The notes: generated by a model not told the origin, from the sequence alone. A stretch of 43,643 nt of DNA from Clostridiaceae bacterium (GCA_904501895.1 CAJGCX010000001.1:1-43643); one strand, 5' to 3'; positions 1 through 43,643 are shown, counted from the first letter of the stretch. Numbers and translations: made by a program.

Positions 1-55
1 AATCAACTTCACCGTTGCCAAGATGAGTAAGACCCAATTCCTTTGCCATCATCAT
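1..55 (-). CDS. istB: IS21 helper ATPase IstB, first ~18 codons only (partial)
   Basis: A minus-strand ATG at 55 (MMMAKELGLTHLGNGEVD...) lies 4 nt after the istA stop (60-62). The call rests on position only; too little sequence is visible to see the P-loop. Confidence 0.35.
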   Translation of the reverse strand, partial: MMMAKELGLTHLGNGEVD

Positions 56-59
56 TACA

Positions 60-1538
60 TCAAAAATCTCTGCCATTGAATGCCTCCTGTATCTCACGAC
101 TTCGTTTTAAGTAGTTTGATTTTGCGTAATTGCCCATGCAATCGTAAAATGAGTCCTTGCCATACTTGTAAATTAGGAACGATAACAATTCCAAGGTTGT
201 ACATTCACAAGTGTTGATGCAATACTCAAACGCTGAATTCATTTGACCTTCCGTGTAAAAAACAGATGCCTTTTTCAGTAGTTGCAACTGTTTATGTATG
301 TATCTCGGTCTCATGATTTTCAACTGTGCAATAAACTCTATGGCAAGTGGGTTGTCCTTGTAAAACCGAAGCATATCCGTTTCGATTTTATGGTGCGGAA
401 TTCTGTCCTTTGGTAGTTTTATAGTTCTGCCAACCTCATTACAAAGGGCGTGTTTGCAAATCAAATCACTTGTAAGTGCAACAAAGAAAAGCAAAGTGTC
501 CTCTTGCAATTCAACACGAATTCTTTCACCATCATTCAGGTTTTCCTGTGGCATTTCATAACGATTATCACGGAATTCAACAAACCCTGCGTGCATTGTA
601 AGGACTTGAACAATGGGCTTTTCTTGGAATCGAACCTTAACAAGTGCCTTGTTGTCAATGGGGAATAACTCCTTTGGTGTACGCTTTGTGTAGTCGTTCA
701 CAATACTGTTACCCGTGGTATCAAGCCAATTAAGAGCATCGCAGTTGAGCCTGTCAATTCCGTAGTAAGTCCTACCGTCAAGAAAACCACGTTTGACCAC
801 ATTCACCGTGTTTTCAACTCTGCCTTTGGTGTTGGGGTCGTGTCCCTTACAAATGAACAACGAGTAGCCAACATCCTTGACAAACTCATCAAACTCCTTA
901 ACGAGAATGACATTGCCGTAGCTTTCAGCAACAACGAAAACCTTGTCTTGGTCATACATAATCACCTGTGGACGACCACCAAAATACTTGAAAGCATATT
1001 TGTGTGCCTCAATAGCGGTTTTTGCGGTGAACGGTTTCGTTGAAAAGTACACGAATTTCATTCGACTGTACGAAAGCACCATGCAGAAGAAATACACCTT
1101 GGTTTCCTTGCCATACATGTTTCGCATTCGGTACTCACCAAAATCAACCTGTGCCTCATACCCCGGTGGTTGGTCATCACGAATACAACGGATGCGTTTC
1201 GGTTGACTTAAACCCGCCTGAACTCTCAGGTTTTTCACATACCGGTTGAATGTGGAGTAGGTGGCATCAAAATCAGCGAATTCCTCACGTAACTGCGTCA
1301 TCAAATTGGTGTTGGTGATTGTGGGACAAGCCTTAATCAACTCAATGATGTACTGACGATAGTTGTCCAAATCATACACCGTGCCACGCATAGATTTGTA
1401 GAAATCTTCTTCCGATTTCCTCCACCAGTTCCGAACCACCGACGCAGGTATGTGCAACCGCCGACCCGTTTCAGCCATGGTCAACCCATCATCCTTACAC
1501 TCCTGTATCTGCCGATACTGTTCTGATGTAATCATCAT
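60..1538 (-). CDS. istA: IS21-family transposase IstA
   Basis: The 492-aa ORF has an N-terminal HTH (GLTMAETGRRLHIPASVVRNWW). Its DDE-type catalytic core shows the layout typical of IstA (QVDFGE..., VLSYSR, IMYDQDKVF, DPNTKGRVEN). Confidence 0.9.
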   Translation of the reverse strand: MMITSEQYRQIQECKDDGLTMAETGRRLHIPASVVRNWWRKSEEDFYKSMRGTVYDLDNYRQYIIELIKACPTITNTNLMTQLREEFADFDATYSTFNRYVKNLRVQAGLSQPKRIRCIRDDQPPGYEAQVDFGEYRMRNMYGKETKVYFFCMVLSYSRMKFVYFSTKPFTAKTAIEAHKYAFKYFGGRPQVIMYDQDKVFVVAESYGNVILVKEFDEFVKDVGYSLFICKGHDPNTKGRVENTVNVVKRGFLDGRTYYGIDRLNCDALNWLDTTGNSIVNDYTKRTPKELFPIDNKALVKVRFQEKPIVQVLTMHAGFVEFRDNRYEMPQENLNDGERIRVELQEDTLLFFVALTSDLICKHALCNEVGRTIKLPKDRIPHHKIETDMLRFYKDNPLAIEFIAQLKIMRPRYIHKQLQLLKKASVFYTEGQMNSAFEYCINTCECTTLELLSFLIYKYGKDSFYDCMGNYAKSNYLKRSREIQEAFNGRDF

Positions 1539-1664
1539 TACCTCCTATTTAATTGTAAATTTGCGTAAATGTAAAAAATGTAACAGAATTTTACGCCTAA
1601 ACCGATTACCCATCCTCCTTTCATTCGGTAGGGATATTTTAACTCTCAGCACTGCAGAAAGCAA

Positions 1665-1695
1665 GAAAAAACACCTGCCAAATTAATGACAGGTG
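1665..1695 (-). terminator. Rho-independent terminator of the DUF2806-like gene
   Basis: Hairpin CACCTGCCA/TGACAGGTG (9 bp, one mismatch), followed on the minus strand by a T-run (forward A-run 1665-1671). It sits just downstream of the stop at 1723. Confidence 0.5.
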
Positions 1696-1722
1696 GGTGT
1701 ATTTGTTATTAGATTTTTATTT

Positions 1723-2616
1723 CTAAATTTCAGAAAATTCGATATTTGAATCTTTAAGGAATGCTGTAACGGCATCGAAATGTTCCATTATAGGTTCGGT
1801 AGTGATGAATTTTTTGATTGAATATCCAGCATCGGTTATACGTACACAACCAATGGGGAGAGATTTGTCAGGAAGTTTTGCAACGGAAGTACGCTTGTTA
1901 TCATAAGTTAAACGTATTTTATTAGGCATACACTCTCCTGTAAAGTCTATTTTGTAACCAGTATTAGGTTCATACTGGATTAGTCCTAACAATTGTAACT
2001 CATTCAAAGTGGTGAAGGTAAGCCCATAATCATTAAGATAATCGTGTTTACTAGGAAGAACCACATATGAAATAAAATCTTTATCGTCATTAAAATCACA
2101 TAAAAGTTCAAATTCAACTGCAAGGGAACACAAAATTTGAAATGCTTTTGCATATTTAGGAGTGACTTCAGATAATATTCTTATAACACTTGGTGATGTG
2201 CTGGAAGGTTCTTCAAACTCCCGTGCTAGAATTTTACCCCAAATTAACTGCATATTTTCATCAGATACAAATTTAGCAGAATCCATAAAGCGTTCAAGCC
2301 ATTCATCATCCACTTTTGATTGTGCAGAAAAATCGGTTCCATCTTTAGCATTTTCTTGTGCTATTTGTGCAATCTTTTGTTGATTCTTCATATGTTTATA
2401 TGTCTTTTTTGCATTTGCAATTGAAAGCATTTTCGCTTCAGGGGCAAGATTGCTGTTTTGAATTTCGGAAATATATGTTGTAATGGCTTCTTTCTTTAAG
2501 CCGAAAAAAGGAAAGATTGAACCAATAATCGTTGATAATTTATTAACGCTTTCCTTTGCTGCACCTTCTGCAGCAGCTTTTGCGATTTCAAGACCGTATT
2601 CTTCTGGGTTAACCAC
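1723..2616 (-). CDS. DUF2806-like protein (stand-alone hypothetical of the defence-island type)
   Basis: The central segment of this 297-aa ORF is DDEWLERFMDSAKFVSDENMQLIWGKILAREFEEPSSTSPSVIRILSEVTPKYAKAFQILCS. From memory this matches the DUF2806 signature (W..F...a..vsde.mq.lW.kiLa.E...p.s.s.r.l..L). The assignment is unverified. Confidence 0.55.
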   Translation of the reverse strand: MVNPEEYGLEIAKAAAEGAAKESVNKLSTIIGSIFPFFGLKKEAITTYISEIQNSNLAPEAKMLSIANAKKTYKHMKNQQKIAQIAQENAKDGTDFSAQSKVDDEWLERFMDSAKFVSDENMQLIWGKILAREFEEPSSTSPSVIRILSEVTPKYAKAFQILCSLAVEFELLCDFNDDKDFISYVVLPSKHDYLNDYGLTFTTLNELQLLGLIQYEPNTGYKIDFTGECMPNKIRLTYDNKRTSVAKLPDKSLPIGCVRITDAGYSIKKFITTEPIMEHFDAVTAFLKDSNIEFSEI

Positions 2617-2858
2617 ATTTTACACCTCATTTACATTTGTAATATAAAGTAGTTGTTTTGTTATTCGACACATTGTACCATGTTTTTTATAATATTACAA
2701 CAATGAGCAAATTTTACGCAATTATAAAAACAAATAATTAGGTATCAAACAGCATCTCTTACGATAATGGTGAGGTACTTTTTGTAGTTTGTTGTCACAA
2801 AATTAATAATAATTACGATTATAAAAGTAATGAAGATTAAAAGGGAGCGTGTTTATTT

Positions 2859-3338
2859 ATGACACCAGAGGTTGCAACAGTTATTGCTACTTTAGGAACG
2901 GAATTAACTACTTATGCTGTGAAAGGAACTGTTTCTGCAGTAAGTACAAAAGTTAAAAGCATTAAAGAAGAGAAGAATATTGAAAAACTCAAAAATAATT
3001 ATGATGAAATTATTAGTGAGTTGTTAGAAGAAAGAGAAAACATCATAAGAATTGCACAAAGCTATAGAACAGAACTTGAAAAAGTAGAAATTAGTGACGC
3101 AGATATAGAACACTTACATAACACAATTGAAAATGTGATAGGTGTAATAAGTGGTTACATTACTGAAGACCAAGCATATGCTATTGGTTCTTTAAAAGAT
3201 TTAATAAATGTTGATACCTTGAAAACTATGCAATTATTAGGATTTAATTATAAAGAAGCAATAGGAGTACCTCTTACAAAGATATGCGCAAAAGCGATTG
3301 AACGTCTTGGAGAGAAAAAACCTACTAAAAAGAGATAA
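2859..3338 (+). CDS. Hypothetical 159-aa protein, predicted coiled-coil/helical
   Basis: The ORF has RBS AAAGGGAG 8-9 nt upstream of the ATG. It is rich in heptad-like E/K/L/I and I recognise no catalytic motif. It is divergent from the DUF2806-like gene. Confidence 0.55.
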   Translation: MTPEVATVIATLGTELTTYAVKGTVSAVSTKVKSIKEEKNIEKLKNNYDEIISELLEERENIIRIAQSYRTELEKVEISDADIEHLHNTIENVIGVISGYITEDQAYAIGSLKDLINVDTLKTMQLLGFNYKEAIGVPLTKICAKAIERLGEKKPTKKR

Positions 3339-3375
3339 GCTTAATATAAGACTTGTAAACCTTGTTTTATAACTA

Positions 3376-3416
3376 AAAACAGCACCCACTATCCGTTAAG
3401 TAGTAGGTGCTGTTAA
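3376..3416. terminator. Bidirectional terminator between convergent genes
   Basis: Hairpin CAGCACCCACTA / TAGTAGGTGCTG (12 bp, one mismatch), flanked by an A-run on the left and T-rich sequence on the right. Confidence 0.6.
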
Positions 3417-3436
3417 TTAATCAACATGGTTTATAT

Positions 3437-4552
3437 TTATCCACAAACTAATTCCACTTCCTCAAGTGTTTTACTGTGAGTTTTGAAAATACGGTGGTAA
3501 TATGGGGAAATACAAAGTAAGTCTGACAATTCTTTTCTTTTCGATTCAGCTGTGAGAAACGGTTGCAACTGTGAACACATATCAAAAATTTCAAGGTCTA
3601 TTCTAATCATTAACATTTCGTTTTGGTGAATGATGCCTGTGAAAACTTTTAATAATTCATCGACATTTTCGCTGGGGACAAAATCAATTGGTAATTTCTT
3701 GCTTTTTGTAAGCCTTTCTTGTTGTTCATATAAGGTCTTGAGAGCTTTCAATAGAACATCAACACTTTCTCTTCTATCGTTATTTTTATGGGATTCGATT
3801 TTGATTGCTCTAGATAAACGTAAGCAAAGTGCTTTGGCTTCGGCTTTAGCATTTTCCTCGATAATTTGTTTGTATTCGTCCTTAGAGCCTTTGAGAACTT
3901 CTTTACCAACGGCATCAAGAATTTTATCCATTTTTTCAATTAAGACATTCATATGGCTTATTGAGTCCTGTACCTGTTCAATTTCTTTTTGTTCCTTCAT
4001 AGAAGAAAGATAGGTTTTAAACATGTCAGACCACTGTTTGCTGAGGAAATCTTTAATGTCAGAAGATTTGTTGAATTCAGTTACAGATATTTGCTTAATA
4101 TTATAAATTTCTTTAATGAAACGGAATACGTTTATGTTTTTAGTTGCTTTGAATTGAATATTACATGCTCCAGAATCAATGTCTTTTGAGTTTAAATCAT
4201 AAATACCATATTCAGCATAGACATTTCTGTCGATAAATACGTAGAAAGGTACGCCGTTTTCTACGCCTTTTTGAAATTCTCTTCGGGTTACTGAAATGAA
4301 TTCTTCAAAATCACTTGGCTTTTCACCTGAAGCGGGACTGCCGTAACTACCACCAACAATAAGTAAGGCCATATCAGCACTTTCTATTGCTTTATAACAT
4401 GAATCATCTAATGTTGTAAATGGAGTGTATCCAATATCACCATCTTCAAATAAAATGGGTTCAAAATCATGAGCTTTGATGAAATTGGACAAATCCTCGC
4501 GTATGTATTTTAAGTCGTAGAAAGTTGAACTAACAAAAATTCTGGGTTTCAT
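3437..4552 (-). CDS. DUF4062 (TIR-like fold) domain protein with a helical C-terminal half
   Basis: The N-terminus MKPRIFVSSTFYDLKYIREDLSNFIKAHDFEPILFEDGDIGY...ADMALLIVGGSYGS matches the DUF4062 pattern (FiSStf.DL..eR..., G.rYGs). I chose Met21 of the track ORF (3437..4612) as the start because GGAGAGG lies 8 nt upstream of it. Confidence 0.65.
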   Translation of the reverse strand: MKPRIFVSSTFYDLKYIREDLSNFIKAHDFEPILFEDGDIGYTPFTTLDDSCYKAIESADMALLIVGGSYGSPASGEKPSDFEEFISVTRREFQKGVENGVPFYVFIDRNVYAEYGIYDLNSKDIDSGACNIQFKATKNINVFRFIKEIYNIKQISVTEFNKSSDIKDFLSKQWSDMFKTYLSSMKEQKEIEQVQDSISHMNVLIEKMDKILDAVGKEVLKGSKDEYKQIIEENAKAEAKALCLRLSRAIKIESHKNNDRRESVDVLLKALKTLYEQQERLTKSKKLPIDFVPSENVDELLKVFTGIIHQNEMLMIRIDLEIFDMCSQLQPFLTAESKRKELSDLLCISPYYHRIFKTHSKTLEEVELVCG

Positions 4553-4765
4553 AAAAATTTCCTCTCCTTTTAAGTCATATTCCTTACAAGTGAAATAAGT
4601 TTCCCTCCACATATACGTAATCGTATAAAATTGACTTTTTGTGACAAAAAATACAGAATTAATGTTATAAATTGGTAATATGGAAAGATAAGACTGGAAA
4701 AGTGTTGATGCATACAGAAAGAATAAATAATAGATGTTGGTTTTTGCTTAAATCTTTAATAAAGG

Positions 4766-4794
4766 TTGCTTTAATTTTTAAATTATGGTATCAT
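4766..4794 (+). promoter_or_regulatory. Putative sigma-A promoter of the methyltransferase gene
   Basis: TTGCTT (4766-4771), a 17-nt spacer, then TATCAT (4789-4794) preceded by an extended -10 TG (4786-4787). Confidence 0.45.
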
Positions 4795-4879
4795 ATTAAC
4801 CAGTTCAAAAATGGTTTTCTTTAGCAAGAAATTATATTTTGTTAATTAAAAATTGGTGGGCATTTGAAGGACAAGAATT

Positions 4880-5956
4880 ATGGTAAGATTAGCAACGGTT
4901 TTTAGTGGTATTGGTGCACCTGAACAGGCACTCAAACAGTTGAAAGAAGATGTTGAAATTGTTTTTGCTTGTGATAACGGTGAACGTGAGTTAGAACTCT
5001 CATATGAAGAGATAATGGAACAAACAAAGATGTTCACAGATGAAGAGAGAGTTTCATTTGTGAATGATTTGTATAAAAAAACAAATAAAGAAAATAGTGT
5101 GAAAAAATCATATTTTGCGAACTATGATATAAGTGAAGAACAGTGGTATGAGGATATTAGATTTATAGACGGCAAAAAGTATTTTGGAAAAGTGGATGTG
5201 TTAGTCGGCGGAAGCCCATGTCAAAGTTTTTCGACTTATGGCAAGAAAAAAGGTTTTGAAGATACACGAGGCACATTGTTTTTCCATTACGCGAATCTCA
5301 TAAAAGAGATGAGACCTAAGGTTTTTATTTATGAAAATGTAATCGGTCTTAAAACACATGATAAAGGTAATACATGGAAAAGAATTACAGAGATATTCAA
5401 AGAGTTAGATTATGATGTGTATGACGCAGTATTGAATGCTTGTGATTATGGCCTGCCACAAATAAGACAGAGAGTTTTTGTGGTTGGATTCGATAAAAAT
5501 TTAAAAATAAAAGATTTTAGTTTTCCAAAGGAACAAAAGCTTAAGAAAAAAGCATCCGAATATCTTTCACCAAAAGTAGATTTAAAGTACTATTTAGGAA
5601 AAAAAGGCTTTGAGTGGGTAACAATGAAAGAAAAACATCAAGGTCGCTCAAGGGTTAATAGAGATGTTATTTGTTGTCAAACAGCAAATCAACAATTTAA
5701 TTGGACTGGCGATTTTAGACTTGAAGCTCCAACAGATGAGATGAGAAAAGATTCTCGAATACATATAGGAATATATGAAGGCGAAGAGCGTGTTGCTAGA
5801 AAGATGACTCCGCAGGAGTGTCTAAGATTAATGGGCTTCAAAAAGTTTAAAATAGTTGTCAATGACCAACAAGCTTATAGGCAAAGCGGTAATTCTATCG
5901 CAGTTCCGGTATTAAAAGCATTGTTTAAACAAATTTTTAAATATATTTCGTTTTAG
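4880..5956 (+). CDS. dcm: DNA (cytosine-5)-methyltransferase
   Basis: All canonical m5C MTase motifs are present: I FSGIGA, IV GGSPCQSFS, VI FIYENVIGL, VIII QIRQRVFVVG, IX MTPQECLRLMGF, X GNSIAVPV. Confidence 0.93.
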   Translation: MVRLATVFSGIGAPEQALKQLKEDVEIVFACDNGERELELSYEEIMEQTKMFTDEERVSFVNDLYKKTNKENSVKKSYFANYDISEEQWYEDIRFIDGKKYFGKVDVLVGGSPCQSFSTYGKKKGFEDTRGTLFFHYANLIKEMRPKVFIYENVIGLKTHDKGNTWKRITEIFKELDYDVYDAVLNACDYGLPQIRQRVFVVGFDKNLKIKDFSFPKEQKLKKKASEYLSPKVDLKYYLGKKGFEWVTMKEKHQGRSRVNRDVICCQTANQQFNWTGDFRLEAPTDEMRKDSRIHIGIYEGEERVARKMTPQECLRLMGFKKFKIVVNDQQAYRQSGNSIAVPVLKALFKQIFKYISF

Positions 5957-5959
5957 TTG

Positions 5960-5994
5960 AATGTAGTATGCGTTTTAGCATACTACATTTTTTA
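5960..5994 (+). terminator. Rho-independent terminator directly after dcm
   Basis: Perfect 12-bp stem AATGTAGTATGC / GCATACTACATT with a 6-nt loop, followed by TTTTT. Confidence 0.75.
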
Positions 5995-6052
5995 TATCTA
6001 ACACTACATTTTTCATATATTGTAAATATTTGAAGATTTTATCACAAATATA

Positions 6053-6081
6053 TTGACAAATATTGTGAACAGGTGTAGAAT
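6053..6081 (+). promoter_or_regulatory. Putative sigma-A promoter of the GHKL-ATPase operon
   Basis: TTGACA (6053-6058), a 17-nt spacer, then TAGAAT (6076-6081). It is embedded in an imperfect inverted repeat, TTGACAAATATT ... AATATTGTCAA. Confidence 0.5.
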
Positions 6082-6113
6082 ATTGTCAAATCAAACAAAA
6101 TGGAGTGAAAAAT

Positions 6114-6332
6114 ATGGAAACAAAACGTGAAAAATTTGTAAGATTAGCAGAAGCAAGAACTAATAAAATCATTGATATGATTAGATTGTTAGGTAATTGT
6201 GCAAATAAATCTAACTATGACTATACAGATGCTGATATACAAAAAATATTTTCAACAATTGAAAAAGAATTAAAAAATACTAAAACAAAGTTCACTGTAA
6301 GTGACACAGAGGAAGAAAAATTTAGATTATAA
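6114..6332 (+). CDS. Small (72-aa) helical protein, first gene of the candidate operon
   Basis: ATG at 6114 with GGAG 8 nt upstream; the track ORF starts at GTG 6105. The sequence is METKREKFVRLAEARTNKIIDMIRLLGNCANKSNYDYTDADIQKIF.... I see no obvious HTH. Confidence 0.55.
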   Translation: METKREKFVRLAEARTNKIIDMIRLLGNCANKSNYDYTDADIQKIFSTIEKELKNTKTKFTVSDTEEEKFRL

Positions 6333-6352
6333 TTTGTGATAGGAGAGATAAG

Positions 6353-8248
6353 ATGGATAAATATAATTGGAGATTTCCACGATTAGACAATGGTCCTGAA
6401 CAGGGAATAAATGATGGTGGCATTGCTACATTCAAAGGTTCAAAACTGTATACATATCTTGCAAGAGAAATATGCCAAAATTCGTTGGACGCAAAGGCTG
6501 AAGGTAAAAAGACAGTAGTTGTTGAGTTCAATAGCTTATCATTAAAGAAGGTGGATTATCCATCATTATCTGAGTTAGAAAATATTTTTAGTAATTGCCG
6601 TGATTATTGGAATAAGAGAATGGAGCCAAAGCTTGAACGGTTTTTAGCTGAGGCTGAAAAAGAAATTTCAAAAGATGAGATTAATCTTTTAGTCATTAGA
6701 GACTTTAACACTACTGGATTAAGCGGTGCAAAAGCAGGCAGAGGAGAAAAATCCAAGTGGAGAGCACTTACTCATTCAAATGGTGTCACAGAAAAAGCAA
6801 AGGGTAGTCAGGGCTCATACGGTATTGGTAAAAACGCTCCTTTTGCATGTTCATCATTGAGAACTGTTTTTTATAATTCATATGCTGAAGAAGATGGTGT
6901 AAAAGCATTTCAAGGTGTTGCTCGTTTAATTACACATATGCAAGACGGCGAAGAGACTATTGGCGTTGGATTTTATAATAATGTTGAAAGCAATTGTCCA
7001 ATTTTCAGCGACGATGAATGTGCCTTAAGAGACCTTTTAAACAGACAGGAATATGGAACAGATGTTGTAATTGCTGGATTTAAGCAAACAGAATCTTGGA
7101 AAGAAGATATTGAAAAAGCTGTTTTGAGTAATTTCTTTGTAACTATTGCAAGTGATACATTGGTTGTTAGAATTGATGGCATGGAAATTAATAGTAGCAA
7201 TCTCAAAGAGCGTATTAAGTATTATGCAGACAAGGAAGCTCAAAGCAACGAAAAAGAAAAAAACATCACCTCAATTCTTGAGTTTTATCACGCTATTAGT
7301 GAGTATGATTTCAAAGAAACTGGTGATATTATAGAAAAGGGCGACGCTATTCTGTACATAAAGAAAGATGATAATTTCAGCAAATCAATTGCAGAAATGC
7401 GTTCAATAGGTATGGTTGTAAGAACTCGCCATAATAATATTTTCACTCGTTATGCAGCTGTTGTCGTTGTACAATCTGGTGAGCTGAACGATTTGCTTAA
7501 AGAAATTGAGCCACCTGCACACGATAACTGGGACCCTGGTCTTATTGAAGATGACCCTGCGGCACAGGAGAAAGCAAGAAAATACAGAGCAAAATTAATT
7601 GCATGGGTAAATAAGACTATTGCAGAAAAGTGCCGTGGAGAAGAAACTGATGAAATAGATTTGGATAGTATGGGTGCCTACTTGGGCTTTGATGAAGAAG
7701 ACAAGAATTTAGGCGGGACAGAACCTGAGGAGGATATAACTCCAGATGGTGACACAAAAATGGACACTCCAATTGCAAAAAAATCAAATACTAAAAAGCT
7801 CAATGCTGTTGCAAAAAAAGTTAAAGGTCATAAGGATGAAGATTCTGACCCACATAATGAAGGTGGTGGCGGTTCCGCAGGAGGAAGTGCTGGAACTGAA
7901 GACCCAGAAGGTCCTGATGTAGTAACTGCGCCTGTTCCCGGAAATAAATCTGTAAATATACCTCGAATATTAAAACAAAGGGTTTCCAAAGCACCAGCTG
8001 AAGCACAATATAGAGCAGTTTTTATGTTAGAAGAGGATTGCCCAGTGTTAAATCTTGCATTAAAAGCTATTGGTGATGATGGTAATAAGGAACAGTTGAA
8101 AATTGTTGATTATAAAATTGAAAAAATAAAGACGACTGTAAATTCACAACATATATCCATCAAAGATATAAAGGCAAAAGAAACATATGAGGTGTTCTTG
8201 AGCTTGGAATATGCTGAAAGAATGCAGATAGAATTATTGTTGTATTAA
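6353..8248 (+). CDS. GHKL-superfamily (Bergerat-fold, MORC/paraMORC/Hsp90-like) ATPase
   Basis: N-box LAREICQNSLDA, G1 box VIRDFNTTGLSG and G2 box GSQGSYGIGKNAPF occur in the canonical order within the first ~170 aa. There is no HisKA/DHp domain. The C-terminal third holds an acidic/Gly-rich low-complexity linker (…HNEGGGGSAGGSAGTEDPEGPD…) followed by a ~100-aa beta-rich tail. Confidence 0.8.
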   Translation: MDKYNWRFPRLDNGPEQGINDGGIATFKGSKLYTYLAREICQNSLDAKAEGKKTVVVEFNSLSLKKVDYPSLSELENIFSNCRDYWNKRMEPKLERFLAEAEKEISKDEINLLVIRDFNTTGLSGAKAGRGEKSKWRALTHSNGVTEKAKGSQGSYGIGKNAPFACSSLRTVFYNSYAEEDGVKAFQGVARLITHMQDGEETIGVGFYNNVESNCPIFSDDECALRDLLNRQEYGTDVVIAGFKQTESWKEDIEKAVLSNFFVTIASDTLVVRIDGMEINSSNLKERIKYYADKEAQSNEKEKNITSILEFYHAISEYDFKETGDIIEKGDAILYIKKDDNFSKSIAEMRSIGMVVRTRHNNIFTRYAAVVVVQSGELNDLLKEIEPPAHDNWDPGLIEDDPAAQEKARKYRAKLIAWVNKTIAEKCRGEETDEIDLDSMGAYLGFDEEDKNLGGTEPEEDITPDGDTKMDTPIAKKSNTKKLNAVAKKVKGHKDEDSDPHNEGGGGSAGGSAGTEDPEGPDVVTAPVPGNKSVNIPRILKQRVSKAPAEAQYRAVFMLEEDCPVLNLALKAIGDDGNKEQLKIVDYKIEKIKTTVNSQHISIKDIKAKETYEVFLSLEYAERMQIELLLY

Positions 8249-8261
8249 GGGGATTGGTGTT

Positions 8262-9158
8262 ATGAAAAAATCAAATATAAATTATCCACACCCAGTTTTA
8301 AGTGCAGCTAATGAAGATTACTTAAACTGTACCTTTGACATTGCTTTTGATAGTGACCCTGTTATACAAGGTGAGTTAGCCATAATTGAACTTTCGTATA
8401 ATCTTGAATGTGATGGGTTATCTAAAATGATTACTAATGGGGATGCAAAGGTGGTTGTATACCTTGAAAGTGTTGAAGCAGAGTATAGAAAAATTTTTGT
8501 TTTTCAGCCTGATTCAACTTCCTTGATAGTGAAGGAAAATAAAAATCTTTTTGGAAAGAACTTACAACTTAGATGTTACATAACTGCAGCTAAAGATATC
8601 TCCCCATTTTCCTTGTTAGAGCACAATAAGGGCTTGTTTGGGCCGATTCCTTTCAATGTGAAACGTGGAGATGTACTTGCTATATCAGAAAATTTTTATA
8701 ATATTCCTCTTGAAAATTATGACCCATTATCAGACAGACCATCAATTTTTTCTGTGAGAAGACAAACAGACAATCCTAAAGAAGAGATAATGGTAGATTT
8801 TGTCAGCCACGATAAAATTACCATTTTCCTTAATGATGATATTTTCGAAAAATATGATGAATTGTACCACGCTTCTGAAATTAGAATGTTTTTAGCATCT
8901 TTGTTTGCTGCACCAGTTTTGGTTGATGTTTTATCATATATTAAACACGCTGACCAAGATATGTTGGATTCGGTTTTAGATAAAAAATGGTATCAGGTGT
9001 TAAAATCACGTCTTTCAGAACTTGATATAGATTTATCTAAAGCAGATTCTATGACAACGGTTGCTAATATGGTTATTCCACATATTTTTAAGCAGAATAT
9101 TGAGCAATTTAAAGTCGTGTTTAAAGATTCATTACCGATGTCAGGAGATGAAGAATAA
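8262..9158 (+). CDS. Hypothetical 298-aa protein (no recognised motif)
   Basis: The ORF starts 13 nt after the ATPase stop and has an RBS (GGGGATTGG). It overlaps the next gene by 1 nt (TAATG at 9156-9160). Codon usage looks coding-like. Confidence 0.65.
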   Translation: MKKSNINYPHPVLSAANEDYLNCTFDIAFDSDPVIQGELAIIELSYNLECDGLSKMITNGDAKVVVYLESVEAEYRKIFVFQPDSTSLIVKENKNLFGKNLQLRCYITAAKDISPFSLLEHNKGLFGPIPFNVKRGDVLAISENFYNIPLENYDPLSDRPSIFSVRRQTDNPKEEIMVDFVSHDKITIFLNDDIFEKYDELYHASEIRMFLASLFAAPVLVDVLSYIKHADQDMLDSVLDKKWYQVLKSRLSELDIDLSKADSMTTVANMVIPHIFKQNIEQFKVVFKDSLPMSGDEE

Positions 9159-9919
9159 TGAAAGTAAAATATTTTACAGAATCAGCTTATTTGGAATTAT
9201 TCGATTCAATATCAAATAATCAAAACTTCTATTGTGTAGATAAATGTGATTGGATTGCAAAAAAATTTAAAGATACAAAATATTGTAAAGAATCAAGAAT
9301 TGATATTTCTTTGCCGGTACTTGAAAAAGGAAAAGATAGTGACTACACCAATATAGTTATGGTGCACAGTGCTTTTAAAGATAGGATTACACCAAAGCAG
9401 GCGAGTAATCCATATCTATGGACTTATTTAAGTCATTGTGAATATTGGGATTATACTTTTAATAGATGGTCAAAAGGTGATATTTCAGTAGGTGCAATAA
9501 AGGAACGATTCTTTTGTGGCACTGAAGAAGGTAATAGAATAGGTTTATTGAGAAACTCGATAGCTCGTTTGTGGTGGTATGGTCACTTAACTTTCTGTGA
9601 AGATTCTCCACGTCCATATAAACTTACAAAATTAATGATGAGCAATTCGGACCTGTGTCAAAGCATTATGGAACGAAAGTTTTCTATGAATAAAGAAATC
9701 ACAATTGGTATCTTAAGTGCAATTCAGGAAATTAATGACGACCCGACTCAAAAAGACGTAGGAGCAGTGTCAAATGGCGACCACTATGAGTGGAGACCAC
9801 TGTGCAAATACATAAATCGTTATGGTGGAGTAGTATTACTTGACACACTGACACGTGATGATATTAAAGAATTATCATATGATTTTTTAATGAAATATAG
9901 AAAAAAATGGGGTATTTAA
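9158..9919 (+). CDS. Hypothetical 253-aa Trp-rich protein (possibly DUF6339-type; unverified)
   Basis: The ORF is translationally coupled on both sides. Conserved-looking strings are NPYLWTYLSHCEYWDYTFNRW and NSIARLWWYGHL. The family assignment is from memory only. Confidence 0.55.
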   Translation: MKVKYFTESAYLELFDSISNNQNFYCVDKCDWIAKKFKDTKYCKESRIDISLPVLEKGKDSDYTNIVMVHSAFKDRITPKQASNPYLWTYLSHCEYWDYTFNRWSKGDISVGAIKERFFCGTEEGNRIGLLRNSIARLWWYGHLTFCEDSPRPYKLTKLMMSNSDLCQSIMERKFSMNKEITIGILSAIQEINDDPTQKDVGAVSNGDHYEWRPLCKYINRYGGVVLLDTLTRDDIKELSYDFLMKYRKKWGI

Positions 9920-9920
9920 T

Positions 9921-10385
9921 ATGCCAAACACAAACTGGTCAAAACTTAATCATTTGCAATTAGGGAAATACGCAGAGTATTATGCTAAAATGGAGTTTGC
10001 ATCTTACGGGTTTGAAGTATACACTTCAGAAGTGGATGACCATGGTGTGGATTTTATTGTAAAATCACCTGATAAGAATGAATTTTGTGAGGTGCAAGTC
10101 AAGTCTGTGCGTAATTACGGCTATGTATTTATCGCAAAATCTAAAATGCCTGAACTTATAGACAATAGACTTGTATGCTACTTGCATTTTGTTGATGGTC
10201 AGTTGCCTGATGTTTTTGTAATTCCTGCAACAGCGTGGAAAACACCTAATGCAGTTTTGGTTGACAGAAAATATGATAAGCCCGGTCAAAAGAGTGCACC
10301 TGAATGGGGGATTAGCATTTCAAGAAAAAATTATTCATTGTTGGATGATTACAGAGCAGATGAGTATTTTCTAAAAAATAAATGA
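9921..10385 (+). CDS. Small PD-(D/E)XK-fold nuclease-like protein (DUF4365-like)
   Basis: The N-terminal helix GKYAEYYAKMEFASYGFEV is followed by DDHGVDFIV and then EVQVKS. This is the D...(D/E)-x-K arrangement of restriction-endonuclease-like folds. The ORF starts 1 nt after the upstream stop. Confidence 0.6.
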   Translation: MPNTNWSKLNHLQLGKYAEYYAKMEFASYGFEVYTSEVDDHGVDFIVKSPDKNEFCEVQVKSVRNYGYVFIAKSKMPELIDNRLVCYLHFVDGQLPDVFVIPATAWKTPNAVLVDRKYDKPGQKSAPEWGISISRKNYSLLDDYRADEYFLKNK

Positions 10386-10429
10386 AATTTGCAGGTAGTC
10401 AGTATAAGCTGTAAAAGAGAGGTTTATAA

Positions 10430-11470
10430 ATGAATTTATTAAATGTAACAGTTTTACATAAATTGTGGAAACAAGGAACTATAGTTAAAGTTGATAATGA
10501 AAATTTGTGGGTAAAGTTTAACAACAAACCTATAAACAGGAATACAGATACTATCATGTTCTCATACCCGTCTGCTTTTGTTACTGGCTTCTTGAAAATA
10601 GTTGATAACGATGAATTGCAACAAGAAATTATGGCAGATGCCATTAAAAAAGAAGAACTTAAAAAGAAACAAATGTCTCAACAAGTAGTTGTTGTACCAA
10701 AAAACAATCCTGTAAAAAAACAACCTAAAAAACATTATGAAAGAGAAAATATTGCATTTAAATGTAATTATTGTGATGGTGGTGCTTCTGCATCTCAGAT
10801 AGGATATGCAGGAGTGTGCAGCAAAGCTGTAATTAAATATAATATTACCGAAGCAAAACGCACATGGTGTTCAAGTGAGCAGTGTGAATGCAACAGGTTT
10901 TTAAACGGTGAGTTAACATACAATGATTTGTGTGAAATTCATGCATCTAATAAATTTTTATGTTATGAAAGCGGTATGTTTATAAATTGGAAAGCTTCTG
11001 CTGGAACTGATGTAAAGAATGGAAAAATGGACAGACCTCGCAAACTGAAAAAAGTTCAGAAAAATAGCTTATGTATTCTTACTACTGTGAAACCTGATGC
11101 TCTTGAAACAGAACGTATGATTTTTGGTGTTTTTCTTGTTGATGAATCCTATGAAGGAGATAATCAAGCTGAGGGATATGTAACAACAAAGTCCAAATAC
11201 AAATTGAAACTTACCCCTAAAGAGGCAAAAGAGATATTGTTTTGGAATTATCATAAAAACTCTAATGACCAAGGAACTGCGCGATGGAGTTCAGGTTTGT
11301 ACCGTTATATTAATGATGTTGTATCTGCTCAAATATTGCGCGATATAGCTACAATAAAGAAAAATAGCCACGATGAAGAATTGGCAAAAGAATTTTTTGA
11401 ATATTATTGCAAGGTTAATAATGTTGATATAGATTCATTACCACAAAACAATGGAGCGTTATTAATATAA
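10430..11470 (+). CDS. Hypothetical 346-aa protein with a small N-terminal beta domain, a basic linker and a Cys-rich central module
   Basis: The ORF has RBS AGAGAGG. The Cys cluster FKCNYCDGG...GVCS...WCSSEQCECN...LCEIH...FLCYE suggests metal binding. The C-terminal domain (ERMIFGVFLVDE...ARWSSGLYRYIND) is of unknown fold. Confidence 0.6.
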   Translation: MNLLNVTVLHKLWKQGTIVKVDNENLWVKFNNKPINRNTDTIMFSYPSAFVTGFLKIVDNDELQQEIMADAIKKEELKKKQMSQQVVVVPKNNPVKKQPKKHYERENIAFKCNYCDGGASASQIGYAGVCSKAVIKYNITEAKRTWCSSEQCECNRFLNGELTYNDLCEIHASNKFLCYESGMFINWKASAGTDVKNGKMDRPRKLKKVQKNSLCILTTVKPDALETERMIFGVFLVDESYEGDNQAEGYVTTKSKYKLKLTPKEAKEILFWNYHKNSNDQGTARWSSGLYRYINDVVSAQILRDIATIKKNSHDEELAKEFFEYYCKVNNVDIDSLPQNNGALLI

Positions 11471-11502
11471 ACATTGTATAGAATGTTGTATGAGGTTATC
11501 AA

Positions 11503-11916
11503 ATGATTAAAGAAGTAATTCATGACCCGATTTTGTTGGCGATGAAATCGGAAAAGGCTACAATTGAAGATTTGCAGGTGGCACAGGATTTGCTTGACAC
11601 TCTCACTGCCAATGCTGATGGTTGTGTTGGTATGGCTGCCAACATGATTGGTATACATAAGCGCATCATCTGTTTTGATAATGATGGTACATATATGACA
11701 ATGTTTAACCCTGAAATTATTAAGAAGTCAGACCCTTATGAAACTGAAGAAGGATGTCTTTCATTGCTTGGTGGTCCCCGTAAGTGTAAGCGTTATAAGA
11801 ACATAAAAGTGCAGTGGCAGACAGCTGAATTCCAAACCAGAATTAAAACCTTCACTGGTTGGACAGCGCAAATCATTCAGCACGAAATCGACCATTGTGA
11901 TGGTATCTTAATTTGA
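11503..11916 (+). CDS. def: Peptide deformylase, short (137-aa) variant
   Basis: Motif 2 EEGCLSL and motif 3 QHEIDHCDG are intact. Motif 1 is divergent: VGMAANMIG instead of GxGxAAxQ. Confidence 0.85.
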   Translation: MIKEVIHDPILLAMKSEKATIEDLQVAQDLLDTLTANADGCVGMAANMIGIHKRIICFDNDGTYMTMFNPEIIKKSDPYETEEGCLSLLGGPRKCKRYKNIKVQWQTAEFQTRIKTFTGWTAQIIQHEIDHCDGILI

Positions 11917-11926
11917 TGGTGATGCT

Positions 11927-12376
11927 ATGAAAATTATAATTGATGCTGATGCGTGCCCGGTTGTGGATATTACCGTCAAGGTGGCTAAAGAGCGTGGGCT
12001 CGAGTGTATCATCGTTTGCGACAATACCCACACCATTGAAAGAGACGGTGCTACAACGATTGTTGTTGATAAGGGTGCAGATTCTGCCGACTGTCGTATT
12101 GCAAATATCACCACAAAGGGTGACGTGGTTGTCACACAGGATTATGGACTTGCTGCGTTGGTGCTTGGCAAAGGTGGTAAGGCACTTAATCAAAACGGAC
12201 TCATTTACACTGATAGCAATATAGAAAATCTCCTTTTCACCCGTCATATAGGCAAAAAGGAGCGTATGGCAGGTAATAGGACAAAGGGACCGAAAAAGAG
12301 AACATCACAAAACGATGCAGATTTTCTGAAGGCATTGTTAATATGTCTTGACAATTGTGATGGGATATTAATATGA
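11927..12376 (+). CDS. yaiI: YaiI/YqxD family protein (UPF0178/DUF188)
   Basis: The N-terminus MKIIIDADACPVVDI... and overall length are typical of the family. The ORF starts 10 nt after def. Confidence 0.8.
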   Translation: MKIIIDADACPVVDITVKVAKERGLECIIVCDNTHTIERDGATTIVVDKGADSADCRIANITTKGDVVVTQDYGLAALVLGKGGKALNQNGLIYTDSNIENLLFTRHIGKKERMAGNRTKGPKKRTSQNDADFLKALLICLDNCDGILI

Positions 12377-12398
12377 GTACTGATAACAGTAGGGAACG

Positions 12399-13361
12399 GT
12401 GATAAGGATAATGGATATTTTGAGAAAAATAAAAGAGTCTTACATTTATGAAATCTTCAAAGACCAGAGTGGTATAATTATTTTTGCAGCAACAGTATTT
12501 GGTTCTTTTCTTGTGTTGGCAACACAAATAAGCGAGTATTTTTATCATTTGGGTCGTTTTAGTGAATATAATATACCAATAATCTTTATAGAGACAGAGC
12601 GCCCTTCGATTTATCATATAGTGACTGTGTTTGCATATGTTATGTGCTTTGTTGGTGGTATGACAACATTGATTTGTGCTAGAATGACATGCAGAACGGG
12701 CCTGCGGGTAGCCGAATTGCAACATGATTTAGATAACAATAAAAAACAATATTGGAAAAGAAAAAGCACAAATATAGTTGTGGCGCTTTTATTGGGAGCA
12801 TGTGTTATCGTTATTAATGCTTTAATAATAATACTTGCTACACCAAAATCTATACCAACAATGGTAATATTAAGTTTGTTTCTGTTTCTTTATCAGTGGT
12901 TTTATAGCGGTCTTATTATAAAGAGTATTGAAAAAAACAGTATTGAAGATGATATTGATATTGAAGATGAAAAGAAAATGATAGAAAAATTAGATGAATT
13001 ACCAGAAGAAGAGTTGAAAGAACGAACAGAACAAATAAAATTGAACAGTAAAAGTTTTATGTTTTTGTTCAAAATACTACCATTAGTTATTATTGTAGTT
13101 TTTTTATCCTTTTATTGTCTTGGAAACTATAATTCTGGAAAAAAGAGTGCAACGAGCATTGAAAATCCATATCAAATCTTAACTGTAGACAACGAAAAAT
13201 ATGTTGTATTAAGTAAGATGAACGATAATTATATATTAGCTAAAAGCATGGTGAATGATGAAAATGTTTTGAAAATTCGAAGGAATGAACAAATAGTTGT
13301 TCCAATAGAAAACGAAAAATATGAAGTTCAAATTTATGAAAAAGTAGTTTTAGAAGATTGA
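12399..13361 (+). CDS. Hypothetical membrane protein (about 5 predicted TM segments, acidic coiled linker)
   Basis: The 320-aa ORF has long hydrophobic stretches (IIIFAATVFGSFLVLA, VTVFAYVMCFVGGMTTLI, VVALLLGACVIVINALIIILA, MVILSLFLFLYQWFY, LPLVIIVVFLSFYCL). The start is ambiguous between GTG 12399 and ATG 12411. Confidence 0.55.
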   Translation: MIRIMDILRKIKESYIYEIFKDQSGIIIFAATVFGSFLVLATQISEYFYHLGRFSEYNIPIIFIETERPSIYHIVTVFAYVMCFVGGMTTLICARMTCRTGLRVAELQHDLDNNKKQYWKRKSTNIVVALLLGACVIVINALIIILATPKSIPTMVILSLFLFLYQWFYSGLIIKSIEKNSIEDDIDIEDEKKMIEKLDELPEEELKERTEQIKLNSKSFMFLFKILPLVIIVVFLSFYCLGNYNSGKKSATSIENPYQILTVDNEKYVVLSKMNDNYILAKSMVNDENVLKIRRNEQIVVPIENEKYEVQIYEKVVLED

Positions 13362-13410
13362 AAATAATTAGATTTTTTACAAGGTTAAATAGAAGAGTTT
13401 GAAAGAACAA

Positions 13411-13458
13411 AACACCTATGAGGTTAGATGAGTTTTCTAACTTCATAGGTGTTTTTTT
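13411..13458. terminator. Strong bidirectional terminator
   Basis: An 18-bp stem (AACACCTATGAGGTTAGA / TCTAACTTCATAGGTGTT, one G-U pair) is followed by a T7 run. It abuts the stop of the convergent regulator gene. Confidence 0.8.
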
Positions 13459-14542
13459 ATGAGAGCATAGCTATTATTTCTTTAAATTCTGCCATGTTTT
13501 TAAAGTCATCGGAGAATCCGTAATCATTCAGTATGCTATCTTTAAGATGCTTTGTTGCAACAAAATCTCTGTCATTGGTATACTTATCAAAAATGTACCC
13601 TTCAAATAAAGGAGAATGCATAGTGCTATATCTGTCTAGTGAATCAAATTTTATGGCAAGTTCTGCTGCTTTTTTTAGTTTAATTAGTGAGTTGTTGTAA
13701 TCGCCTTTGCGATAATAAAACAAAGAATTCACACCGTAACCAGAAAAAATCACAGCCTTCCACATAATACCATAGTTGCCATCATTGTAGATATAGTCTA
13801 GAGCCTTTATTATGTGTTCTTGTATTTCAATCTGATAGTCAACAGAAAAATAATCCGATTTGTAGTACCAACCTGACATCACATCAAAAAGTGCGTGTAT
13901 CAGAATTTCAAGTGTATGGTGCACTTCTTCTGCTGATTTGTTGAAATACTCATAAACAAAACAGTTAAACTCTCTGCCATCTCTTATAGAGGGTAGTTGC
14001 TTTATGACATTATCCACATCATCAAAGGTTACATCGCTACTTTTAAGTGATATCATTCGGAGAAGAAAAGAAATATAGTAGGTTTTAGCTTCAATGCGTA
14101 TTGCATCATTAGTACAGTTTTTCTGAATATTTTCATATATTGCTTTGACCTTTGAAACGTGCTCTGTAAATTCTTCATTATTGCTATTAAGAATTTTTCC
14201 GATATACCTTATCTGTACTCGAAAATCTGTGGGATATTTTTCTCTTAGTTTATCAAGAGTTTTCCATTTGCGGTCTACATCCCAGCGAAGACCGTCGTAT
14301 TCTTTCAGGAGAGCATCGAGTTCCTCTTCATCTTGAGCCTTGTTGATTCCCATAAGTTCATCAATACTAACTTTGAAAAAATCTGAAATAAGGGGAAGAA
14401 GAGTGATGTCGGGGTAACTTTCTCCACGTTCCCACTTGCTTATACTCTGAAAGGATACACCTAAAATTTGGGCGAGAGCCTCTTGTGTCAGGTCATTTGA
14501 CAACCTAAGACGCTTGATGTTTTCGCTAATATAAATAGTCAT
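13457..14542 (-). CDS. XRE-family HTH transcriptional regulator with a long helical (TPR-like) C-terminal domain
   Basis: HTH NIKRLRLSNDLTQEALAQILGVSFQSISKWERGESYPDITLL. I chose the start at MTIYISEN (Met19 of the track ORF 13457..14596). Confidence 0.8.
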   Translation of the reverse strand: MTIYISENIKRLRLSNDLTQEALAQILGVSFQSISKWERGESYPDITLLPLISDFFKVSIDELMGINKAQDEEELDALLKEYDGLRWDVDRKWKTLDKLREKYPTDFRVQIRYIGKILNSNNEEFTEHVSKVKAIYENIQKNCTNDAIRIEAKTYYISFLLRMISLKSSDVTFDDVDNVIKQLPSIRDGREFNCFVYEYFNKSAEEVHHTLEILIHALFDVMSGWYYKSDYFSVDYQIEIQEHIIKALDYIYNDGNYGIMWKAVIFSGYGVNSLFYYRKGDYNNSLIKLKKAAELAIKFDSLDRYSTMHSPLFEGYIFDKYTNDRDFVATKHLKDSILNDYGFSDDFKNMAEFKEIIAMLS

Positions 14543-14684
14543 TGTAATCACCTCGAAATTTAATGGTCTTGCAAGACTGATTATATAATAACTCAAAGGT
14601 AGGGAAAACTCAATAACGCTTTTGTTGAGAATTTTTCAACTAACGGTAGAGAAATTTAAGTTCCCATAATTTTGTGGGAGTTAA

Positions 14685-14727
14685 GTCCGTTTTTGTGTAC
14701 ACCGTTTACGATTACTCGAAAATTTTA
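14685..14727 (+). repeat. 43-nt repeat, 42/43 identical to 19660-19702; contains one CGTTTACGATTAC iteron
   Basis: GTCCGTTTTTGTGTACACCGTTTACGATTACTCGAAAATTTTA here, against the same string with A instead of T at position 31 at 19660-19702. Confidence 0.85.
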
Positions 14728-14854
14728 GAGTGTTGTATGGATATGTACGGCATTGCAGAGGTTGAAGCTTTTGTGTCAGGGGCGAAATTGGGTGTAAAAA
14801 TCATTGTTGAAACTTACACAGATAGTTCACAAAATTTTAAAGAGATATAAAAAT

Positions 14855-14889
14855 ACGCCTATGAGGTTAAATACTAGCTTCATAGGCGT
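14855..14889. terminator. Hairpin, probable terminator (T-run only on the minus strand)
   Basis: 12-bp stem ACGCCTATGAGG / CTTCATAGGCGT. The sequence is related to the 13411-13458 hairpin. Confidence 0.4.
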
Positions 14890-14996
14890 GAAATATTGTT
14901 GCAGATTTGTCGAAGAATTGAGTTCTATTCGATAATTTGAGAGTTGCTAAAACTGAGGCAGCACACCGAAATGCACTGCCCTTTGTTTTGTTCGTT

Positions 14997-15623
14997 TTAG
15001 AAAAGTTGTCCCGGAAGTTTTAGTTTTTCTTTAGGTGGGAATTGTTTGTCGAATTCTTCTGCTTCGTCTTCATCTACAAAGTATCCTTGTGGTGGAGTGT
15101 ACTCACCTGTGATACCATCAAGATAACCTTTTTTCAGTTCTTTGCAAAGGAAGAATGATGAGTCTGCACCTTCAGGTAAGCCGTGATAACGGATGCCGAA
15201 ATCAGATGCGAAGGTAAATCCGCTTTTGCCGTAAAAATTAATGTTACCTTCAAAACAGATTGCACCGAATCCCATTTCTGTTGCTTTTTCCAGAGAATAG
15301 TCAAGCAGAATTTTACCATAACCCTGACGTTTCAGTTCATTTGCAATACAGATAGGACCCATTGTCATGATTGGAATATACCTGCCATCATCGGCTTGGA
15401 TAACAGCATTCATAAACATATTTTGTCCTATGATTTTGCCGTCCTTTTCCATAACAAAGTCAAGTTCGGGAATGAATGCATCATCATTACGAAGTTGGTT
15501 GAGTACATAATGCTCAAGGCAACCGGGACGATACACATTCCAAAATGATTCCCTTACAAGATTTTCAACTTCTCTGTGTTCTTCTTTTCTTTCTGAACGG
15601 ATAATATAGTCATTTTTATTCAT
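14997..15623 (-). CDS. GNAT-family N-acetyltransferase
   Basis: The 208-aa ORF carries the acetyl-CoA motif region (ELKRQGYGKILLDYSLEKATEMGF) and has RBS AGGAGG. Confidence 0.85.
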   Translation of the reverse strand: MNKNDYIIRSERKEEHREVENLVRESFWNVYRPGCLEHYVLNQLRNDDAFIPELDFVMEKDGKIIGQNMFMNAVIQADDGRYIPIMTMGPICIANELKRQGYGKILLDYSLEKATEMGFGAICFEGNINFYGKSGFTFASDFGIRYHGLPEGADSSFFLCKELKKGYLDGITGEYTPPQGYFVDEDEAEEFDKQFPPKEKLKLPGQLF

Positions 15624-15798
15624 TGTTTTTCCTCCTGAAAATTGTTGACTTCAATATTGGGAGGTTGGTGTGATTGTATTGCCAAACCTCCCGGTTAAAC
15701 TACAATCTCCAATGATTTGATTGTCTTTCTCAAAAAGCAATCTCCTTTAAAATAATATTTATAATCAAGCCTTTCGGCAGGATTAACTCAATAAACTA

Positions 15799-15826
15799 AT
15801 TATACCACTCACAAAACAAAAAGCAA
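15799..15826 (-). promoter_or_regulatory. Putative promoter with extended -10 (TGGTATAAT) for the GNAT gene
   Basis: On the minus strand: TTGCTT, a 16-nt spacer, then TGGTATAAT. The same module recurs at 23097-23126. Confidence 0.4.
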
Positions 15827-15846
15827 CAGTGAAAAATACTGTTGCT
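15816..15846 (-). terminator. Rho-independent terminator of the XRE/zinc-ribbon gene
   Basis: 9-bp stem AGCAACAGT / ACTGTTGCT, followed on the minus strand by a T-run. Confidence 0.6.
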
Positions 15847-15856
15847 CGTGTAGTTG

Positions 15857-16519
15857 TTATCTTTTTTTATATATAACCAATTCAGGATTTTCGCCATTTT
15901 CTTCATAGGTGCAGACAAGGATAAAGTCCATATTTGCCACGATGCCGAAGCATCTGTCACCACCGAATTCGCATTCCAACTGACTACCGAGGTAAGTTGC
16001 TTTGTCATCAAGAAATTTCACAACCTGTCCGTTAGGGAGTCGGTATTCAAGATTTACGAAACTGCCCGACAAAACATTCAGACTTTCCACTTTTGGTAAG
16101 CCTTCAATATTAAGAAGTGTGTTGATTTCATCGATGATTTTCTTTTTGAATTCCTCAAACATTTCCTTGCTGCCAATATGTGAATACTGTTTCCAATAAT
16201 CAAGGGTGAAATCACCATCAGCATAACACCATTTACAATATTCTTCGTTAAAAGTGCCATTGATTTCTTTGCTGATGTCAGCATCATTCAAGGGCATTCC
16301 ACAACATCCACAAACCAACTGACATGGAGAGCCTAAAAGCGTGTTGATAGACACATCAAATAGTTTTGACAAAAGTTTCAGGGTTTCTGTGTTAGGTGTG
16401 GTTTCACCATTTTCCCAACGGGACACTGCCTGACGAGTTACAAAAACTTTTTCTGCAAGTTCATCCTGTGATAAACCTTTTTTAGTTCTCAATTCAAGAA
16501 TAATATCCTTAGTTTCCAT
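15857..16519 (-). CDS. XRE-family HTH regulator fused to a zinc-ribbon-containing C-terminal domain
   Basis: HTH LRTKKGLSQDELAEKVFVTRQAVSRWENGETTPNTETL, followed by the Cys motifs CGCCGMPL ... YCKWCY. Confidence 0.8.
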   Translation of the reverse strand: METKDIILELRTKKGLSQDELAEKVFVTRQAVSRWENGETTPNTETLKLLSKLFDVSINTLLGSPCQLVCGCCGMPLNDADISKEINGTFNEEYCKWCYADGDFTLDYWKQYSHIGSKEMFEEFKKKIIDEINTLLNIEGLPKVESLNVLSGSFVNLEYRLPNGQVVKFLDDKATYLGSQLECEFGGDRCFGIVANMDFILVCTYEENGENPELVIYKKR

Positions 16520-16602
16520 TAAATCTCACCTCAAAAATATTATACCATTAACAACTTCAATGAACAAGCAACTCGCTGTTGCGATGCAGGGAGTGATATT
16601 TT

Positions 16603-16700
16603 ATACTCTGCAACGATATGGGGTACTGTGTAAACGATTACCCATACTCTGTAAACGATTTGGGGTACTTTGTAAACGATTACTTTTGCGATGTGTACTT
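16603..16700 (+). repeat. Iteron array: three exact-core plus two degenerate direct repeats TACTnTGTAAACGATT at 21-bp phasing
   Basis: GTAAACGAT starts at 16630, 16651 and 16672, exactly 21 bp apart. Degenerate copies lie at about 16609 (TGCAACGAT) and about 16687 (TTGCGAT). Confidence 0.8.
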
Positions 16701-16737
16701 CAAACACACTTTTCACCGCTTTTTTACTGCTGTTTTG

Positions 16738-16829
16738 GGCATAAAAAAGACCGAAACCCCTATATTTCAAGGGATTTCTCGTGTATCAATACCGAGGTAC
16801 TGAGGTGGTCGTCATGACAGGAGTCGAAC
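16738..16829 (-). repeat. Junction module copy 1: terminator hairpin plus a degenerate copy of the tRNA-Pro 3' end
   Basis: 16806-16829 reads TGGTCGTCATGACAGGAGTCGAAC, against TGGTCGGAGTGACAGGAGTCGAAC in the tRNA gene at 23394-23417. The segment 16753-16809 is identical to 19842-19898. Confidence 0.8.
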
Positions 16830-17069
16830 TAGTTTAGGTATTAAGAATTCGGATTAAAACATAGAAATGTTTATGGGAAAATGTGTAAATATTTTCATTT
16901 CTGCTTATCAACAAAATCTTCAGCATCGAGATGCCTGATAAACGAGTGAAAAATAAAGAAAGAGATGTAAAAAGTTCCTACATAAACAATCCCATCTTGT
17001 TTTTTATCACTATCAAATTCGCAACAACGATTTTAGTAATGCGGCTGTTGTGGATAGGAGGGGAAATAG

Positions 17070-17282
17070 ATGAAATATGTAGCTTTGCCACATTTTACAA
17101 AGGTTGAAAACAAAATAGTAAAGACATGTGCTATTATTGCTTTCAAAAAACATATTCCTGTTAAGGTTGTGAAAGATGTATCTTTAGATGTTAAAGCAGT
17201 TCAAGATTTAGTTAAGAAATTAAACGAAAACGAAGTTGAACTTGTACATCTTTATGATGTTATAGAAGATTTCTTATTCTAA
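17070..17282 (+). CDS. Small 70-aa hypothetical protein, paralog of 19069..19287
   Basis: RBS GGAGGGG. It shares its start (MKY), an I-[IV]-A core and the LNE-x-x-V-x-L C-terminal helix with the 19069 ORF. From memory it may belong to the DUF6514 type. Confidence 0.5.
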   Translation: MKYVALPHFTKVENKIVKTCAIIAFKKHIPVKVVKDVSLDVKAVQDLVKKLNENEVELVHLYDVIEDFLF

Positions 17283-17363
17283 TAACATACATCATTATAT
17301 AAGTCAAATCTTGCTTTATGTGTCGAATTAATGTATAATTTTTCCAAAAAGGGGAGATTATAT

Positions 17364-17909
17364 ATGCTGTCAATATGCTTAGCGTTACTTCAAAATCCAG
17401 AAGACAAACTGCGATTTGAAGAGTTTTATAACAAATTTTATAATACAATTTATTTCATTGCGAAAGACCATTTAAAAACTAAAGAAGCAGCCGAGGACTG
17501 TGCGCAAGAAATAATGATTCGTTTTGCGAAAGACTTCCATAACATAAAGCAAGAGTTTGACGATAAAAGTTTTAAGAATTACGTTCGAGTAGTAGCAAAA
17601 GGCATTTCAATTGATATGTATCGTAAGGAGAAGAAACATATTGAACACGTTGTAGATGCTGATTTAACAGAATTTCGTAATCTTTCTGTTGATGAATTTG
17701 AGGTTTGCGACACAATGCTTTTAAAACAAGCTGTTGATGCAATGCCTGAATCATATAAATATGTTTTCTGTCTAAAATATTATTATGAATTCAGTGGTGC
17801 AGAAATTTCTGCAAAAACAGGAATATCAGAAACATCTGTCAGACAAAAATGTATGCTCGGAATGAAATTTGTTAGAAATTATATAAAGGAAGCAGAGAAT
17901 AATGACTAA
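17364..17909 (+). CDS. Sigma-70-family (ECF-like) RNA polymerase sigma factor
   Basis: Region 2 (AEDCAQEIMIRFAK..., YVRVVAKGISIDMYRKE) and the region 4 HTH (FSGAEISAKTGISETSVRQKCMLGMKFVR) are present. The start at 17364 has AGGGGAG 7 nt upstream. Confidence 0.8.
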   Translation: MLSICLALLQNPEDKLRFEEFYNKFYNTIYFIAKDHLKTKEAAEDCAQEIMIRFAKDFHNIKQEFDDKSFKNYVRVVAKGISIDMYRKEKKHIEHVVDADLTEFRNLSVDEFEVCDTMLLKQAVDAMPESYKYVFCLKYYYEFSGAEISAKTGISETSVRQKCMLGMKFVRNYIKEAENND

Positions 17910-18531
17910 TTTAGCAAAAGCTTGTGAATTGTCGCTCAACGACTGGTTAGCAACTTTTCCTGATACAATCCCTGAAGCAGAGCGTAGCAAAAAACACGAA
18001 AAATGGAAGAAAAACCTTTTTAACAAAATGCGTGATGACCATTATCACAGGTTTACAACGAGAACCATTAAAGTGATGTTGGTGGCAGCAATTTTATGTG
18101 CATTGTTGTTGACAGCATTTGTTATTCCGTCATCAAGGGAATTTATGCTTGATAAGTTTGATATTGCAAGTAGATACAAAATTACTGAAAATAATAAAAA
18201 TTCTGTTTCTGGTGAAATTACTGTTGGATATATACCAGATGGGTTTCAATTAGAAACTAAAGATGTATTGGAGAAACTAGTTCAATCCAAATATATTGCA
18301 AAAAATGGTCAGTTTTTTACTATTTTTAAGTGCACATCATCAATTGAAGTTTATTTTGATACTGAAAATTATTTATCGGAAGAAATTATAGTTGATGGTA
18401 TTGAATATATTTATTGTCAAGGAAATTTAAATATGAATAATTTGATTTGGACAAAAAATGATTATGTTTATAGGATTGATGGCACACTTTCTAAAGATGA
18501 GTTTATAAAAATTGCCAAAACAGTAGATTAG
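17902..18531 (+). CDS. Putative anti-sigma factor (single TM, DUF4367-like ectodomain)
   Basis: It overlaps the sigma gene by 8 nt. It has one TM helix (VMLVAAILCALLLTAFVIP) and the ectodomain motif GYIPDGFQL. Confidence 0.6.
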   Translation: MTNLAKACELSLNDWLATFPDTIPEAERSKKHEKWKKNLFNKMRDDHYHRFTTRTIKVMLVAAILCALLLTAFVIPSSREFMLDKFDIASRYKITENNKNSVSGEITVGYIPDGFQLETKDVLEKLVQSKYIAKNGQFFTIFKCTSSIEVYFDTENYLSEEIIVDGIEYIYCQGNLNMNNLIWTKNDYVYRIDGTLSKDEFIKIAKTVD

Positions 18532-18584
18532 ACTAACAAAATCTTCCTTAATTACGATATAGTGAGTTAAGGGAGGTGAAAACA

Positions 18585-18989
18585 ATGTCAAATATCAAAA
18601 AAAGTCTTAGTGTTGTTTTAATTTTTACAATGCTTTTTTCAGTTTTTGTAATTAATACTTCTGCTAACACAGTTGAAGAAGAAAATGCTATAATGCCACG
18701 CTTTTCTACAATTAGTGCAATTTCAACATCCTTTACTATCAGTGGATTAAATTCAACTTCCACAGTTTCTCTGTCAGCAAAGTATTCAACATCACTTTAC
18801 ATTAAGATAGAGTTGCAAAAAGAAAAATCAACAGGCTATGAAACTATTGAAACTTGGACTAAGTCAGGTACAGGTACAATGCTTGCTCTCGAAGAAAACA
18901 GACTTATCAATATTTTCAGTGATTACAGAATTAAAGTAACTTGTACAGCTGGTAGCGAAACATATACAGTATACGACTATCCGGATTAA
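18585..18989 (+). CDS. Small secreted protein (signal peptide, beta-rich)
   Basis: The N-terminus MSNIKKSLSVVLIFTMLFSVFVINTSA looks like a signal peptide. GGGAGG lies 8 nt upstream of ATG 18585. Confidence 0.6.
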   Translation: MSNIKKSLSVVLIFTMLFSVFVINTSANTVEEENAIMPRFSTISAISTSFTISGLNSTSTVSLSAKYSTSLYIKIELQKEKSTGYETIETWTKSGTGTMLALEENRLINIFSDYRIKVTCTAGSETYTVYDYPD

Positions 18990-19068
18990 TCTAGAAAAAA
19001 ACAACCTCTGTGAGTAATTGCAGGGGTTGTTTGACTATCTTCAAGAATGTTTATAAGGAGAATTGGAA

Positions 19069-19287
19069 ATGAAATATGAGGTCTTTTCTCATAAGGTCAC
19101 AATTGAGGGAGAAATAATTGATACCTTTGGTATTGTTGCAACAGACCAACAGGGGAATACATATACTTTTGATGACATTACTACATCAAGGGAATACCTT
19201 GAAAAGTTTGTTGCATTTCTTAACGAAGAAAATGTTTCTCTTAAGTGCTTTAAAATATTTCTTGAACTCTTTATAGATAGTTTATAG
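19069..19287 (+). CDS. Small 72-aa hypothetical protein, paralog of 17070..17282
   Basis: AAGGAG lies 8 nt upstream of ATG 19069. The architecture is similar to the 17070 ORF. Confidence 0.5.
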   Translation: MKYEVFSHKVTIEGEIIDTFGIVATDQQGNTYTFDDITTSREYLEKFVAFLNEENVSLKCFKIFLELFIDSL

Positions 19288-19297
19288 GCAACAAAAA

Positions 19298-19319
19298 GGA
19301 CTGGTGTAAAAACCAGTCC
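19298..19319. terminator. Bidirectional terminator hairpin between convergent genes
   Basis: 8-bp stem GGACTGGT / ACCAGTCC with A/T runs on both sides. Confidence 0.5.
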
Positions 19320-19323
19320 AATT

Positions 19324-19557
19324 TTAATATTCTTTTACCTTTTTAATACATTCTTCACACAAAGAAAGTTCTTCATTTACATTTTCTGCTGTGCCACATA
19401 ATTTGCATTTTGGTGTAACCACCTCAATGGTCAGTTTGCCATCATTCTCATATAATACAACCTTTGTACCTGTGCTTATATTCATTTTATTACGATATTC
19501 TTTCGGTAAAACAATTCTTCCTGCCTCATCCACTGTCTTGACTGTACCATAGAGCAT
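19324..19557 (-). CDS. AbrB/MazE/SpoVT-family DNA-binding protein with a C-terminal CxxC...CxxC zinc ribbon
   Basis: The SpoVT-AbrB swapped-hairpin signature is VDEAGRIVLPKEYRNKMNISTGTKVVL. The C-terminus reads CKLCGT...CEECIK. The start is taken at MLYGTVK. Confidence 0.75.
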   Translation of the reverse strand: MLYGTVKTVDEAGRIVLPKEYRNKMNISTGTKVVLYENDGKLTIEVVTPKCKLCGTAENVNEELSLCEECIKKVKEY

Positions 19558-19659
19558 AGTTATCACCATTTCCTTGTCGAATTTTGTTGTATTACACCAC
19601 CAATATACTAAAAATGGCAAAAAATGTCAAGTTTTAGTCTTTCTCCTTGTGACAATTAT

Positions 19660-19775
19660 GTCCGTTTTTGTGTACACCGTTTACGATTACACGAAAATTT
19701 TATACTTCGTTTACGATTTGTACTTTTAGGGCATGCTCCGTTTACGATATGGTATACTCCGTTTACGATTACTAT
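19660..19775 (+). repeat. Iteron cluster: four direct copies of (C/T)CGTTTACGAT(T/A)
   Basis: CGTTTACGAT starts at 19678, 19708, 19739 and 19760. The first 43 nt duplicate 14685-14727. Confidence 0.8.
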
Positions 19776-19841
19776 TTTTGAGACATTCTGAAAACAAAAA
19801 AAGCACCCTAAAAAGAGTGCTTAATCTGCTTGGAAAATGAA

Positions 19842-19918
19842 GAAACCCCTATATTTCAAGGGATTTCTCGTGTATCAATACCGAGGTACTGAGGTGGTGG
19901 TCGTGACAGGAGTCGAAC
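19842..19918 (-). repeat. Junction module copy 2: terminator hairpin plus a degenerate tRNA-Pro 3' end
   Basis: 19898-19918 reads TGGTCGTGACAGGAGTCGAAC, which is the tRNA 3' end with a 3-nt deletion. The upstream 57 nt are identical to copy 1. Confidence 0.8.
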
Positions 19919-19936
19919 GAGATTTTTATATATTGA

Positions 19937-21433
19937 TTACATCAAACCTAATTTGAATTTAATGTTTGCAATTACTCGTTTTATTTTTAATGAACGTTGT
20001 GTTTTTGGAGAAAGGTCTTCTTTGAAATCAAGATTTTCACTGTTGATTTCATTGATTATGCCATCATTTGAAACACTAAAAATTGTGTATTTAAGATGTG
20101 CAGCCTCGTCTTCATAGAAAACTGCAAAATTCCCGTCAGAAAGTTCAGTTAAGCAGGAATAACCATAAAATCCCTGTGTTAAATGATATTTGCTAATCCA
20201 GTTAATCTGACCATCATCTTCTGTAATACCAACACGAAGCACACCATCTGCTCTTGCTTTAAGATTTCCTCCAGCTGAGCAAAGAATTACTTGTTTTTCG
20301 TTAATTTTTTTGCTTGTTTCCATAAGTGAAACCATACAGTTTTTTGTACCCTCAAGGGACTTGTCTGCACGGAATGTTGTCCAAGTTTCTCCGCCATCAA
20401 GACTGTCAGAATATGCTATATAGTTGCTCAGGTTTCTTGCATACATACGAAGTGCTTTGTAATTTTTGCCTTCGATTTTTACAAGCTGAGCTTCACTTGT
20501 TTTGCCAATACCTTTTTTGATTTTTATTTTATTACTTCTGTGCCAAGTCATACCGTTGTCATCAGAATAAATTGCACTTGCGTTTTCGAAAATAGGGTCT
20601 TTAAAGAGTCCGTTATTATCATAAACACAGAATAAAATTCTTTCTTTTCCGTTATGATTAATAACCATGCCACGACCTGGACCAACACCTAAAAATGATT
20701 CTTTTTCATTTTTTACAAACTCTGAAACGATTTGTGGAGCACTCCAGGTTTTACCATTGTCGTCAGAATATCTCAACCATAAATAAGTGGTTTTATAGCA
20801 TTTTAATTCTGATGCACTATAAAAAATATTCTGTTGAACTTTCACCTTTTCAGAGCCTTTTTGTTCTGTATAAAGTGGCTCGTCGTTTTTATAAAGACGA
20901 AATTCACGGTCGATTGAATATTCTGTAATTTTGTTATCATTTCTTGTAAAAACAGGTGCAAAATCGTTTTCAAAATCGCCAACATAAAACTTGAAGGTGT
21001 CTAATTTATCGCCGTGATTACCATTTGTGAGAAGAAGATGTTTTTTGCCGTTGATATCGCAGAAGCCTGTACCGGTCTTGCACTGAAGATATCCGCATTC
21101 TGATGGTTGAGCATCAACAAGCATAAAAATTCGCCCAGTACTTGACTGCACAATAACAGAGTCAATAAATGATGCACTGTCAGTTGATGTGACTGTATCG
21201 GCATAGTCATCAAAATGGTTGACCATTATATAATCCCAGCTATCATATCCGTCTTTTGAAATTGCTACAGCTATATCAATGTTGTTAGGGGAGTCTGACC
21301 CGTGACTGTAACGGATATCTGCACCTGCTATAATACTGCCATCATTGAGAGTGTAAAGAGCAGGAATACGATTGCGTTCAGAAGCAAATTCTTTATTGTC
21401 AAAAATTTGCTCATAAATGATTTTTGAATTCAT
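19937..21433 (-). CDS. Exo-alpha-sialidase (GH33, BNR/Asp-box repeats), no signal peptide visible
   Basis: RIP motif (ERNRIPALYTL) plus the Asp-boxes YSDDNGKTWS, YSDDNGMTWH and SDSLDGGETWT. Confidence 0.85.
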   Translation of the reverse strand: MNSKIIYEQIFDNKEFASERNRIPALYTLNDGSIIAGADIRYSHGSDSPNNIDIAVAISKDGYDSWDYIMVNHFDDYADTVTSTDSASFIDSVIVQSSTGRIFMLVDAQPSECGYLQCKTGTGFCDINGKKHLLLTNGNHGDKLDTFKFYVGDFENDFAPVFTRNDNKITEYSIDREFRLYKNDEPLYTEQKGSEKVKVQQNIFYSASELKCYKTTYLWLRYSDDNGKTWSAPQIVSEFVKNEKESFLGVGPGRGMVINHNGKERILFCVYDNNGLFKDPIFENASAIYSDDNGMTWHRSNKIKIKKGIGKTSEAQLVKIEGKNYKALRMYARNLSNYIAYSDSLDGGETWTTFRADKSLEGTKNCMVSLMETSKKINEKQVILCSAGGNLKARADGVLRVGITEDDGQINWISKYHLTQGFYGYSCLTELSDGNFAVFYEDEAAHLKYTIFSVSNDGIINEINSENLDFKEDLSPKTQRSLKIKRVIANIKFKLGLM

Positions 21434-21496
21434 CTTGTTTCTCCTTAGTTAAATAAGAAATGTTTATATACAGCAATTATATCATTAAAAAAATAA

Positions 21497-21557
21497 AAGT
21501 ACAACAGTTTGTATTAAAACCGTTGTACTTAAGTGGTCGAGATGACAGGAGTCAAAC
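21497..21557 (-). repeat. Junction module copy 3: a different terminator hairpin plus a degenerate tRNA-Pro 3' end
   Basis: 21534-21557 reads TGGTCGAGATGACAGGAGTCAAAC. The hairpin AGTACAAC/GTTGTACT has a minus-strand T-run. GTTGTACTTA(A/G)GTGGTCG is shared with copy 4. Confidence 0.7.
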
Positions 21558-21577
21558 ATATGATATCCTCTTTTCAA

Positions 21578-21608
21578 AGAAAAAGCAACAGTTTTCAGGC
21601 TGTTGCTT
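21578..21608 (-). terminator. Rho-independent terminator of the GH32-ABM operon
   Basis: 9-bp stem AAGCAACAG / CTGTTGCTT, followed on the minus strand by a T-run. Confidence 0.65.
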
Positions 21609-21629
21609 ATGGGTTTAATTCATAATAGT

Positions 21630-21962
21630 TTATTCTTTAATAAATGCTTTATCTTTTTCGGGGATACCTGATTCGTTGAAAACATATCGTTCGACTTTCA
21701 TACTCAAATCATACTTTTCACGCAAGTCGATGATTTTTTGCATCATCGGTGATTTGTGGTGAATGTCGAGTACTTGTTGATTTTCCCAACTGTCAATTAA
21801 GAGAACAGTTTCATCATCATTCATGGGTAAAAAGTATTCATATTTCAAATTGCCTTTCTGGGCACGAATTTCGTCAACAATGCCACTTGAAAGCATTTCA
21901 TCTGCGAACTTTCTTGCGTTTCCGTTTGTGCCTGAATAGTAAATGTTTATTGTTATTGCCAT
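21630..21962 (-). CDS. ABM (antibiotic biosynthesis monooxygenase-like) domain protein
   Basis: The ~110-aa ferredoxin-like pattern includes LLIDSWENQQVLDIHHKSPMM. The start is taken at MAITINIYY, with AGAGGTGA upstream. Confidence 0.6.
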   Translation of the reverse strand: MAITINIYYSGTNGNARKFADEMLSSGIVDEIRAQKGNLKYEYFLPMNDDETVLLIDSWENQQVLDIHHKSPMMQKIIDLREKYDLSMKVERYVFNESGIPEKDKAFIKE

Positions 21963-21983
21963 TTTATCACCTCTTAAATCCAT

Positions 21984-23066
21984 TTATAGCAAAACAGAAT
22001 AAATTTCTTCGCCACCGTTGACAAATACTTCTAAAATATATCCGTCACGAATGATTTTAAGGTCTTTGATTTCACCTTCAAAAACAACGCTCTTACGGTG
22101 TGTTCGCTTGATTTTAAATCCGTTTTTCTTGCGTATAACTGACGAATCACTGTCAGTGAGCAAACGCTGTACTTCTTCTACTGGATACCCATAGATTCTT
22201 CCGTCAATCAACTTAATTTCACGTGGCACAGACATACAACCAATATCTTTTTTCTTGTAACCTGCATATTTCCAACCAGGTAGCCAGGAAATAAGGATTG
22301 TTCTTCCCTTGTGGTCAAGAAATACCTGACCTGCATATTGGTCGGGTCCTTTGTCCACTTCACCCGTGTATTCAGGTGTGAATTTTCCGTCTTCGAAAGT
22401 GCCATACATTACAGAAAAGTGATGACTGTCTTCTTTGCAGACAGAAGCAGTAAGCAAGTATTTATCTCCCGATTTCATAAATGACGGACACTCGGCAAAC
22501 TTTGAGTTTTCCCATTCGCACAAAATGCCCTTATACTCCCAATTAAACAGGTCTTCACTTTTGTATAACAAAAGATTTGCAGTTTTCTTTTCACGGTTAC
22601 CCGATGCCATTACGCAATAATAATTGCTATCGGAATAACACACGGCAGGGTCACGAAAATCAGGACAACCATCAGCAGGAAAACCACCAATAATAGGATT
22701 GTTTTCATATTTTTCAAAGTTAATTCCGTCAGTTGAATAAGCAACGCTTACTGATTGAACACCATCATGAATGGAAGCATAAAAGAGAAAAAGGGTATCG
22801 TCTCTGACAATTGCCGTGCCTGACCAGCAACCGTCTTTATCGTATGGCTTATCAGGGAAAAGTGCAACAGGCAATTCTTCAAAATCCAAGAAATTCTTTG
22901 TTCGTGCATGTCCCCAATGCATACTCTCTTTCCATGGCTTTTCAAAATTGGGTGAATGCTGATAAAAAATATGGTAATAGCCGTTAAAATATACAAGTCC
23001 GTTAGGGTCGTTAATCCAACCTTTTTTAGTTGCAAAATGGAATTTCAGTGGTGTACGATAATTCAT
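21984..23066 (-). CDS. Glycoside hydrolase family 32 (beta-fructofuranosidase / sucrose-6-phosphate hydrolase-like), short C-terminal domain
   Basis: The GH32 catalytic motifs are present: WINDPNG, FRDP and ECP (FAECPSF). At 360 aa it is shorter than the ~480 aa I expect for SacA-type enzymes. Confidence 0.85.
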   Translation of the reverse strand: MNYRTPLKFHFATKKGWINDPNGLVYFNGYYHIFYQHSPNFEKPWKESMHWGHARTKNFLDFEELPVALFPDKPYDKDGCWSGTAIVRDDTLFLFYASIHDGVQSVSVAYSTDGINFEKYENNPIIGGFPADGCPDFRDPAVCYSDSNYYCVMASGNREKKTANLLLYKSEDLFNWEYKGILCEWENSKFAECPSFMKSGDKYLLTASVCKEDSHHFSVMYGTFEDGKFTPEYTGEVDKGPDQYAGQVFLDHKGRTILISWLPGWKYAGYKKKDIGCMSVPREIKLIDGRIYGYPVEEVQRLLTDSDSSVIRKKNGFKIKRTHRKSVVFEGEIKDLKIIRDGYILEVFVNGGEEIYSVLL

Positions 23067-23096
23067 ATAAGCCCTCTTTTCGTTTTCGTTGAATCA

Positions 23097-23126
23097 ATTA
23101 TACCATTCACCCAAAACAAAAAGCAA
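23097..23126 (-). promoter_or_regulatory. Putative promoter with extended -10 (TGGTATAAT) for the GH32 gene
   Basis: On the minus strand: TTGCTT, an 18-nt spacer, then TGGTATAAT, about 30 nt upstream of the start codon. It is nearly the same module as 15799-15826. Confidence 0.45.
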
Positions 23127-23144
23127 CCATTTCAGAATCTTTAA

Positions 23145-23234
23145 GGCATAAAAAGACCGAAACCCCTATATTTCAAGGGTTTTCGGTTGTATTATCTAAG
23201 TTGTACTTAGGTGGTCGGAGTGACAGGAGTCGAA
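23145..23234 (-). repeat. Junction module copy 4: terminator hairpin plus a perfect 23-nt copy of the tRNA-Pro 3' end
   Basis: 23212-23234 (TGGTCGGAGTGACAGGAGTCGAA) is identical to 23394-23416. The hairpin ACCGAAACCC/GGGTTTTCGGT has a minus-strand T-run. The left part is shared with copy 1. Confidence 0.85.
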
Positions 23235-23353
23235 TACTAGACTCACAATGCGAATGGGGGATTCGCATTGTGCTCTTCACTAAAAACAATCCACCGGATT
23301 GTTTTCTTAACGCTCAGACCTATCGGTTCGACTCCTTACTATCAAAAGCGAAC
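23235..23353. other. Highly structured non-coding mini-insert between the two perfect 23-nt repeats
   Basis: It contains a perfect 12-bp hairpin CACAATGCGAAT/ATTCGCATTGTG and a perfect 9-bp hairpin AAACAATCC/GGATTGTTT. An inverted 11-nt copy of the tRNA T-arm (GGTTCGACTCC, 23325-23335) can pair with 23226-23234. Confidence 0.4.
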
Positions 23354-23393
23354 AAAAAAATAGCAGCCTCAACCGAAGTTGAAACTGCTATTT
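23354..23393 (-). terminator. Rho-independent terminator immediately after tRNA-Pro
   Basis: Stem AATAGCAG/CTGCTATT with an inner TCAAC/GTTGA extension, followed on the minus strand by T7. Confidence 0.7.
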
Positions 23394-23469
23394 TGGTCGG
23401 AGTGACAGGAGTCGAACCTGCGGCATCCACATCCCAAATGTGGCGCGCTACCAGCTGCGCTACACCCCG
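23394..23469 (-). tRNA. tRNA-Pro (anticodon UGG), CCA encoded
   Basis: The minus strand reads CGGGGTGTAGCGCAGCTGGTAGCGCGCCACATTTGGGATGTGGATGCCGCAGGTTCGACTCCTGTCACTCCGACCA. It folds into a cloverleaf by hand, with a 7-bp acceptor stem (one G-U), a D arm GCGC/GCGC, an anticodon stem CCACA/TGTGG, loop TTTGGGA, and T loop TTCGACT. Confidence 0.92.
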
Positions 23470-23497
23470 AAGTATGCTGTTTTTCGTCAGCTTTGAT

Positions 23498-23526
23498 AGT
23501 ATATACCATTTTGTTTTATTTGTCAA
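23498..23526 (-). promoter_or_regulatory. Putative sigma-A promoter of tRNA-Pro
   Basis: On the minus strand: TTGACA (23526-23521), a 17-nt spacer, then TATACT (23503-23498), about 28 nt upstream of the mature 5' end. Confidence 0.5.
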
Positions 23527-23606
23527 TAACTAATTTTCAAAAAAATGCAAAAAACTTGAAATATTTTTTTATTCTATGTAAGTGTTAAACATACTGTCGT
23601 TTTTAA

Positions 23607-23635
23607 TTGACAAAAATATAAAAATATCGTAGAAT
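23607..23635 (+). promoter_or_regulatory. Putative sigma-A promoter of the 23676 gene
   Basis: TTGACA, a 17-nt spacer, then TAGAAT. Confidence 0.45.
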
Positions 23636-23675
23636 TAATTATTATGATATTTAATATAAAAAGGAGAGAAATGGA

Positions 23676-24641
23676 ATGGCGAAGAAAATTTTAACTCCGG
23701 AACAGGCTGAAATTAAAAATATTAAAAAAGAGGCAAATTCATCACGCTTTTCAGGTGTACTTGCAGTAGTGCTTGCTGCTGTTATTGCTATTGGTGCTGT
23801 GTCTTTCGGTAAGTCAACATCAGAGGACTTGATTCTTCAGTCAGGTGGTGTTGTACAGGGCGATGAGTCAAACGGGAATAATAATTCTTCAGATGATGTC
23901 GTAATCGATGAGGAGACAGGTGAGATTATCACTGATTCTTCAAATTCTGATATTGGTGGAGAAGATGCGCCAACTGATGAAAATGCACAGGAAGAGGAGA
24001 CTGCTCCTAATCGTGAGCTTCCTGCAGACCCTGCTGAATGGACAAAGGCTGAAATCGTGGATTATTATAAAAAGGCTTGTAATAATTCAAAGGATGTAAA
24101 GTCAATCCAGAAAATGACAATGAGAGAAAATTTCACTGCAAGACTTGATAATGATGCGTGGAATTTCGCAATCGATATGGCGTTACCTATTATCAGAACA
24201 GCACTTAAGGCAAATTCTACTGAATTTGACGGTATTACAGGTGGTTATAATGACCTTGTACCATCTGATGTAAAGAGTGCAAAGGCTTATAAGGATGGTA
24301 AGGATACAATTATTGAAATGACACTTGTTGAGCAGAAGGATGACGCTTACGGTGATACATTCAAGGGCACAGTTGGTCACGGTATTTCTGTTGTAGGTAA
24401 TATTGCAGTAGTTGCTGACAATTTCCCTGATTGGGAAATCGGATTTGACACAGCATTCCTTGAACTTCATTACAAGAATCCTGTCATTAAGGTAAGAATT
24501 AATGAAAAGGGCGTTATTGTAAATGGTACATGGAGTTATGTTGTCCATATTACTGTAAAGGACTTGAGAATTGCAAAGGTAGTTCTTGAGTACGCAGAAG
24601 GCGACGTTGATTATCTTATCACAACAGGCGGCGGCTTCTAA
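23676..24641 (+). CDS. Hypothetical membrane-anchored protein (N-terminal TM, acidic low-complexity linker, globular C-terminal domain)
   Basis: The 321-aa ORF has RBS AAGGAGAG, a TM helix VLAVVLAAVIAIGAVSF and a D/E/N/S-rich linker. Confidence 0.65.
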   Translation: MAKKILTPEQAEIKNIKKEANSSRFSGVLAVVLAAVIAIGAVSFGKSTSEDLILQSGGVVQGDESNGNNNSSDDVVIDEETGEIITDSSNSDIGGEDAPTDENAQEEETAPNRELPADPAEWTKAEIVDYYKKACNNSKDVKSIQKMTMRENFTARLDNDAWNFAIDMALPIIRTALKANSTEFDGITGGYNDLVPSDVKSAKAYKDGKDTIIEMTLVEQKDDAYGDTFKGTVGHGISVVGNIAVVADNFPDWEIGFDTAFLELHYKNPVIKVRINEKGVIVNGTWSYVVHITVKDLRIAKVVLEYAEGDVDYLITTGGGF

Positions 24642-24666
24642 AAATGATTTTTATATGAAATATTCT

Positions 24667-24703
24667 ATCCGAGATTCACGTTTGTGTGAGTCTCGGATTT
24701 TTA
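24667..24703 (+). terminator. Rho-independent terminator
   Basis: A roughly 13-bp stem ATCCGAGATTCAC / GTGAGTCTCGGAT is followed by TTTTT. Confidence 0.75.
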
Positions 24704-24747
24704 TATGTTTATAGGCCTGTTTCTGAGTAGTTTTTCCACTAAAAGCC

Positions 24748-24776
24748 TTGAAAACAAAGGGAAGAAATGGTATAAT
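24748..24776 (+). promoter_or_regulatory. Putative sigma-A promoter of recJ (extended -10)
   Basis: TTGAAA, a 17-nt spacer whose 3' end is TGG (extended -10 TG), then TATAAT (TGGTATAAT at 24768-24776). Confidence 0.55.
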
Positions 24777-24825
24777 GATAAATTAGTAAATTGTGATTAA
24801 TTTCAAGACGAAAGGGGCGAAGACA

Positions 24826-26868
24826 ATGAGTAGAAAAAAATGGCTTACTGCACATATTGATAAGGAATTGGCAGCGCAGGTTGCCGAAAATCATAGTCTT
24901 GACCCTTTTACTGCTCTTATATTAGTGTCCCGTGGAATTACGGAATATGAGGATGTTGAAGAATTTTTTGATTGTGATTTCAGCTTCTGTGACCCATATC
25001 TTATTGCAGATATGGAAAAGGCTGTTGAAAGAATCGAAAAAGCAATCAACGAAAAAGAAAAAATCTGTGTTTACGGTGACTATGATGCAGACGGTGTTAC
25101 TGCAACTGCCCTTATGTATTCATATCTTTCGTCAAGAGATGCAGATGTAATGTACTATATCCCTGATAGAATAAGTGAAGGCTACGGAATGAATTGCAAT
25201 GCAATCACATCACTTCACGAAAAAGGTGTTAAGCTTATTGTAACAGTTGACAATGGCATTTCTGCAATTGAAGAGATAAGATATGCAAATTCTCTTGGTA
25301 TTGAAACTGTCGTTACTGACCATCACCAGGTTGGCAAGATTTTGCCTGATGCAGTTGCTGTTATTGACCCGCATCGTGAGGACTGCAACCTTAATTTTAA
25401 GGATTGGGCTGGTGTCGGTGTTGCTTTTAAGGTTGTCTGTGCCCTTGAAAAGGGAGTTTATTCCGATGTTTTAAATCAATATGCTGATATTATCGCAGTT
25501 GGTACAATTGCTGACGTTGTAGACTTAAAGGATGAAAACAGAGCGATTGTAAAATATGGCGTTGCAAAAATTAATTCAAATCCGTGTAATGGCATAAATG
25601 CTCTTCGTCAGATTGCAGGCGTTGGTGAGAAAAAGCTTAATGCAGTTGGTGTTACTTATTCATTAGCACCACGAATCAACGCAGCAGGCAGAATTGAGTC
25701 TGCTGAAATGGCACTTAAGCTTTTGCTTTGTGACGATTTGATTTCAGCCTTGCAGATTGGTGAGCAGGTTGACTTGTGCAACCGTCAGCGTCACGAGTTT
25801 GAAAGTGAAATTATGGACTCAGCTGTAAAGCATATTGAAAGCAATGAGCAGTTAAAATATGCAAGAGTAATTGTTGTCTGTGGTGAAGGCTGGCATCATG
25901 GTGTAATCGGAATCGTGGCAGCGAGAATTACTGAAAAATATGGTAAGCCTACCATTGTAATCACCTTTGAGGGTGATGAGGGTACAGGCTCTGCAAGAAG
26001 TGTAAACGGATTTTCTGTTTATGATGCAATTAAATCCTGCGAGGATTTGCTTACTCATTTTGGTGGTCATACTCTTGCAGCAGGTCTTGGAATAAAGCGT
26101 GAAAATGTCCAAGAATTCTTTACTCGTATAAATGAATTTGCAGGTACTGTTCCTGATTCTGTACCAACTTTATTGTTGGATTGCAAATTAAACCCTGCAT
26201 ATATTGATGCTTCACTTGTGGAGTCTCTTGAAACACTTGAGCCTTTTGGTGCAGGTAATCCTCAGCCCCTTTTCGGTATTTTTGGTGTCAGACTTGAAAA
26301 TATCCGACCAGTCGGTGAGGGCAAGCATTTAAGACTTACTTTTGTAAAAGGAAATACTCAATTTGTGGCTATGAAATTTTCAACCACATTGGCTGAATTC
26401 CAATTCTGCGAGGGTGATACAGTTGACCTTGCAGTGCGAGTTGATAAAAATGAATTCAGAGGTGAGGTAAAAGCCTCTGTTCAGGTAAGAGATATGCGTT
26501 TTTCAGGAGTTGATGACGAAACCTTCTTTAAATCACAGCTTCTCTATGAAAAATACAAAAGACGAGAAAATCTCACTTCTCACGAAGCAAGATTTTTAAC
26601 ACCTGCAAGAGAGTTTTTGCTTGGTGTATTCAACCTTCTTAAACAGTATAAGCAATGGCAATATGACGTTGAAACTCTTATGATAAGAGCGAAATGTCCC
26701 GTTGAAAGATATTGTACAATGAGGGTGTCCCTTGATGTGCTTTGTGAAATGGGACTCATAAAATATGAAAATGAACATATTATTTTTGATGGTGATGGTA
26801 AAAAAGCAGATTTGTCACAGTCAGAAATTCTTAATAACTTAAATCAGATGCAAGGTGGTGAACAGTAA
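24826..26868 (+). CDS. recJ: Single-stranded-DNA-specific exonuclease RecJ
   Basis: The DHH-family motifs are present: VYGDYDADGVTA, VTVDNGIS and VVTDHHQ, with a DHHA1 region. The start is taken at ATG 24826 (MSRKKWL), which has an AAAGGGG RBS. The track ORF starts at GTG 24793. Confidence 0.9.
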   Translation: MSRKKWLTAHIDKELAAQVAENHSLDPFTALILVSRGITEYEDVEEFFDCDFSFCDPYLIADMEKAVERIEKAINEKEKICVYGDYDADGVTATALMYSYLSSRDADVMYYIPDRISEGYGMNCNAITSLHEKGVKLIVTVDNGISAIEEIRYANSLGIETVVTDHHQVGKILPDAVAVIDPHREDCNLNFKDWAGVGVAFKVVCALEKGVYSDVLNQYADIIAVGTIADVVDLKDENRAIVKYGVAKINSNPCNGINALRQIAGVGEKKLNAVGVTYSLAPRINAAGRIESAEMALKLLLCDDLISALQIGEQVDLCNRQRHEFESEIMDSAVKHIESNEQLKYARVIVVCGEGWHHGVIGIVAARITEKYGKPTIVITFEGDEGTGSARSVNGFSVYDAIKSCEDLLTHFGGHTLAAGLGIKRENVQEFFTRINEFAGTVPDSVPTLLLDCKLNPAYIDASLVESLETLEPFGAGNPQPLFGIFGVRLENIRPVGEGKHLRLTFVKGNTQFVAMKFSTTLAEFQFCEGDTVDLAVRVDKNEFRGEVKASVQVRDMRFSGVDDETFFKSQLLYEKYKRRENLTSHEARFLTPAREFLLGVFNLLKQYKQWQYDVETLMIRAKCPVERYCTMRVSLDVLCEMGLIKYENEHIIFDGDGKKADLSQSEILNNLNQMQGGEQ

Positions 26869-29072
26869 TGGCTGAAAATGTAAATGTTAATGTTGACGTG
26901 CAGGAGCTTTATAACAATCTTCGTAACAGAATCAAGGCAATTCATAATCCAAGTGAATTGGCGATTATCGATAAAGCATTTGCAATTGCAAACGAATGTC
27001 ACGGTGACCAGAAGCGTAGGTCAGGTGAGCCATATATTATTCATCCAATTGCTGTTTGTGACATTCTTGTTGATTTGGGTATGGATTATCAGTCCCTTGT
27101 TGCAGCACTTCTTCACGATGTTGTTGAAGATACATGCTATACAATCGAGCAATTAACTGAGGAATTCGGTGAAGAGGTTGCACTTCTTGTTGACGGTGTT
27201 ACAAAGCTTGGCCGTGTTCAGATTAATTCAGGTGATAATAAAGAGGAACAGCAGGCTGAAAATATCCGTAAAATGCTTCTTGCAATGTCAAAGGATATTC
27301 GTGTTATTATCGTTAAGCTTGCTGACCGTGTTCATAATATGAGAACACTTCAGTTTATGCCACCACAGAAGCAGAGAGATAAGGCGCTTGAAACACTTGA
27401 GATTTTTGCCCCTATTTCTCATCGCCTTGGTATCCGTTCCGTTAAGGAGGAGCTTGAGGACAGAGCGATTCGTTTTCTTGATGGTGTTGCTTATGAGGGA
27501 ATTGAAGAAAATCTTAAAAAATCAAATGATTCAGGTAACGATTTCCTTGAAGGCATAAAAACCAAAATTGCTGACAGAGTTCATCAGACTGTTCCTACTG
27601 CACAAATCAGTGGTCGAATCAAATCCGTTCACGGAATTTACCGTAAAATGTATATGCAGGGTAAACAATTTGATGAAATTTACGATATTTACGCAGTTCG
27701 TATTATTGTTGACAGCGTAATCGACTGTTATAACTGTCTCGGTATCATTCACGATATGTATAATCCGTTGCCGGGCAGATTTAAGGATTACATTTCAACA
27801 CCAAAGCCTAATATGTATCAGTCACTTCATACAACCGTTATCGGTAAAGAGGGTACTCCGTTTGAAGTGCAGATAAGAACATGGGAAATGCACCGTACAG
27901 CTGAATTCGGTATCGCAGCCCATTGGAAATATAAGCTTGGTGTTTCAGGTGGTAAGGAAAGCTTTGACCAGCGACTTCAATGGATTCGTGAAATGCTTGA
28001 AACACAGCAGGAAACAGGAGATGCAAGAGAGCTTGTTTCCACAATCAAAACCGACCTTATTACTGATGAGGTATTTGTATATACACCAAAGGGTGATGTT
28101 ATCAACGTGCCTGTAGGCTCAACTGTAATTGACTTTGCTTATGCAATTCACTCTGCAGTTGGTAATAAAATGACAGGAGCTAAGGTTGACGGACGAATTG
28201 TGCCTATTGATTATGTAATCAAAACAGGTGAAATTGTTGAAATTCTCACTTCTTCTCAGCAGGGTAAGGGTCCAAGCCGTGATTGGCTCAATATTGTAAA
28301 GACAAGTCAGGCAAAGAGTAAAATCCGTTCCTGGTTTAAAAAGGAAAAACGAGAAGAAAATATTATTGAGGGTAAGGCTGAAATCGAACGTGAATTCAGA
28401 CGAAATTATATCCGTTTGTCAGATGAGGATTATCAGAGCTTCATCAAACGCCTTGCAGAGCGTCAACGAATGGATAATGTTGATGATTTCTATGCTGCAA
28501 TCGGCTACGGTGGACTTTCAATTATCCGTATGATGCCTTACATCAAGGAAGAATATCAGAAAAACTACGATAAGAGTCGTCAGGAAATTAAGATTGTTCC
28601 TGTTAAGGATAATAGCAAGAAGAATAAAGACGGTGTTACTGTTGAGGGTATCGACAACTGCCTTATTAAATTCTCACAGTGCTGTAATCCACTTCCGGGT
28701 GACAGTATTATCGGATTTATCACACGTGGTCACGGTGTTTCAATTCATAAGAGAGATTGTACAAATGTGCCAAAGGATTTAGCAAATTGTGCAGAGCCTG
28801 CAAGATGGGTAAATGCATATTGGAATCAGAATGTCCGTGAGGAATATAAAGCAACGCTTCAGCTTACCTGCCTTTCACGAGTTGGTCTTATGGCAGAGGT
28901 TGCAATGCAGGTTGCAAATATGCGAGTTAATATTACAAGCATCAGTACTCATGAAATGAAAGATGGCAGAGCGATTGTTGAGCTTACAGTTAATGTCAGC
29001 GGTCTTGACCATCTTAAGAATCTTATTAGCCGAATTGAAAAGATTGATGGTATTTTACAGGTTGAAAGATAA
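26868..29072 (+). CDS. relA: Bifunctional (p)ppGpp synthetase/hydrolase (RelA/SpoT homolog)
   Basis: The HD hydrolase domain (HPIAVCDIL...LLHDVVEDT), the synthetase domain (YRKMYMQGKQFDEIYDIYAVRIIV, KDYISTPKPNMYQSLHT), and TGS and ACT-like C-terminal domains are all present. Confidence 0.93.
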   Translation: MAENVNVNVDVQELYNNLRNRIKAIHNPSELAIIDKAFAIANECHGDQKRRSGEPYIIHPIAVCDILVDLGMDYQSLVAALLHDVVEDTCYTIEQLTEEFGEEVALLVDGVTKLGRVQINSGDNKEEQQAENIRKMLLAMSKDIRVIIVKLADRVHNMRTLQFMPPQKQRDKALETLEIFAPISHRLGIRSVKEELEDRAIRFLDGVAYEGIEENLKKSNDSGNDFLEGIKTKIADRVHQTVPTAQISGRIKSVHGIYRKMYMQGKQFDEIYDIYAVRIIVDSVIDCYNCLGIIHDMYNPLPGRFKDYISTPKPNMYQSLHTTVIGKEGTPFEVQIRTWEMHRTAEFGIAAHWKYKLGVSGGKESFDQRLQWIREMLETQQETGDARELVSTIKTDLITDEVFVYTPKGDVINVPVGSTVIDFAYAIHSAVGNKMTGAKVDGRIVPIDYVIKTGEIVEILTSSQQGKGPSRDWLNIVKTSQAKSKIRSWFKKEKREENIIEGKAEIEREFRRNYIRLSDEDYQSFIKRLAERQRMDNVDDFYAAIGYGGLSIIRMMPYIKEEYQKNYDKSRQEIKIVPVKDNSKKNKDGVTVEGIDNCLIKFSQCCNPLPGDSIIGFITRGHGVSIHKRDCTNVPKDLANCAEPARWVNAYWNQNVREEYKATLQLTCLSRVGLMAEVAMQVANMRVNITSISTHEMKDGRAIVELTVNVSGLDHLKNLISRIEKIDGILQVER

Positions 29073-29082
29073 GGAATAAAAT

Positions 29083-29544
29083 ATGAAAGCAGTAATTCAA
29101 AGAGTATCGAGAGCAAGTGTAACTGTTGACGGTGAGCTTATCTCGAAAATAGACAAGGGTTACCTTATTCTTCTTGGTGTTATGGATGATGATACTGAGG
29201 CTGATGCCGAGGTGCTTGCAAGAAAAACAGCAACACTTCGTGTTTTTGAGGATGAAGAGGGTAAAATGAACCTTGATATACAGAATGTGGATGGTGAAAT
29301 CCTTGCTGTTTCACAGTTTACACTTTGTGCAGATGTGAAAAAGGGTAATAGACCGTCATTCTGCCATTCTGCTCATCCTGACAGAGCGAATGAGCTGTAC
29401 GAATATTTTTGCAGTCAGCTTATTGCAAATGGTGTGAAAAATGTAGGAAAAGGTGTTTTCGGTGCCGATATGAAGGTTGAGCTTCTCAATGACGGTCCCG
29501 TTACAATCCTTTACGATTCAGAAATTTGGAGAAAAAAGATATGA
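29083..29544 (+). CDS. dtd: D-aminoacyl-tRNA deacylase
   Basis: The N-terminus MKAVIQRVSRASVTVDGE, the SQFTL motif and the NDGPVT near the C-terminus all fit Dtd. Confidence 0.9.
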   Translation: MKAVIQRVSRASVTVDGELISKIDKGYLILLGVMDDDTEADAEVLARKTATLRVFEDEEGKMNLDIQNVDGEILAVSQFTLCADVKKGNRPSFCHSAHPDRANELYEYFCSQLIANGVKNVGKGVFGADMKVELLNDGPVTILYDSEIWRKKI

Positions 29545-30194
29545 TTACAGTAGAAAAGCATTTAGCAGCTTTAAACGATGGATTTGAAATCAATAACTAT
29601 ATCGTCACAGATGTAGATACAGGTGAGGTAGCAGTTGTTGACCCGTCAGTACCTGATGAAAAACTCCTTGAAAAGCTCAGTGGCAAAAATGTCAAGTACG
29701 TTCTCTTGACTCACGGCCATTTTGACCATATCTGTGGTGCAAAAATGGTTAAGGATAACACAGGAGCAAAGGTTGTTATTCATAAGGAAGACGAAATTAT
29801 GCTCCATGAAACAGATAAGAATGAATTTGATATTAATTGTCAGGGTTATCCATTCCCTGAGGTTGATGCAGATATTCTTTCTGAAGATGGACTTGAATTG
29901 ATGCTCGGTAATACCAAAATAACAGTTATGCATACTCCCGGTCATTCAATGGGTGGTGTTTGCTACCTTTTTAAGGAAGATTTGGTAATGTTTTCAGGTG
30001 ACACACTTTTCCGTCTTACAGCAGGCAGAGCTGACCTTTACGGTGGCAATGGTCGTCAGGAGCTTCGTTCACTTGCAGCAATCGGTGAGTTAGAGGGTAA
30101 CTATAAGATTTATCCTGGTCATATGGAAGACACAACTCTTGATTTTGAACGTGAATATAACCGCTATATGAGAACTCGTTTCAGAAGAAAATGA
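29541..30194 (+). CDS. MBL-fold metallo-hydrolase
   Basis: It carries the HxHxDH motif (LLTHGHFDHICG) and a later HTPGHS. The start is ATG 29541, which overlaps the dtd stop (ATGA). Confidence 0.85.
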   Translation: MITVEKHLAALNDGFEINNYIVTDVDTGEVAVVDPSVPDEKLLEKLSGKNVKYVLLTHGHFDHICGAKMVKDNTGAKVVIHKEDEIMLHETDKNEFDINCQGYPFPEVDADILSEDGLELMLGNTKITVMHTPGHSMGGVCYLFKEDLVMFSGDTLFRLTAGRADLYGGNGRQELRSLAAIGELEGNYKIYPGHMEDTTLDFEREYNRYMRTRFRRK

Positions 30195-31627
30195 TTAAAC
30201 TACTTGTAATTAACCATAAATTCCATTATGAAATGGAAAAGCTTGTGAGAATTTTTATGCCTGATGTTAAAATTCAGGTCGTGTATGAATATTGTGATGA
30301 TTTTCACATTTTCACATCTGTTACTGATGAAATTAAGGTAACAATAAAATTCGATGATTTTAATAAAACACTTACTGGACCTCTCTGCGATGATAATGAA
30401 ATGCAGATGGGAAGAATGGTGTATTCACTTATGGGTGAATATACAGGCTTTTACCCTAAATGGGGTGTGCTTACAGGTGTCAGACCGTCAAAGCTTCTTA
30501 TAAATACAGAAAAGCAGATGGGCAGAGAAAAAACAGAAGAATATTTCAAAAATGACCTGCTTGTAACGGACGAAAAATTCAGAATTGCCCGTGAGGTTGC
30601 TGATTGGGAAGAAAAGATTATAAGTACAAGTAAGCCTGAGTCCTTCAGCCTTTATGTGTCAATTCCATTCTGTCCTTCAAGATGTAGCTATTGCTCATTC
30701 GTTTCTCATTCCGTTGAAAATGATAAGGCAAAAAATTTGTTGCCACAGTATGTGGACTTGCTTTCAAAGGAGCTTGAACTTACAGGGGAAATCGCGAAAA
30801 ATATTGGTGTTTCTCTTGAAAGCATTTATATCGGTGGTGGCACTCCCACAACACTTTCAGCAGAGCAGCTTGAAATTGTAATAAATGCAATTGAAAATAA
30901 TTTTGATTTGAGATTATGTCGTGAATTTACCGTTGAGGCAGGACGTCCTGATACAATTACAGAAGATAAGCTTCTTGCCCTTAAAAACAGTCCTGTTGAC
31001 AGAATCAGCATAAATCCACAGACCTTTAATAATTCTGTCCTTGAGGCAGTTGGTAGACGACATACTGCAGAGGATACAGTAAGAATTTTTGACCATGCAA
31101 GGAAAATCGGATTTGATAATATCAATATGGATTTGATTGCAGGACTTCCTACTGATTCTGTTGATGGCTTTAAACACTCACTTGATACTGCAATGGGTCT
31201 TGACCCTGAAAATATTACTGTTCATACTCTTGCTGTAAAAAGAGCATCAGGAATCGGACAGAATTCACCGAAAATTGCAGTGCAGAATGCTGCTAAAGCC
31301 TCTGAAATGCTTTCATATACTTATGAAAGATTATATGAAAAATATCATCCGTATTATATGTACCGTCAGTCAAAATCAGCAGGTAGTCTTGAAAATGTTG
31401 GCTGGGCAAAGGATAATACAGAGTGCATTTACAACATTTTTATGATGGAAGAATGTCACACAATTCTTTCCTGTGGTGGCGGTGCTGTAACAAAGCTTAA
31501 AGCACCAAAGGGTGATGAGATTGAGCGTGTGCTTAACTTCAAATATCCGTTTGAGTATATTTCAGGCTTTGATGAGTTAATGGAAAGAAAGAAAAGAATA
31601 ACTGAATTTTATAATACATACAAATAA
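30191..31627 (+). CDS. hemZ: Radical SAM coproporphyrinogen-dehydrogenase-like protein (HemZ/HemN family)
   Basis: It has the CxxxCxxC cluster motif (CPSRCSYCSF), a HemN-like GGGTP motif (YIGGGTPT) and an N-terminal extension typical of HemZ. Confidence 0.75.
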   Translation: MIKLLVINHKFHYEMEKLVRIFMPDVKIQVVYEYCDDFHIFTSVTDEIKVTIKFDDFNKTLTGPLCDDNEMQMGRMVYSLMGEYTGFYPKWGVLTGVRPSKLLINTEKQMGREKTEEYFKNDLLVTDEKFRIAREVADWEEKIISTSKPESFSLYVSIPFCPSRCSYCSFVSHSVENDKAKNLLPQYVDLLSKELELTGEIAKNIGVSLESIYIGGGTPTTLSAEQLEIVINAIENNFDLRLCREFTVEAGRPDTITEDKLLALKNSPVDRISINPQTFNNSVLEAVGRRHTAEDTVRIFDHARKIGFDNINMDLIAGLPTDSVDGFKHSLDTAMGLDPENITVHTLAVKRASGIGQNSPKIAVQNAAKASEMLSYTYERLYEKYHPYYMYRQSKSAGSLENVGWAKDNTECIYNIFMMEECHTILSCGGGAVTKLKAPKGDEIERVLNFKYPFEYISGFDELMERKKRITEFYNTYK

Positions 31628-31653
31628 ATGAATAATTTGATGAGGTATTGTAA

Positions 31654-32586
31654 ATGACAAACACAAGCAATAATGTGCAATTTATCAATGAAAAGGTGAC
31701 AGCTGACGCAAAGCAGTTTATTGAAGATTGCGAAAATGATTATCAAAGCATAATCAATAAAATTGTAAAAAGAATAATTGAAGAAGACGGTCGTGAAATC
31801 ATAATGCTTGCAGGACCTTCATCAGCAGGTAAAACAACAACTGCAAAAAGATTGAAGGAAGGCCTTATGGAAAAGGGCGTTACAACGTATATTTTAAGCC
31901 TTGATGACTTTTATCTTAATCGTGCTGATATCCCTTATCTTCCTGATGGTACTCAGGATTATGAAACTGTCGATGCACTTGACTTAGAACGACTTGAAAG
32001 GGACTTAAACTCACTTCTTCGTGGTGAAACTGTTGAAACTCCGATTTTTGATTTTACAACAGGAAAAAGAAGTGACAAGGAATTTAACACTATCACATTA
32101 GGTGATGAGGATGTTGTAATTATCGAGGGGCTTCACGCTCTTAATCCTGTTATCACAGAAAAGGTACAGGGTAAGCTTTTAAAGGTTTATATAAATGTTT
32201 CCTCAAGAATTTATGACGAAAACGGTGAAATCCTTTTAAATAAACGAAGCTTCCGTTTTTTACGCAGAATGATTCGTGATTACAAATTCCGTGCAAGCTC
32301 AGTTGATAACACATATAAGCTTTGGAAAAATGTTACAGCAGGTGAGGATAAATACCTTTTCCCATATCGTGACAATGCAGATATCAAGGGTAATACAATT
32401 CACCTTTATGAGCCTTGCGTAATAAAAAATCAGGCGTTACCACTGCTTCGTGATAGCGAGATTTCACCTGAATTTCGTGATGATGCAGAAAAGCTCTGTA
32501 AGGCTTTGGAAAGCTTTTGTAATATAAGTGAAGATGAAGTTCCTTGTGACTCATTACTTCGTGAATTTTTAGGTAATAAGAAATAG
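31654..32586 (+). CDS. Uridine kinase-like nucleoside kinase family protein
   Basis: P-loop AGPSSAGKTTTAKRL, and an LDDFY motif as in the Udk/PRK family. Confidence 0.7.
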   Translation: MTNTSNNVQFINEKVTADAKQFIEDCENDYQSIINKIVKRIIEEDGREIIMLAGPSSAGKTTTAKRLKEGLMEKGVTTYILSLDDFYLNRADIPYLPDGTQDYETVDALDLERLERDLNSLLRGETVETPIFDFTTGKRSDKEFNTITLGDEDVVIIEGLHALNPVITEKVQGKLLKVYINVSSRIYDENGEILLNKRSFRFLRRMIRDYKFRASSVDNTYKLWKNVTAGEDKYLFPYRDNADIKGNTIHLYEPCVIKNQALPLLRDSEISPEFRDDAEKLCKALESFCNISEDEVPCDSLLREFLGNKK

Positions 32587-32601
32587 AAAGGTGTGGTGAA
32601 A

Positions 32602-34365
32602 ATGGCAGAACAAAAAAGAAAAAGTCAGACCCTCCTTAATGGTGCACTCGTATTAAGTATTGCAACTATTATTATTAAGGTAATTGGCGTAATTTACAAA
32701 ATCCCACTTTCCAATATGATTGGTACTGTGGGCAGAGGCTTGTTTGACTCTGCATACAGCCTTTACGTGCCTGTTTACACAGTTGCAATGGCAGGACTTC
32801 CTGTTGCAATTTCAAATATGGTGTCAAAGGCAATGGCATTAGGTCGCTACCGTGATGTTAAGGTAATCCATAAGGTTGCAAAGCGTCTTTTCCTTTTGGT
32901 TGGTATTGTGGGTACTCTTGCAATGTTTATCCTTGCTTACCCTTATGCTTTATCAGCTAAAAATATGGATATTATTCCTGCTGTGCTTATAATTACACCA
33001 TCAATTTTCTTCTGTTGTGTAATGTCAAGCTATCGTGGTTACTATAACGGACTTCGTAATATGACACCAACTGCTATTTCTCAGGTTATTGAAGCAGGTG
33101 GTAAGCTTATTTTCGGACTTGTACTTGCAAAGTGGGCAATCAGCTATGGCCTTTCACGATTTGAGGCAGGACAGACAGTTTTCGGACAGACAGTTGCAAC
33201 TGAAGCAGAGGCTATGAGTGCAATTTACCCTTATGCAGCAGCCGGTGCTACTGCAGGTGTAACCTTCGGTACAGTTATCGGTGTTATTTATCTTGTGATT
33301 CTTCATAAGCTCAAGGGTGACAGAATTACAAAGGCAGAGCTTATTTCTGCACCAAAGCCTGAAAGCTCATCTCTTATTGCAAAGAAAATGTTCCAGTTTG
33401 CAATTCCTGTAGCGCTCAGCTCACTTGTTTTCAGTATTACAAATCTTATTGATGCAATTACTGTTCAGAACAGACTTGAAACAGTTGTTCTCAGCAATTT
33501 ACCTTTAATCAGAGAAATGTATGCAGCTCAATTAGTGGGTGTTCTTGATGCTGACGTTAAGAATTTCCTTTATGGTGCTTATTCTCTTTCTCTTGACTTC
33601 AGAAATCTCATTCCGTCAATTACAATGACACTTGGTATAAGTGCAATTCCTGCACTTTCAGCAGCATGGGCTGTTAAGGATAGAAAGGCAATCAAGGTTT
33701 CAGTTGAATCTGTAATGCGAGTAACAATGCTTGTTGCAATGCCTTGTGGTATCGGTATGGGCGTATTGGCTCAACCGATTTTAGCAGCCTTTTATGGTAG
33801 TGGTGCATCTGCAAGTGGTGTTTCAATCGCAGCGCCTGTGCTTACAGTTTATGGTTTCACAATTTTCTTAATTGCATTGTCACAGCCAATGACAAATATG
33901 CTTCAGGCACTTGACAAAACAAAAATTCCACTTATCTCAATGACAGTTGGTGCACTTGTAAAATTCATTTCAAACCTTATTTTTGTTTCAATTCCAAGCC
34001 TTAATGTTAACGGTGCTGTAATCGGTACAGTAAGCTGTTATGCAGTTATTACAATCATTAACCTTTTTGCAATTCTCAAGACAACAAGAATAAGAATTAA
34101 CTTCATTTCAGTTTTTGTAAAGCCTATTATCTGTGGTGCTCTTTGTGGTGTTGGTGCTTACACATCATACGGACTCTGCAACAGATTTATCCCTGAATTT
34201 TCAATAAAAGACCTTTTCTGTCTTGGAATTTCTATCTGTTTTGGTGGTCTTATTTATGTAATTTCTATGCTTTTGTTCAAAGGAATAGCAAAAGATGACG
34301 TAATTATGCTCCCAAAGGGAGAAAAAATCGCAAAAATACTTGCAAAATTTGGTTTTATAGAGTAG
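32602..34365 (+). CDS. MOP-superfamily polysaccharide/lipid II flippase-like membrane protein (SpoVB/YabM/MurJ-like)
   Basis: About 14 hydrophobic segments. Its position upstream of mazG-hup-S4 mirrors the Bacillus yabM-yabN-yabO order. Confidence 0.75.
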   Translation: MAEQKRKSQTLLNGALVLSIATIIIKVIGVIYKIPLSNMIGTVGRGLFDSAYSLYVPVYTVAMAGLPVAISNMVSKAMALGRYRDVKVIHKVAKRLFLLVGIVGTLAMFILAYPYALSAKNMDIIPAVLIITPSIFFCCVMSSYRGYYNGLRNMTPTAISQVIEAGGKLIFGLVLAKWAISYGLSRFEAGQTVFGQTVATEAEAMSAIYPYAAAGATAGVTFGTVIGVIYLVILHKLKGDRITKAELISAPKPESSSLIAKKMFQFAIPVALSSLVFSITNLIDAITVQNRLETVVLSNLPLIREMYAAQLVGVLDADVKNFLYGAYSLSLDFRNLIPSITMTLGISAIPALSAAWAVKDRKAIKVSVESVMRVTMLVAMPCGIGMGVLAQPILAAFYGSGASASGVSIAAPVLTVYGFTIFLIALSQPMTNMLQALDKTKIPLISMTVGALVKFISNLIFVSIPSLNVNGAVIGTVSCYAVITIINLFAILKTTRIRINFISVFVKPIICGALCGVGAYTSYGLCNRFIPEFSIKDLFCLGISICFGGLIYVISMLLFKGIAKDDVIMLPKGEKIAKILAKFGFIE

Positions 34366-34381
34366 AATAAGAGGTAAGAAA

Positions 34382-35179
34382 ATGATTGATAATTTTCAAT
34401 TCAAAGAAAAATACAACGTATCTGACTTGATTGATATTGTTGAAATTCTTCGCTCTCCTGAGGGTTGTCCTTGGGATAGGGAGCAGGACCACAAATCAAT
34501 CCGTCGTGATTTCCTTGAAGAAACTTATGAGGTTATTGAGGCAATCAATAAGGATGATAAGGACTTGCTTTTAGAAGAACTTGGTGACGTTTTGTTACAG
34601 GTTGTTTTTCATACTCAGATTGAGCGTGAAAAGGGCACATTTGAATTGTCTGATGTTGCTGACGGAATTTGCAAAAAAATGATTGAGCGCCATCCTCACG
34701 TTTTCGGTGATGTTAATGCCACTACAAGTGAGCAGGTGCTTGAAAATTGGGATGTAATCAAGAAACGTACAAAACAGCAAAAGAGTCAGACTGAATCAAT
34801 GCTTTCAATACCTCGTGAATTCCCTGCACTTATGCGTGCTGATAAGGTTCAGAAAAAGGCTTCTAAGGTGGGCTTTGACTGGGATAGTGCTGACGGTGCT
34901 TTCCAGAAGGTTAGTGAAGAGCTTAAAGAGCTTCAGGAGGCTTATGTAGAGGGAAATCAGGAGCATATCCATGAGGAATTAGGTGACCTGCTTTTCTCTG
35001 TAGTCAATGTTTCACGCTTTGTGAAGGTTGATAGCGAAGAAGCACTTACAAACTCAACTGATAAGTTCATTGACCGCTTCAGCAAGGTTGAAAAAATGGC
35101 TGATGAGCAGGGTATGGATATGAAAAATACAGACTTGGACACATTGGACAAGCTTTGGGATTTGGCTAAAAAGGGATAA
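34382..35179 (+). CDS. mazG: Nucleoside triphosphate pyrophosphohydrolase MazG (tandem MazG domains)
   Basis: Two EExxE/ELGD motifs are present: EETYEVIEAI...ELGDVLLQV and EELGDLLFSVVN. Confidence 0.88.
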   Translation: MIDNFQFKEKYNVSDLIDIVEILRSPEGCPWDREQDHKSIRRDFLEETYEVIEAINKDDKDLLLEELGDVLLQVVFHTQIEREKGTFELSDVADGICKKMIERHPHVFGDVNATTSEQVLENWDVIKKRTKQQKSQTESMLSIPREFPALMRADKVQKKASKVGFDWDSADGAFQKVSEELKELQEAYVEGNQEHIHEELGDLLFSVVNVSRFVKVDSEEALTNSTDKFIDRFSKVEKMADEQGMDMKNTDLDTLDKLWDLAKKG

Positions 35180-35223
35180 CCTTTTTAAATAAAAAAGACA
35201 AATTTTTTTGGAGGAATACAAAA

Positions 35224-35496
35224 ATGAATAAGACAGAACTCGTAGCAGCAGTAGCTGCAAAAGCAGGCATTTCAAAGAAGGACGCAGACGCAGCAGTAGC
35301 AGCAGTTTTCGCATCAGTTACAGACGCTCTTGCAAACGGTGATAAGGTTCAGCTTATCGGCTTCGGTACATTCGAAGTTAGAGCACGTTCAGAAAAGACA
35401 GCTCGTAACCCAAGAACAGGCGAAACAATGACAGTTCCTGCAACAAAGGTTCCTGCATTCAAGGCTGGCGCAGCACTCAAAGCAGCTGTTAAATAA
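35224..35496 (+). CDS. hup: DNA-binding protein HU
   Basis: MNKTELVAAVA...GDKVQLIGFGTFEVRARSEKTARNPRTGE is the canonical HU signature. Confidence 0.93.
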   Translation: MNKTELVAAVAAKAGISKKDADAAVAAVFASVTDALANGDKVQLIGFGTFEVRARSEKTARNPRTGETMTVPATKVPAFKAGAALKAAVK

Positions 35497-35516
35497 TTAA
35501 CTTTTGCAAAAAAATG

Positions 35517-35549
35517 GGGAGTCGGGATATTTCGACTCCCTTGTTTTTT
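35517..35549 (+). terminator. Rho-independent terminator after hup
   Basis: Stem GGGAGTCG / CGACTCCC followed by TTGTTTTTT. Confidence 0.75.
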
Positions 35550-35603
35550 ATTTAATATTCGTAGGGGTCGGCGTCCTCGACGACCCGAAAAAGGGAATGT
35601 ATT

Positions 35604-35846
35604 ATGCGATTAGACAAATATTTAAAGGTTTCAAGAATTATCAAAAGACGAACAGTTGCCAATGAGGTTTGCGATGCAGGTCATGTAAGCGTTGCCGGCA
35701 GAGTTGTAAAAGCATCCTATGATGTAAAAGAAGGCGATATCCTCGAAATTCAATTTGGTGAAAAAATCACAAAATATAAGGTGTTAAATGTTACTGAACA
35801 CGCTACAAAGCAGTCAGCAAGTGAAATGTATGAAATGATAAAATAG
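35604..35846 (+). CDS. S4-domain RNA-binding protein (YabO/HslR-like)
   Basis: MRLDKYLKVSRIIKRRTVANEV is an S4 signature. The protein is 80 aa. Confidence 0.8.
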   Translation: MRLDKYLKVSRIIKRRTVANEVCDAGHVSVAGRVVKASYDVKEGDILEIQFGEKITKYKVLNVTEHATKQSASEMYEMIK

Positions 35847-35935
35847 TTTTTATTTTTATCCAATACTTACCGCTTGATATAATAAGGGTATTTGTATATA
35901 CTTATTTTATAAAGTAAAAACAAAAGGAAAATCAG

Positions 35936-36475
35936 ATGGTAAATAAAAAAATCTATGTGCTAATGACTCGTTATCCTGGTCGTGATGCGAAATTTTTAAG
36001 CTGGTACACACGCTTTCCATATACTCATACATCCATAGGCTTTGAAGATGATATGGATACATTTTATACCTTTGTCAGCAAGGGCTTTTTCATTGAAAGT
36101 ATAAGAAAATATGAAAAACCTGGTAGGGAGTCATTCCCTTGTGCATTGTATGAAATCACAGTACCTGAAAAGACATATTATAATGTAAAAAGACTTGTGT
36201 TGTCTTATAAAGCAAGGAAAGAAAAGCTGAAATATTCAACACTTGGGCTTGTGTGCTGCTTCTTTAAAATTCCATTGAGAAGAAAGAATAAATACTTCTG
36301 TTCACATTTTGTTGCAGAGGTATTACAGCAAAGCAAAATTTTGCGACTAAAAAAGAAAAGTACCCTGTATTTCCCAAAGGATATATCAAAGCACAAGGAA
36401 TTAAAGCTTATTTACGTTGGCAACCATTTAAGCTTTGTGGAAAGCTTTGTTAATAAACAGAATAAAAATAATTAA
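35936..36475 (+). CDS. Hypothetical protein, possibly a permuted papain-like (YiiX/NlpC-P60-type) fold
   Basis: The 179-aa ORF has His (YTHTSIGF) preceding Cys (YFCSHFVAEVL), as in permuted papain-like enzymes. This is a weak call made by eye. Confidence 0.4.
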   Translation: MVNKKIYVLMTRYPGRDAKFLSWYTRFPYTHTSIGFEDDMDTFYTFVSKGFFIESIRKYEKPGRESFPCALYEITVPEKTYYNVKRLVLSYKARKEKLKYSTLGLVCCFFKIPLRRKNKYFCSHFVAEVLQQSKILRLKKKSTLYFPKDISKHKELKLIYVGNHLSFVESFVNKQNKNN

Positions 36476-36499
36476 GGACACCTCATACGAAGTGTCCTT
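36474..36499. terminator. Bidirectional terminator hairpin
   Basis: Stem AAGGACAC / GTGTCCTT between convergent genes, with T-rich sequence to the right. Confidence 0.5.
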
Positions 36500-36511
36500 A
36501 TAATTTTGTTT

Positions 36512-36955
36512 TTATTTCGTTCCTGTTGAGCCAAATCCACCGGCACCTCTGTCAGTTTCATCAAGGTCATTAACCTCAACAATTTCAGGTAATTCAACAG
36601 GGCTTATTACCATCTGTGCAATTCTCTCAAATGGCTCAATTGTGTATTCAGGGTCGGTCTGCTTTATAACTCCAACGCAGATTTCACCACGATAATCACT
36701 ATCAATAACACCGACAGAATTAAGAAGTCCTATACCGTGCTTAATAGCAAGGCCACTTCTCGCATAAATAAATGCTGCGTAATGTGGGTCATCGAGTCCA
36801 ATCGCAATTCCCGTAGGGATTATTGCCTTATCACCCTTTTTAAGTGTGATAGGCTCATCAATACAAGCGTATAAGTCAAGACCTGCACTTCCCACAGTAC
36901 CTCTTGTTGGAAGTTTTGCATTTTCTCTAACCTTTTTTATTTTTAAAGTATCCAT
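36512..36955 (-). CDS. dut: dUTP diphosphatase
   Basis: The dUTPase motifs are present: GSAGLDLYA, GVIDSDYRGE and RGAGGFGSTG. Confidence 0.92.
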   Translation of the reverse strand: MDTLKIKKVRENAKLPTRGTVGSAGLDLYACIDEPITLKKGDKAIIPTGIAIGLDDPHYAAFIYARSGLAIKHGIGLLNSVGVIDSDYRGEICVGVIKQTDPEYTIEPFERIAQMVISPVELPEIVEVNDLDETDRGAGGFGSTGTK

Positions 36956-38982
36956 TATTCAACACCTCTGTATAAAAGTCCTCGGGTAAATTCACCTGTG
37001 GGCTTTTCTTCGTTATAATAGCAATTCATAATTTCCATAACCTGGCTTTTGCTTTCAGTTGTGAAATTGAAGAAGAATATATCACATTCAGGAATTTCAC
37101 CCATTCTTTCAGCCATGTAAATAGGTCGTGAATTAAGAATTTCGCTGTATCCCATCTGACATCTTATAGGGAAGCTGATTCCCTTTCTGTCAGTAATTTC
37201 ACTCTGTCGTTTACACTCTGCACAGGTCTTGCCATTTTTCACAGGACAATTTCGTGTGAGCATAAGTGGGATTTTACCATAAGCAGTAATTCCCTTTTCC
37301 ACAGGAGCAGACATCTTTCTGAAATTCTCAACTGTACATTCGTTTGATACAATGACTTCACTGATTCTTAAAGCCTTCACAACATCCATTGAAAGTGAGT
37401 TGAAAATGTTAAGAGAAGGTGAAGCCACAATCTTTTTCTTGCACTTTTTAGCAATAGTAACAGCATCAAGTGTGTGACAAAGACAAATTTCAGCAGAAGA
37501 GCGTGAAAGAAGCTTTTCTACTCTTTCACCATTTCCGAACATTCCGTGAGGAAGCTCAACACCGTAATTTTTGTCCTTAATAATTTTATCATCAGTACCA
37601 AGTGGCACAAAAATCAAATCTGCATCAATGTTTTCAGGAATCTGTTCAACATTATCAAATCTGCAGTAATACTTTCTTTGATTTTCTGATTTTATATTTG
37701 TAGGAATAGGTGGTGGACAAAGCTTTCTTTCATTTTTCGCAGAAATAAGAGTTGTAAGCTGTTCAAGTACACCTCTACGCATCTGATTAAGCGCAGAAAC
37801 AGGAAGTGAATAATCAACATCACCGCTGATTTCGATTTTCCCTGCATTGAATTGTGTGCCACCACATTTACCGAGTGCGTCCTGAATTCTCTCAACTGCA
37901 ATCGGTCTGTTAATCGGTGCTTCGCAGAGCATTTCACTTTCTGCACTTGCAGTATGATTCTGACAGTTTGCAACAAGCTTTGCCTTTTCACCGATTTTTC
38001 CGCTGAATGTGAAATCAACAGTAAATCTTGCCTGCTCCTTTTCATAAACAGAAGCATATTTATTGAAAAGCTCCTTTGTTGCAGACTGCACATTTTCCTT
38101 TTCACGGTAGCCGAACATATCTCTGCCCAATTCATTTTCATAATATCCGTCAGTAAACCCTGAACGGGAAAATAAATCAGCCAAATCCTTTCTCACAAGG
38201 GAGGTGTACTCATCATTAATTGACTTTTTACAAGCAGAAACAACAGCACTTACATATTCAGGTCGTTTCATTCTACCTTCAATTTTAAACGAGCAGACAC
38301 CCATTTCTGAAAGCTCAGGAATATGCTCAATAATCGATAAATCCTTAAGGCTTAAATCGTGTCCTGTGCCCTTTGCTACTTTAAAAGGTAATCTGCAAGG
38401 CTGTGCACAAAGTCCTCTGTTACCACTTCGTGAGCCAAGTACAGCACTCATAAGGCATTGACCTGAAACACACATACAGAGTGCACCGTGAACGAACACC
38501 TCAAGGTCAATAGGGGAGTGCTCACAAAGGCATTTAATTTCCTCATAGCTTAATTCTCTCGGCAAAACTGCTCTTGTAAAGCCAAGGCTTTTAAGCTCAT
38601 AAAGACCCTCAAGAGTACCAACACTCATTTGTGTTGAAGCGTGCATTTCCATATCAGGACAAACGGTTTTAATTATTTTAGCAAGTCCTAAATCCTGAAC
38701 AATAACTGCATCTGCACCAATACTGCAAATGTGCTTAACAGCCTCAACAGCATCTTTTATTTCTGTATCCTTAATAAGGGTGTTAAGAGTAATATGTACC
38801 TTAACACCCCTACTATGACAGTATTCAATTGCTTCCTTTGCTTCCTCGTCAGTAAAATTCTGCGCATTTCTGCGAGCATTAAAATTGCCTAATCCAAAAT
38901 AAACTGCATCTGCACCTGAAAGCACAGCAGCCCTTAAGGTTTCAACGCTACCAACGGGAGCCAATATTTCTGTCTTATTCAT
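36955..38982 (-). CDS. U32-family peptidase-like protein
   Basis: U32 signature EVFVHGALCMCVSGQCLMS plus EGRMKRPEY. The start is taken at MNKTEIL (38982), overlapping the end of zapA. Confidence 0.88.
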   Translation of the reverse strand: MNKTEILAPVGSVETLRAAVLSGADAVYFGLGNFNARRNAQNFTDEEAKEAIEYCHSRGVKVHITLNTLIKDTEIKDAVEAVKHICSIGADAVIVQDLGLAKIIKTVCPDMEMHASTQMSVGTLEGLYELKSLGFTRAVLPRELSYEEIKCLCEHSPIDLEVFVHGALCMCVSGQCLMSAVLGSRSGNRGLCAQPCRLPFKVAKGTGHDLSLKDLSIIEHIPELSEMGVCSFKIEGRMKRPEYVSAVVSACKKSINDEYTSLVRKDLADLFSRSGFTDGYYENELGRDMFGYREKENVQSATKELFNKYASVYEKEQARFTVDFTFSGKIGEKAKLVANCQNHTASAESEMLCEAPINRPIAVERIQDALGKCGGTQFNAGKIEISGDVDYSLPVSALNQMRRGVLEQLTTLISAKNERKLCPPPIPTNIKSENQRKYYCRFDNVEQIPENIDADLIFVPLGTDDKIIKDKNYGVELPHGMFGNGERVEKLLSRSSAEICLCHTLDAVTIAKKCKKKIVASPSLNIFNSLSMDVVKALRISEVIVSNECTVENFRKMSAPVEKGITAYGKIPLMLTRNCPVKNGKTCAECKRQSEITDRKGISFPIRCQMGYSEILNSRPIYMAERMGEIPECDIFFFNFTTESKSQVMEIMNCYYNEEKPTGEFTRGLLYRGVE

Positions 38983-39343
38983 CCTTATTAGCCTTCGCAA
39001 AAAGATTTATCTGGTCATCCTTGAATTTTGACTCTGTCTTGATTCTTTCAAGCTCACGCTTGTAGTAATCTCTGTCAGATTTAGCCTTTGAAGCGTCTTC
39101 AAGGTATCCTTTCATCTGAGCCTTCAATGAGTCAACCTCATCAAGAGTCTTTGAAAGAGCGTCAGCCATTTCAAGCGCCACCAAAACAGTAGCCTGATTT
39201 ACAGAAAGACGAAGACCGCTGTCAAGAAGGTCAGAAAGACGCTGGTCAATCTTCTTGCCAAGACCCTCAGTGTATTCAGCACTTTCATCAGTGTTGATGT
39301 AGTAGCTTACGCCACGGATAACAAGTTTAACTTTATTATTCAT
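38975..39343 (-). CDS. zapA: Cell division protein ZapA
   Basis: The 122-aa protein has the N-terminus KVKLVIRGVSYYINTDES and a coiled-coil C-terminus, which is the typical ZapA layout. Confidence 0.75.
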   Translation of the reverse strand: MNNKVKLVIRGVSYYINTDESAEYTEGLGKKIDQRLSDLLDSGLRLSVNQATVLVALEMADALSKTLDEVDSLKAQMKGYLEDASKAKSDRDYYKRELERIKTESKFKDDQINLFAKANKDE

Positions 39344-39411
39344 TCACTTTTACACCCCGATACAATAAAATTGCATACTTTTTATTATTGTATCACATAT
39401 TATCAAGCTTT

Positions 39412-39687
39412 TCAAGATTTAAAAAGTGAGTTAAAAGCACTCTCTTTTTGACGATTACAGCATTGCTTTGGCAATTCCATATCCACAAGGATTATATCGT
39501 CACCAATGACCTTAATATCATTCCAACATATCTTTATATCGTCACATCTACCCATAAGCCCAAGCATTTTCCCTTTTCCGAAAATAATAAGAGAAATAAT
39601 ATTGCCTGAGCAGGTGTCGAATTCTACATCACAAACAGCACCTAATCTGCAACCGTCTCTTAAATTAATAACTTCCTTTTCACGCAT
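39412..39687 (-). CDS. ylmC: YlmC/YmxH-family sporulation protein (PRC-barrel)
   Basis: MREKEVINLRDGCRLGAVCDVEFDTCSGNIISLII is the typical family signature. Confidence 0.8.
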   Translation of the reverse strand: MREKEVINLRDGCRLGAVCDVEFDTCSGNIISLIIFGKGKMLGLMGRCDDIKICWNDIKVIGDDIILVDMELPKQCCNRQKESAFNSLFKS

Positions 39688-39751
39688 ATCAGTTACGAAA
39701 CAATTCAAAAAACCACCTCATATCATAATATGCATTTATAACACAACATTT

Positions 39752-40531
39752 TCAGAATTCCTTAATTTTCTTTATTGCACCTTTCTCGAGTCTGCTGACC
39801 TGTGCCTGACTTATACCAACCTCACGTGCTACCTCCATTTGTGTTTTACCCTGCATAAAACGGAGATTTAAAATCTGCTTTTCACGACTCCCAAGCTCGT
39901 TTATTGCATCCTTAACTGCAATTTCAAAAAGCCAATCCTCATCACTTTCAGCACCACCAACCTGGTCCATAACAAAAATTGTGTCACCACCGTCAGAATA
40001 TACAGGCTCATAAAGTGAAATAGGGTCAACAATAGCCTCCATTGCAATAATCACATTTACAGGCTCAACTTCCATTTCCTTTGCAATTTCCTCAATGGTG
40101 GCATCTCTACCAAGAGTATTCTGGATTCTCTCCTTAATCTGCATAGCATGATATGCAGTATCACGAAGTGAACGACTGACTCTTATTGTGTTGTAATCTC
40201 TTAAATACCTCCTGATTTCACCGATAATCATTGGCACAGCATAGGTTGAAAAGCGTACCTCGTGAGAAATATCGAAATTATCGATTGCCTTGATTAAACC
40301 GATACAACCAACCTGAAATAAATCGTCAGGATTTTCACCACGATTTGAAAAACGTTGAACAACGGACAACACAAGACGAAGATTTCCCTCAATCAGCTTC
40401 TGACGAGCTTTTTTATCGTCATTTTCTTTGATTTTCTTAAGTAATTCTACCTTTTCTGCTTCTTTTAAAACCTTGATTTTTGATGTGTCAACGCCACAAA
40501 TTTCAACTCTGCTGTACTGCACATAAATCAT
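39752..40531 (-). CDS. sigG: Sporulation sigma factor SigG (forespore)
   Basis: From memory it is near-colinear with B. subtilis SigG: VEICGVDTSK, GNLRLVLSVVQRF, DDLFQVGCIGL, FSTYAVPMIIGEIRRYLRD, TQMEVAREVGISQAQVSRLEK. The true start may be GTG 40522, which has better RBS spacing. Confidence 0.88.
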   Translation of the reverse strand: MIYVQYSRVEICGVDTSKIKVLKEAEKVELLKKIKENDDKKARQKLIEGNLRLVLSVVQRFSNRGENPDDLFQVGCIGLIKAIDNFDISHEVRFSTYAVPMIIGEIRRYLRDYNTIRVSRSLRDTAYHAMQIKERIQNTLGRDATIEEIAKEMEVEPVNVIIAMEAIVDPISLYEPVYSDGGDTIFVMDQVGGAESDEDWLFEIAVKDAINELGSREKQILNLRFMQGKTQMEVAREVGISQAQVSRLEKGAIKKIKEF

Positions 40532-40590
40532 CCTTTACTTTTGATATGTACAGATTTATTATGAACAGAAAATTGATAATTTATGATGGC

Positions 40591-40623
40591 AAAAAATAAA
40601 CAGCCGCAAGAAAGCGACTGTTT
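40591..40623 (-). terminator. Rho-independent terminator of the TRAP operon
   Basis: Stem AAACAGCCGC / GCGACTGTTT (one mismatch), followed on the minus strand by TTATTTTTT. Confidence 0.6.
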
Positions 40624-40655
40624 AAAATCGTGTTATAGTGATTTAATTAATTAAT

Positions 40656-42626
40656 CTATACCGTATGTTCCTTTTTATTGCCGATTTTCTGAATGATAAA
40701 TACCACAACAATAAGTGCAAGACCGACAGCATCTGTTACAATACCAGGGATAACCATACAAAGACCACCTACGAGAGCGAGGATTCTCTCAAACCATGAC
40801 ATCTTTTTGTACATATATCCTTCCATACCGGCAGAGATAATGTAGATACCACAAAGTGCTGTAACGCAAAGAAGCACGATTTCGTACCAAGGCTTATCAG
40901 AACCGATAATGAGCATTTCAGGGCTGAAAGCGAAGATATAAGGAACAATAAATGCTGTAATAGCAAGTCTTGTAGCAGTAACACCTGTTTTCATAGGATT
41001 TGATTTTGCGATAGCTGAGCCTGCATACGCTGCAAGAGCAACAGGAGGAGTAATGTCAGCAACAATACCGAAATAGAATACGAACATGTGTGCTGCAAGA
41101 ACAGGAAGCTCAAGGCTACGCATAAGAATAGGTGCAACCATTGATGCCATAATAACATAGTTAGCAGTTGTAGGAACACCCATACCAAGAACGATACACA
41201 TAATCATTGTAAGGAGTAATGCGAGGATTGGATGGATACCTGCTGCTGACTGTACAAGTGCTGAAAGAACGTTTGCAAGACCTGTCTGCTGAACCATTGC
41301 AGAAATACATCCTGCAACTGCACAAGCAAGTGCAACGCCGATAGCATTTTTAGTACCGTTTGCAAGTGACTGAATGTAAAGAGAAATATCAAATTCGAAA
41401 TTTTTATGAGCAATTGACTTAACAATGCTTTCAATAAGCTTAACACCGATTGCAACGAAGATAGCGAAAATCGCAGCCTTCGCAGGTGAGAAGTGATTCA
41501 TTGCAACAACGAGCGCAACAACAGGGAGAAGGAGATATCCCTTTGTTAAAAGGAGCTTGAAGAAATTAGGAATTGATTCCTTTGGAAGTCCCTTAAGACC
41601 GAGCTTCTTTGCTTCAAAGTGAATCATCATAAAGATACCTGTGAAGTAAAGAACGGCAGGAAGAATTGCAGCAATAGCAATCTGTGCATAAGGAAGTCCT
41701 GTATATTCTGTCATAAGGAATGCAGCAGCACCCATAATAGGTGGCATAATCTGACCACCTGTTGAAGCAGCAGCCTCAACTGCAGCAGCAAATTCAGGCT
41801 TATATCCGCAACGTTTCATTGTAGGAATGGTAACTGAACCACTACCAACAGTGTTAGCAACAGAAGAACCTGAATACATACCTTCCATAGCACTTGAAAT
41901 AACAGCAACCTTTGCAGGACCACCGATTGATTTACCTGCGATTGAGTTAGCAAGGTCAACGAAGAATGCGCCGATTCCTGATTGCTCAAGGAATGATGCA
42001 AAAATAATGAAAAGAACAATGAATGATGCACAAACATTAAGTGGAGTACCTGCAATACCTTCTGTTGTATAGAAAAGCTTATACATAATGATTCTTAAAG
42101 GACTACGGGTAACAACAAAGAATGCGTATGCAATAAATATCGCTGAAACACATACGATAGGTAAACCGACAACTCTTCTGCATGCTTCAAATAAGAGAAG
42201 TGTACCTACAATTGCAATAGCAATATCAACTTCATTGATTCTTGATGCTCTGTCAACAATTGCCTGACAGTTAATAGCATAATAGAAGAATGCACCGCCA
42301 CCTAATGCTGCAAAAATCCAGTCATAAAATGGTACATGGTTTGCTCTCTTCTTTTCTTTTTTGTGGCTTGGGAAGATAATAAAGGCAAATATAACGATAA
42401 TACCGATAAACCATGCCATTTTCTGTCTTTCTTCCATTGTTCCTGTCCAACCATCGAACATAACATAAAGAGAGAAAAGCACCATAAGGCCCTTGATTAT
42501 CTTCTGGAAGATGCCTGTGAAGTGACGTGTGTTTGATTCCTTGTCGAATTCAGCCATAATCTTATCAACGTCAACAACTTCTTCGTCAGCTTCCATTGTA
42601 ATAGGTTTTGTGTTTAAATCTGACAT
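40656..42626 (-). CDS. TRAP transporter fused permease (TAXI-type, DctQ-DctM fusion)
   Basis: The 656-aa polytopic membrane protein follows DUF1850 and a TAXI receptor gene in a conserved operon order. Confidence 0.88.
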   Translation of the reverse strand: MSDLNTKPITMEADEEVVDVDKIMAEFDKESNTRHFTGIFQKIIKGLMVLFSLYVMFDGWTGTMEERQKMAWFIGIIVIFAFIIFPSHKKEKKRANHVPFYDWIFAALGGGAFFYYAINCQAIVDRASRINEVDIAIAIVGTLLLFEACRRVVGLPIVCVSAIFIAYAFFVVTRSPLRIIMYKLFYTTEGIAGTPLNVCASFIVLFIIFASFLEQSGIGAFFVDLANSIAGKSIGGPAKVAVISSAMEGMYSGSSVANTVGSGSVTIPTMKRCGYKPEFAAAVEAAASTGGQIMPPIMGAAAFLMTEYTGLPYAQIAIAAILPAVLYFTGIFMMIHFEAKKLGLKGLPKESIPNFFKLLLTKGYLLLPVVALVVAMNHFSPAKAAIFAIFVAIGVKLIESIVKSIAHKNFEFDISLYIQSLANGTKNAIGVALACAVAGCISAMVQQTGLANVLSALVQSAAGIHPILALLLTMIMCIVLGMGVPTTANYVIMASMVAPILMRSLELPVLAAHMFVFYFGIVADITPPVALAAYAGSAIAKSNPMKTGVTATRLAITAFIVPYIFAFSPEMLIIGSDKPWYEIVLLCVTALCGIYIISAGMEGYMYKKMSWFERILALVGGLCMVIPGIVTDAVGLALIVVVFIIQKIGNKKEHTV

Positions 42627-42629
42627 TAA

Positions 42630-43157
42630 CTACAACAATCCTTTCGTCAGAATTTCGAATGGTGTGGCAATTTCAAAAACAACCTTTGCATTCCTTCCGC
42701 AAAGGTTACGAAGGCTGATTTCCTTGCCATCAATAGTGAGTATATGGTCCGAAACCGTACCCACAATGTATCTTAACGGGTCATAAGTAATATCAAAACC
42801 CGTAATAACCATATTTCCATCATCGTCATAGGTCATAGTTTGTCCTTCTTCGAGAGAAGTCTGAACACCTGCACCGAATGAACGATAAGTAGTAGAATAA
42901 GCTCGGATTTGCTCATTCTCTATGATATAAGTATCTTTTAAAGGAGTCTGGTTAACTGAGTGGATAAATTCCACAGAAAACATAAGTCCGTCTTCCGCTT
43001 TTTGCGTTATATATCTTGTATTTGTATCGGAGACATACATAACAAGATAGGGGGTAGACATAAGACTCATTAAAACAGCAGCCGCTGTAATGATTATCAT
43101 TAAAACGGCTGCTACAATTAACCTTTTTTTAGAGCTTGTAAAGGTCGTTTGGCTCAT
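42630..43157 (-). CDS. DUF1850 domain protein (TAXI-TRAP operon accessory)
   Basis: The 175-aa protein has an N-terminal TM helix and the motif FIHSVNQTPLKD. Its position between receptor and permease is typical. Confidence 0.75.
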   Translation of the reverse strand: MSQTTFTSSKKRLIVAAVLMIIITAAAVLMSLMSTPYLVMYVSDTNTRYITQKAEDGLMFSVEFIHSVNQTPLKDTYIIENEQIRAYSTTYRSFGAGVQTSLEEGQTMTYDDDGNMVITGFDITYDPLRYIVGTVSDHILTIDGKEISLRNLCGRNAKVVFEIATPFEILTKGLL

Positions 43158-43643
43158 TATTTAATAGCGCCAACTTCTTTATAGTACTTTTCTGCACCTG
43201 GGTGGAAAGGAACTGAAATGCTTGATACAGCATATTCAAGAGTCATTTCCTTAGCCTTGTCGTGTGAATAGTCATCTACATTTTCATAAATAGCCTTTGT
43301 AAGCTGATAAACAGTTTCTTCGCTGAGGTCGTTGCTTACGATAAATGTAGCCTTAACAGCAACTGTTGTAGAATCCTTGTCGATACCATTGTATGTGCCT
43401 GCTGGTACTTTGTAAGCAGCGTAGAAACCGTATGTTTCCTGAAGCTTTGCAAGATGTGCATCGTCGATTTCAACAAGAACGATACCTGTAGTTGTTGAAA
43501 GGTCTGTGATAGCAACTGTTGGAGCACCTGCTGTACAGAAGAATGCGTCAATCTTACCATCCTTAAGAGCATCAGCTGATGCCTGGAAGCTAAGGTTCTG
43601 CTTGTCGATGTCTTCAAATGTAATATCATAAGCGCCAAGAATC
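43157..43643 (-). CDS. TAXI-family TRAP transporter solute receptor (partial, N-terminus outside the window)
   Basis: The frame ending at TAA 43157-43159 translates to ...EMTLEYAVSSISVPFHPGAEKYYKEVGAIK*, the conserved TAXI C-terminus. The ORF track misses it because no Met start lies in the window. Confidence 0.8.
   Translation of the reverse strand, partial: ILGAYDITFEDIDKQNLSFQASADALKDGKIDAFFCTAGAPTVAITDLSTTTGIVLVEIDDAHLAKLQETYGFYAAYKVPAGTYNGIDKDSTTVAVKATFIVSNDLSEETVYQLTKAIYENVDDYSHDKAKEMTLEYAVSSISVPFHPGAEKYYKEVGAIK

Follow-up and report, generated by a model that had tools for sequence, protein, structure and literature searches.

GHKL ATPases of the paraMORC2 family were described within predicted restriction-modification (R-M) systems, and tied to Dcm and Vsr, already in 2008 (Iyer, Abhiman and Aravind 2008, PMC2292703); their signature is given there as a strongly conserved ExxxH motif downstream of the N-terminal GHKL motifs. 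VcSduA, a paraMORC3 protein (Shedu type I-D), is an experimentally shown anti-phage GHKL protein whose ATPase glutamate is required for activity (PMC12137116). [quoted passage not shown] Among the candidate systems defined by their embedding in BREX, DISARM or type I R-M systems, PADLOC-DB v2 lists PDC-M33 as one of 145 experimentally untested "guilt-by-embedding" candidates (Payne et al., bioRxiv 10.1101/2024.01.29.577857). No mention of PDC-M33 or DUF6339, the Pfam family of its third protein, was found in the literature searched.

Here we report the analysis of a PDC-M33 locus in a Clostridiaceae bacterium (GCA_904501895.1 CAJGCX010000001.1:1-43643; the window, that is, the whole stretch of 43,643 nucleotides) and its comparison with a set of 80 related loci. 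An earlier note on this DNA had described a candidate six-gene defence operon that seemed to match no named system. A PADLOC search instead identified the three core proteins, named A, B and C below, as PDC-M33A, PDC-M33B and PDC-M33C (E 2e-148, 3e-51 and 3e-53), which match the three models over their full length and in the same order and strand, and "novel" is therefore reduced to catalogued but neither tested nor explained. PDC-M33 as listed is a candidate of three genes, whereas the unit of the main subtype also encodes an m5C methyltransferase and a 72-aa protein of high conservation.

Organization and extent of the cassette

The six same-strand open reading frames downstream of dcm (Table 1) are separated by 20, 13, -1 (TAATG), 1 and 44 nt, and the frames and spacings reported earlier were reproduced. 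The first frame can be read from 6105 or 6114. The ATG at 6114 is most likely the start of this gene (small); a GGAG ribosome-binding site lies at 6101-6104, 9 nt upstream, and metagenome gene calls support this start.

Both transcription signals proposed in the earlier note were found. The dcm gene is insulated by a hairpin with 13 pairs by pattern scan, perfectly complementary arms of 12 nt and a loop of 6 nt, which is followed by a T-run. The spacer between dcm and small holds a promoter that is the best site and the sole 11/12 match on both strands of 11 kb, although sites of this kind show no overall enrichment in the sequence (46 found versus 51 expected). Its -35 and -10 elements are invariant in eight relatives, down to 59% ATPase identity; the site in L094 is a 12/12 match, and a palindrome upstream of the promoter is conserved.

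Table 1. Features of the locus, in window coordinates
Feature	Position	Strand	Basis or remark
m5C DNA methyltransferase (Dcm)	4880..5956	+	Pfam DNA_methylase, TIGR00675
Intrinsic-terminator-like hairpin after dcm	5959..5990	+	12/13-bp stem, then T-run
Sigma-70-type promoter of the small-A-B-C operon	6053..6081	+	TTGACA-17-TAGAAT
72-aa helical protein (small)	6114..6332	+	conserved gene directly before A
631-aa GHKL-type ATPase, PDC-M33A (A)	6353..8248	+	PADLOC match and GHKL motifs
298-aa PDC-M33B (B)	8262..9158	+	PADLOC E 2.8e-51
253-aa PDC-M33C (C; DUF6339)	9158..9919	+	PADLOC E 3.4e-53; Pfam DUF6339 E 8e-47
154-aa possible PD-(D/E)XK-like protein	9921..10385	+	weak matches; outside the conserved cassette
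346-aa Cys-rich protein	10430..11470	+	outside the conserved cassette

Gene A is present in all 80 loci, B in 78 and C in 72, always in the same order and on the same strand. Absences of B or C coincide with contig ends; in L019, where the locus is internal, C was found by HMM search, having been lost in greedy gene calling. Pairwise identities of A are strongly correlated with those of B (Mantel r=0.97) and C (r=0.96). DNA homology with L001, a relative of 75% identity, has its limits precisely at the start of dcm and the stop of C (4880-9920). The unit comprises dcm, the 72-aa protein gene and genes A, B and C (4880-9919), and it is one copy of a horizontally mobile, widely spread five-gene cassette, in which dcm forms its own transcription unit and small-A-B-C a separately promoted operon. 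Of the six genes listed earlier, the A-B-C core kept its order throughout, but the genes for the 154-aa and 346-aa proteins occur together in just one of the 80 loci and do not belong to the unit.

The GHKL-type ATPase

Protein A aligns with the PADLOC PDC-M33A model at E 2.1e-148 (residues 4-631 on model positions 3-624 of 627), and its family counts 5253 representatives at 50% clustering. The earlier assignment of a Bergerat-fold ATPase stood as regards the motifs: across 85 homologues, conservation of GHKL motifs I-IV is 95% or higher (E39/N43/D46; D117/G122; G154/G157/G159/K160; G235/T236, with motif IV reading G235-T236-D237). The fold itself was not shown by any profile or structure search. 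Pfam HATPase_c_3 (PF13589), with a cut-off of 25 bits, scored 12.6 (E 0.14), a level at which two of 20 family members match; PDB profile searches were empty, and in the hhalign comparison with MutL the N-box alone aligned. Judged by its motifs, A is a predicted GHKL-type ATPase.

A further motif, E386-P-P-x-H390 (ExxxH), lies above the 95% threshold and is invariant in the 85 sequences. Because this motif fits the published description of paraMORC2, as do the range of hosts and the presence of Dcm and Vsr among the neighbours, A most likely belongs to that family, to which it is assigned by the family's description in the text consulted. There, as in M33, the ExxxH motif follows N-terminal GHKL motifs, the hosts are Gram-positives, cyanobacteria-related lineages and archaea, and the neighbours include Dcm or other DNA methylases, Vsr and SFII helicases. 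In contrast to M33, the same text of 2008 describes no B, C or 72-aa partners. As a predicted GHKL ATPase of the paraMORC radiation, A resembles VcSduA, for which a role in phage defence has been shown; VcSduA, however, acts as one protein that carries a DUF4263 PD-(D/E)xK nuclease at its C terminus, whereas A has no recognisable nuclease domain and is accompanied by a methyltransferase and by partner proteins, two or three in number. The HEF_HK pairs differ in their partners, and their models PF19191 and PF19192 miss the window proteins. MzaABCDE is reportedly another Dcm-linked system (Gao et al. 2020); none of the PADLOC Mza models matches any window protein at E<=0.01.

The small protein, B and C

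The small gene is directly upstream of A in 58 of the 80 loci, is restricted to the dcm-linked subtype, and is present in the four plasmid or phage loci in which a dcm occurs as well. Its product is the most conserved component, with a mean pairwise identity of 0.61 versus 0.34-0.40 for A, B, C and dcm. It has no family match in Pfam or NCBIfam and none to a PADLOC model at E<=0.01; one weak match was to a PHROG of unknown function.

The AF2 model of B (mean pLDDT 82.6) consists of two beta-sandwich domains plus a helical bundle, for which Foldseek returned generic FN3/Ig matches alone, all at E>1e-3. The model of C is mostly alpha-helical (pLDDT 91, pTM 0.89), and Foldseek matched it to no solved fold in PDB (best E 0.8) and to no viral fold in BFVD (best E 1.0). 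Neither B nor C has a nuclease-like fold, in neither is any acidic residue or His conserved to 95%, and B is probably non-catalytic. The three proteins A, B and C show no evident toxin-like domain, and the conserved core contains no recognisable nuclease or other effector.

Linkage to DNA methyltransferases

Dcm matches Pfam DNA_methylase (PF00145) at E 1.4e-70 and TIGR00675 at E 2.7e-71, and its translation contains the motifs FSGIG, SPCQ, ENV, QxRxR and GNS. We judge that it serves as the cassette's modification component. The functional tie to the neighbouring m5C methyltransferase suggested by the earlier note was supported. Of the 53 informative loci that carry the small gene, 52 have a dcm no more than 10 kb away, directly upstream on the same strand in 34, divergent in nine and directly downstream in five. 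The gene is not always adjacent, being absent from eight loci despite adequate flanks. The Mantel correlation of pairwise identities between A and dcm is r=0.68. The subtype without the small gene adjoins other methyltransferases, namely HsdM plus MmeI, an N6_N4 methylase and Eco57I-type enzymes.

Vsr adjoins dcm in many loci; about 27 of them have a marked member of a family of about 137-150 aa, and the two members scanned were both Vsr. About 20 loci carry HTH genes upstream of dcm. In about a dozen loci a restriction enzyme (HpaII, LlaJI, Sau3AI) goes with the neighbouring dcm, which could there belong to a separate R-M system.

The arrangement resembles a classical type II R-M system with a controller in that the methyltransferase is transcribed on its own and the putative "restriction" operon has a separate promoter, with HTH genes before dcm in many relatives and a palindrome before the operon promoter. 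Dcm corresponds to the methyltransferase of such a system, but a cognate endonuclease was not found: no cassette gene matches a restriction endonuclease family in PADLOC, Pfam or NCBIfam, and M33 has in its place an ATPase and two proteins of no known fold.

Proposed function of the cassette

We propose that the cassette is an R-M-like system against phages or plasmids with m5C as the self mark, the most likely of the readings in our view, though about evenly poised between right and wrong. Dcm would mark host DNA at its target sites, and a complex of small, A, B and C would load on DNA, where ATP-driven dimerisation of the GHKL protein, by clamping or looping as in MutL and MORC, would lead to action on DNA without the mark. 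B and C may serve as non-catalytic subunits that bind DNA or partners, and the 72-aa protein may be the link between this complex and either the m5C mark or Dcm. The effector step might fall to the invariant E386/H390/D436 cluster of A or to a nuclease, variable or supplied by the host, or it might consist of clamping without a nuclease.

The absence of a conserved nuclease from the core would also fit a guard function, in which small-A-B-C, rather than restricting DNA according to its methylation, senses whether the neighbouring methyltransferase or R-M system is intact and, when this is disturbed, for example by phage anti-restriction proteins that inhibit R-M or by SAM depletion, arrests or kills the cell in a PARIS-like abortive infection. 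The triad is embedded in or beside many types of R-M systems (type I, MmeI, DISARM-like, LlaJI, HpaII and Sau3AI), and such embedding is what defines the PDC candidates. Most dcm-linked loci (34 with dcm directly upstream on the same strand), however, have dcm with or without Vsr and HTH genes and no recognisable restriction enzyme to guard, and nothing resembling a toxin domain is seen in the three core proteins; we regard this reading as unlikely. Distinctly unlikely, in our estimation, is the nuclease-free form of the proposal, in which small-A-B-C would be a MORC-like, ATP-driven clamp that silences or blocks DNA unmarked by Dcm without cutting it, with the m5C state read by two subunits of unseen fold.

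Genes downstream of the cassette

An effector of the window copy might also be sought in the 154-aa and 346-aa proteins, placed in a variable "fourth-gene" slot after C as parts of a six-gene operon. The 154-aa gene starts 1 nt after the C stop, and no terminator was found on the + strand from the end of the B gene through 14000, so that there is none after C or after either of these two genes. In L068 these two genes likewise come after an M33 variant, one that differs strongly from the window copy (A 34% identical), and other relatives have an unrelated, tightly coupled small gene after C. The pair is nevertheless missing from 79 of the 80 loci, including the closest relative (A 91% identical), in which def lies directly after C, and many loci have no same-strand gene there. 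In L068 the pair moves with def as a 2-kb block of 90.5% DNA identity, and homology breaks 5 nt before the 154-aa start codon, which as a sequence pattern looks like a conserved flank beside a swapped cassette. Apart from L068, the 346-aa gene was found in one 1.7-kb metagenome contig.

For the PD-(D/E)XK-like assignment made earlier for the 154-aa protein, sub-threshold matches were found (DUF4365 E 0.0025, 18.3 bits versus a cut-off of 24.3; PDC-M02A E 2.6e-4), beside a weak match to phrog_5018 (E 2.9e-9). The protein's D44...E57-V-Q-V-K61 differs from the canonical ExK spacing, and its nuclease identity is a possible one. The 346-aa protein has no significant family in PADLOC, Pfam or PHROGs, with NCBIfam VPA0510_fam at a sub-threshold E 0.0057 (17 bits versus a 95-bit cut-off). 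We judge the two genes to be a lineage-specific insertion between C and def, separate from the cassette, and an effector role for them to be very unlikely.

The coupled genes after C in other relatives, unrelated to the window's pair, comprise a weakly HNH-like gene of about 190 aa in L001, L003, L014, L016 and L094-96 and a 144-aa gene in L009 and L010.

Defence setting and significance

The earlier reading of the locus as a defence-type cassette around a GHKL-like ATPase is in our judgement right, and the loci lie among defence genes. M33 is found beside CBASS; on L. lactis conjugative plasmids M33 lies between AlwI R-M and AbiGI/GII; and in a temperate phage of C. innocuum it is next to the integrase.

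MutL of E. coli stimulates Vsr, and Dcm, Vsr and a MutL-like GHKL protein are found together in many M33 loci. These observations would suit a mobile module for methylation maintenance or repair, in which the ATPase aids very-short-patch repair by Vsr of the T:G mismatches that form when 5-methylcytosine made by Dcm is deaminated, or has some other part in organising methylated DNA. Although Iyer et al. raise a possible recruitment of such proteins to mismatch repair (PMC2292703), this is the least probable of the readings. Neither the window copy nor the relatives closest to it have Vsr. The triad is found next to N6-adenine methyltransferases and within BREX/DISARM-like contexts as well; on plasmids it is flanked by Abi and R-M genes, and it also adjoins a prophage integrase. 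Its patchy spread across phyla and domains is typical of defence genes.

The cassette is a further member of a catalogued family that is still uncharacterised, to which our analysis adds dcm and the 72-aa protein as parts of the unit and from which it excludes the terminal pair. If the core were indeed to act as a nuclease-free clamp, it would parallel in bacteria the connection of MORC proteins with DNA methylation and silencing in eukaryotes, and would represent a new class of non-degradative, methylation-gated immunity.

Gene organization and transcription signals

Re-reading of the window bore out the six plus-strand ORFs described in the earlier note, with gaps of 20, 13, -1, 1, and 44 nt, as well as the insulation of the m5C methyltransferase gene dcm by a terminator located 3' of it. 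The promoter ascribed there to the operon also stands. It is the sole 11/12 match in 11 kb scanned on both strands; promoter-like sites overall are no commoner than expected (46 vs 51), and the site is credible because eight relatives, with ATPase identities as low as 59%, have invariant -35 and -10 elements in the same spacer, between dcm and the gene of the 72-aa protein, the related locus L094 having a perfect 12/12 site. ATG 6114, with a GGAG sequence 9 nt upstream, is the most likely start of the 72-aa gene, and independent metagenome gene calls concur with this start.

Aligned spacers of the related loci L001, L003, L007, L008, L094, and L095 share a conserved palindrome, ATATTGCAATAT, ~45 nt upstream of the promoter -35 element; in the window and in the close relative L092 this palindrome is degenerate. 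The palindrome-bearing relatives have differing HTH genes upstream of dcm, and in the window an HTH gene is absent from this position. The palindrome may be a controller-protein-like operator.

Table. Positions of the features discussed, with database matches
Feature	Position	Strand	Remarks
IS21-like transposase gene (rve domain)	3-1558 (ORF 60-1538)	-	
DUF2806/Abi_alpha-like gene	1723-2616	-	
159-aa coiled-coil-like ORF	2859-3338	+	
DUF4062 gene (391 aa)	3437-4612	-	
dcm	4880-5956	+	full set of m5C methyltransferase motifs; Pfam E 1.4e-70, TIGR00675 E 2.7e-71
Terminator hairpin	5959-5990		perfect 12-nt arms and T-run
Degenerate palindrome	6008-6030		ATATTGTAAATAT
Promoter	6053-6081		TTGACA-17-TAGAAT
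72-aa protein gene	6114-6332	+	
A (631-aa ATPase)	6353-8248	+	PDC-M33A, full length, PADLOC E 2e-148
B (298 aa)	8262-9158	+	PDC-M33B, PADLOC E 3e-51
C (253 aa)	9158-9919	+	PDC-M33C, PADLOC E 3e-53; Pfam DUF6339 E 8e-47
154-aa protein gene	9921-10385	+	
346-aa Cys-rich protein gene	10430-11470	+	
320-aa multi-pass membrane-like ORF	12399-13361	+	no family match; just past def (peptide deformylase) and a yaiI-like gene
379-aa HTH_3 protein gene	13457-14596	-	long C-terminal domain; just past def and the yaiI-like gene

A conserved three-gene core and its Dcm-linked subtype

We compared 80 loci, fetched from the ATPase relatives found in a pattern scan, by iterated HMM searches over all their ORFs. 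The earlier note proposed to test whether its six genes co-occur in order; this is true of A-B-C, whose order is fixed, and fails for the 154-aa and 346-aa genes. All-against-all clustering of the same loci revealed no other family present in more than nine of them. Between the window and L001, a relative at 75% identity, DNA homology spans 4880-9920, starting with dcm and ending at the stop codon of C.

Table. Occurrence of the gene families in 80 loci and their covariation with A (Mantel tests on pairwise identity, all p=0.001, with host relatedness as a confounder)
Gene	Loci	Remarks	Mantel r vs A	Mean pairwise identity
A	80/80			0.40
B	78/80	missing only at contig ends	0.97	0.34
C	72/80	missing at contig ends; order A-B-C always kept	0.96	0.40
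72-aa	58/80	in each case directly upstream of A	0.57	0.61
dcm family	56/80	within 10 kb	0.68	0.36
154-aa and 346-aa	1/80 each	L068		

The adjacency of dcm holds mainly for one subtype. Among loci having the 72-aa gene and usable flanks, 52 of 53 carry dcm (34 directly upstream on the same strand, nine divergent, five directly downstream, and four elsewhere within 10 kb), whereas it is missing from 8 of 12 informative loci that do not have the 72-aa gene; the rule extends to plasmid and phage copies, four that carry dcm and two that do not. No other part approaches the conservation of the 72-aa protein. Small HTH genes (HTH_3, HTH_17, or HTH_26) are located upstream of dcm in ~20 loci. These comparisons show a mobile cassette with an always co-occurring A-B-C core, to which the main subtype adds the 72-aa protein and the m5C methyltransferase, often together with Vsr and an HTH gene. 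They also show a conserved separate promoter.

In the subtype without the 72-aa gene (L088, on Ligilactobacillus salivarius pMP1046A, and L057, L053, and L074), the A-B-C triad is found near other methyltransferase genes. In one such setting it lies between HsdS/HsdM and a MmeI-type enzyme, HsdR not being among the listed genes; in others it adjoins DISARM-like genes (SNF2 and an Eco57I-type methylase), an Eco57I/TaqI_C methylase with a Ser/Thr kinase, or DndB with an N6_N4 methylase. The triad may pair with several methyltransferase classes.

Sequence features of the core proteins

Four motifs of A are at least 95% conserved in 85 sequences, namely motif I (E39, N43, D46), motif II (D117, N119, T120, G122), motif III (G154, G157, G159, K160), and motif IV (G235, T236, D237), as are R350/G353/M354, E386/H390/W393, and D436. 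The motif order and spacing agree with the GHKL ATPase identity previously proposed; the Bergerat fold stays a motif-level prediction, since no profile or PDB search confirms it. Of 20 A homologues scanned against Pfam at relaxed thresholds, two matched HATPase_c_3 (E 0.14), and hhalign of the A profile with E. coli MutL aligned the N-box only, REICQNSLDA on KELVENSLDA, at a probability under 1%. Profile searches of PDB with alignments of A, its N-terminal domain, B, and C returned no meaningful match.

The ExxxH of A (E386/H390) is invariant. ExxxH is a family feature of paraMORC2 in the description by Iyer, Abhiman and Aravind 2008 (PMC2292703), whose passages on this family place it in Gram-positives and cyanobacteria, in association with Dcm, Vsr, and SFII helicases. 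A probable member of the family, A fits this text description in its ExxxH, spread, and neighbourhoods.

The B model (pLDDT 82.6) comprises two beta-sandwich domains and a helical bundle, and its Foldseek matches in PDB are generic FN3/Ig hits, none at E<1e-3. The C model (pLDDT 91, pTM 0.89) is mostly alpha and has no Foldseek match at E<1e-3 in PDB or BFVD. As neither protein shows a nuclease-like fold, and no acidic or His position in them reaches 95% conservation, we rejected B or C as a hidden nuclease. The only enzyme seen in the conserved core is therefore the ATPase, and a nuclease is not recognisable there.

Assignment to a catalogued candidate family

The block had been presented as an uncatalogued operon, which the PADLOC matches of its three core proteins contradict; what had been taken for a novel operon of six genes consists of a catalogued candidate of three to five genes and an insertion unrelated to it. 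We are highly confident that it is a cassette of the PDC-M33/paraMORC2 type. It is a further member of a catalogued candidate family, with an ATPase predicted in 2008 as an R-M component. The PDC systems are 145 candidates, untested according to their authors, that were picked out by their position inside BREX, DISARM, and type I R-M loci ("guilt-by-embedding"; bioRxiv 10.1101/2024.01.29.577857). We found no mention of PDC-M33 or DUF6339 in the literature searched, and the lactococcal defensome paper does not discuss PDC-M33 in its main text.

Pfam and NCBIfam contain nothing significant for the 72-aa protein, A, or B, and searches of PADLOC, Pfam, NCBIfam, and PHROGs with the 72-aa protein gave one weak PHROG match of unknown function and nothing else. 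Membership in Mza was rejected, as the window proteins do not match the Mza models, and membership in HEF_HK/Response_reg_2 was rejected for lack of Pfam matches.

Genomic setting and distribution

The cassette of the window is located in a low-GC stretch (0.31-0.32 vs 0.37-0.40 elsewhere), where the neighbours earlier read as a defence island, an IS21-like transposase, a DUF2806/Abi_alpha-like gene, and a DUF4062 gene, were indeed found. The three genes between the transposase and dcm may be other defence genes; none has a convincing PADLOC system match. The remaining window is housekeeping chromosome (RecJ, RelA/SpoT, MurJ, and others). Elsewhere the triad adjoins CBASS, is flanked by AlwI R-M and AbiGI/GII on Lactococcus lactis conjugative plasmids and by HsdS/HsdM and MmeI on L. 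salivarius megaplasmids, and adjoins the integrase in a C. innocuum temperate phage. The genomic setting is shown to be of defence type.

PDC-M33 is common. In the protein collection, clustering of the ATPase at 90% identity gives 938 or more groups; at 50% clustering there are 5253 representatives (E<=1e-3), and the pattern scan detected it in no fewer than 314 of 185,579 species-level genomes. The hosts are mainly Bacillota, with further occurrences in Melainabacteria, Muribaculaceae, Fusobacteria, Chlamydiales, Dehalococcoidales, and one Methanimicrococcus archaeon. The settings include dairy Lactococcus plasmids, Ligilactobacillus megaplasmids, gut Clostridia, a temperate phage, and archaea.

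Putative mode of action and alternative readings

The cassette is probably a defence system, and we see close to even chances of an m5C-gated, R-M-like mode of action. In such a system, Dcm would mark self DNA, and the ATPase complex would clamp or loop DNA as in MutL/MORC, acting on unmarked DNA, with B and C as non-catalytic binding subunits. The 72-aa protein would couple the complex to the m5C branch, as it is present only in that branch. A validated anti-phage precedent from the same radiation is paraMORC3 (VcSduA, a Shedu), for which phage protection was shown and the GHKL glutamate is required (PMC12137116).

In about a dozen loci the dcm beside the cassette comes with a restriction enzyme of its own (HpaII, LlaJI, or Sau3AI), which is a caveat on dcm as a dedicated component. 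A guard or Abi system that watches methylation or R-M integrity is another reading, and we consider it unlikely.

The six-gene reading, which counts the 154-aa and 346-aa genes as operon members, draws on their tight spacing in the window and is very improbable. Their distribution led us to reject them as core components: besides occurring in a single locus of the 80, they are missing from the closest cassette relatives, L092 and L093 (A 91% identical), where def directly follows C. The locus that does have them, L068 from Ca. Fimenecus sp., encodes an A protein only 34% identical to that of the window. The window and L068 share a 2-kb block at 90.5% DNA identity (window 9916-11916, with the 154-aa, 346-aa, and def genes, vs L068 13759-15759), and this homology begins 5 nt upstream of the 154-aa start codon. 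The IS21-like transposase gene is also shared, at 93% DNA identity (L068 3523-5079), the element lying ~3.3 kb upstream of dcm in both; the intervening 3.3 kb is unrelated, and all sequence from the element to the 154-aa gene differs. This is how conserved flanks look when the variable island within them has been swapped, and it suggests that the IS delimits the island at one end and the block ending in def at the other.

The 154-aa and 346-aa genes may make up a small module of their own, mobile or defensive. Searches with the 154-aa protein gave weak matches only, to DUF4365 (E 0.0025, below the cut-off), PDC-M02A (E 2.6e-4), and phrog_5018 (E 2.9e-9), the latter two limited to its N-terminal ~55 residues. 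For the 346-aa protein, PADLOC, Pfam, NCBIfam, and PHROG searches yielded one sub-threshold NCBIfam match (VPA0510_fam, E 0.0057), and a metagenome collection scan found one further relative, on a short contig in a different context.

Other genes are tightly coupled to the C stop in some loci, a ~190-aa gene with a weak match to a HNH endonuclease PHROG (E 1e-5) in L001, L003, L014, L016, and L094-L096, and an unrelated 144-aa protein gene (phrog_15103) in L009 and L010. They occupy the place of the 154-aa gene in several close relatives, and in BLASTP comparisons the 154-aa protein showed no similarity to the fourth-slot proteins f13 and f33. Since the slot genes are mutually unrelated and the slot is empty in many loci, a variable fourth gene is a minor possibility and not a conserved effector.

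A repair or maintenance module acting with Vsr, to which the ~137-150-aa family beside dcm in many loci belongs (two members scanned), is the least probable reading.

Implications for the PDC-M33 family

A PDC-M33 cassette as such is unsurprising to a defence-systems specialist. Our analysis adds to the database entry that its main form is Dcm-linked and has five genes, one of them encoding a strikingly conserved 72-aa subunit, that B and C have no known fold or structural relatives found and the core no recognisable nuclease, and that the two downstream genes are excluded. Being abundant and mechanistically opaque, PDC-M33 merits bench work. If unmethylated DNA is restricted, the cassette would amount to an R-M-like system whose effector machinery is of a new kind, and a function would be gained for the paraMORC2 family predicted in 2008, bacterial kin of the eukaryotic MORC silencers.

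Follow-up and report, generated by a model that had tools for sequence, protein, structure and literature searches.

How did the 3′ end of one tRNA gene come to stand four times over beside the gene itself, and how did the DNA between the copies get there? The question is raised by a stretch of 43,643 nt from a Clostridiaceae bacterium (GCA_904501895.1, CAJGCX010000001.1:1-43643), the whole of which was analysed and is called the window here, with positions counted from its first letter. A sequence-only reading had seen the copies as the ends of small integrase-less cassettes, inserted one after another into the end of tRNA-Pro. The host is an uncultured gut Clostridium relative, and the segments downstream of tRNA-Pro are gene-poor.

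The tRNA-Pro gene and the copies of its 3′ end

The tRNA-Pro(TGG) gene is the seed of the island, and the repeated sequence is the last 24 nt of this gene. The intact gene lies at one end of the region and four direct copies of 23-24 nt lie to its left; all of the sequence strings first reported for them are exact.

23394-23469, minus: intact tRNA-Pro(TGG), called by ARAGORN and Rfam (tRNA, 66 bits), one call from each
23235-23393, minus: E1, a 159-nt non-coding mini-element between tRNA-Pro and copy D
23212-23234, minus: fragment copy D, 23/23 identical to the tRNA 3′ end, stopping at the T-loop
21534-21557, minus: fragment copy C, TGGTCGAGATGACAGGAGTCAAAC
19895-19918, minus: fragment copy B, TGGTGGTCGTGACAGGAGTCGAAC, the gap-free reading of the copy formerly noted at 19898
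16806-16829, minus: fragment copy A, TGGTCGTCATGACAGGAGTCGAAC

With up to two mismatches allowed, the 15-mer TGACAGGAGTCGAAC has five matches in the window (16815, 19904, 21543, 23221, and 23403), all on the + strand, against an expected count of 0.04, and none of 100 shuffles gave five. All four truncated copies stop at GAGTC(G/A)AA(C/T), the 5′ edge of the T-loop. A repeat boundary at the T-loop or the anticodon loop is the canonical crossover position, and a stop at the T-loop is a classic mark of site-specific integration. The T-loop breakpoint was seen again in 24 truncated fragments from related loci (numbered with an L below), next to at least five unrelated right-hand sequences and across species; at other loci (L041, L051, L043, L079, and L061b) the breakpoint is instead in the anticodon loop. 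Sequence comparison supports the copies being genuine tRNA-Pro 3′ fragments that end at the T-loop.

The acceptor part of copy C is of the tRNA-Pro(CGG) type known from L046, L057, L065, and L076. That of copy B would not pair with the 5′ strand of the resident tRNA-Pro(TGG), and those of copies A and B (CATGACG and CACGACC) could not have served the resident tRNA, therefore simple stacking with the newest element beside the tRNA is not the whole story. The right-hand junction of copy A, where GAGTCGAAC meets TAGTTTAGG, was found again in L076.

E1 carries an inverted copy of the tRNA T-arm at 23325-23335 (+ strand) and a conserved hairpin motif, GCGTTAAGAAAAC-13 nt-GTTTTTAG, at 23280-23313 read on the minus strand; its RNA fold has z = -6.1. 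Relatives are present in L050, L053, L055, L057, L061, L063, and L089, and E1-homologous mini-elements, single or in tandem, stand at tRNA-Pro(TGG/CGG) in 8 further genomes. Among IMG/VR contigs, 16 also carry the core motif, there at the 3′ ends of other tRNAs and with 14-nt direct repeats on either side. In three IMG/VR contigs, no more than about 400 nt separate the mini-element architecture from genes for large serine recombinases: in L098 and L099 it follows them directly downstream, and in L096 the direct repeat of the mini-element is abutted by a serine recombinase with the domains Resolvase + Recombinase + Zn_ribbon_recom + DUF4368. These observations support E1 as a textbook insertion, flanked by direct repeats and regenerating the tRNA, and as a member of a widespread family of non-coding mini-elements with flanking direct repeats.

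The linker and the cargo between the copies

As had been proposed, a terminator-like hairpin was found 3′ of every copy on the tRNA strand (terminator scan, 17 pairs). The three shared stretches reported beyond the repeats are also real: 57 nt are identical between 16753-16809 and 19842-19898, GCATAAAAA(A)GACCGAAACCCCTATATTTCAAGGG is common to 16739 and 23146, and GTTGTACTTA(A/G)GTGGTCG is common to 21522 and 23200. They belong with the following features.

23357-23394, minus: terminator of the current tRNA-Pro, formed by the tRNA-proximal arm of E1 (terminator scan; same arm in L055)
16778-16753; 19862-19846 and 19822-19801; 21530-21497; 23182-23160, minus: hairpin terminators after copies A, B, C, and D, respectively (terminator scan)
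23131-23211, minus: trailer module type 1, with hairpin CCTAAGTACAACTTAG and terminator 23182-23160 (nhmmer E = 5e-27)
21497-21533, minus: truncated trailer, with a terminator whose stem is taken from the 5′ half of the module hairpin
19801-19894, minus: trailer module type 2, with terminators 19862-19846 and 19822-19801 (nhmmer E = 1.5e-24)
16739-16805, minus: trailer module, type 1/type 2 hybrid, with terminator 16778-16753 (nhmmer E = 2e-26)
19672-19775, minus: four repeats of ATCGTAAACG at 21-nt spacing, upstream of the promoter at 19630-19602
16601-16687, minus: 3-4 21-nt repeats of ATCGTTTACA, upstream of an HTH_3/Zn_ribbon_2 gene (15857-16519, minus)

The tRNA-end repeat sits inside a composite of 130-350 nt, made up of a hairpin, two terminators, 21-nt tandem repeats, and a promoter. 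This composite is present in 53 loci of 48 Acutalibacteraceae/Ca. Fimenecus genomes, where it adjoins five kinds of tRNA/tmRNA genes, including directly 3′ of tRNA-Pro, tRNA-Leu, and tmRNA; the tRNA-Leu and tmRNA genes that the module adjoins have different 3′ ends. It also lies beside a protein-coding oxidoreductase operon. The long sequence common to all of the fragments is a family-wide portable linker, not particular to this locus. In Rfam, the module and E1 had no match at gathering score except tRNA, the best other being throat-1 at 16 vs 124 bits. A longer non-tRNA repeat family scattered elsewhere had been named beforehand as evidence against insertion, and the dispersal of the composite, the oxidoreductase operon included, bears this out in part.

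Beside the oxidoreductase gene, an orthologous fragment was compared in 10 species. Conservation is 0.964 in the T-arm part, 0.90 in the flanking spacer, and 0.878 in the acceptor part, and the module on the left switches between two types at AGGTGGT. Given this switch, the fragment behaves as a recombination joint.

The intervals between the copies have nothing in common except the linkers. Pfam calls agree with the discrete cargo first described, namely a sigma/anti-sigma module, a sialidase, and GH32 plus ABM.

21558-23130, minus: E2 cargo, in the order promoter, GH32, ABM, terminator (Pfam)
23126-23121 (-35) and 23102-23097 (-10), minus: E2 promoter
21984-23066, minus: E2 GH32 (Pfam)
21630-21983, minus: E2 ABM (Pfam)
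21608-21583, minus: E2 terminator
19919-21496, minus: E3 cargo, a promoter and a BNR sialidase gene at 19937-21433 (Pfam)
16830-19671, mixed strands: E4 cargo (Pfam), including plus-strand genes
17070-17282: E4 DUF6514, first (Pfam)
17331-17909: E4 sigma factor, Sigma70_r2/r4 (Pfam)
17902-18531: E4 anti-sigma factor, DUF4367 (Pfam)
18576-18989: E4 137-aa protein
19063-19287: E4 DUF6514, second (Pfam)
19324-19620, minus: E4 AbrB/MazE-like protein (Pfam)

The E2 unit has an orthologue in L116, with 90% nt identity over 23127-21576 and no tRNA fragment there. For E3, homology to L112 spans exactly 21519 to 19937, the sialidase stop codon is only 18 nt from copy B, and the sialidase orthologues in L113-L115 are within a PGM-sialidase-GH43 operon. 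Neither E2 nor E3 has an element backbone. To judge from these orthologues, both are ordinary host transcription units that also occur at non-tRNA loci, in sugar-utilisation operons or between unrelated genes, and because of this placement they are not decayed ICEs. The E4 cassette is 82-88% identical in nucleotide sequence in L076, L059, and L073.

Cassette content at tRNA-Pro varies between species. At L055, the orthologous tRNA-Pro/321-aa-protein locus, the tRNA, mini-element, and fragment are present and both the GH32 and the sialidase cassettes are missing; the fragment there runs directly into the type-2 module, therefore E2 and E3 are extra DNA bounded by fragments. At L076 the E4 homologue abuts an intact tRNA-Pro(CGG) on one side and is bounded by a fragment on the other, and its left junction is the one seen here. 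The displaced fragment at L076 is of the TGG type and the resident tRNA is CGG, which points to additional homologous exchange. The differently filled sites expected of related genomes were thus seen between species but not within the species, as two ENA samples had no presence/absence difference and the same order at 99.9-100% identity. No circular junction or empty site was seen, and two metagenome scans were without a match.

As the sequence-only reading had it, no integrase lies between the copies: none of the ORFs from 12 to 24 kb has a recombinase domain by Pfam. The one pointer to a recombinase is indirect, from the serine recombinases beside homologous mini-elements in L096, L098, and L099. 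The only recombinase in the 43.6-kb window is an IS21-like rve transposase (60-1538), and no convincing recombinase was found at any of the 53 related loci, so that neither search yielded a cognate integrase of the tyrosine or large serine type.

Explanations for the array

The region of about 16.7-23.4 kb is probably a tRNA-seeded additive island built in trans. A recombinase encoded elsewhere, most likely of the large serine type from a prophage or ICE-like element, with a tyrosine integrase also possible, would recombine an element-borne tRNA-Pro 3′ end (T-loop to CCA) with the tRNA gene. At each insertion the incoming DNA would bring in a fresh 3′ end for the tRNA along with a trailer terminator, and the old 3′ end with its trailer would be displaced farther from the tRNA. 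Repeated insertion, along with deletion and homologous exchange between near-identical linkers, could have led to the four displaced fragments, which would delimit E1 (non-coding mini-element), E2 (GH32 and ABM), E3 (sialidase), and E4 (sigma/anti-sigma/AbrB). The cassettes would not be self-mobile; at best they may be excised or re-inserted in trans, or in cis with a helper, and at worst they may be fixed scars. The fragments with their T-loop boundary, the lack of a recombinase in cis, the family-wide linker, the differing cargo, and the mini-elements near serine recombinase genes are observed; that recombination took place, which helper it used, and in which order the segments came are inferred. 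The successive site-specific insertion first proposed is favoured by the T-loop ends, by E1 with its flanking direct repeats, and by the cargo varying between species, and tandem islands set between 3′ repeats, some with and some without integration genes, have precedents in the Dehalococcoides ssrA islands (PMC3146451) and the tycheposon islands (10.1101/2020.12.28.424599); against it stands the finding that the repeat is part of a longer composite.

An alternative is a dispersed intergenic mosaic of BOX-like kind, with the tRNA-like end as just a single module among several. After DNA uptake, homologous recombination or gene conversion between the near-identical linkers would add, remove, and shuffle cassettes, with no dedicated site-specific recombinase, and the fragments would be old scars travelling with the linker. 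Such a mosaic would fit the spread of the composite over different tRNAs and the oxidoreductase operon, the 2-3 co-oriented module copies per locus in L058, L065, L076, and L090, and the many contigs that end 150-550 nt from the module, as a multi-copy repeat would give. Module types, acceptor variants, and right-hand flanks also assort independently, a second genus-wide terminator-promoter linker borders ordinary genes in L116, and the homology of the host-like E2 and E3 cargo stops inside the linker modules and not at the fragment. However, the mosaic leaves unexplained the exact fragment ends at the T-loop or anticodon loop, the mini-elements that are flanked by direct repeats and regenerate intact tRNAs, and a T-arm part conserved like coding DNA; homologous recombination can reshuffle the array but cannot make tRNA-end duplications. 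We consider this explanation rather unlikely.

The conservation of the T-arm part, with a variable acceptor triplet, would be accommodated by an active integron-like platform, in which the fragment (its T-arm part) and the trailer hairpin form an attC-like site on every cassette; cassettes with their own promoters would be captured at tRNA 3′ ends, and their order changed, by a dedicated recombinase encoded at another place in the genome. The cassettes are co-oriented, each stopping 18-23 nt short of a fragment, the conserved promoter and 5′UTR are joined to very diverse first genes, and the cargo consists of single host-type units, as in integron cassettes. Yet none of the 53 loci has an associated recombinase, E4 has its plus-strand genes, and L058, L076a, and L090 have linkers without a fragment; a tRNA-derived att site is the simpler explanation of the fragment, and we consider the platform very unlikely. 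Tandem duplication of the tRNA 3′ flank in place, followed by divergence and the insertion of unrelated genes, is disfavoured and extremely improbable. It would account for the co-orientation of the copies and for copies A and B being 95% identical over 83 nt, but not for intervals unalike outside the linkers, for the same fragment/junction pairs in other species and at other loci, or for the acceptor sequence of copy C, which is that of another tRNA-Pro isoacceptor.

A further possibility is a family-wide gene-capture platform in Acutalibacteraceae/Ca. Fimenecus, a proposition that we regard as distinctly doubtful. A recombination site derived from a tRNA 3′ end would be joined there to a portable linker serving as insulator and promoter, with a hairpin, two terminators, a 21-nt repeat array of variable length, a promoter, and a 5′UTR. 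Single host transcription units could in this way be packaged as cassettes, and large serine recombinases supplied in trans would stack them at tRNA-Pro, tRNA-Leu, and tmRNA as well as at secondary sites. Mini-elements of 150-280 nt with a target-matched inverted T-arm copy would be its minimal non-autonomous members, and the whole a functional integron analogue built on tRNA ends.

If trans-mobilisation is true, it shows a way in which uncultured gut Clostridia build up and trade small accessory units, such as glycosidases and regulators, at tRNA genes without an integrase for each unit, and the principle of ssrA islands, SCC, and tycheposons reaches both a new bacterial family and much smaller, one- or two-gene cassettes. 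An array that is nothing more than a fixed scar would be an additive island of the ordinary sort. Islands like this one can be looked for in metagenome-assembled genomes by the conserved linker, a ready marker that is also a likely cause of assembly breaks in them, and mini-elements whose inverted T-arm copy matches their own target offer a handle on the recombinase's choice of tRNA.

Comparison with known systems

Integron arrays consist of small co-oriented cassettes with one recombination site each and a recombinase acting in trans. An integron was rejected here, there being no IntI, attI, or attC and no Phage_integrase match in the window. The cassette ends are tRNA 3′ fragments and not attC palindromes, and the neighbouring hairpins are terminators; unlike integron cassettes, those here have their own promoter and terminators, and the site is tRNA-derived.

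In SCC composites, which stand at rlmH and include ccr-less pseudo-SCC cassettes (see also PMC11470126), the 3′ end of a conserved gene is repeated directly on either side of tandem cassettes. Some of these have no recombinase gene, and large serine recombinases move them in trans. The tandem arrangement, the 3′-end direct repeats, and the occurrence of cassettes without a recombinase are alike here, whereas the SCC target is protein-coding, the SCC cassettes are larger, and the present array yielded no Ccr homologue.

In Prochlorococcus, tycheposon islands are seeded by tRNA genes, including Pro-TGG, and by tmRNA; nothing but partial tRNA copies stands between one element and the next, further partial tRNAs are scattered through the islands, and the islands are mostly left-behind material, not element DNA (10.1101/2020.12.28.424599). 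The tRNA seed and the partial copies between elements are shared. What defines a tycheposon is a replication module together with a tyrosine (or large serine) recombinase specific to the lineage (10.1101/2020.12.28.424599), and a tycheposon was rejected, as both are missing here; the host phylum also differs, and the conserved linker has no counterpart in the description of tycheposons.

CIMEs are by definition decayed ICEs or IMEs that retain attL and attR (reviewed in PMC5704250). The array resembles streptococcal CIME/ICE accretion in having att-flanked elements without integration or transfer genes in tandem at a gene 3′ end (PMC5704250), as E1-E4 are each flanked by fragment copies and Pfam found no recombinase, relaxase, or T4SS domain in them. 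Unlike in CIME systems, no cognate ICE or integrase was identified here. The likeness to CIMEs that had been drawn fails for two of the cassettes, the sialidase and GH32/ABM, which are plain host units; an origin by ICE/IME decay was rejected for E2 and E3, being host-type units without an ICE/IME remnant.

The ssrA islands of Dehalococcoides, of about 12 kb, have direct repeats of about 20 bp and insert mid-T-loop; 16 of the 31 carry the serine recombinase module DsiB, and the half or so without an integration module have been discussed as possible cis-mobilisable elements (PMC3146451). Here too several tandem islands lie downstream of one small-RNA gene, with conservation around the repeats. 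In contrast, a recombinase module is present in none of the four segments here and in none of the 53 related loci, the target is tRNA-Pro (in relatives, tRNA-Leu and tmRNA), and the cassettes are of 0.16-3 kb with a conserved terminator-repeat-promoter linker in common. Repetition of a tRNA end together with its terminator had been called unusual, which was overstated, as the Dehalococcoides islands also have extra sequence conservation around their repeats (PMC3146451), and such repetition is to be expected because an incoming element must supply the tRNA 3′ end and the trailer terminator comes along with it. Repeated site-specific insertion is a known way of building genomic islands; here the cassettes are unusually minimal and the linker DNA is conserved.

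Copies of the tRNA-Pro 3′ end in the window

The sole tRNA gene in the window is tRNA-Pro(TGG). In the plus-strand reading, four further copies of its 3′ end (A to D) lie to its left in constant orientation, separating four intervals (E1 to E4). The 15-mer TGACAGGAGTCGAAC, with up to two mismatches, occurs five times in the window against 0.04 expected.

Displaced copies of the tRNA-Pro 3′ end, intervals between them and the intact gene.
16806-16829, copy A
16830-19897, E4: DUF6514, sigma-70-type factor, DUF4367 anti-sigma, 137-aa protein, second DUF6514, AbrB/MazE-like protein
19895-19918, copy B
19919-21533, E3: BNR sialidase
21534-21557, copy C
21558-23211, E2: GH32 and ABM
23212-23234, copy D
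23235-23393, E1: non-coding
23394-23469, minus strand, tRNA-Pro(TGG)

The strings quoted for these copies in the sequence-only reading are all correct, including the 57-nt identity common to A and B, and a terminator-like hairpin does lie 3′ of every copy on the tRNA strand. All four copies stop at the T-loop 5′ edge, GAGTC(G/A)AA(C/T). The acceptor strands of copies A and B are unable to pair with the 5′ strand of the window tRNA-Pro; that of copy C is the CGG isoacceptor's, and can still pair with the window tRNA through two G-U pairs.

Strain-level polymorphism of the cassettes, anticipated in the sequence-only reading, did not emerge from exact-protein look-ups, where every match was either a short contig or an unchanged arrangement, nor from two metagenome pattern scans, which gave no matches. 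In two ENA samples of the same species the cassette order is unchanged, at 99.9-100% identity. Independent assemblies of this species (L001-L003, L092, L093) have breaks just outside the tRNA (23481, 23535, 23603), at 16893, which is 64 nt beyond copy A, and at 17720 within the sigma gene; repeats or population heterogeneity could account for these breaks.

A linker family anchored on tRNA ends

The copies have up to 83 nt in common and align as one module which, in tRNA-strand order, consists of CCA, CC, a 7-bp hairpin, terminator 1 (CCCTTGAAATATAGGGG), 21-nt repeats and a sigma-70-type promoter, with a second terminator after terminator 1 in A and B. The 21-nt-spaced repeat ATCGTWWACR has 8 matches against 0.57 expected. 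A 26-mer from the module was found at 53 loci in 48 species-representative genomes, the hosts being exclusively Acutalibacteraceae, Ca. Fimenecus or Oscillospiraceae MAGs from ruminant and human gut. At 14 of the 53 loci, the module begins directly after the CCA of an intact gene (tRNA-Pro(CGG) at seven, tRNA-Pro(TGG) at four, and tRNA-Leu(GAG), tRNA-Leu(CAA) and tmRNA at one each), and a truncated tRNA-Pro fragment like those in the window precedes it in 24 cases. To its left are 2-10 21-nt repeats of various sequence types and a conserved promoter/5′UTR block of ~100 nt, beyond which the first genes are highly varied (DUF5131, glycosidases, kinases, GNAT and secreted proteins among others). 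Several loci carry two or three co-oriented module copies. For numerous matches the contig ends 150-550 nt away, as is typical of multi-copy repeats. The possibility, which the sequence-only reading had raised against itself, that the repeats belong to a longer repeat family found elsewhere is thus borne out in part, but the family is still anchored on tRNA ends.

In the window, three minus-strand regulator genes, for a 379-aa HTH_3 protein, an HTH_3 and Zn_ribbon_2 protein, and an AbrB-like protein, have tandem direct repeats with 21-nt spacing (core ACTCCGT / ATCGTWWACR) upstream of their promoters, at 14703-14712, 16601-16687 and 19672-19775. At the module loci L038-L090 an array has 2-10 units; at least four sequence types occur, frequently two in one array. 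Tn7-like/CAST ends were rejected for these repeats on account of the variable repeat number, 2 to 10, and the absence of transposition genes; cre (CcpA) sites were rejected for the GTAAACGAT repeat, since the consensus fits one repeat type only, and an attC-like fold was rejected for the promoter palindrome, with a z of only -2.7 to -3.0.

The conserved 5′UTR motif GTTCGATAAATAAGAATTTG is also found inverted as GTTCGATAAATTGGAATTTG (L069 4462-4564, L089 1037-1139, L067 around 1200). Between the resulting 20-nt inverted repeats, L069 and L089 each have a promoter of ~60 nt, and L067 has a two-gene cassette; the arrangement may represent an invertible promoter or terminal inverted repeats. The terminator-hairpin 20-mer AAACCCCTATATTTCAAGGG, with the same 8-10-nt loop, is exact in 30 viral contigs from IMG/VR (L004-L033) in at least eight unrelated sequence contexts, with the wider module in L021 and L024 only. 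A second recurrent linker is a terminator-promoter fusion, GCAACAG-loop-CTGTTGC TTTTTGTTTTG N6-8 TGGTATAAT, in which the -35 element is built from the terminator 3′ stem and T-tract; it is present at window 15798-15847, 21576-21608 and 23096-23130 and at L116 1145-1212 and 2690-2750; in a related species, too, it lies ahead of ordinary genes. The hairpin family CACCTATGAGGTT...ACTTCATAGGTG (window 13406-13458 and 14854-14890, and L038) forms a bidirectional terminator between island genes.

Mini-elements and the search for a recombinase

E1 comprises 159 nt between the intact tRNA-Pro end and the 23/23 copy, and is a clean example of the integration-scar pattern. A homologue is present at the equivalent position in L055, and related short non-coding elements (minis) of 150-285 nt, single or tandem, are found in L043, L053, L057, L061, L063, L079 and L089. 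Their common layout is the tRNA terminator, an inverted T-arm copy and then GCGTTAAGAAAAC-hairpin-GTTTTTAG. In 6 of 10 cases, the inverted T-arm matches the mini's own target over 12-19 nt, against 4-9 nt for other targets. IS110 bridge RNA and TnpB omega-RNA were rejected for E1, being incompatible with the 23-nt direct repeats. The mini in L053 (CALFTO010000062.1), of type b, lies between a tRNA-Pro fragment and an intact tRNA-Met, with a Met-like inverted T-arm on the tRNA-Met side; either two mini-bearing tRNA loci have rearranged with each other here, or the assembly is chimeric.

The E1 core, GCGTTAAGAAAAC-13 nt hairpin-GTTTTTAG, was found in 16 IMG/VR contigs (L096-L111), several of which show the mini layout at other tRNA 3′ ends with 14-nt direct repeats. 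GC-rich copies of the core that lack a tRNA are also seen within phage genomes. Large serine recombinase genes are located within about 400 nt of the core in L096, L098 and L099. In L098 and L099 the core is directly downstream of them; in L096 the repeat is adjoined by a serine recombinase (Resolvase, Recombinase, Zn_ribbon_recom, DUF4368), with a tyrosine integrase on the opposite side, beyond a tRNA-Met half. This position of the core beside serine recombinase genes suggests that the minis may be minimal non-autonomous derivatives of recombinase-bearing elements, made up of their joined att-proximal arms.

Between 12 and 24 kb of the window there is no recombinase domain, in line with the sequence-only reading that none of the intervals contains an integrase. 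Two candidate integrases outside the array were dismissed, the 379-aa ORF at 13457-14596 being the HTH_3 regulator and the 391-aa ORF at 3437-4612 being DUF4062. No convincing recombinase was found in the 53 related loci by motif screen, blastp clustering, Pfam scan of 150 representative ORFs, targeted Pfam searches and tblastn with five recombinases; a weak Phage_int_SAM_5 match in a 351-aa ORF of L041 failed to hold up. The proposal of an attP containing the tRNA-Pro end found no support in phages, where the 23-mer matches a single jumbo-phage tRNA only, and the module-plus-fragment pattern returned real phage tRNAs only. Rfam scans by gathering threshold and E-value returned tRNA only, and a literature search by sequence strings found nothing relevant.

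The sole DDE enzyme in the window is a 492-aa rve protein (60-1538, minus strand), IS21-like (IstA). Close relatives of it with an IstB-like gene are inserted within the trailer module in at least five other genomes (L044, L088, L038, L042, L054, L024) at a constant point between TTAGG and TGTCTAAC, which suggests that IS21-like insertions prefer the hairpin-CCA junction as target. Adjoining this element is a low-GC block (1723-11470; 0.30-0.33) of defence-like genes (DUF2806/Abi_alpha, DUF4062, C-5 cytosine methylase, 631-aa unknown protein, DUF6339, DUF4365).

Origin of the cassettes and of the island

E4 recurs in three other species at 82-88% nucleotide identity, and had no blastn match in INPHARED or PLSDB. 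In L076, its homologue is bordered by an intact tRNA-Pro(CGG) on one side and a fragment on the other, and its left junction, between GAGTCGAAC and TAGTTTAGG, is that of the window. The 80-nt module core is missing from the tRNA-proximal arm there, where a single 21-nt repeat and a simple terminator are found; the core can thus be separated. The displaced fragment is of TGG type and could not derive from the resident CGG tRNA. At its orthologous tRNA-Pro/321-aa-protein locus, L055 has a type-2 module immediately after the mini and its fragment, which identifies E2 and E3 as additional DNA with fragments at its borders. Sialidase orthologues (84-89% aa) are found alone or in a PGM-sialidase-GH43 operon with no tRNA, fragment or module nearby, and the homology of this region with L112 is confined to window positions 21519 to 19937, the sialidase promoter and ORF. 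Likewise, the GH32 and ABM pair (94% aa) sits between unrelated genes in L116, with homology from window 23127 to 21576, promoter to terminator only, and further GH32 orthologues are located in GH operons. E2 and E3 are ordinary host-type transcription units, and thus not decayed ICE/IMEs, and the CIME label does not suit them.

The fragments look like integration scars. As in the window, 24 related truncated fragments stop at the T-loop 5′ edge, with at least five unrelated sequences beyond them; fragments at other loci (L041, L051, L043, L079 and L061b) instead reach the anticodon loop. The main rival explanation, considered unlikely, is that the fragments are old scars inside a mosaic linker family that spread by homologous recombination alone. 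Among fragments, the acceptor variant, the module type and the right-hand flank combine independently of one another, which fits recombination inside the fragment, and homologous exchange between linkers must occur too. An orthologous fragment lies 19 nt past an oxidoreductase stop codon in ten species, its T-arm part conserved (0.964) comparably to the ORF end (0.952), with lower conservation in the spacer (0.90) and acceptor part (0.878); the module to its left is of two types, switching at AGGTGGT, and the fragment thus acts like a recombination joint. On balance, we lean towards a tRNA-seeded additive island built by site-specific insertions in trans. These would most plausibly have been catalysed by large serine recombinases, with deletion and homologous exchange between conserved linkers probably reshaping the island later.

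The kind of system is already known, and SCC composite islands are a close precedent. Also among the closest are the Dehalococcoides tandem ssrA islands, with 20-bp repeats, T-loop insertion, extra conservation around the repeats and some members without an integration module (PMC3146451), and tycheposon-seeded islands, with partial tRNAs and mostly non-element cargo (10.1101/2020.12.28.424599). What sets the window array apart as a variant is that its host-type cassettes are very small, that its terminator-repeat-promoter linker is family-wide and that the minis have a target-matched inverted T-arm.
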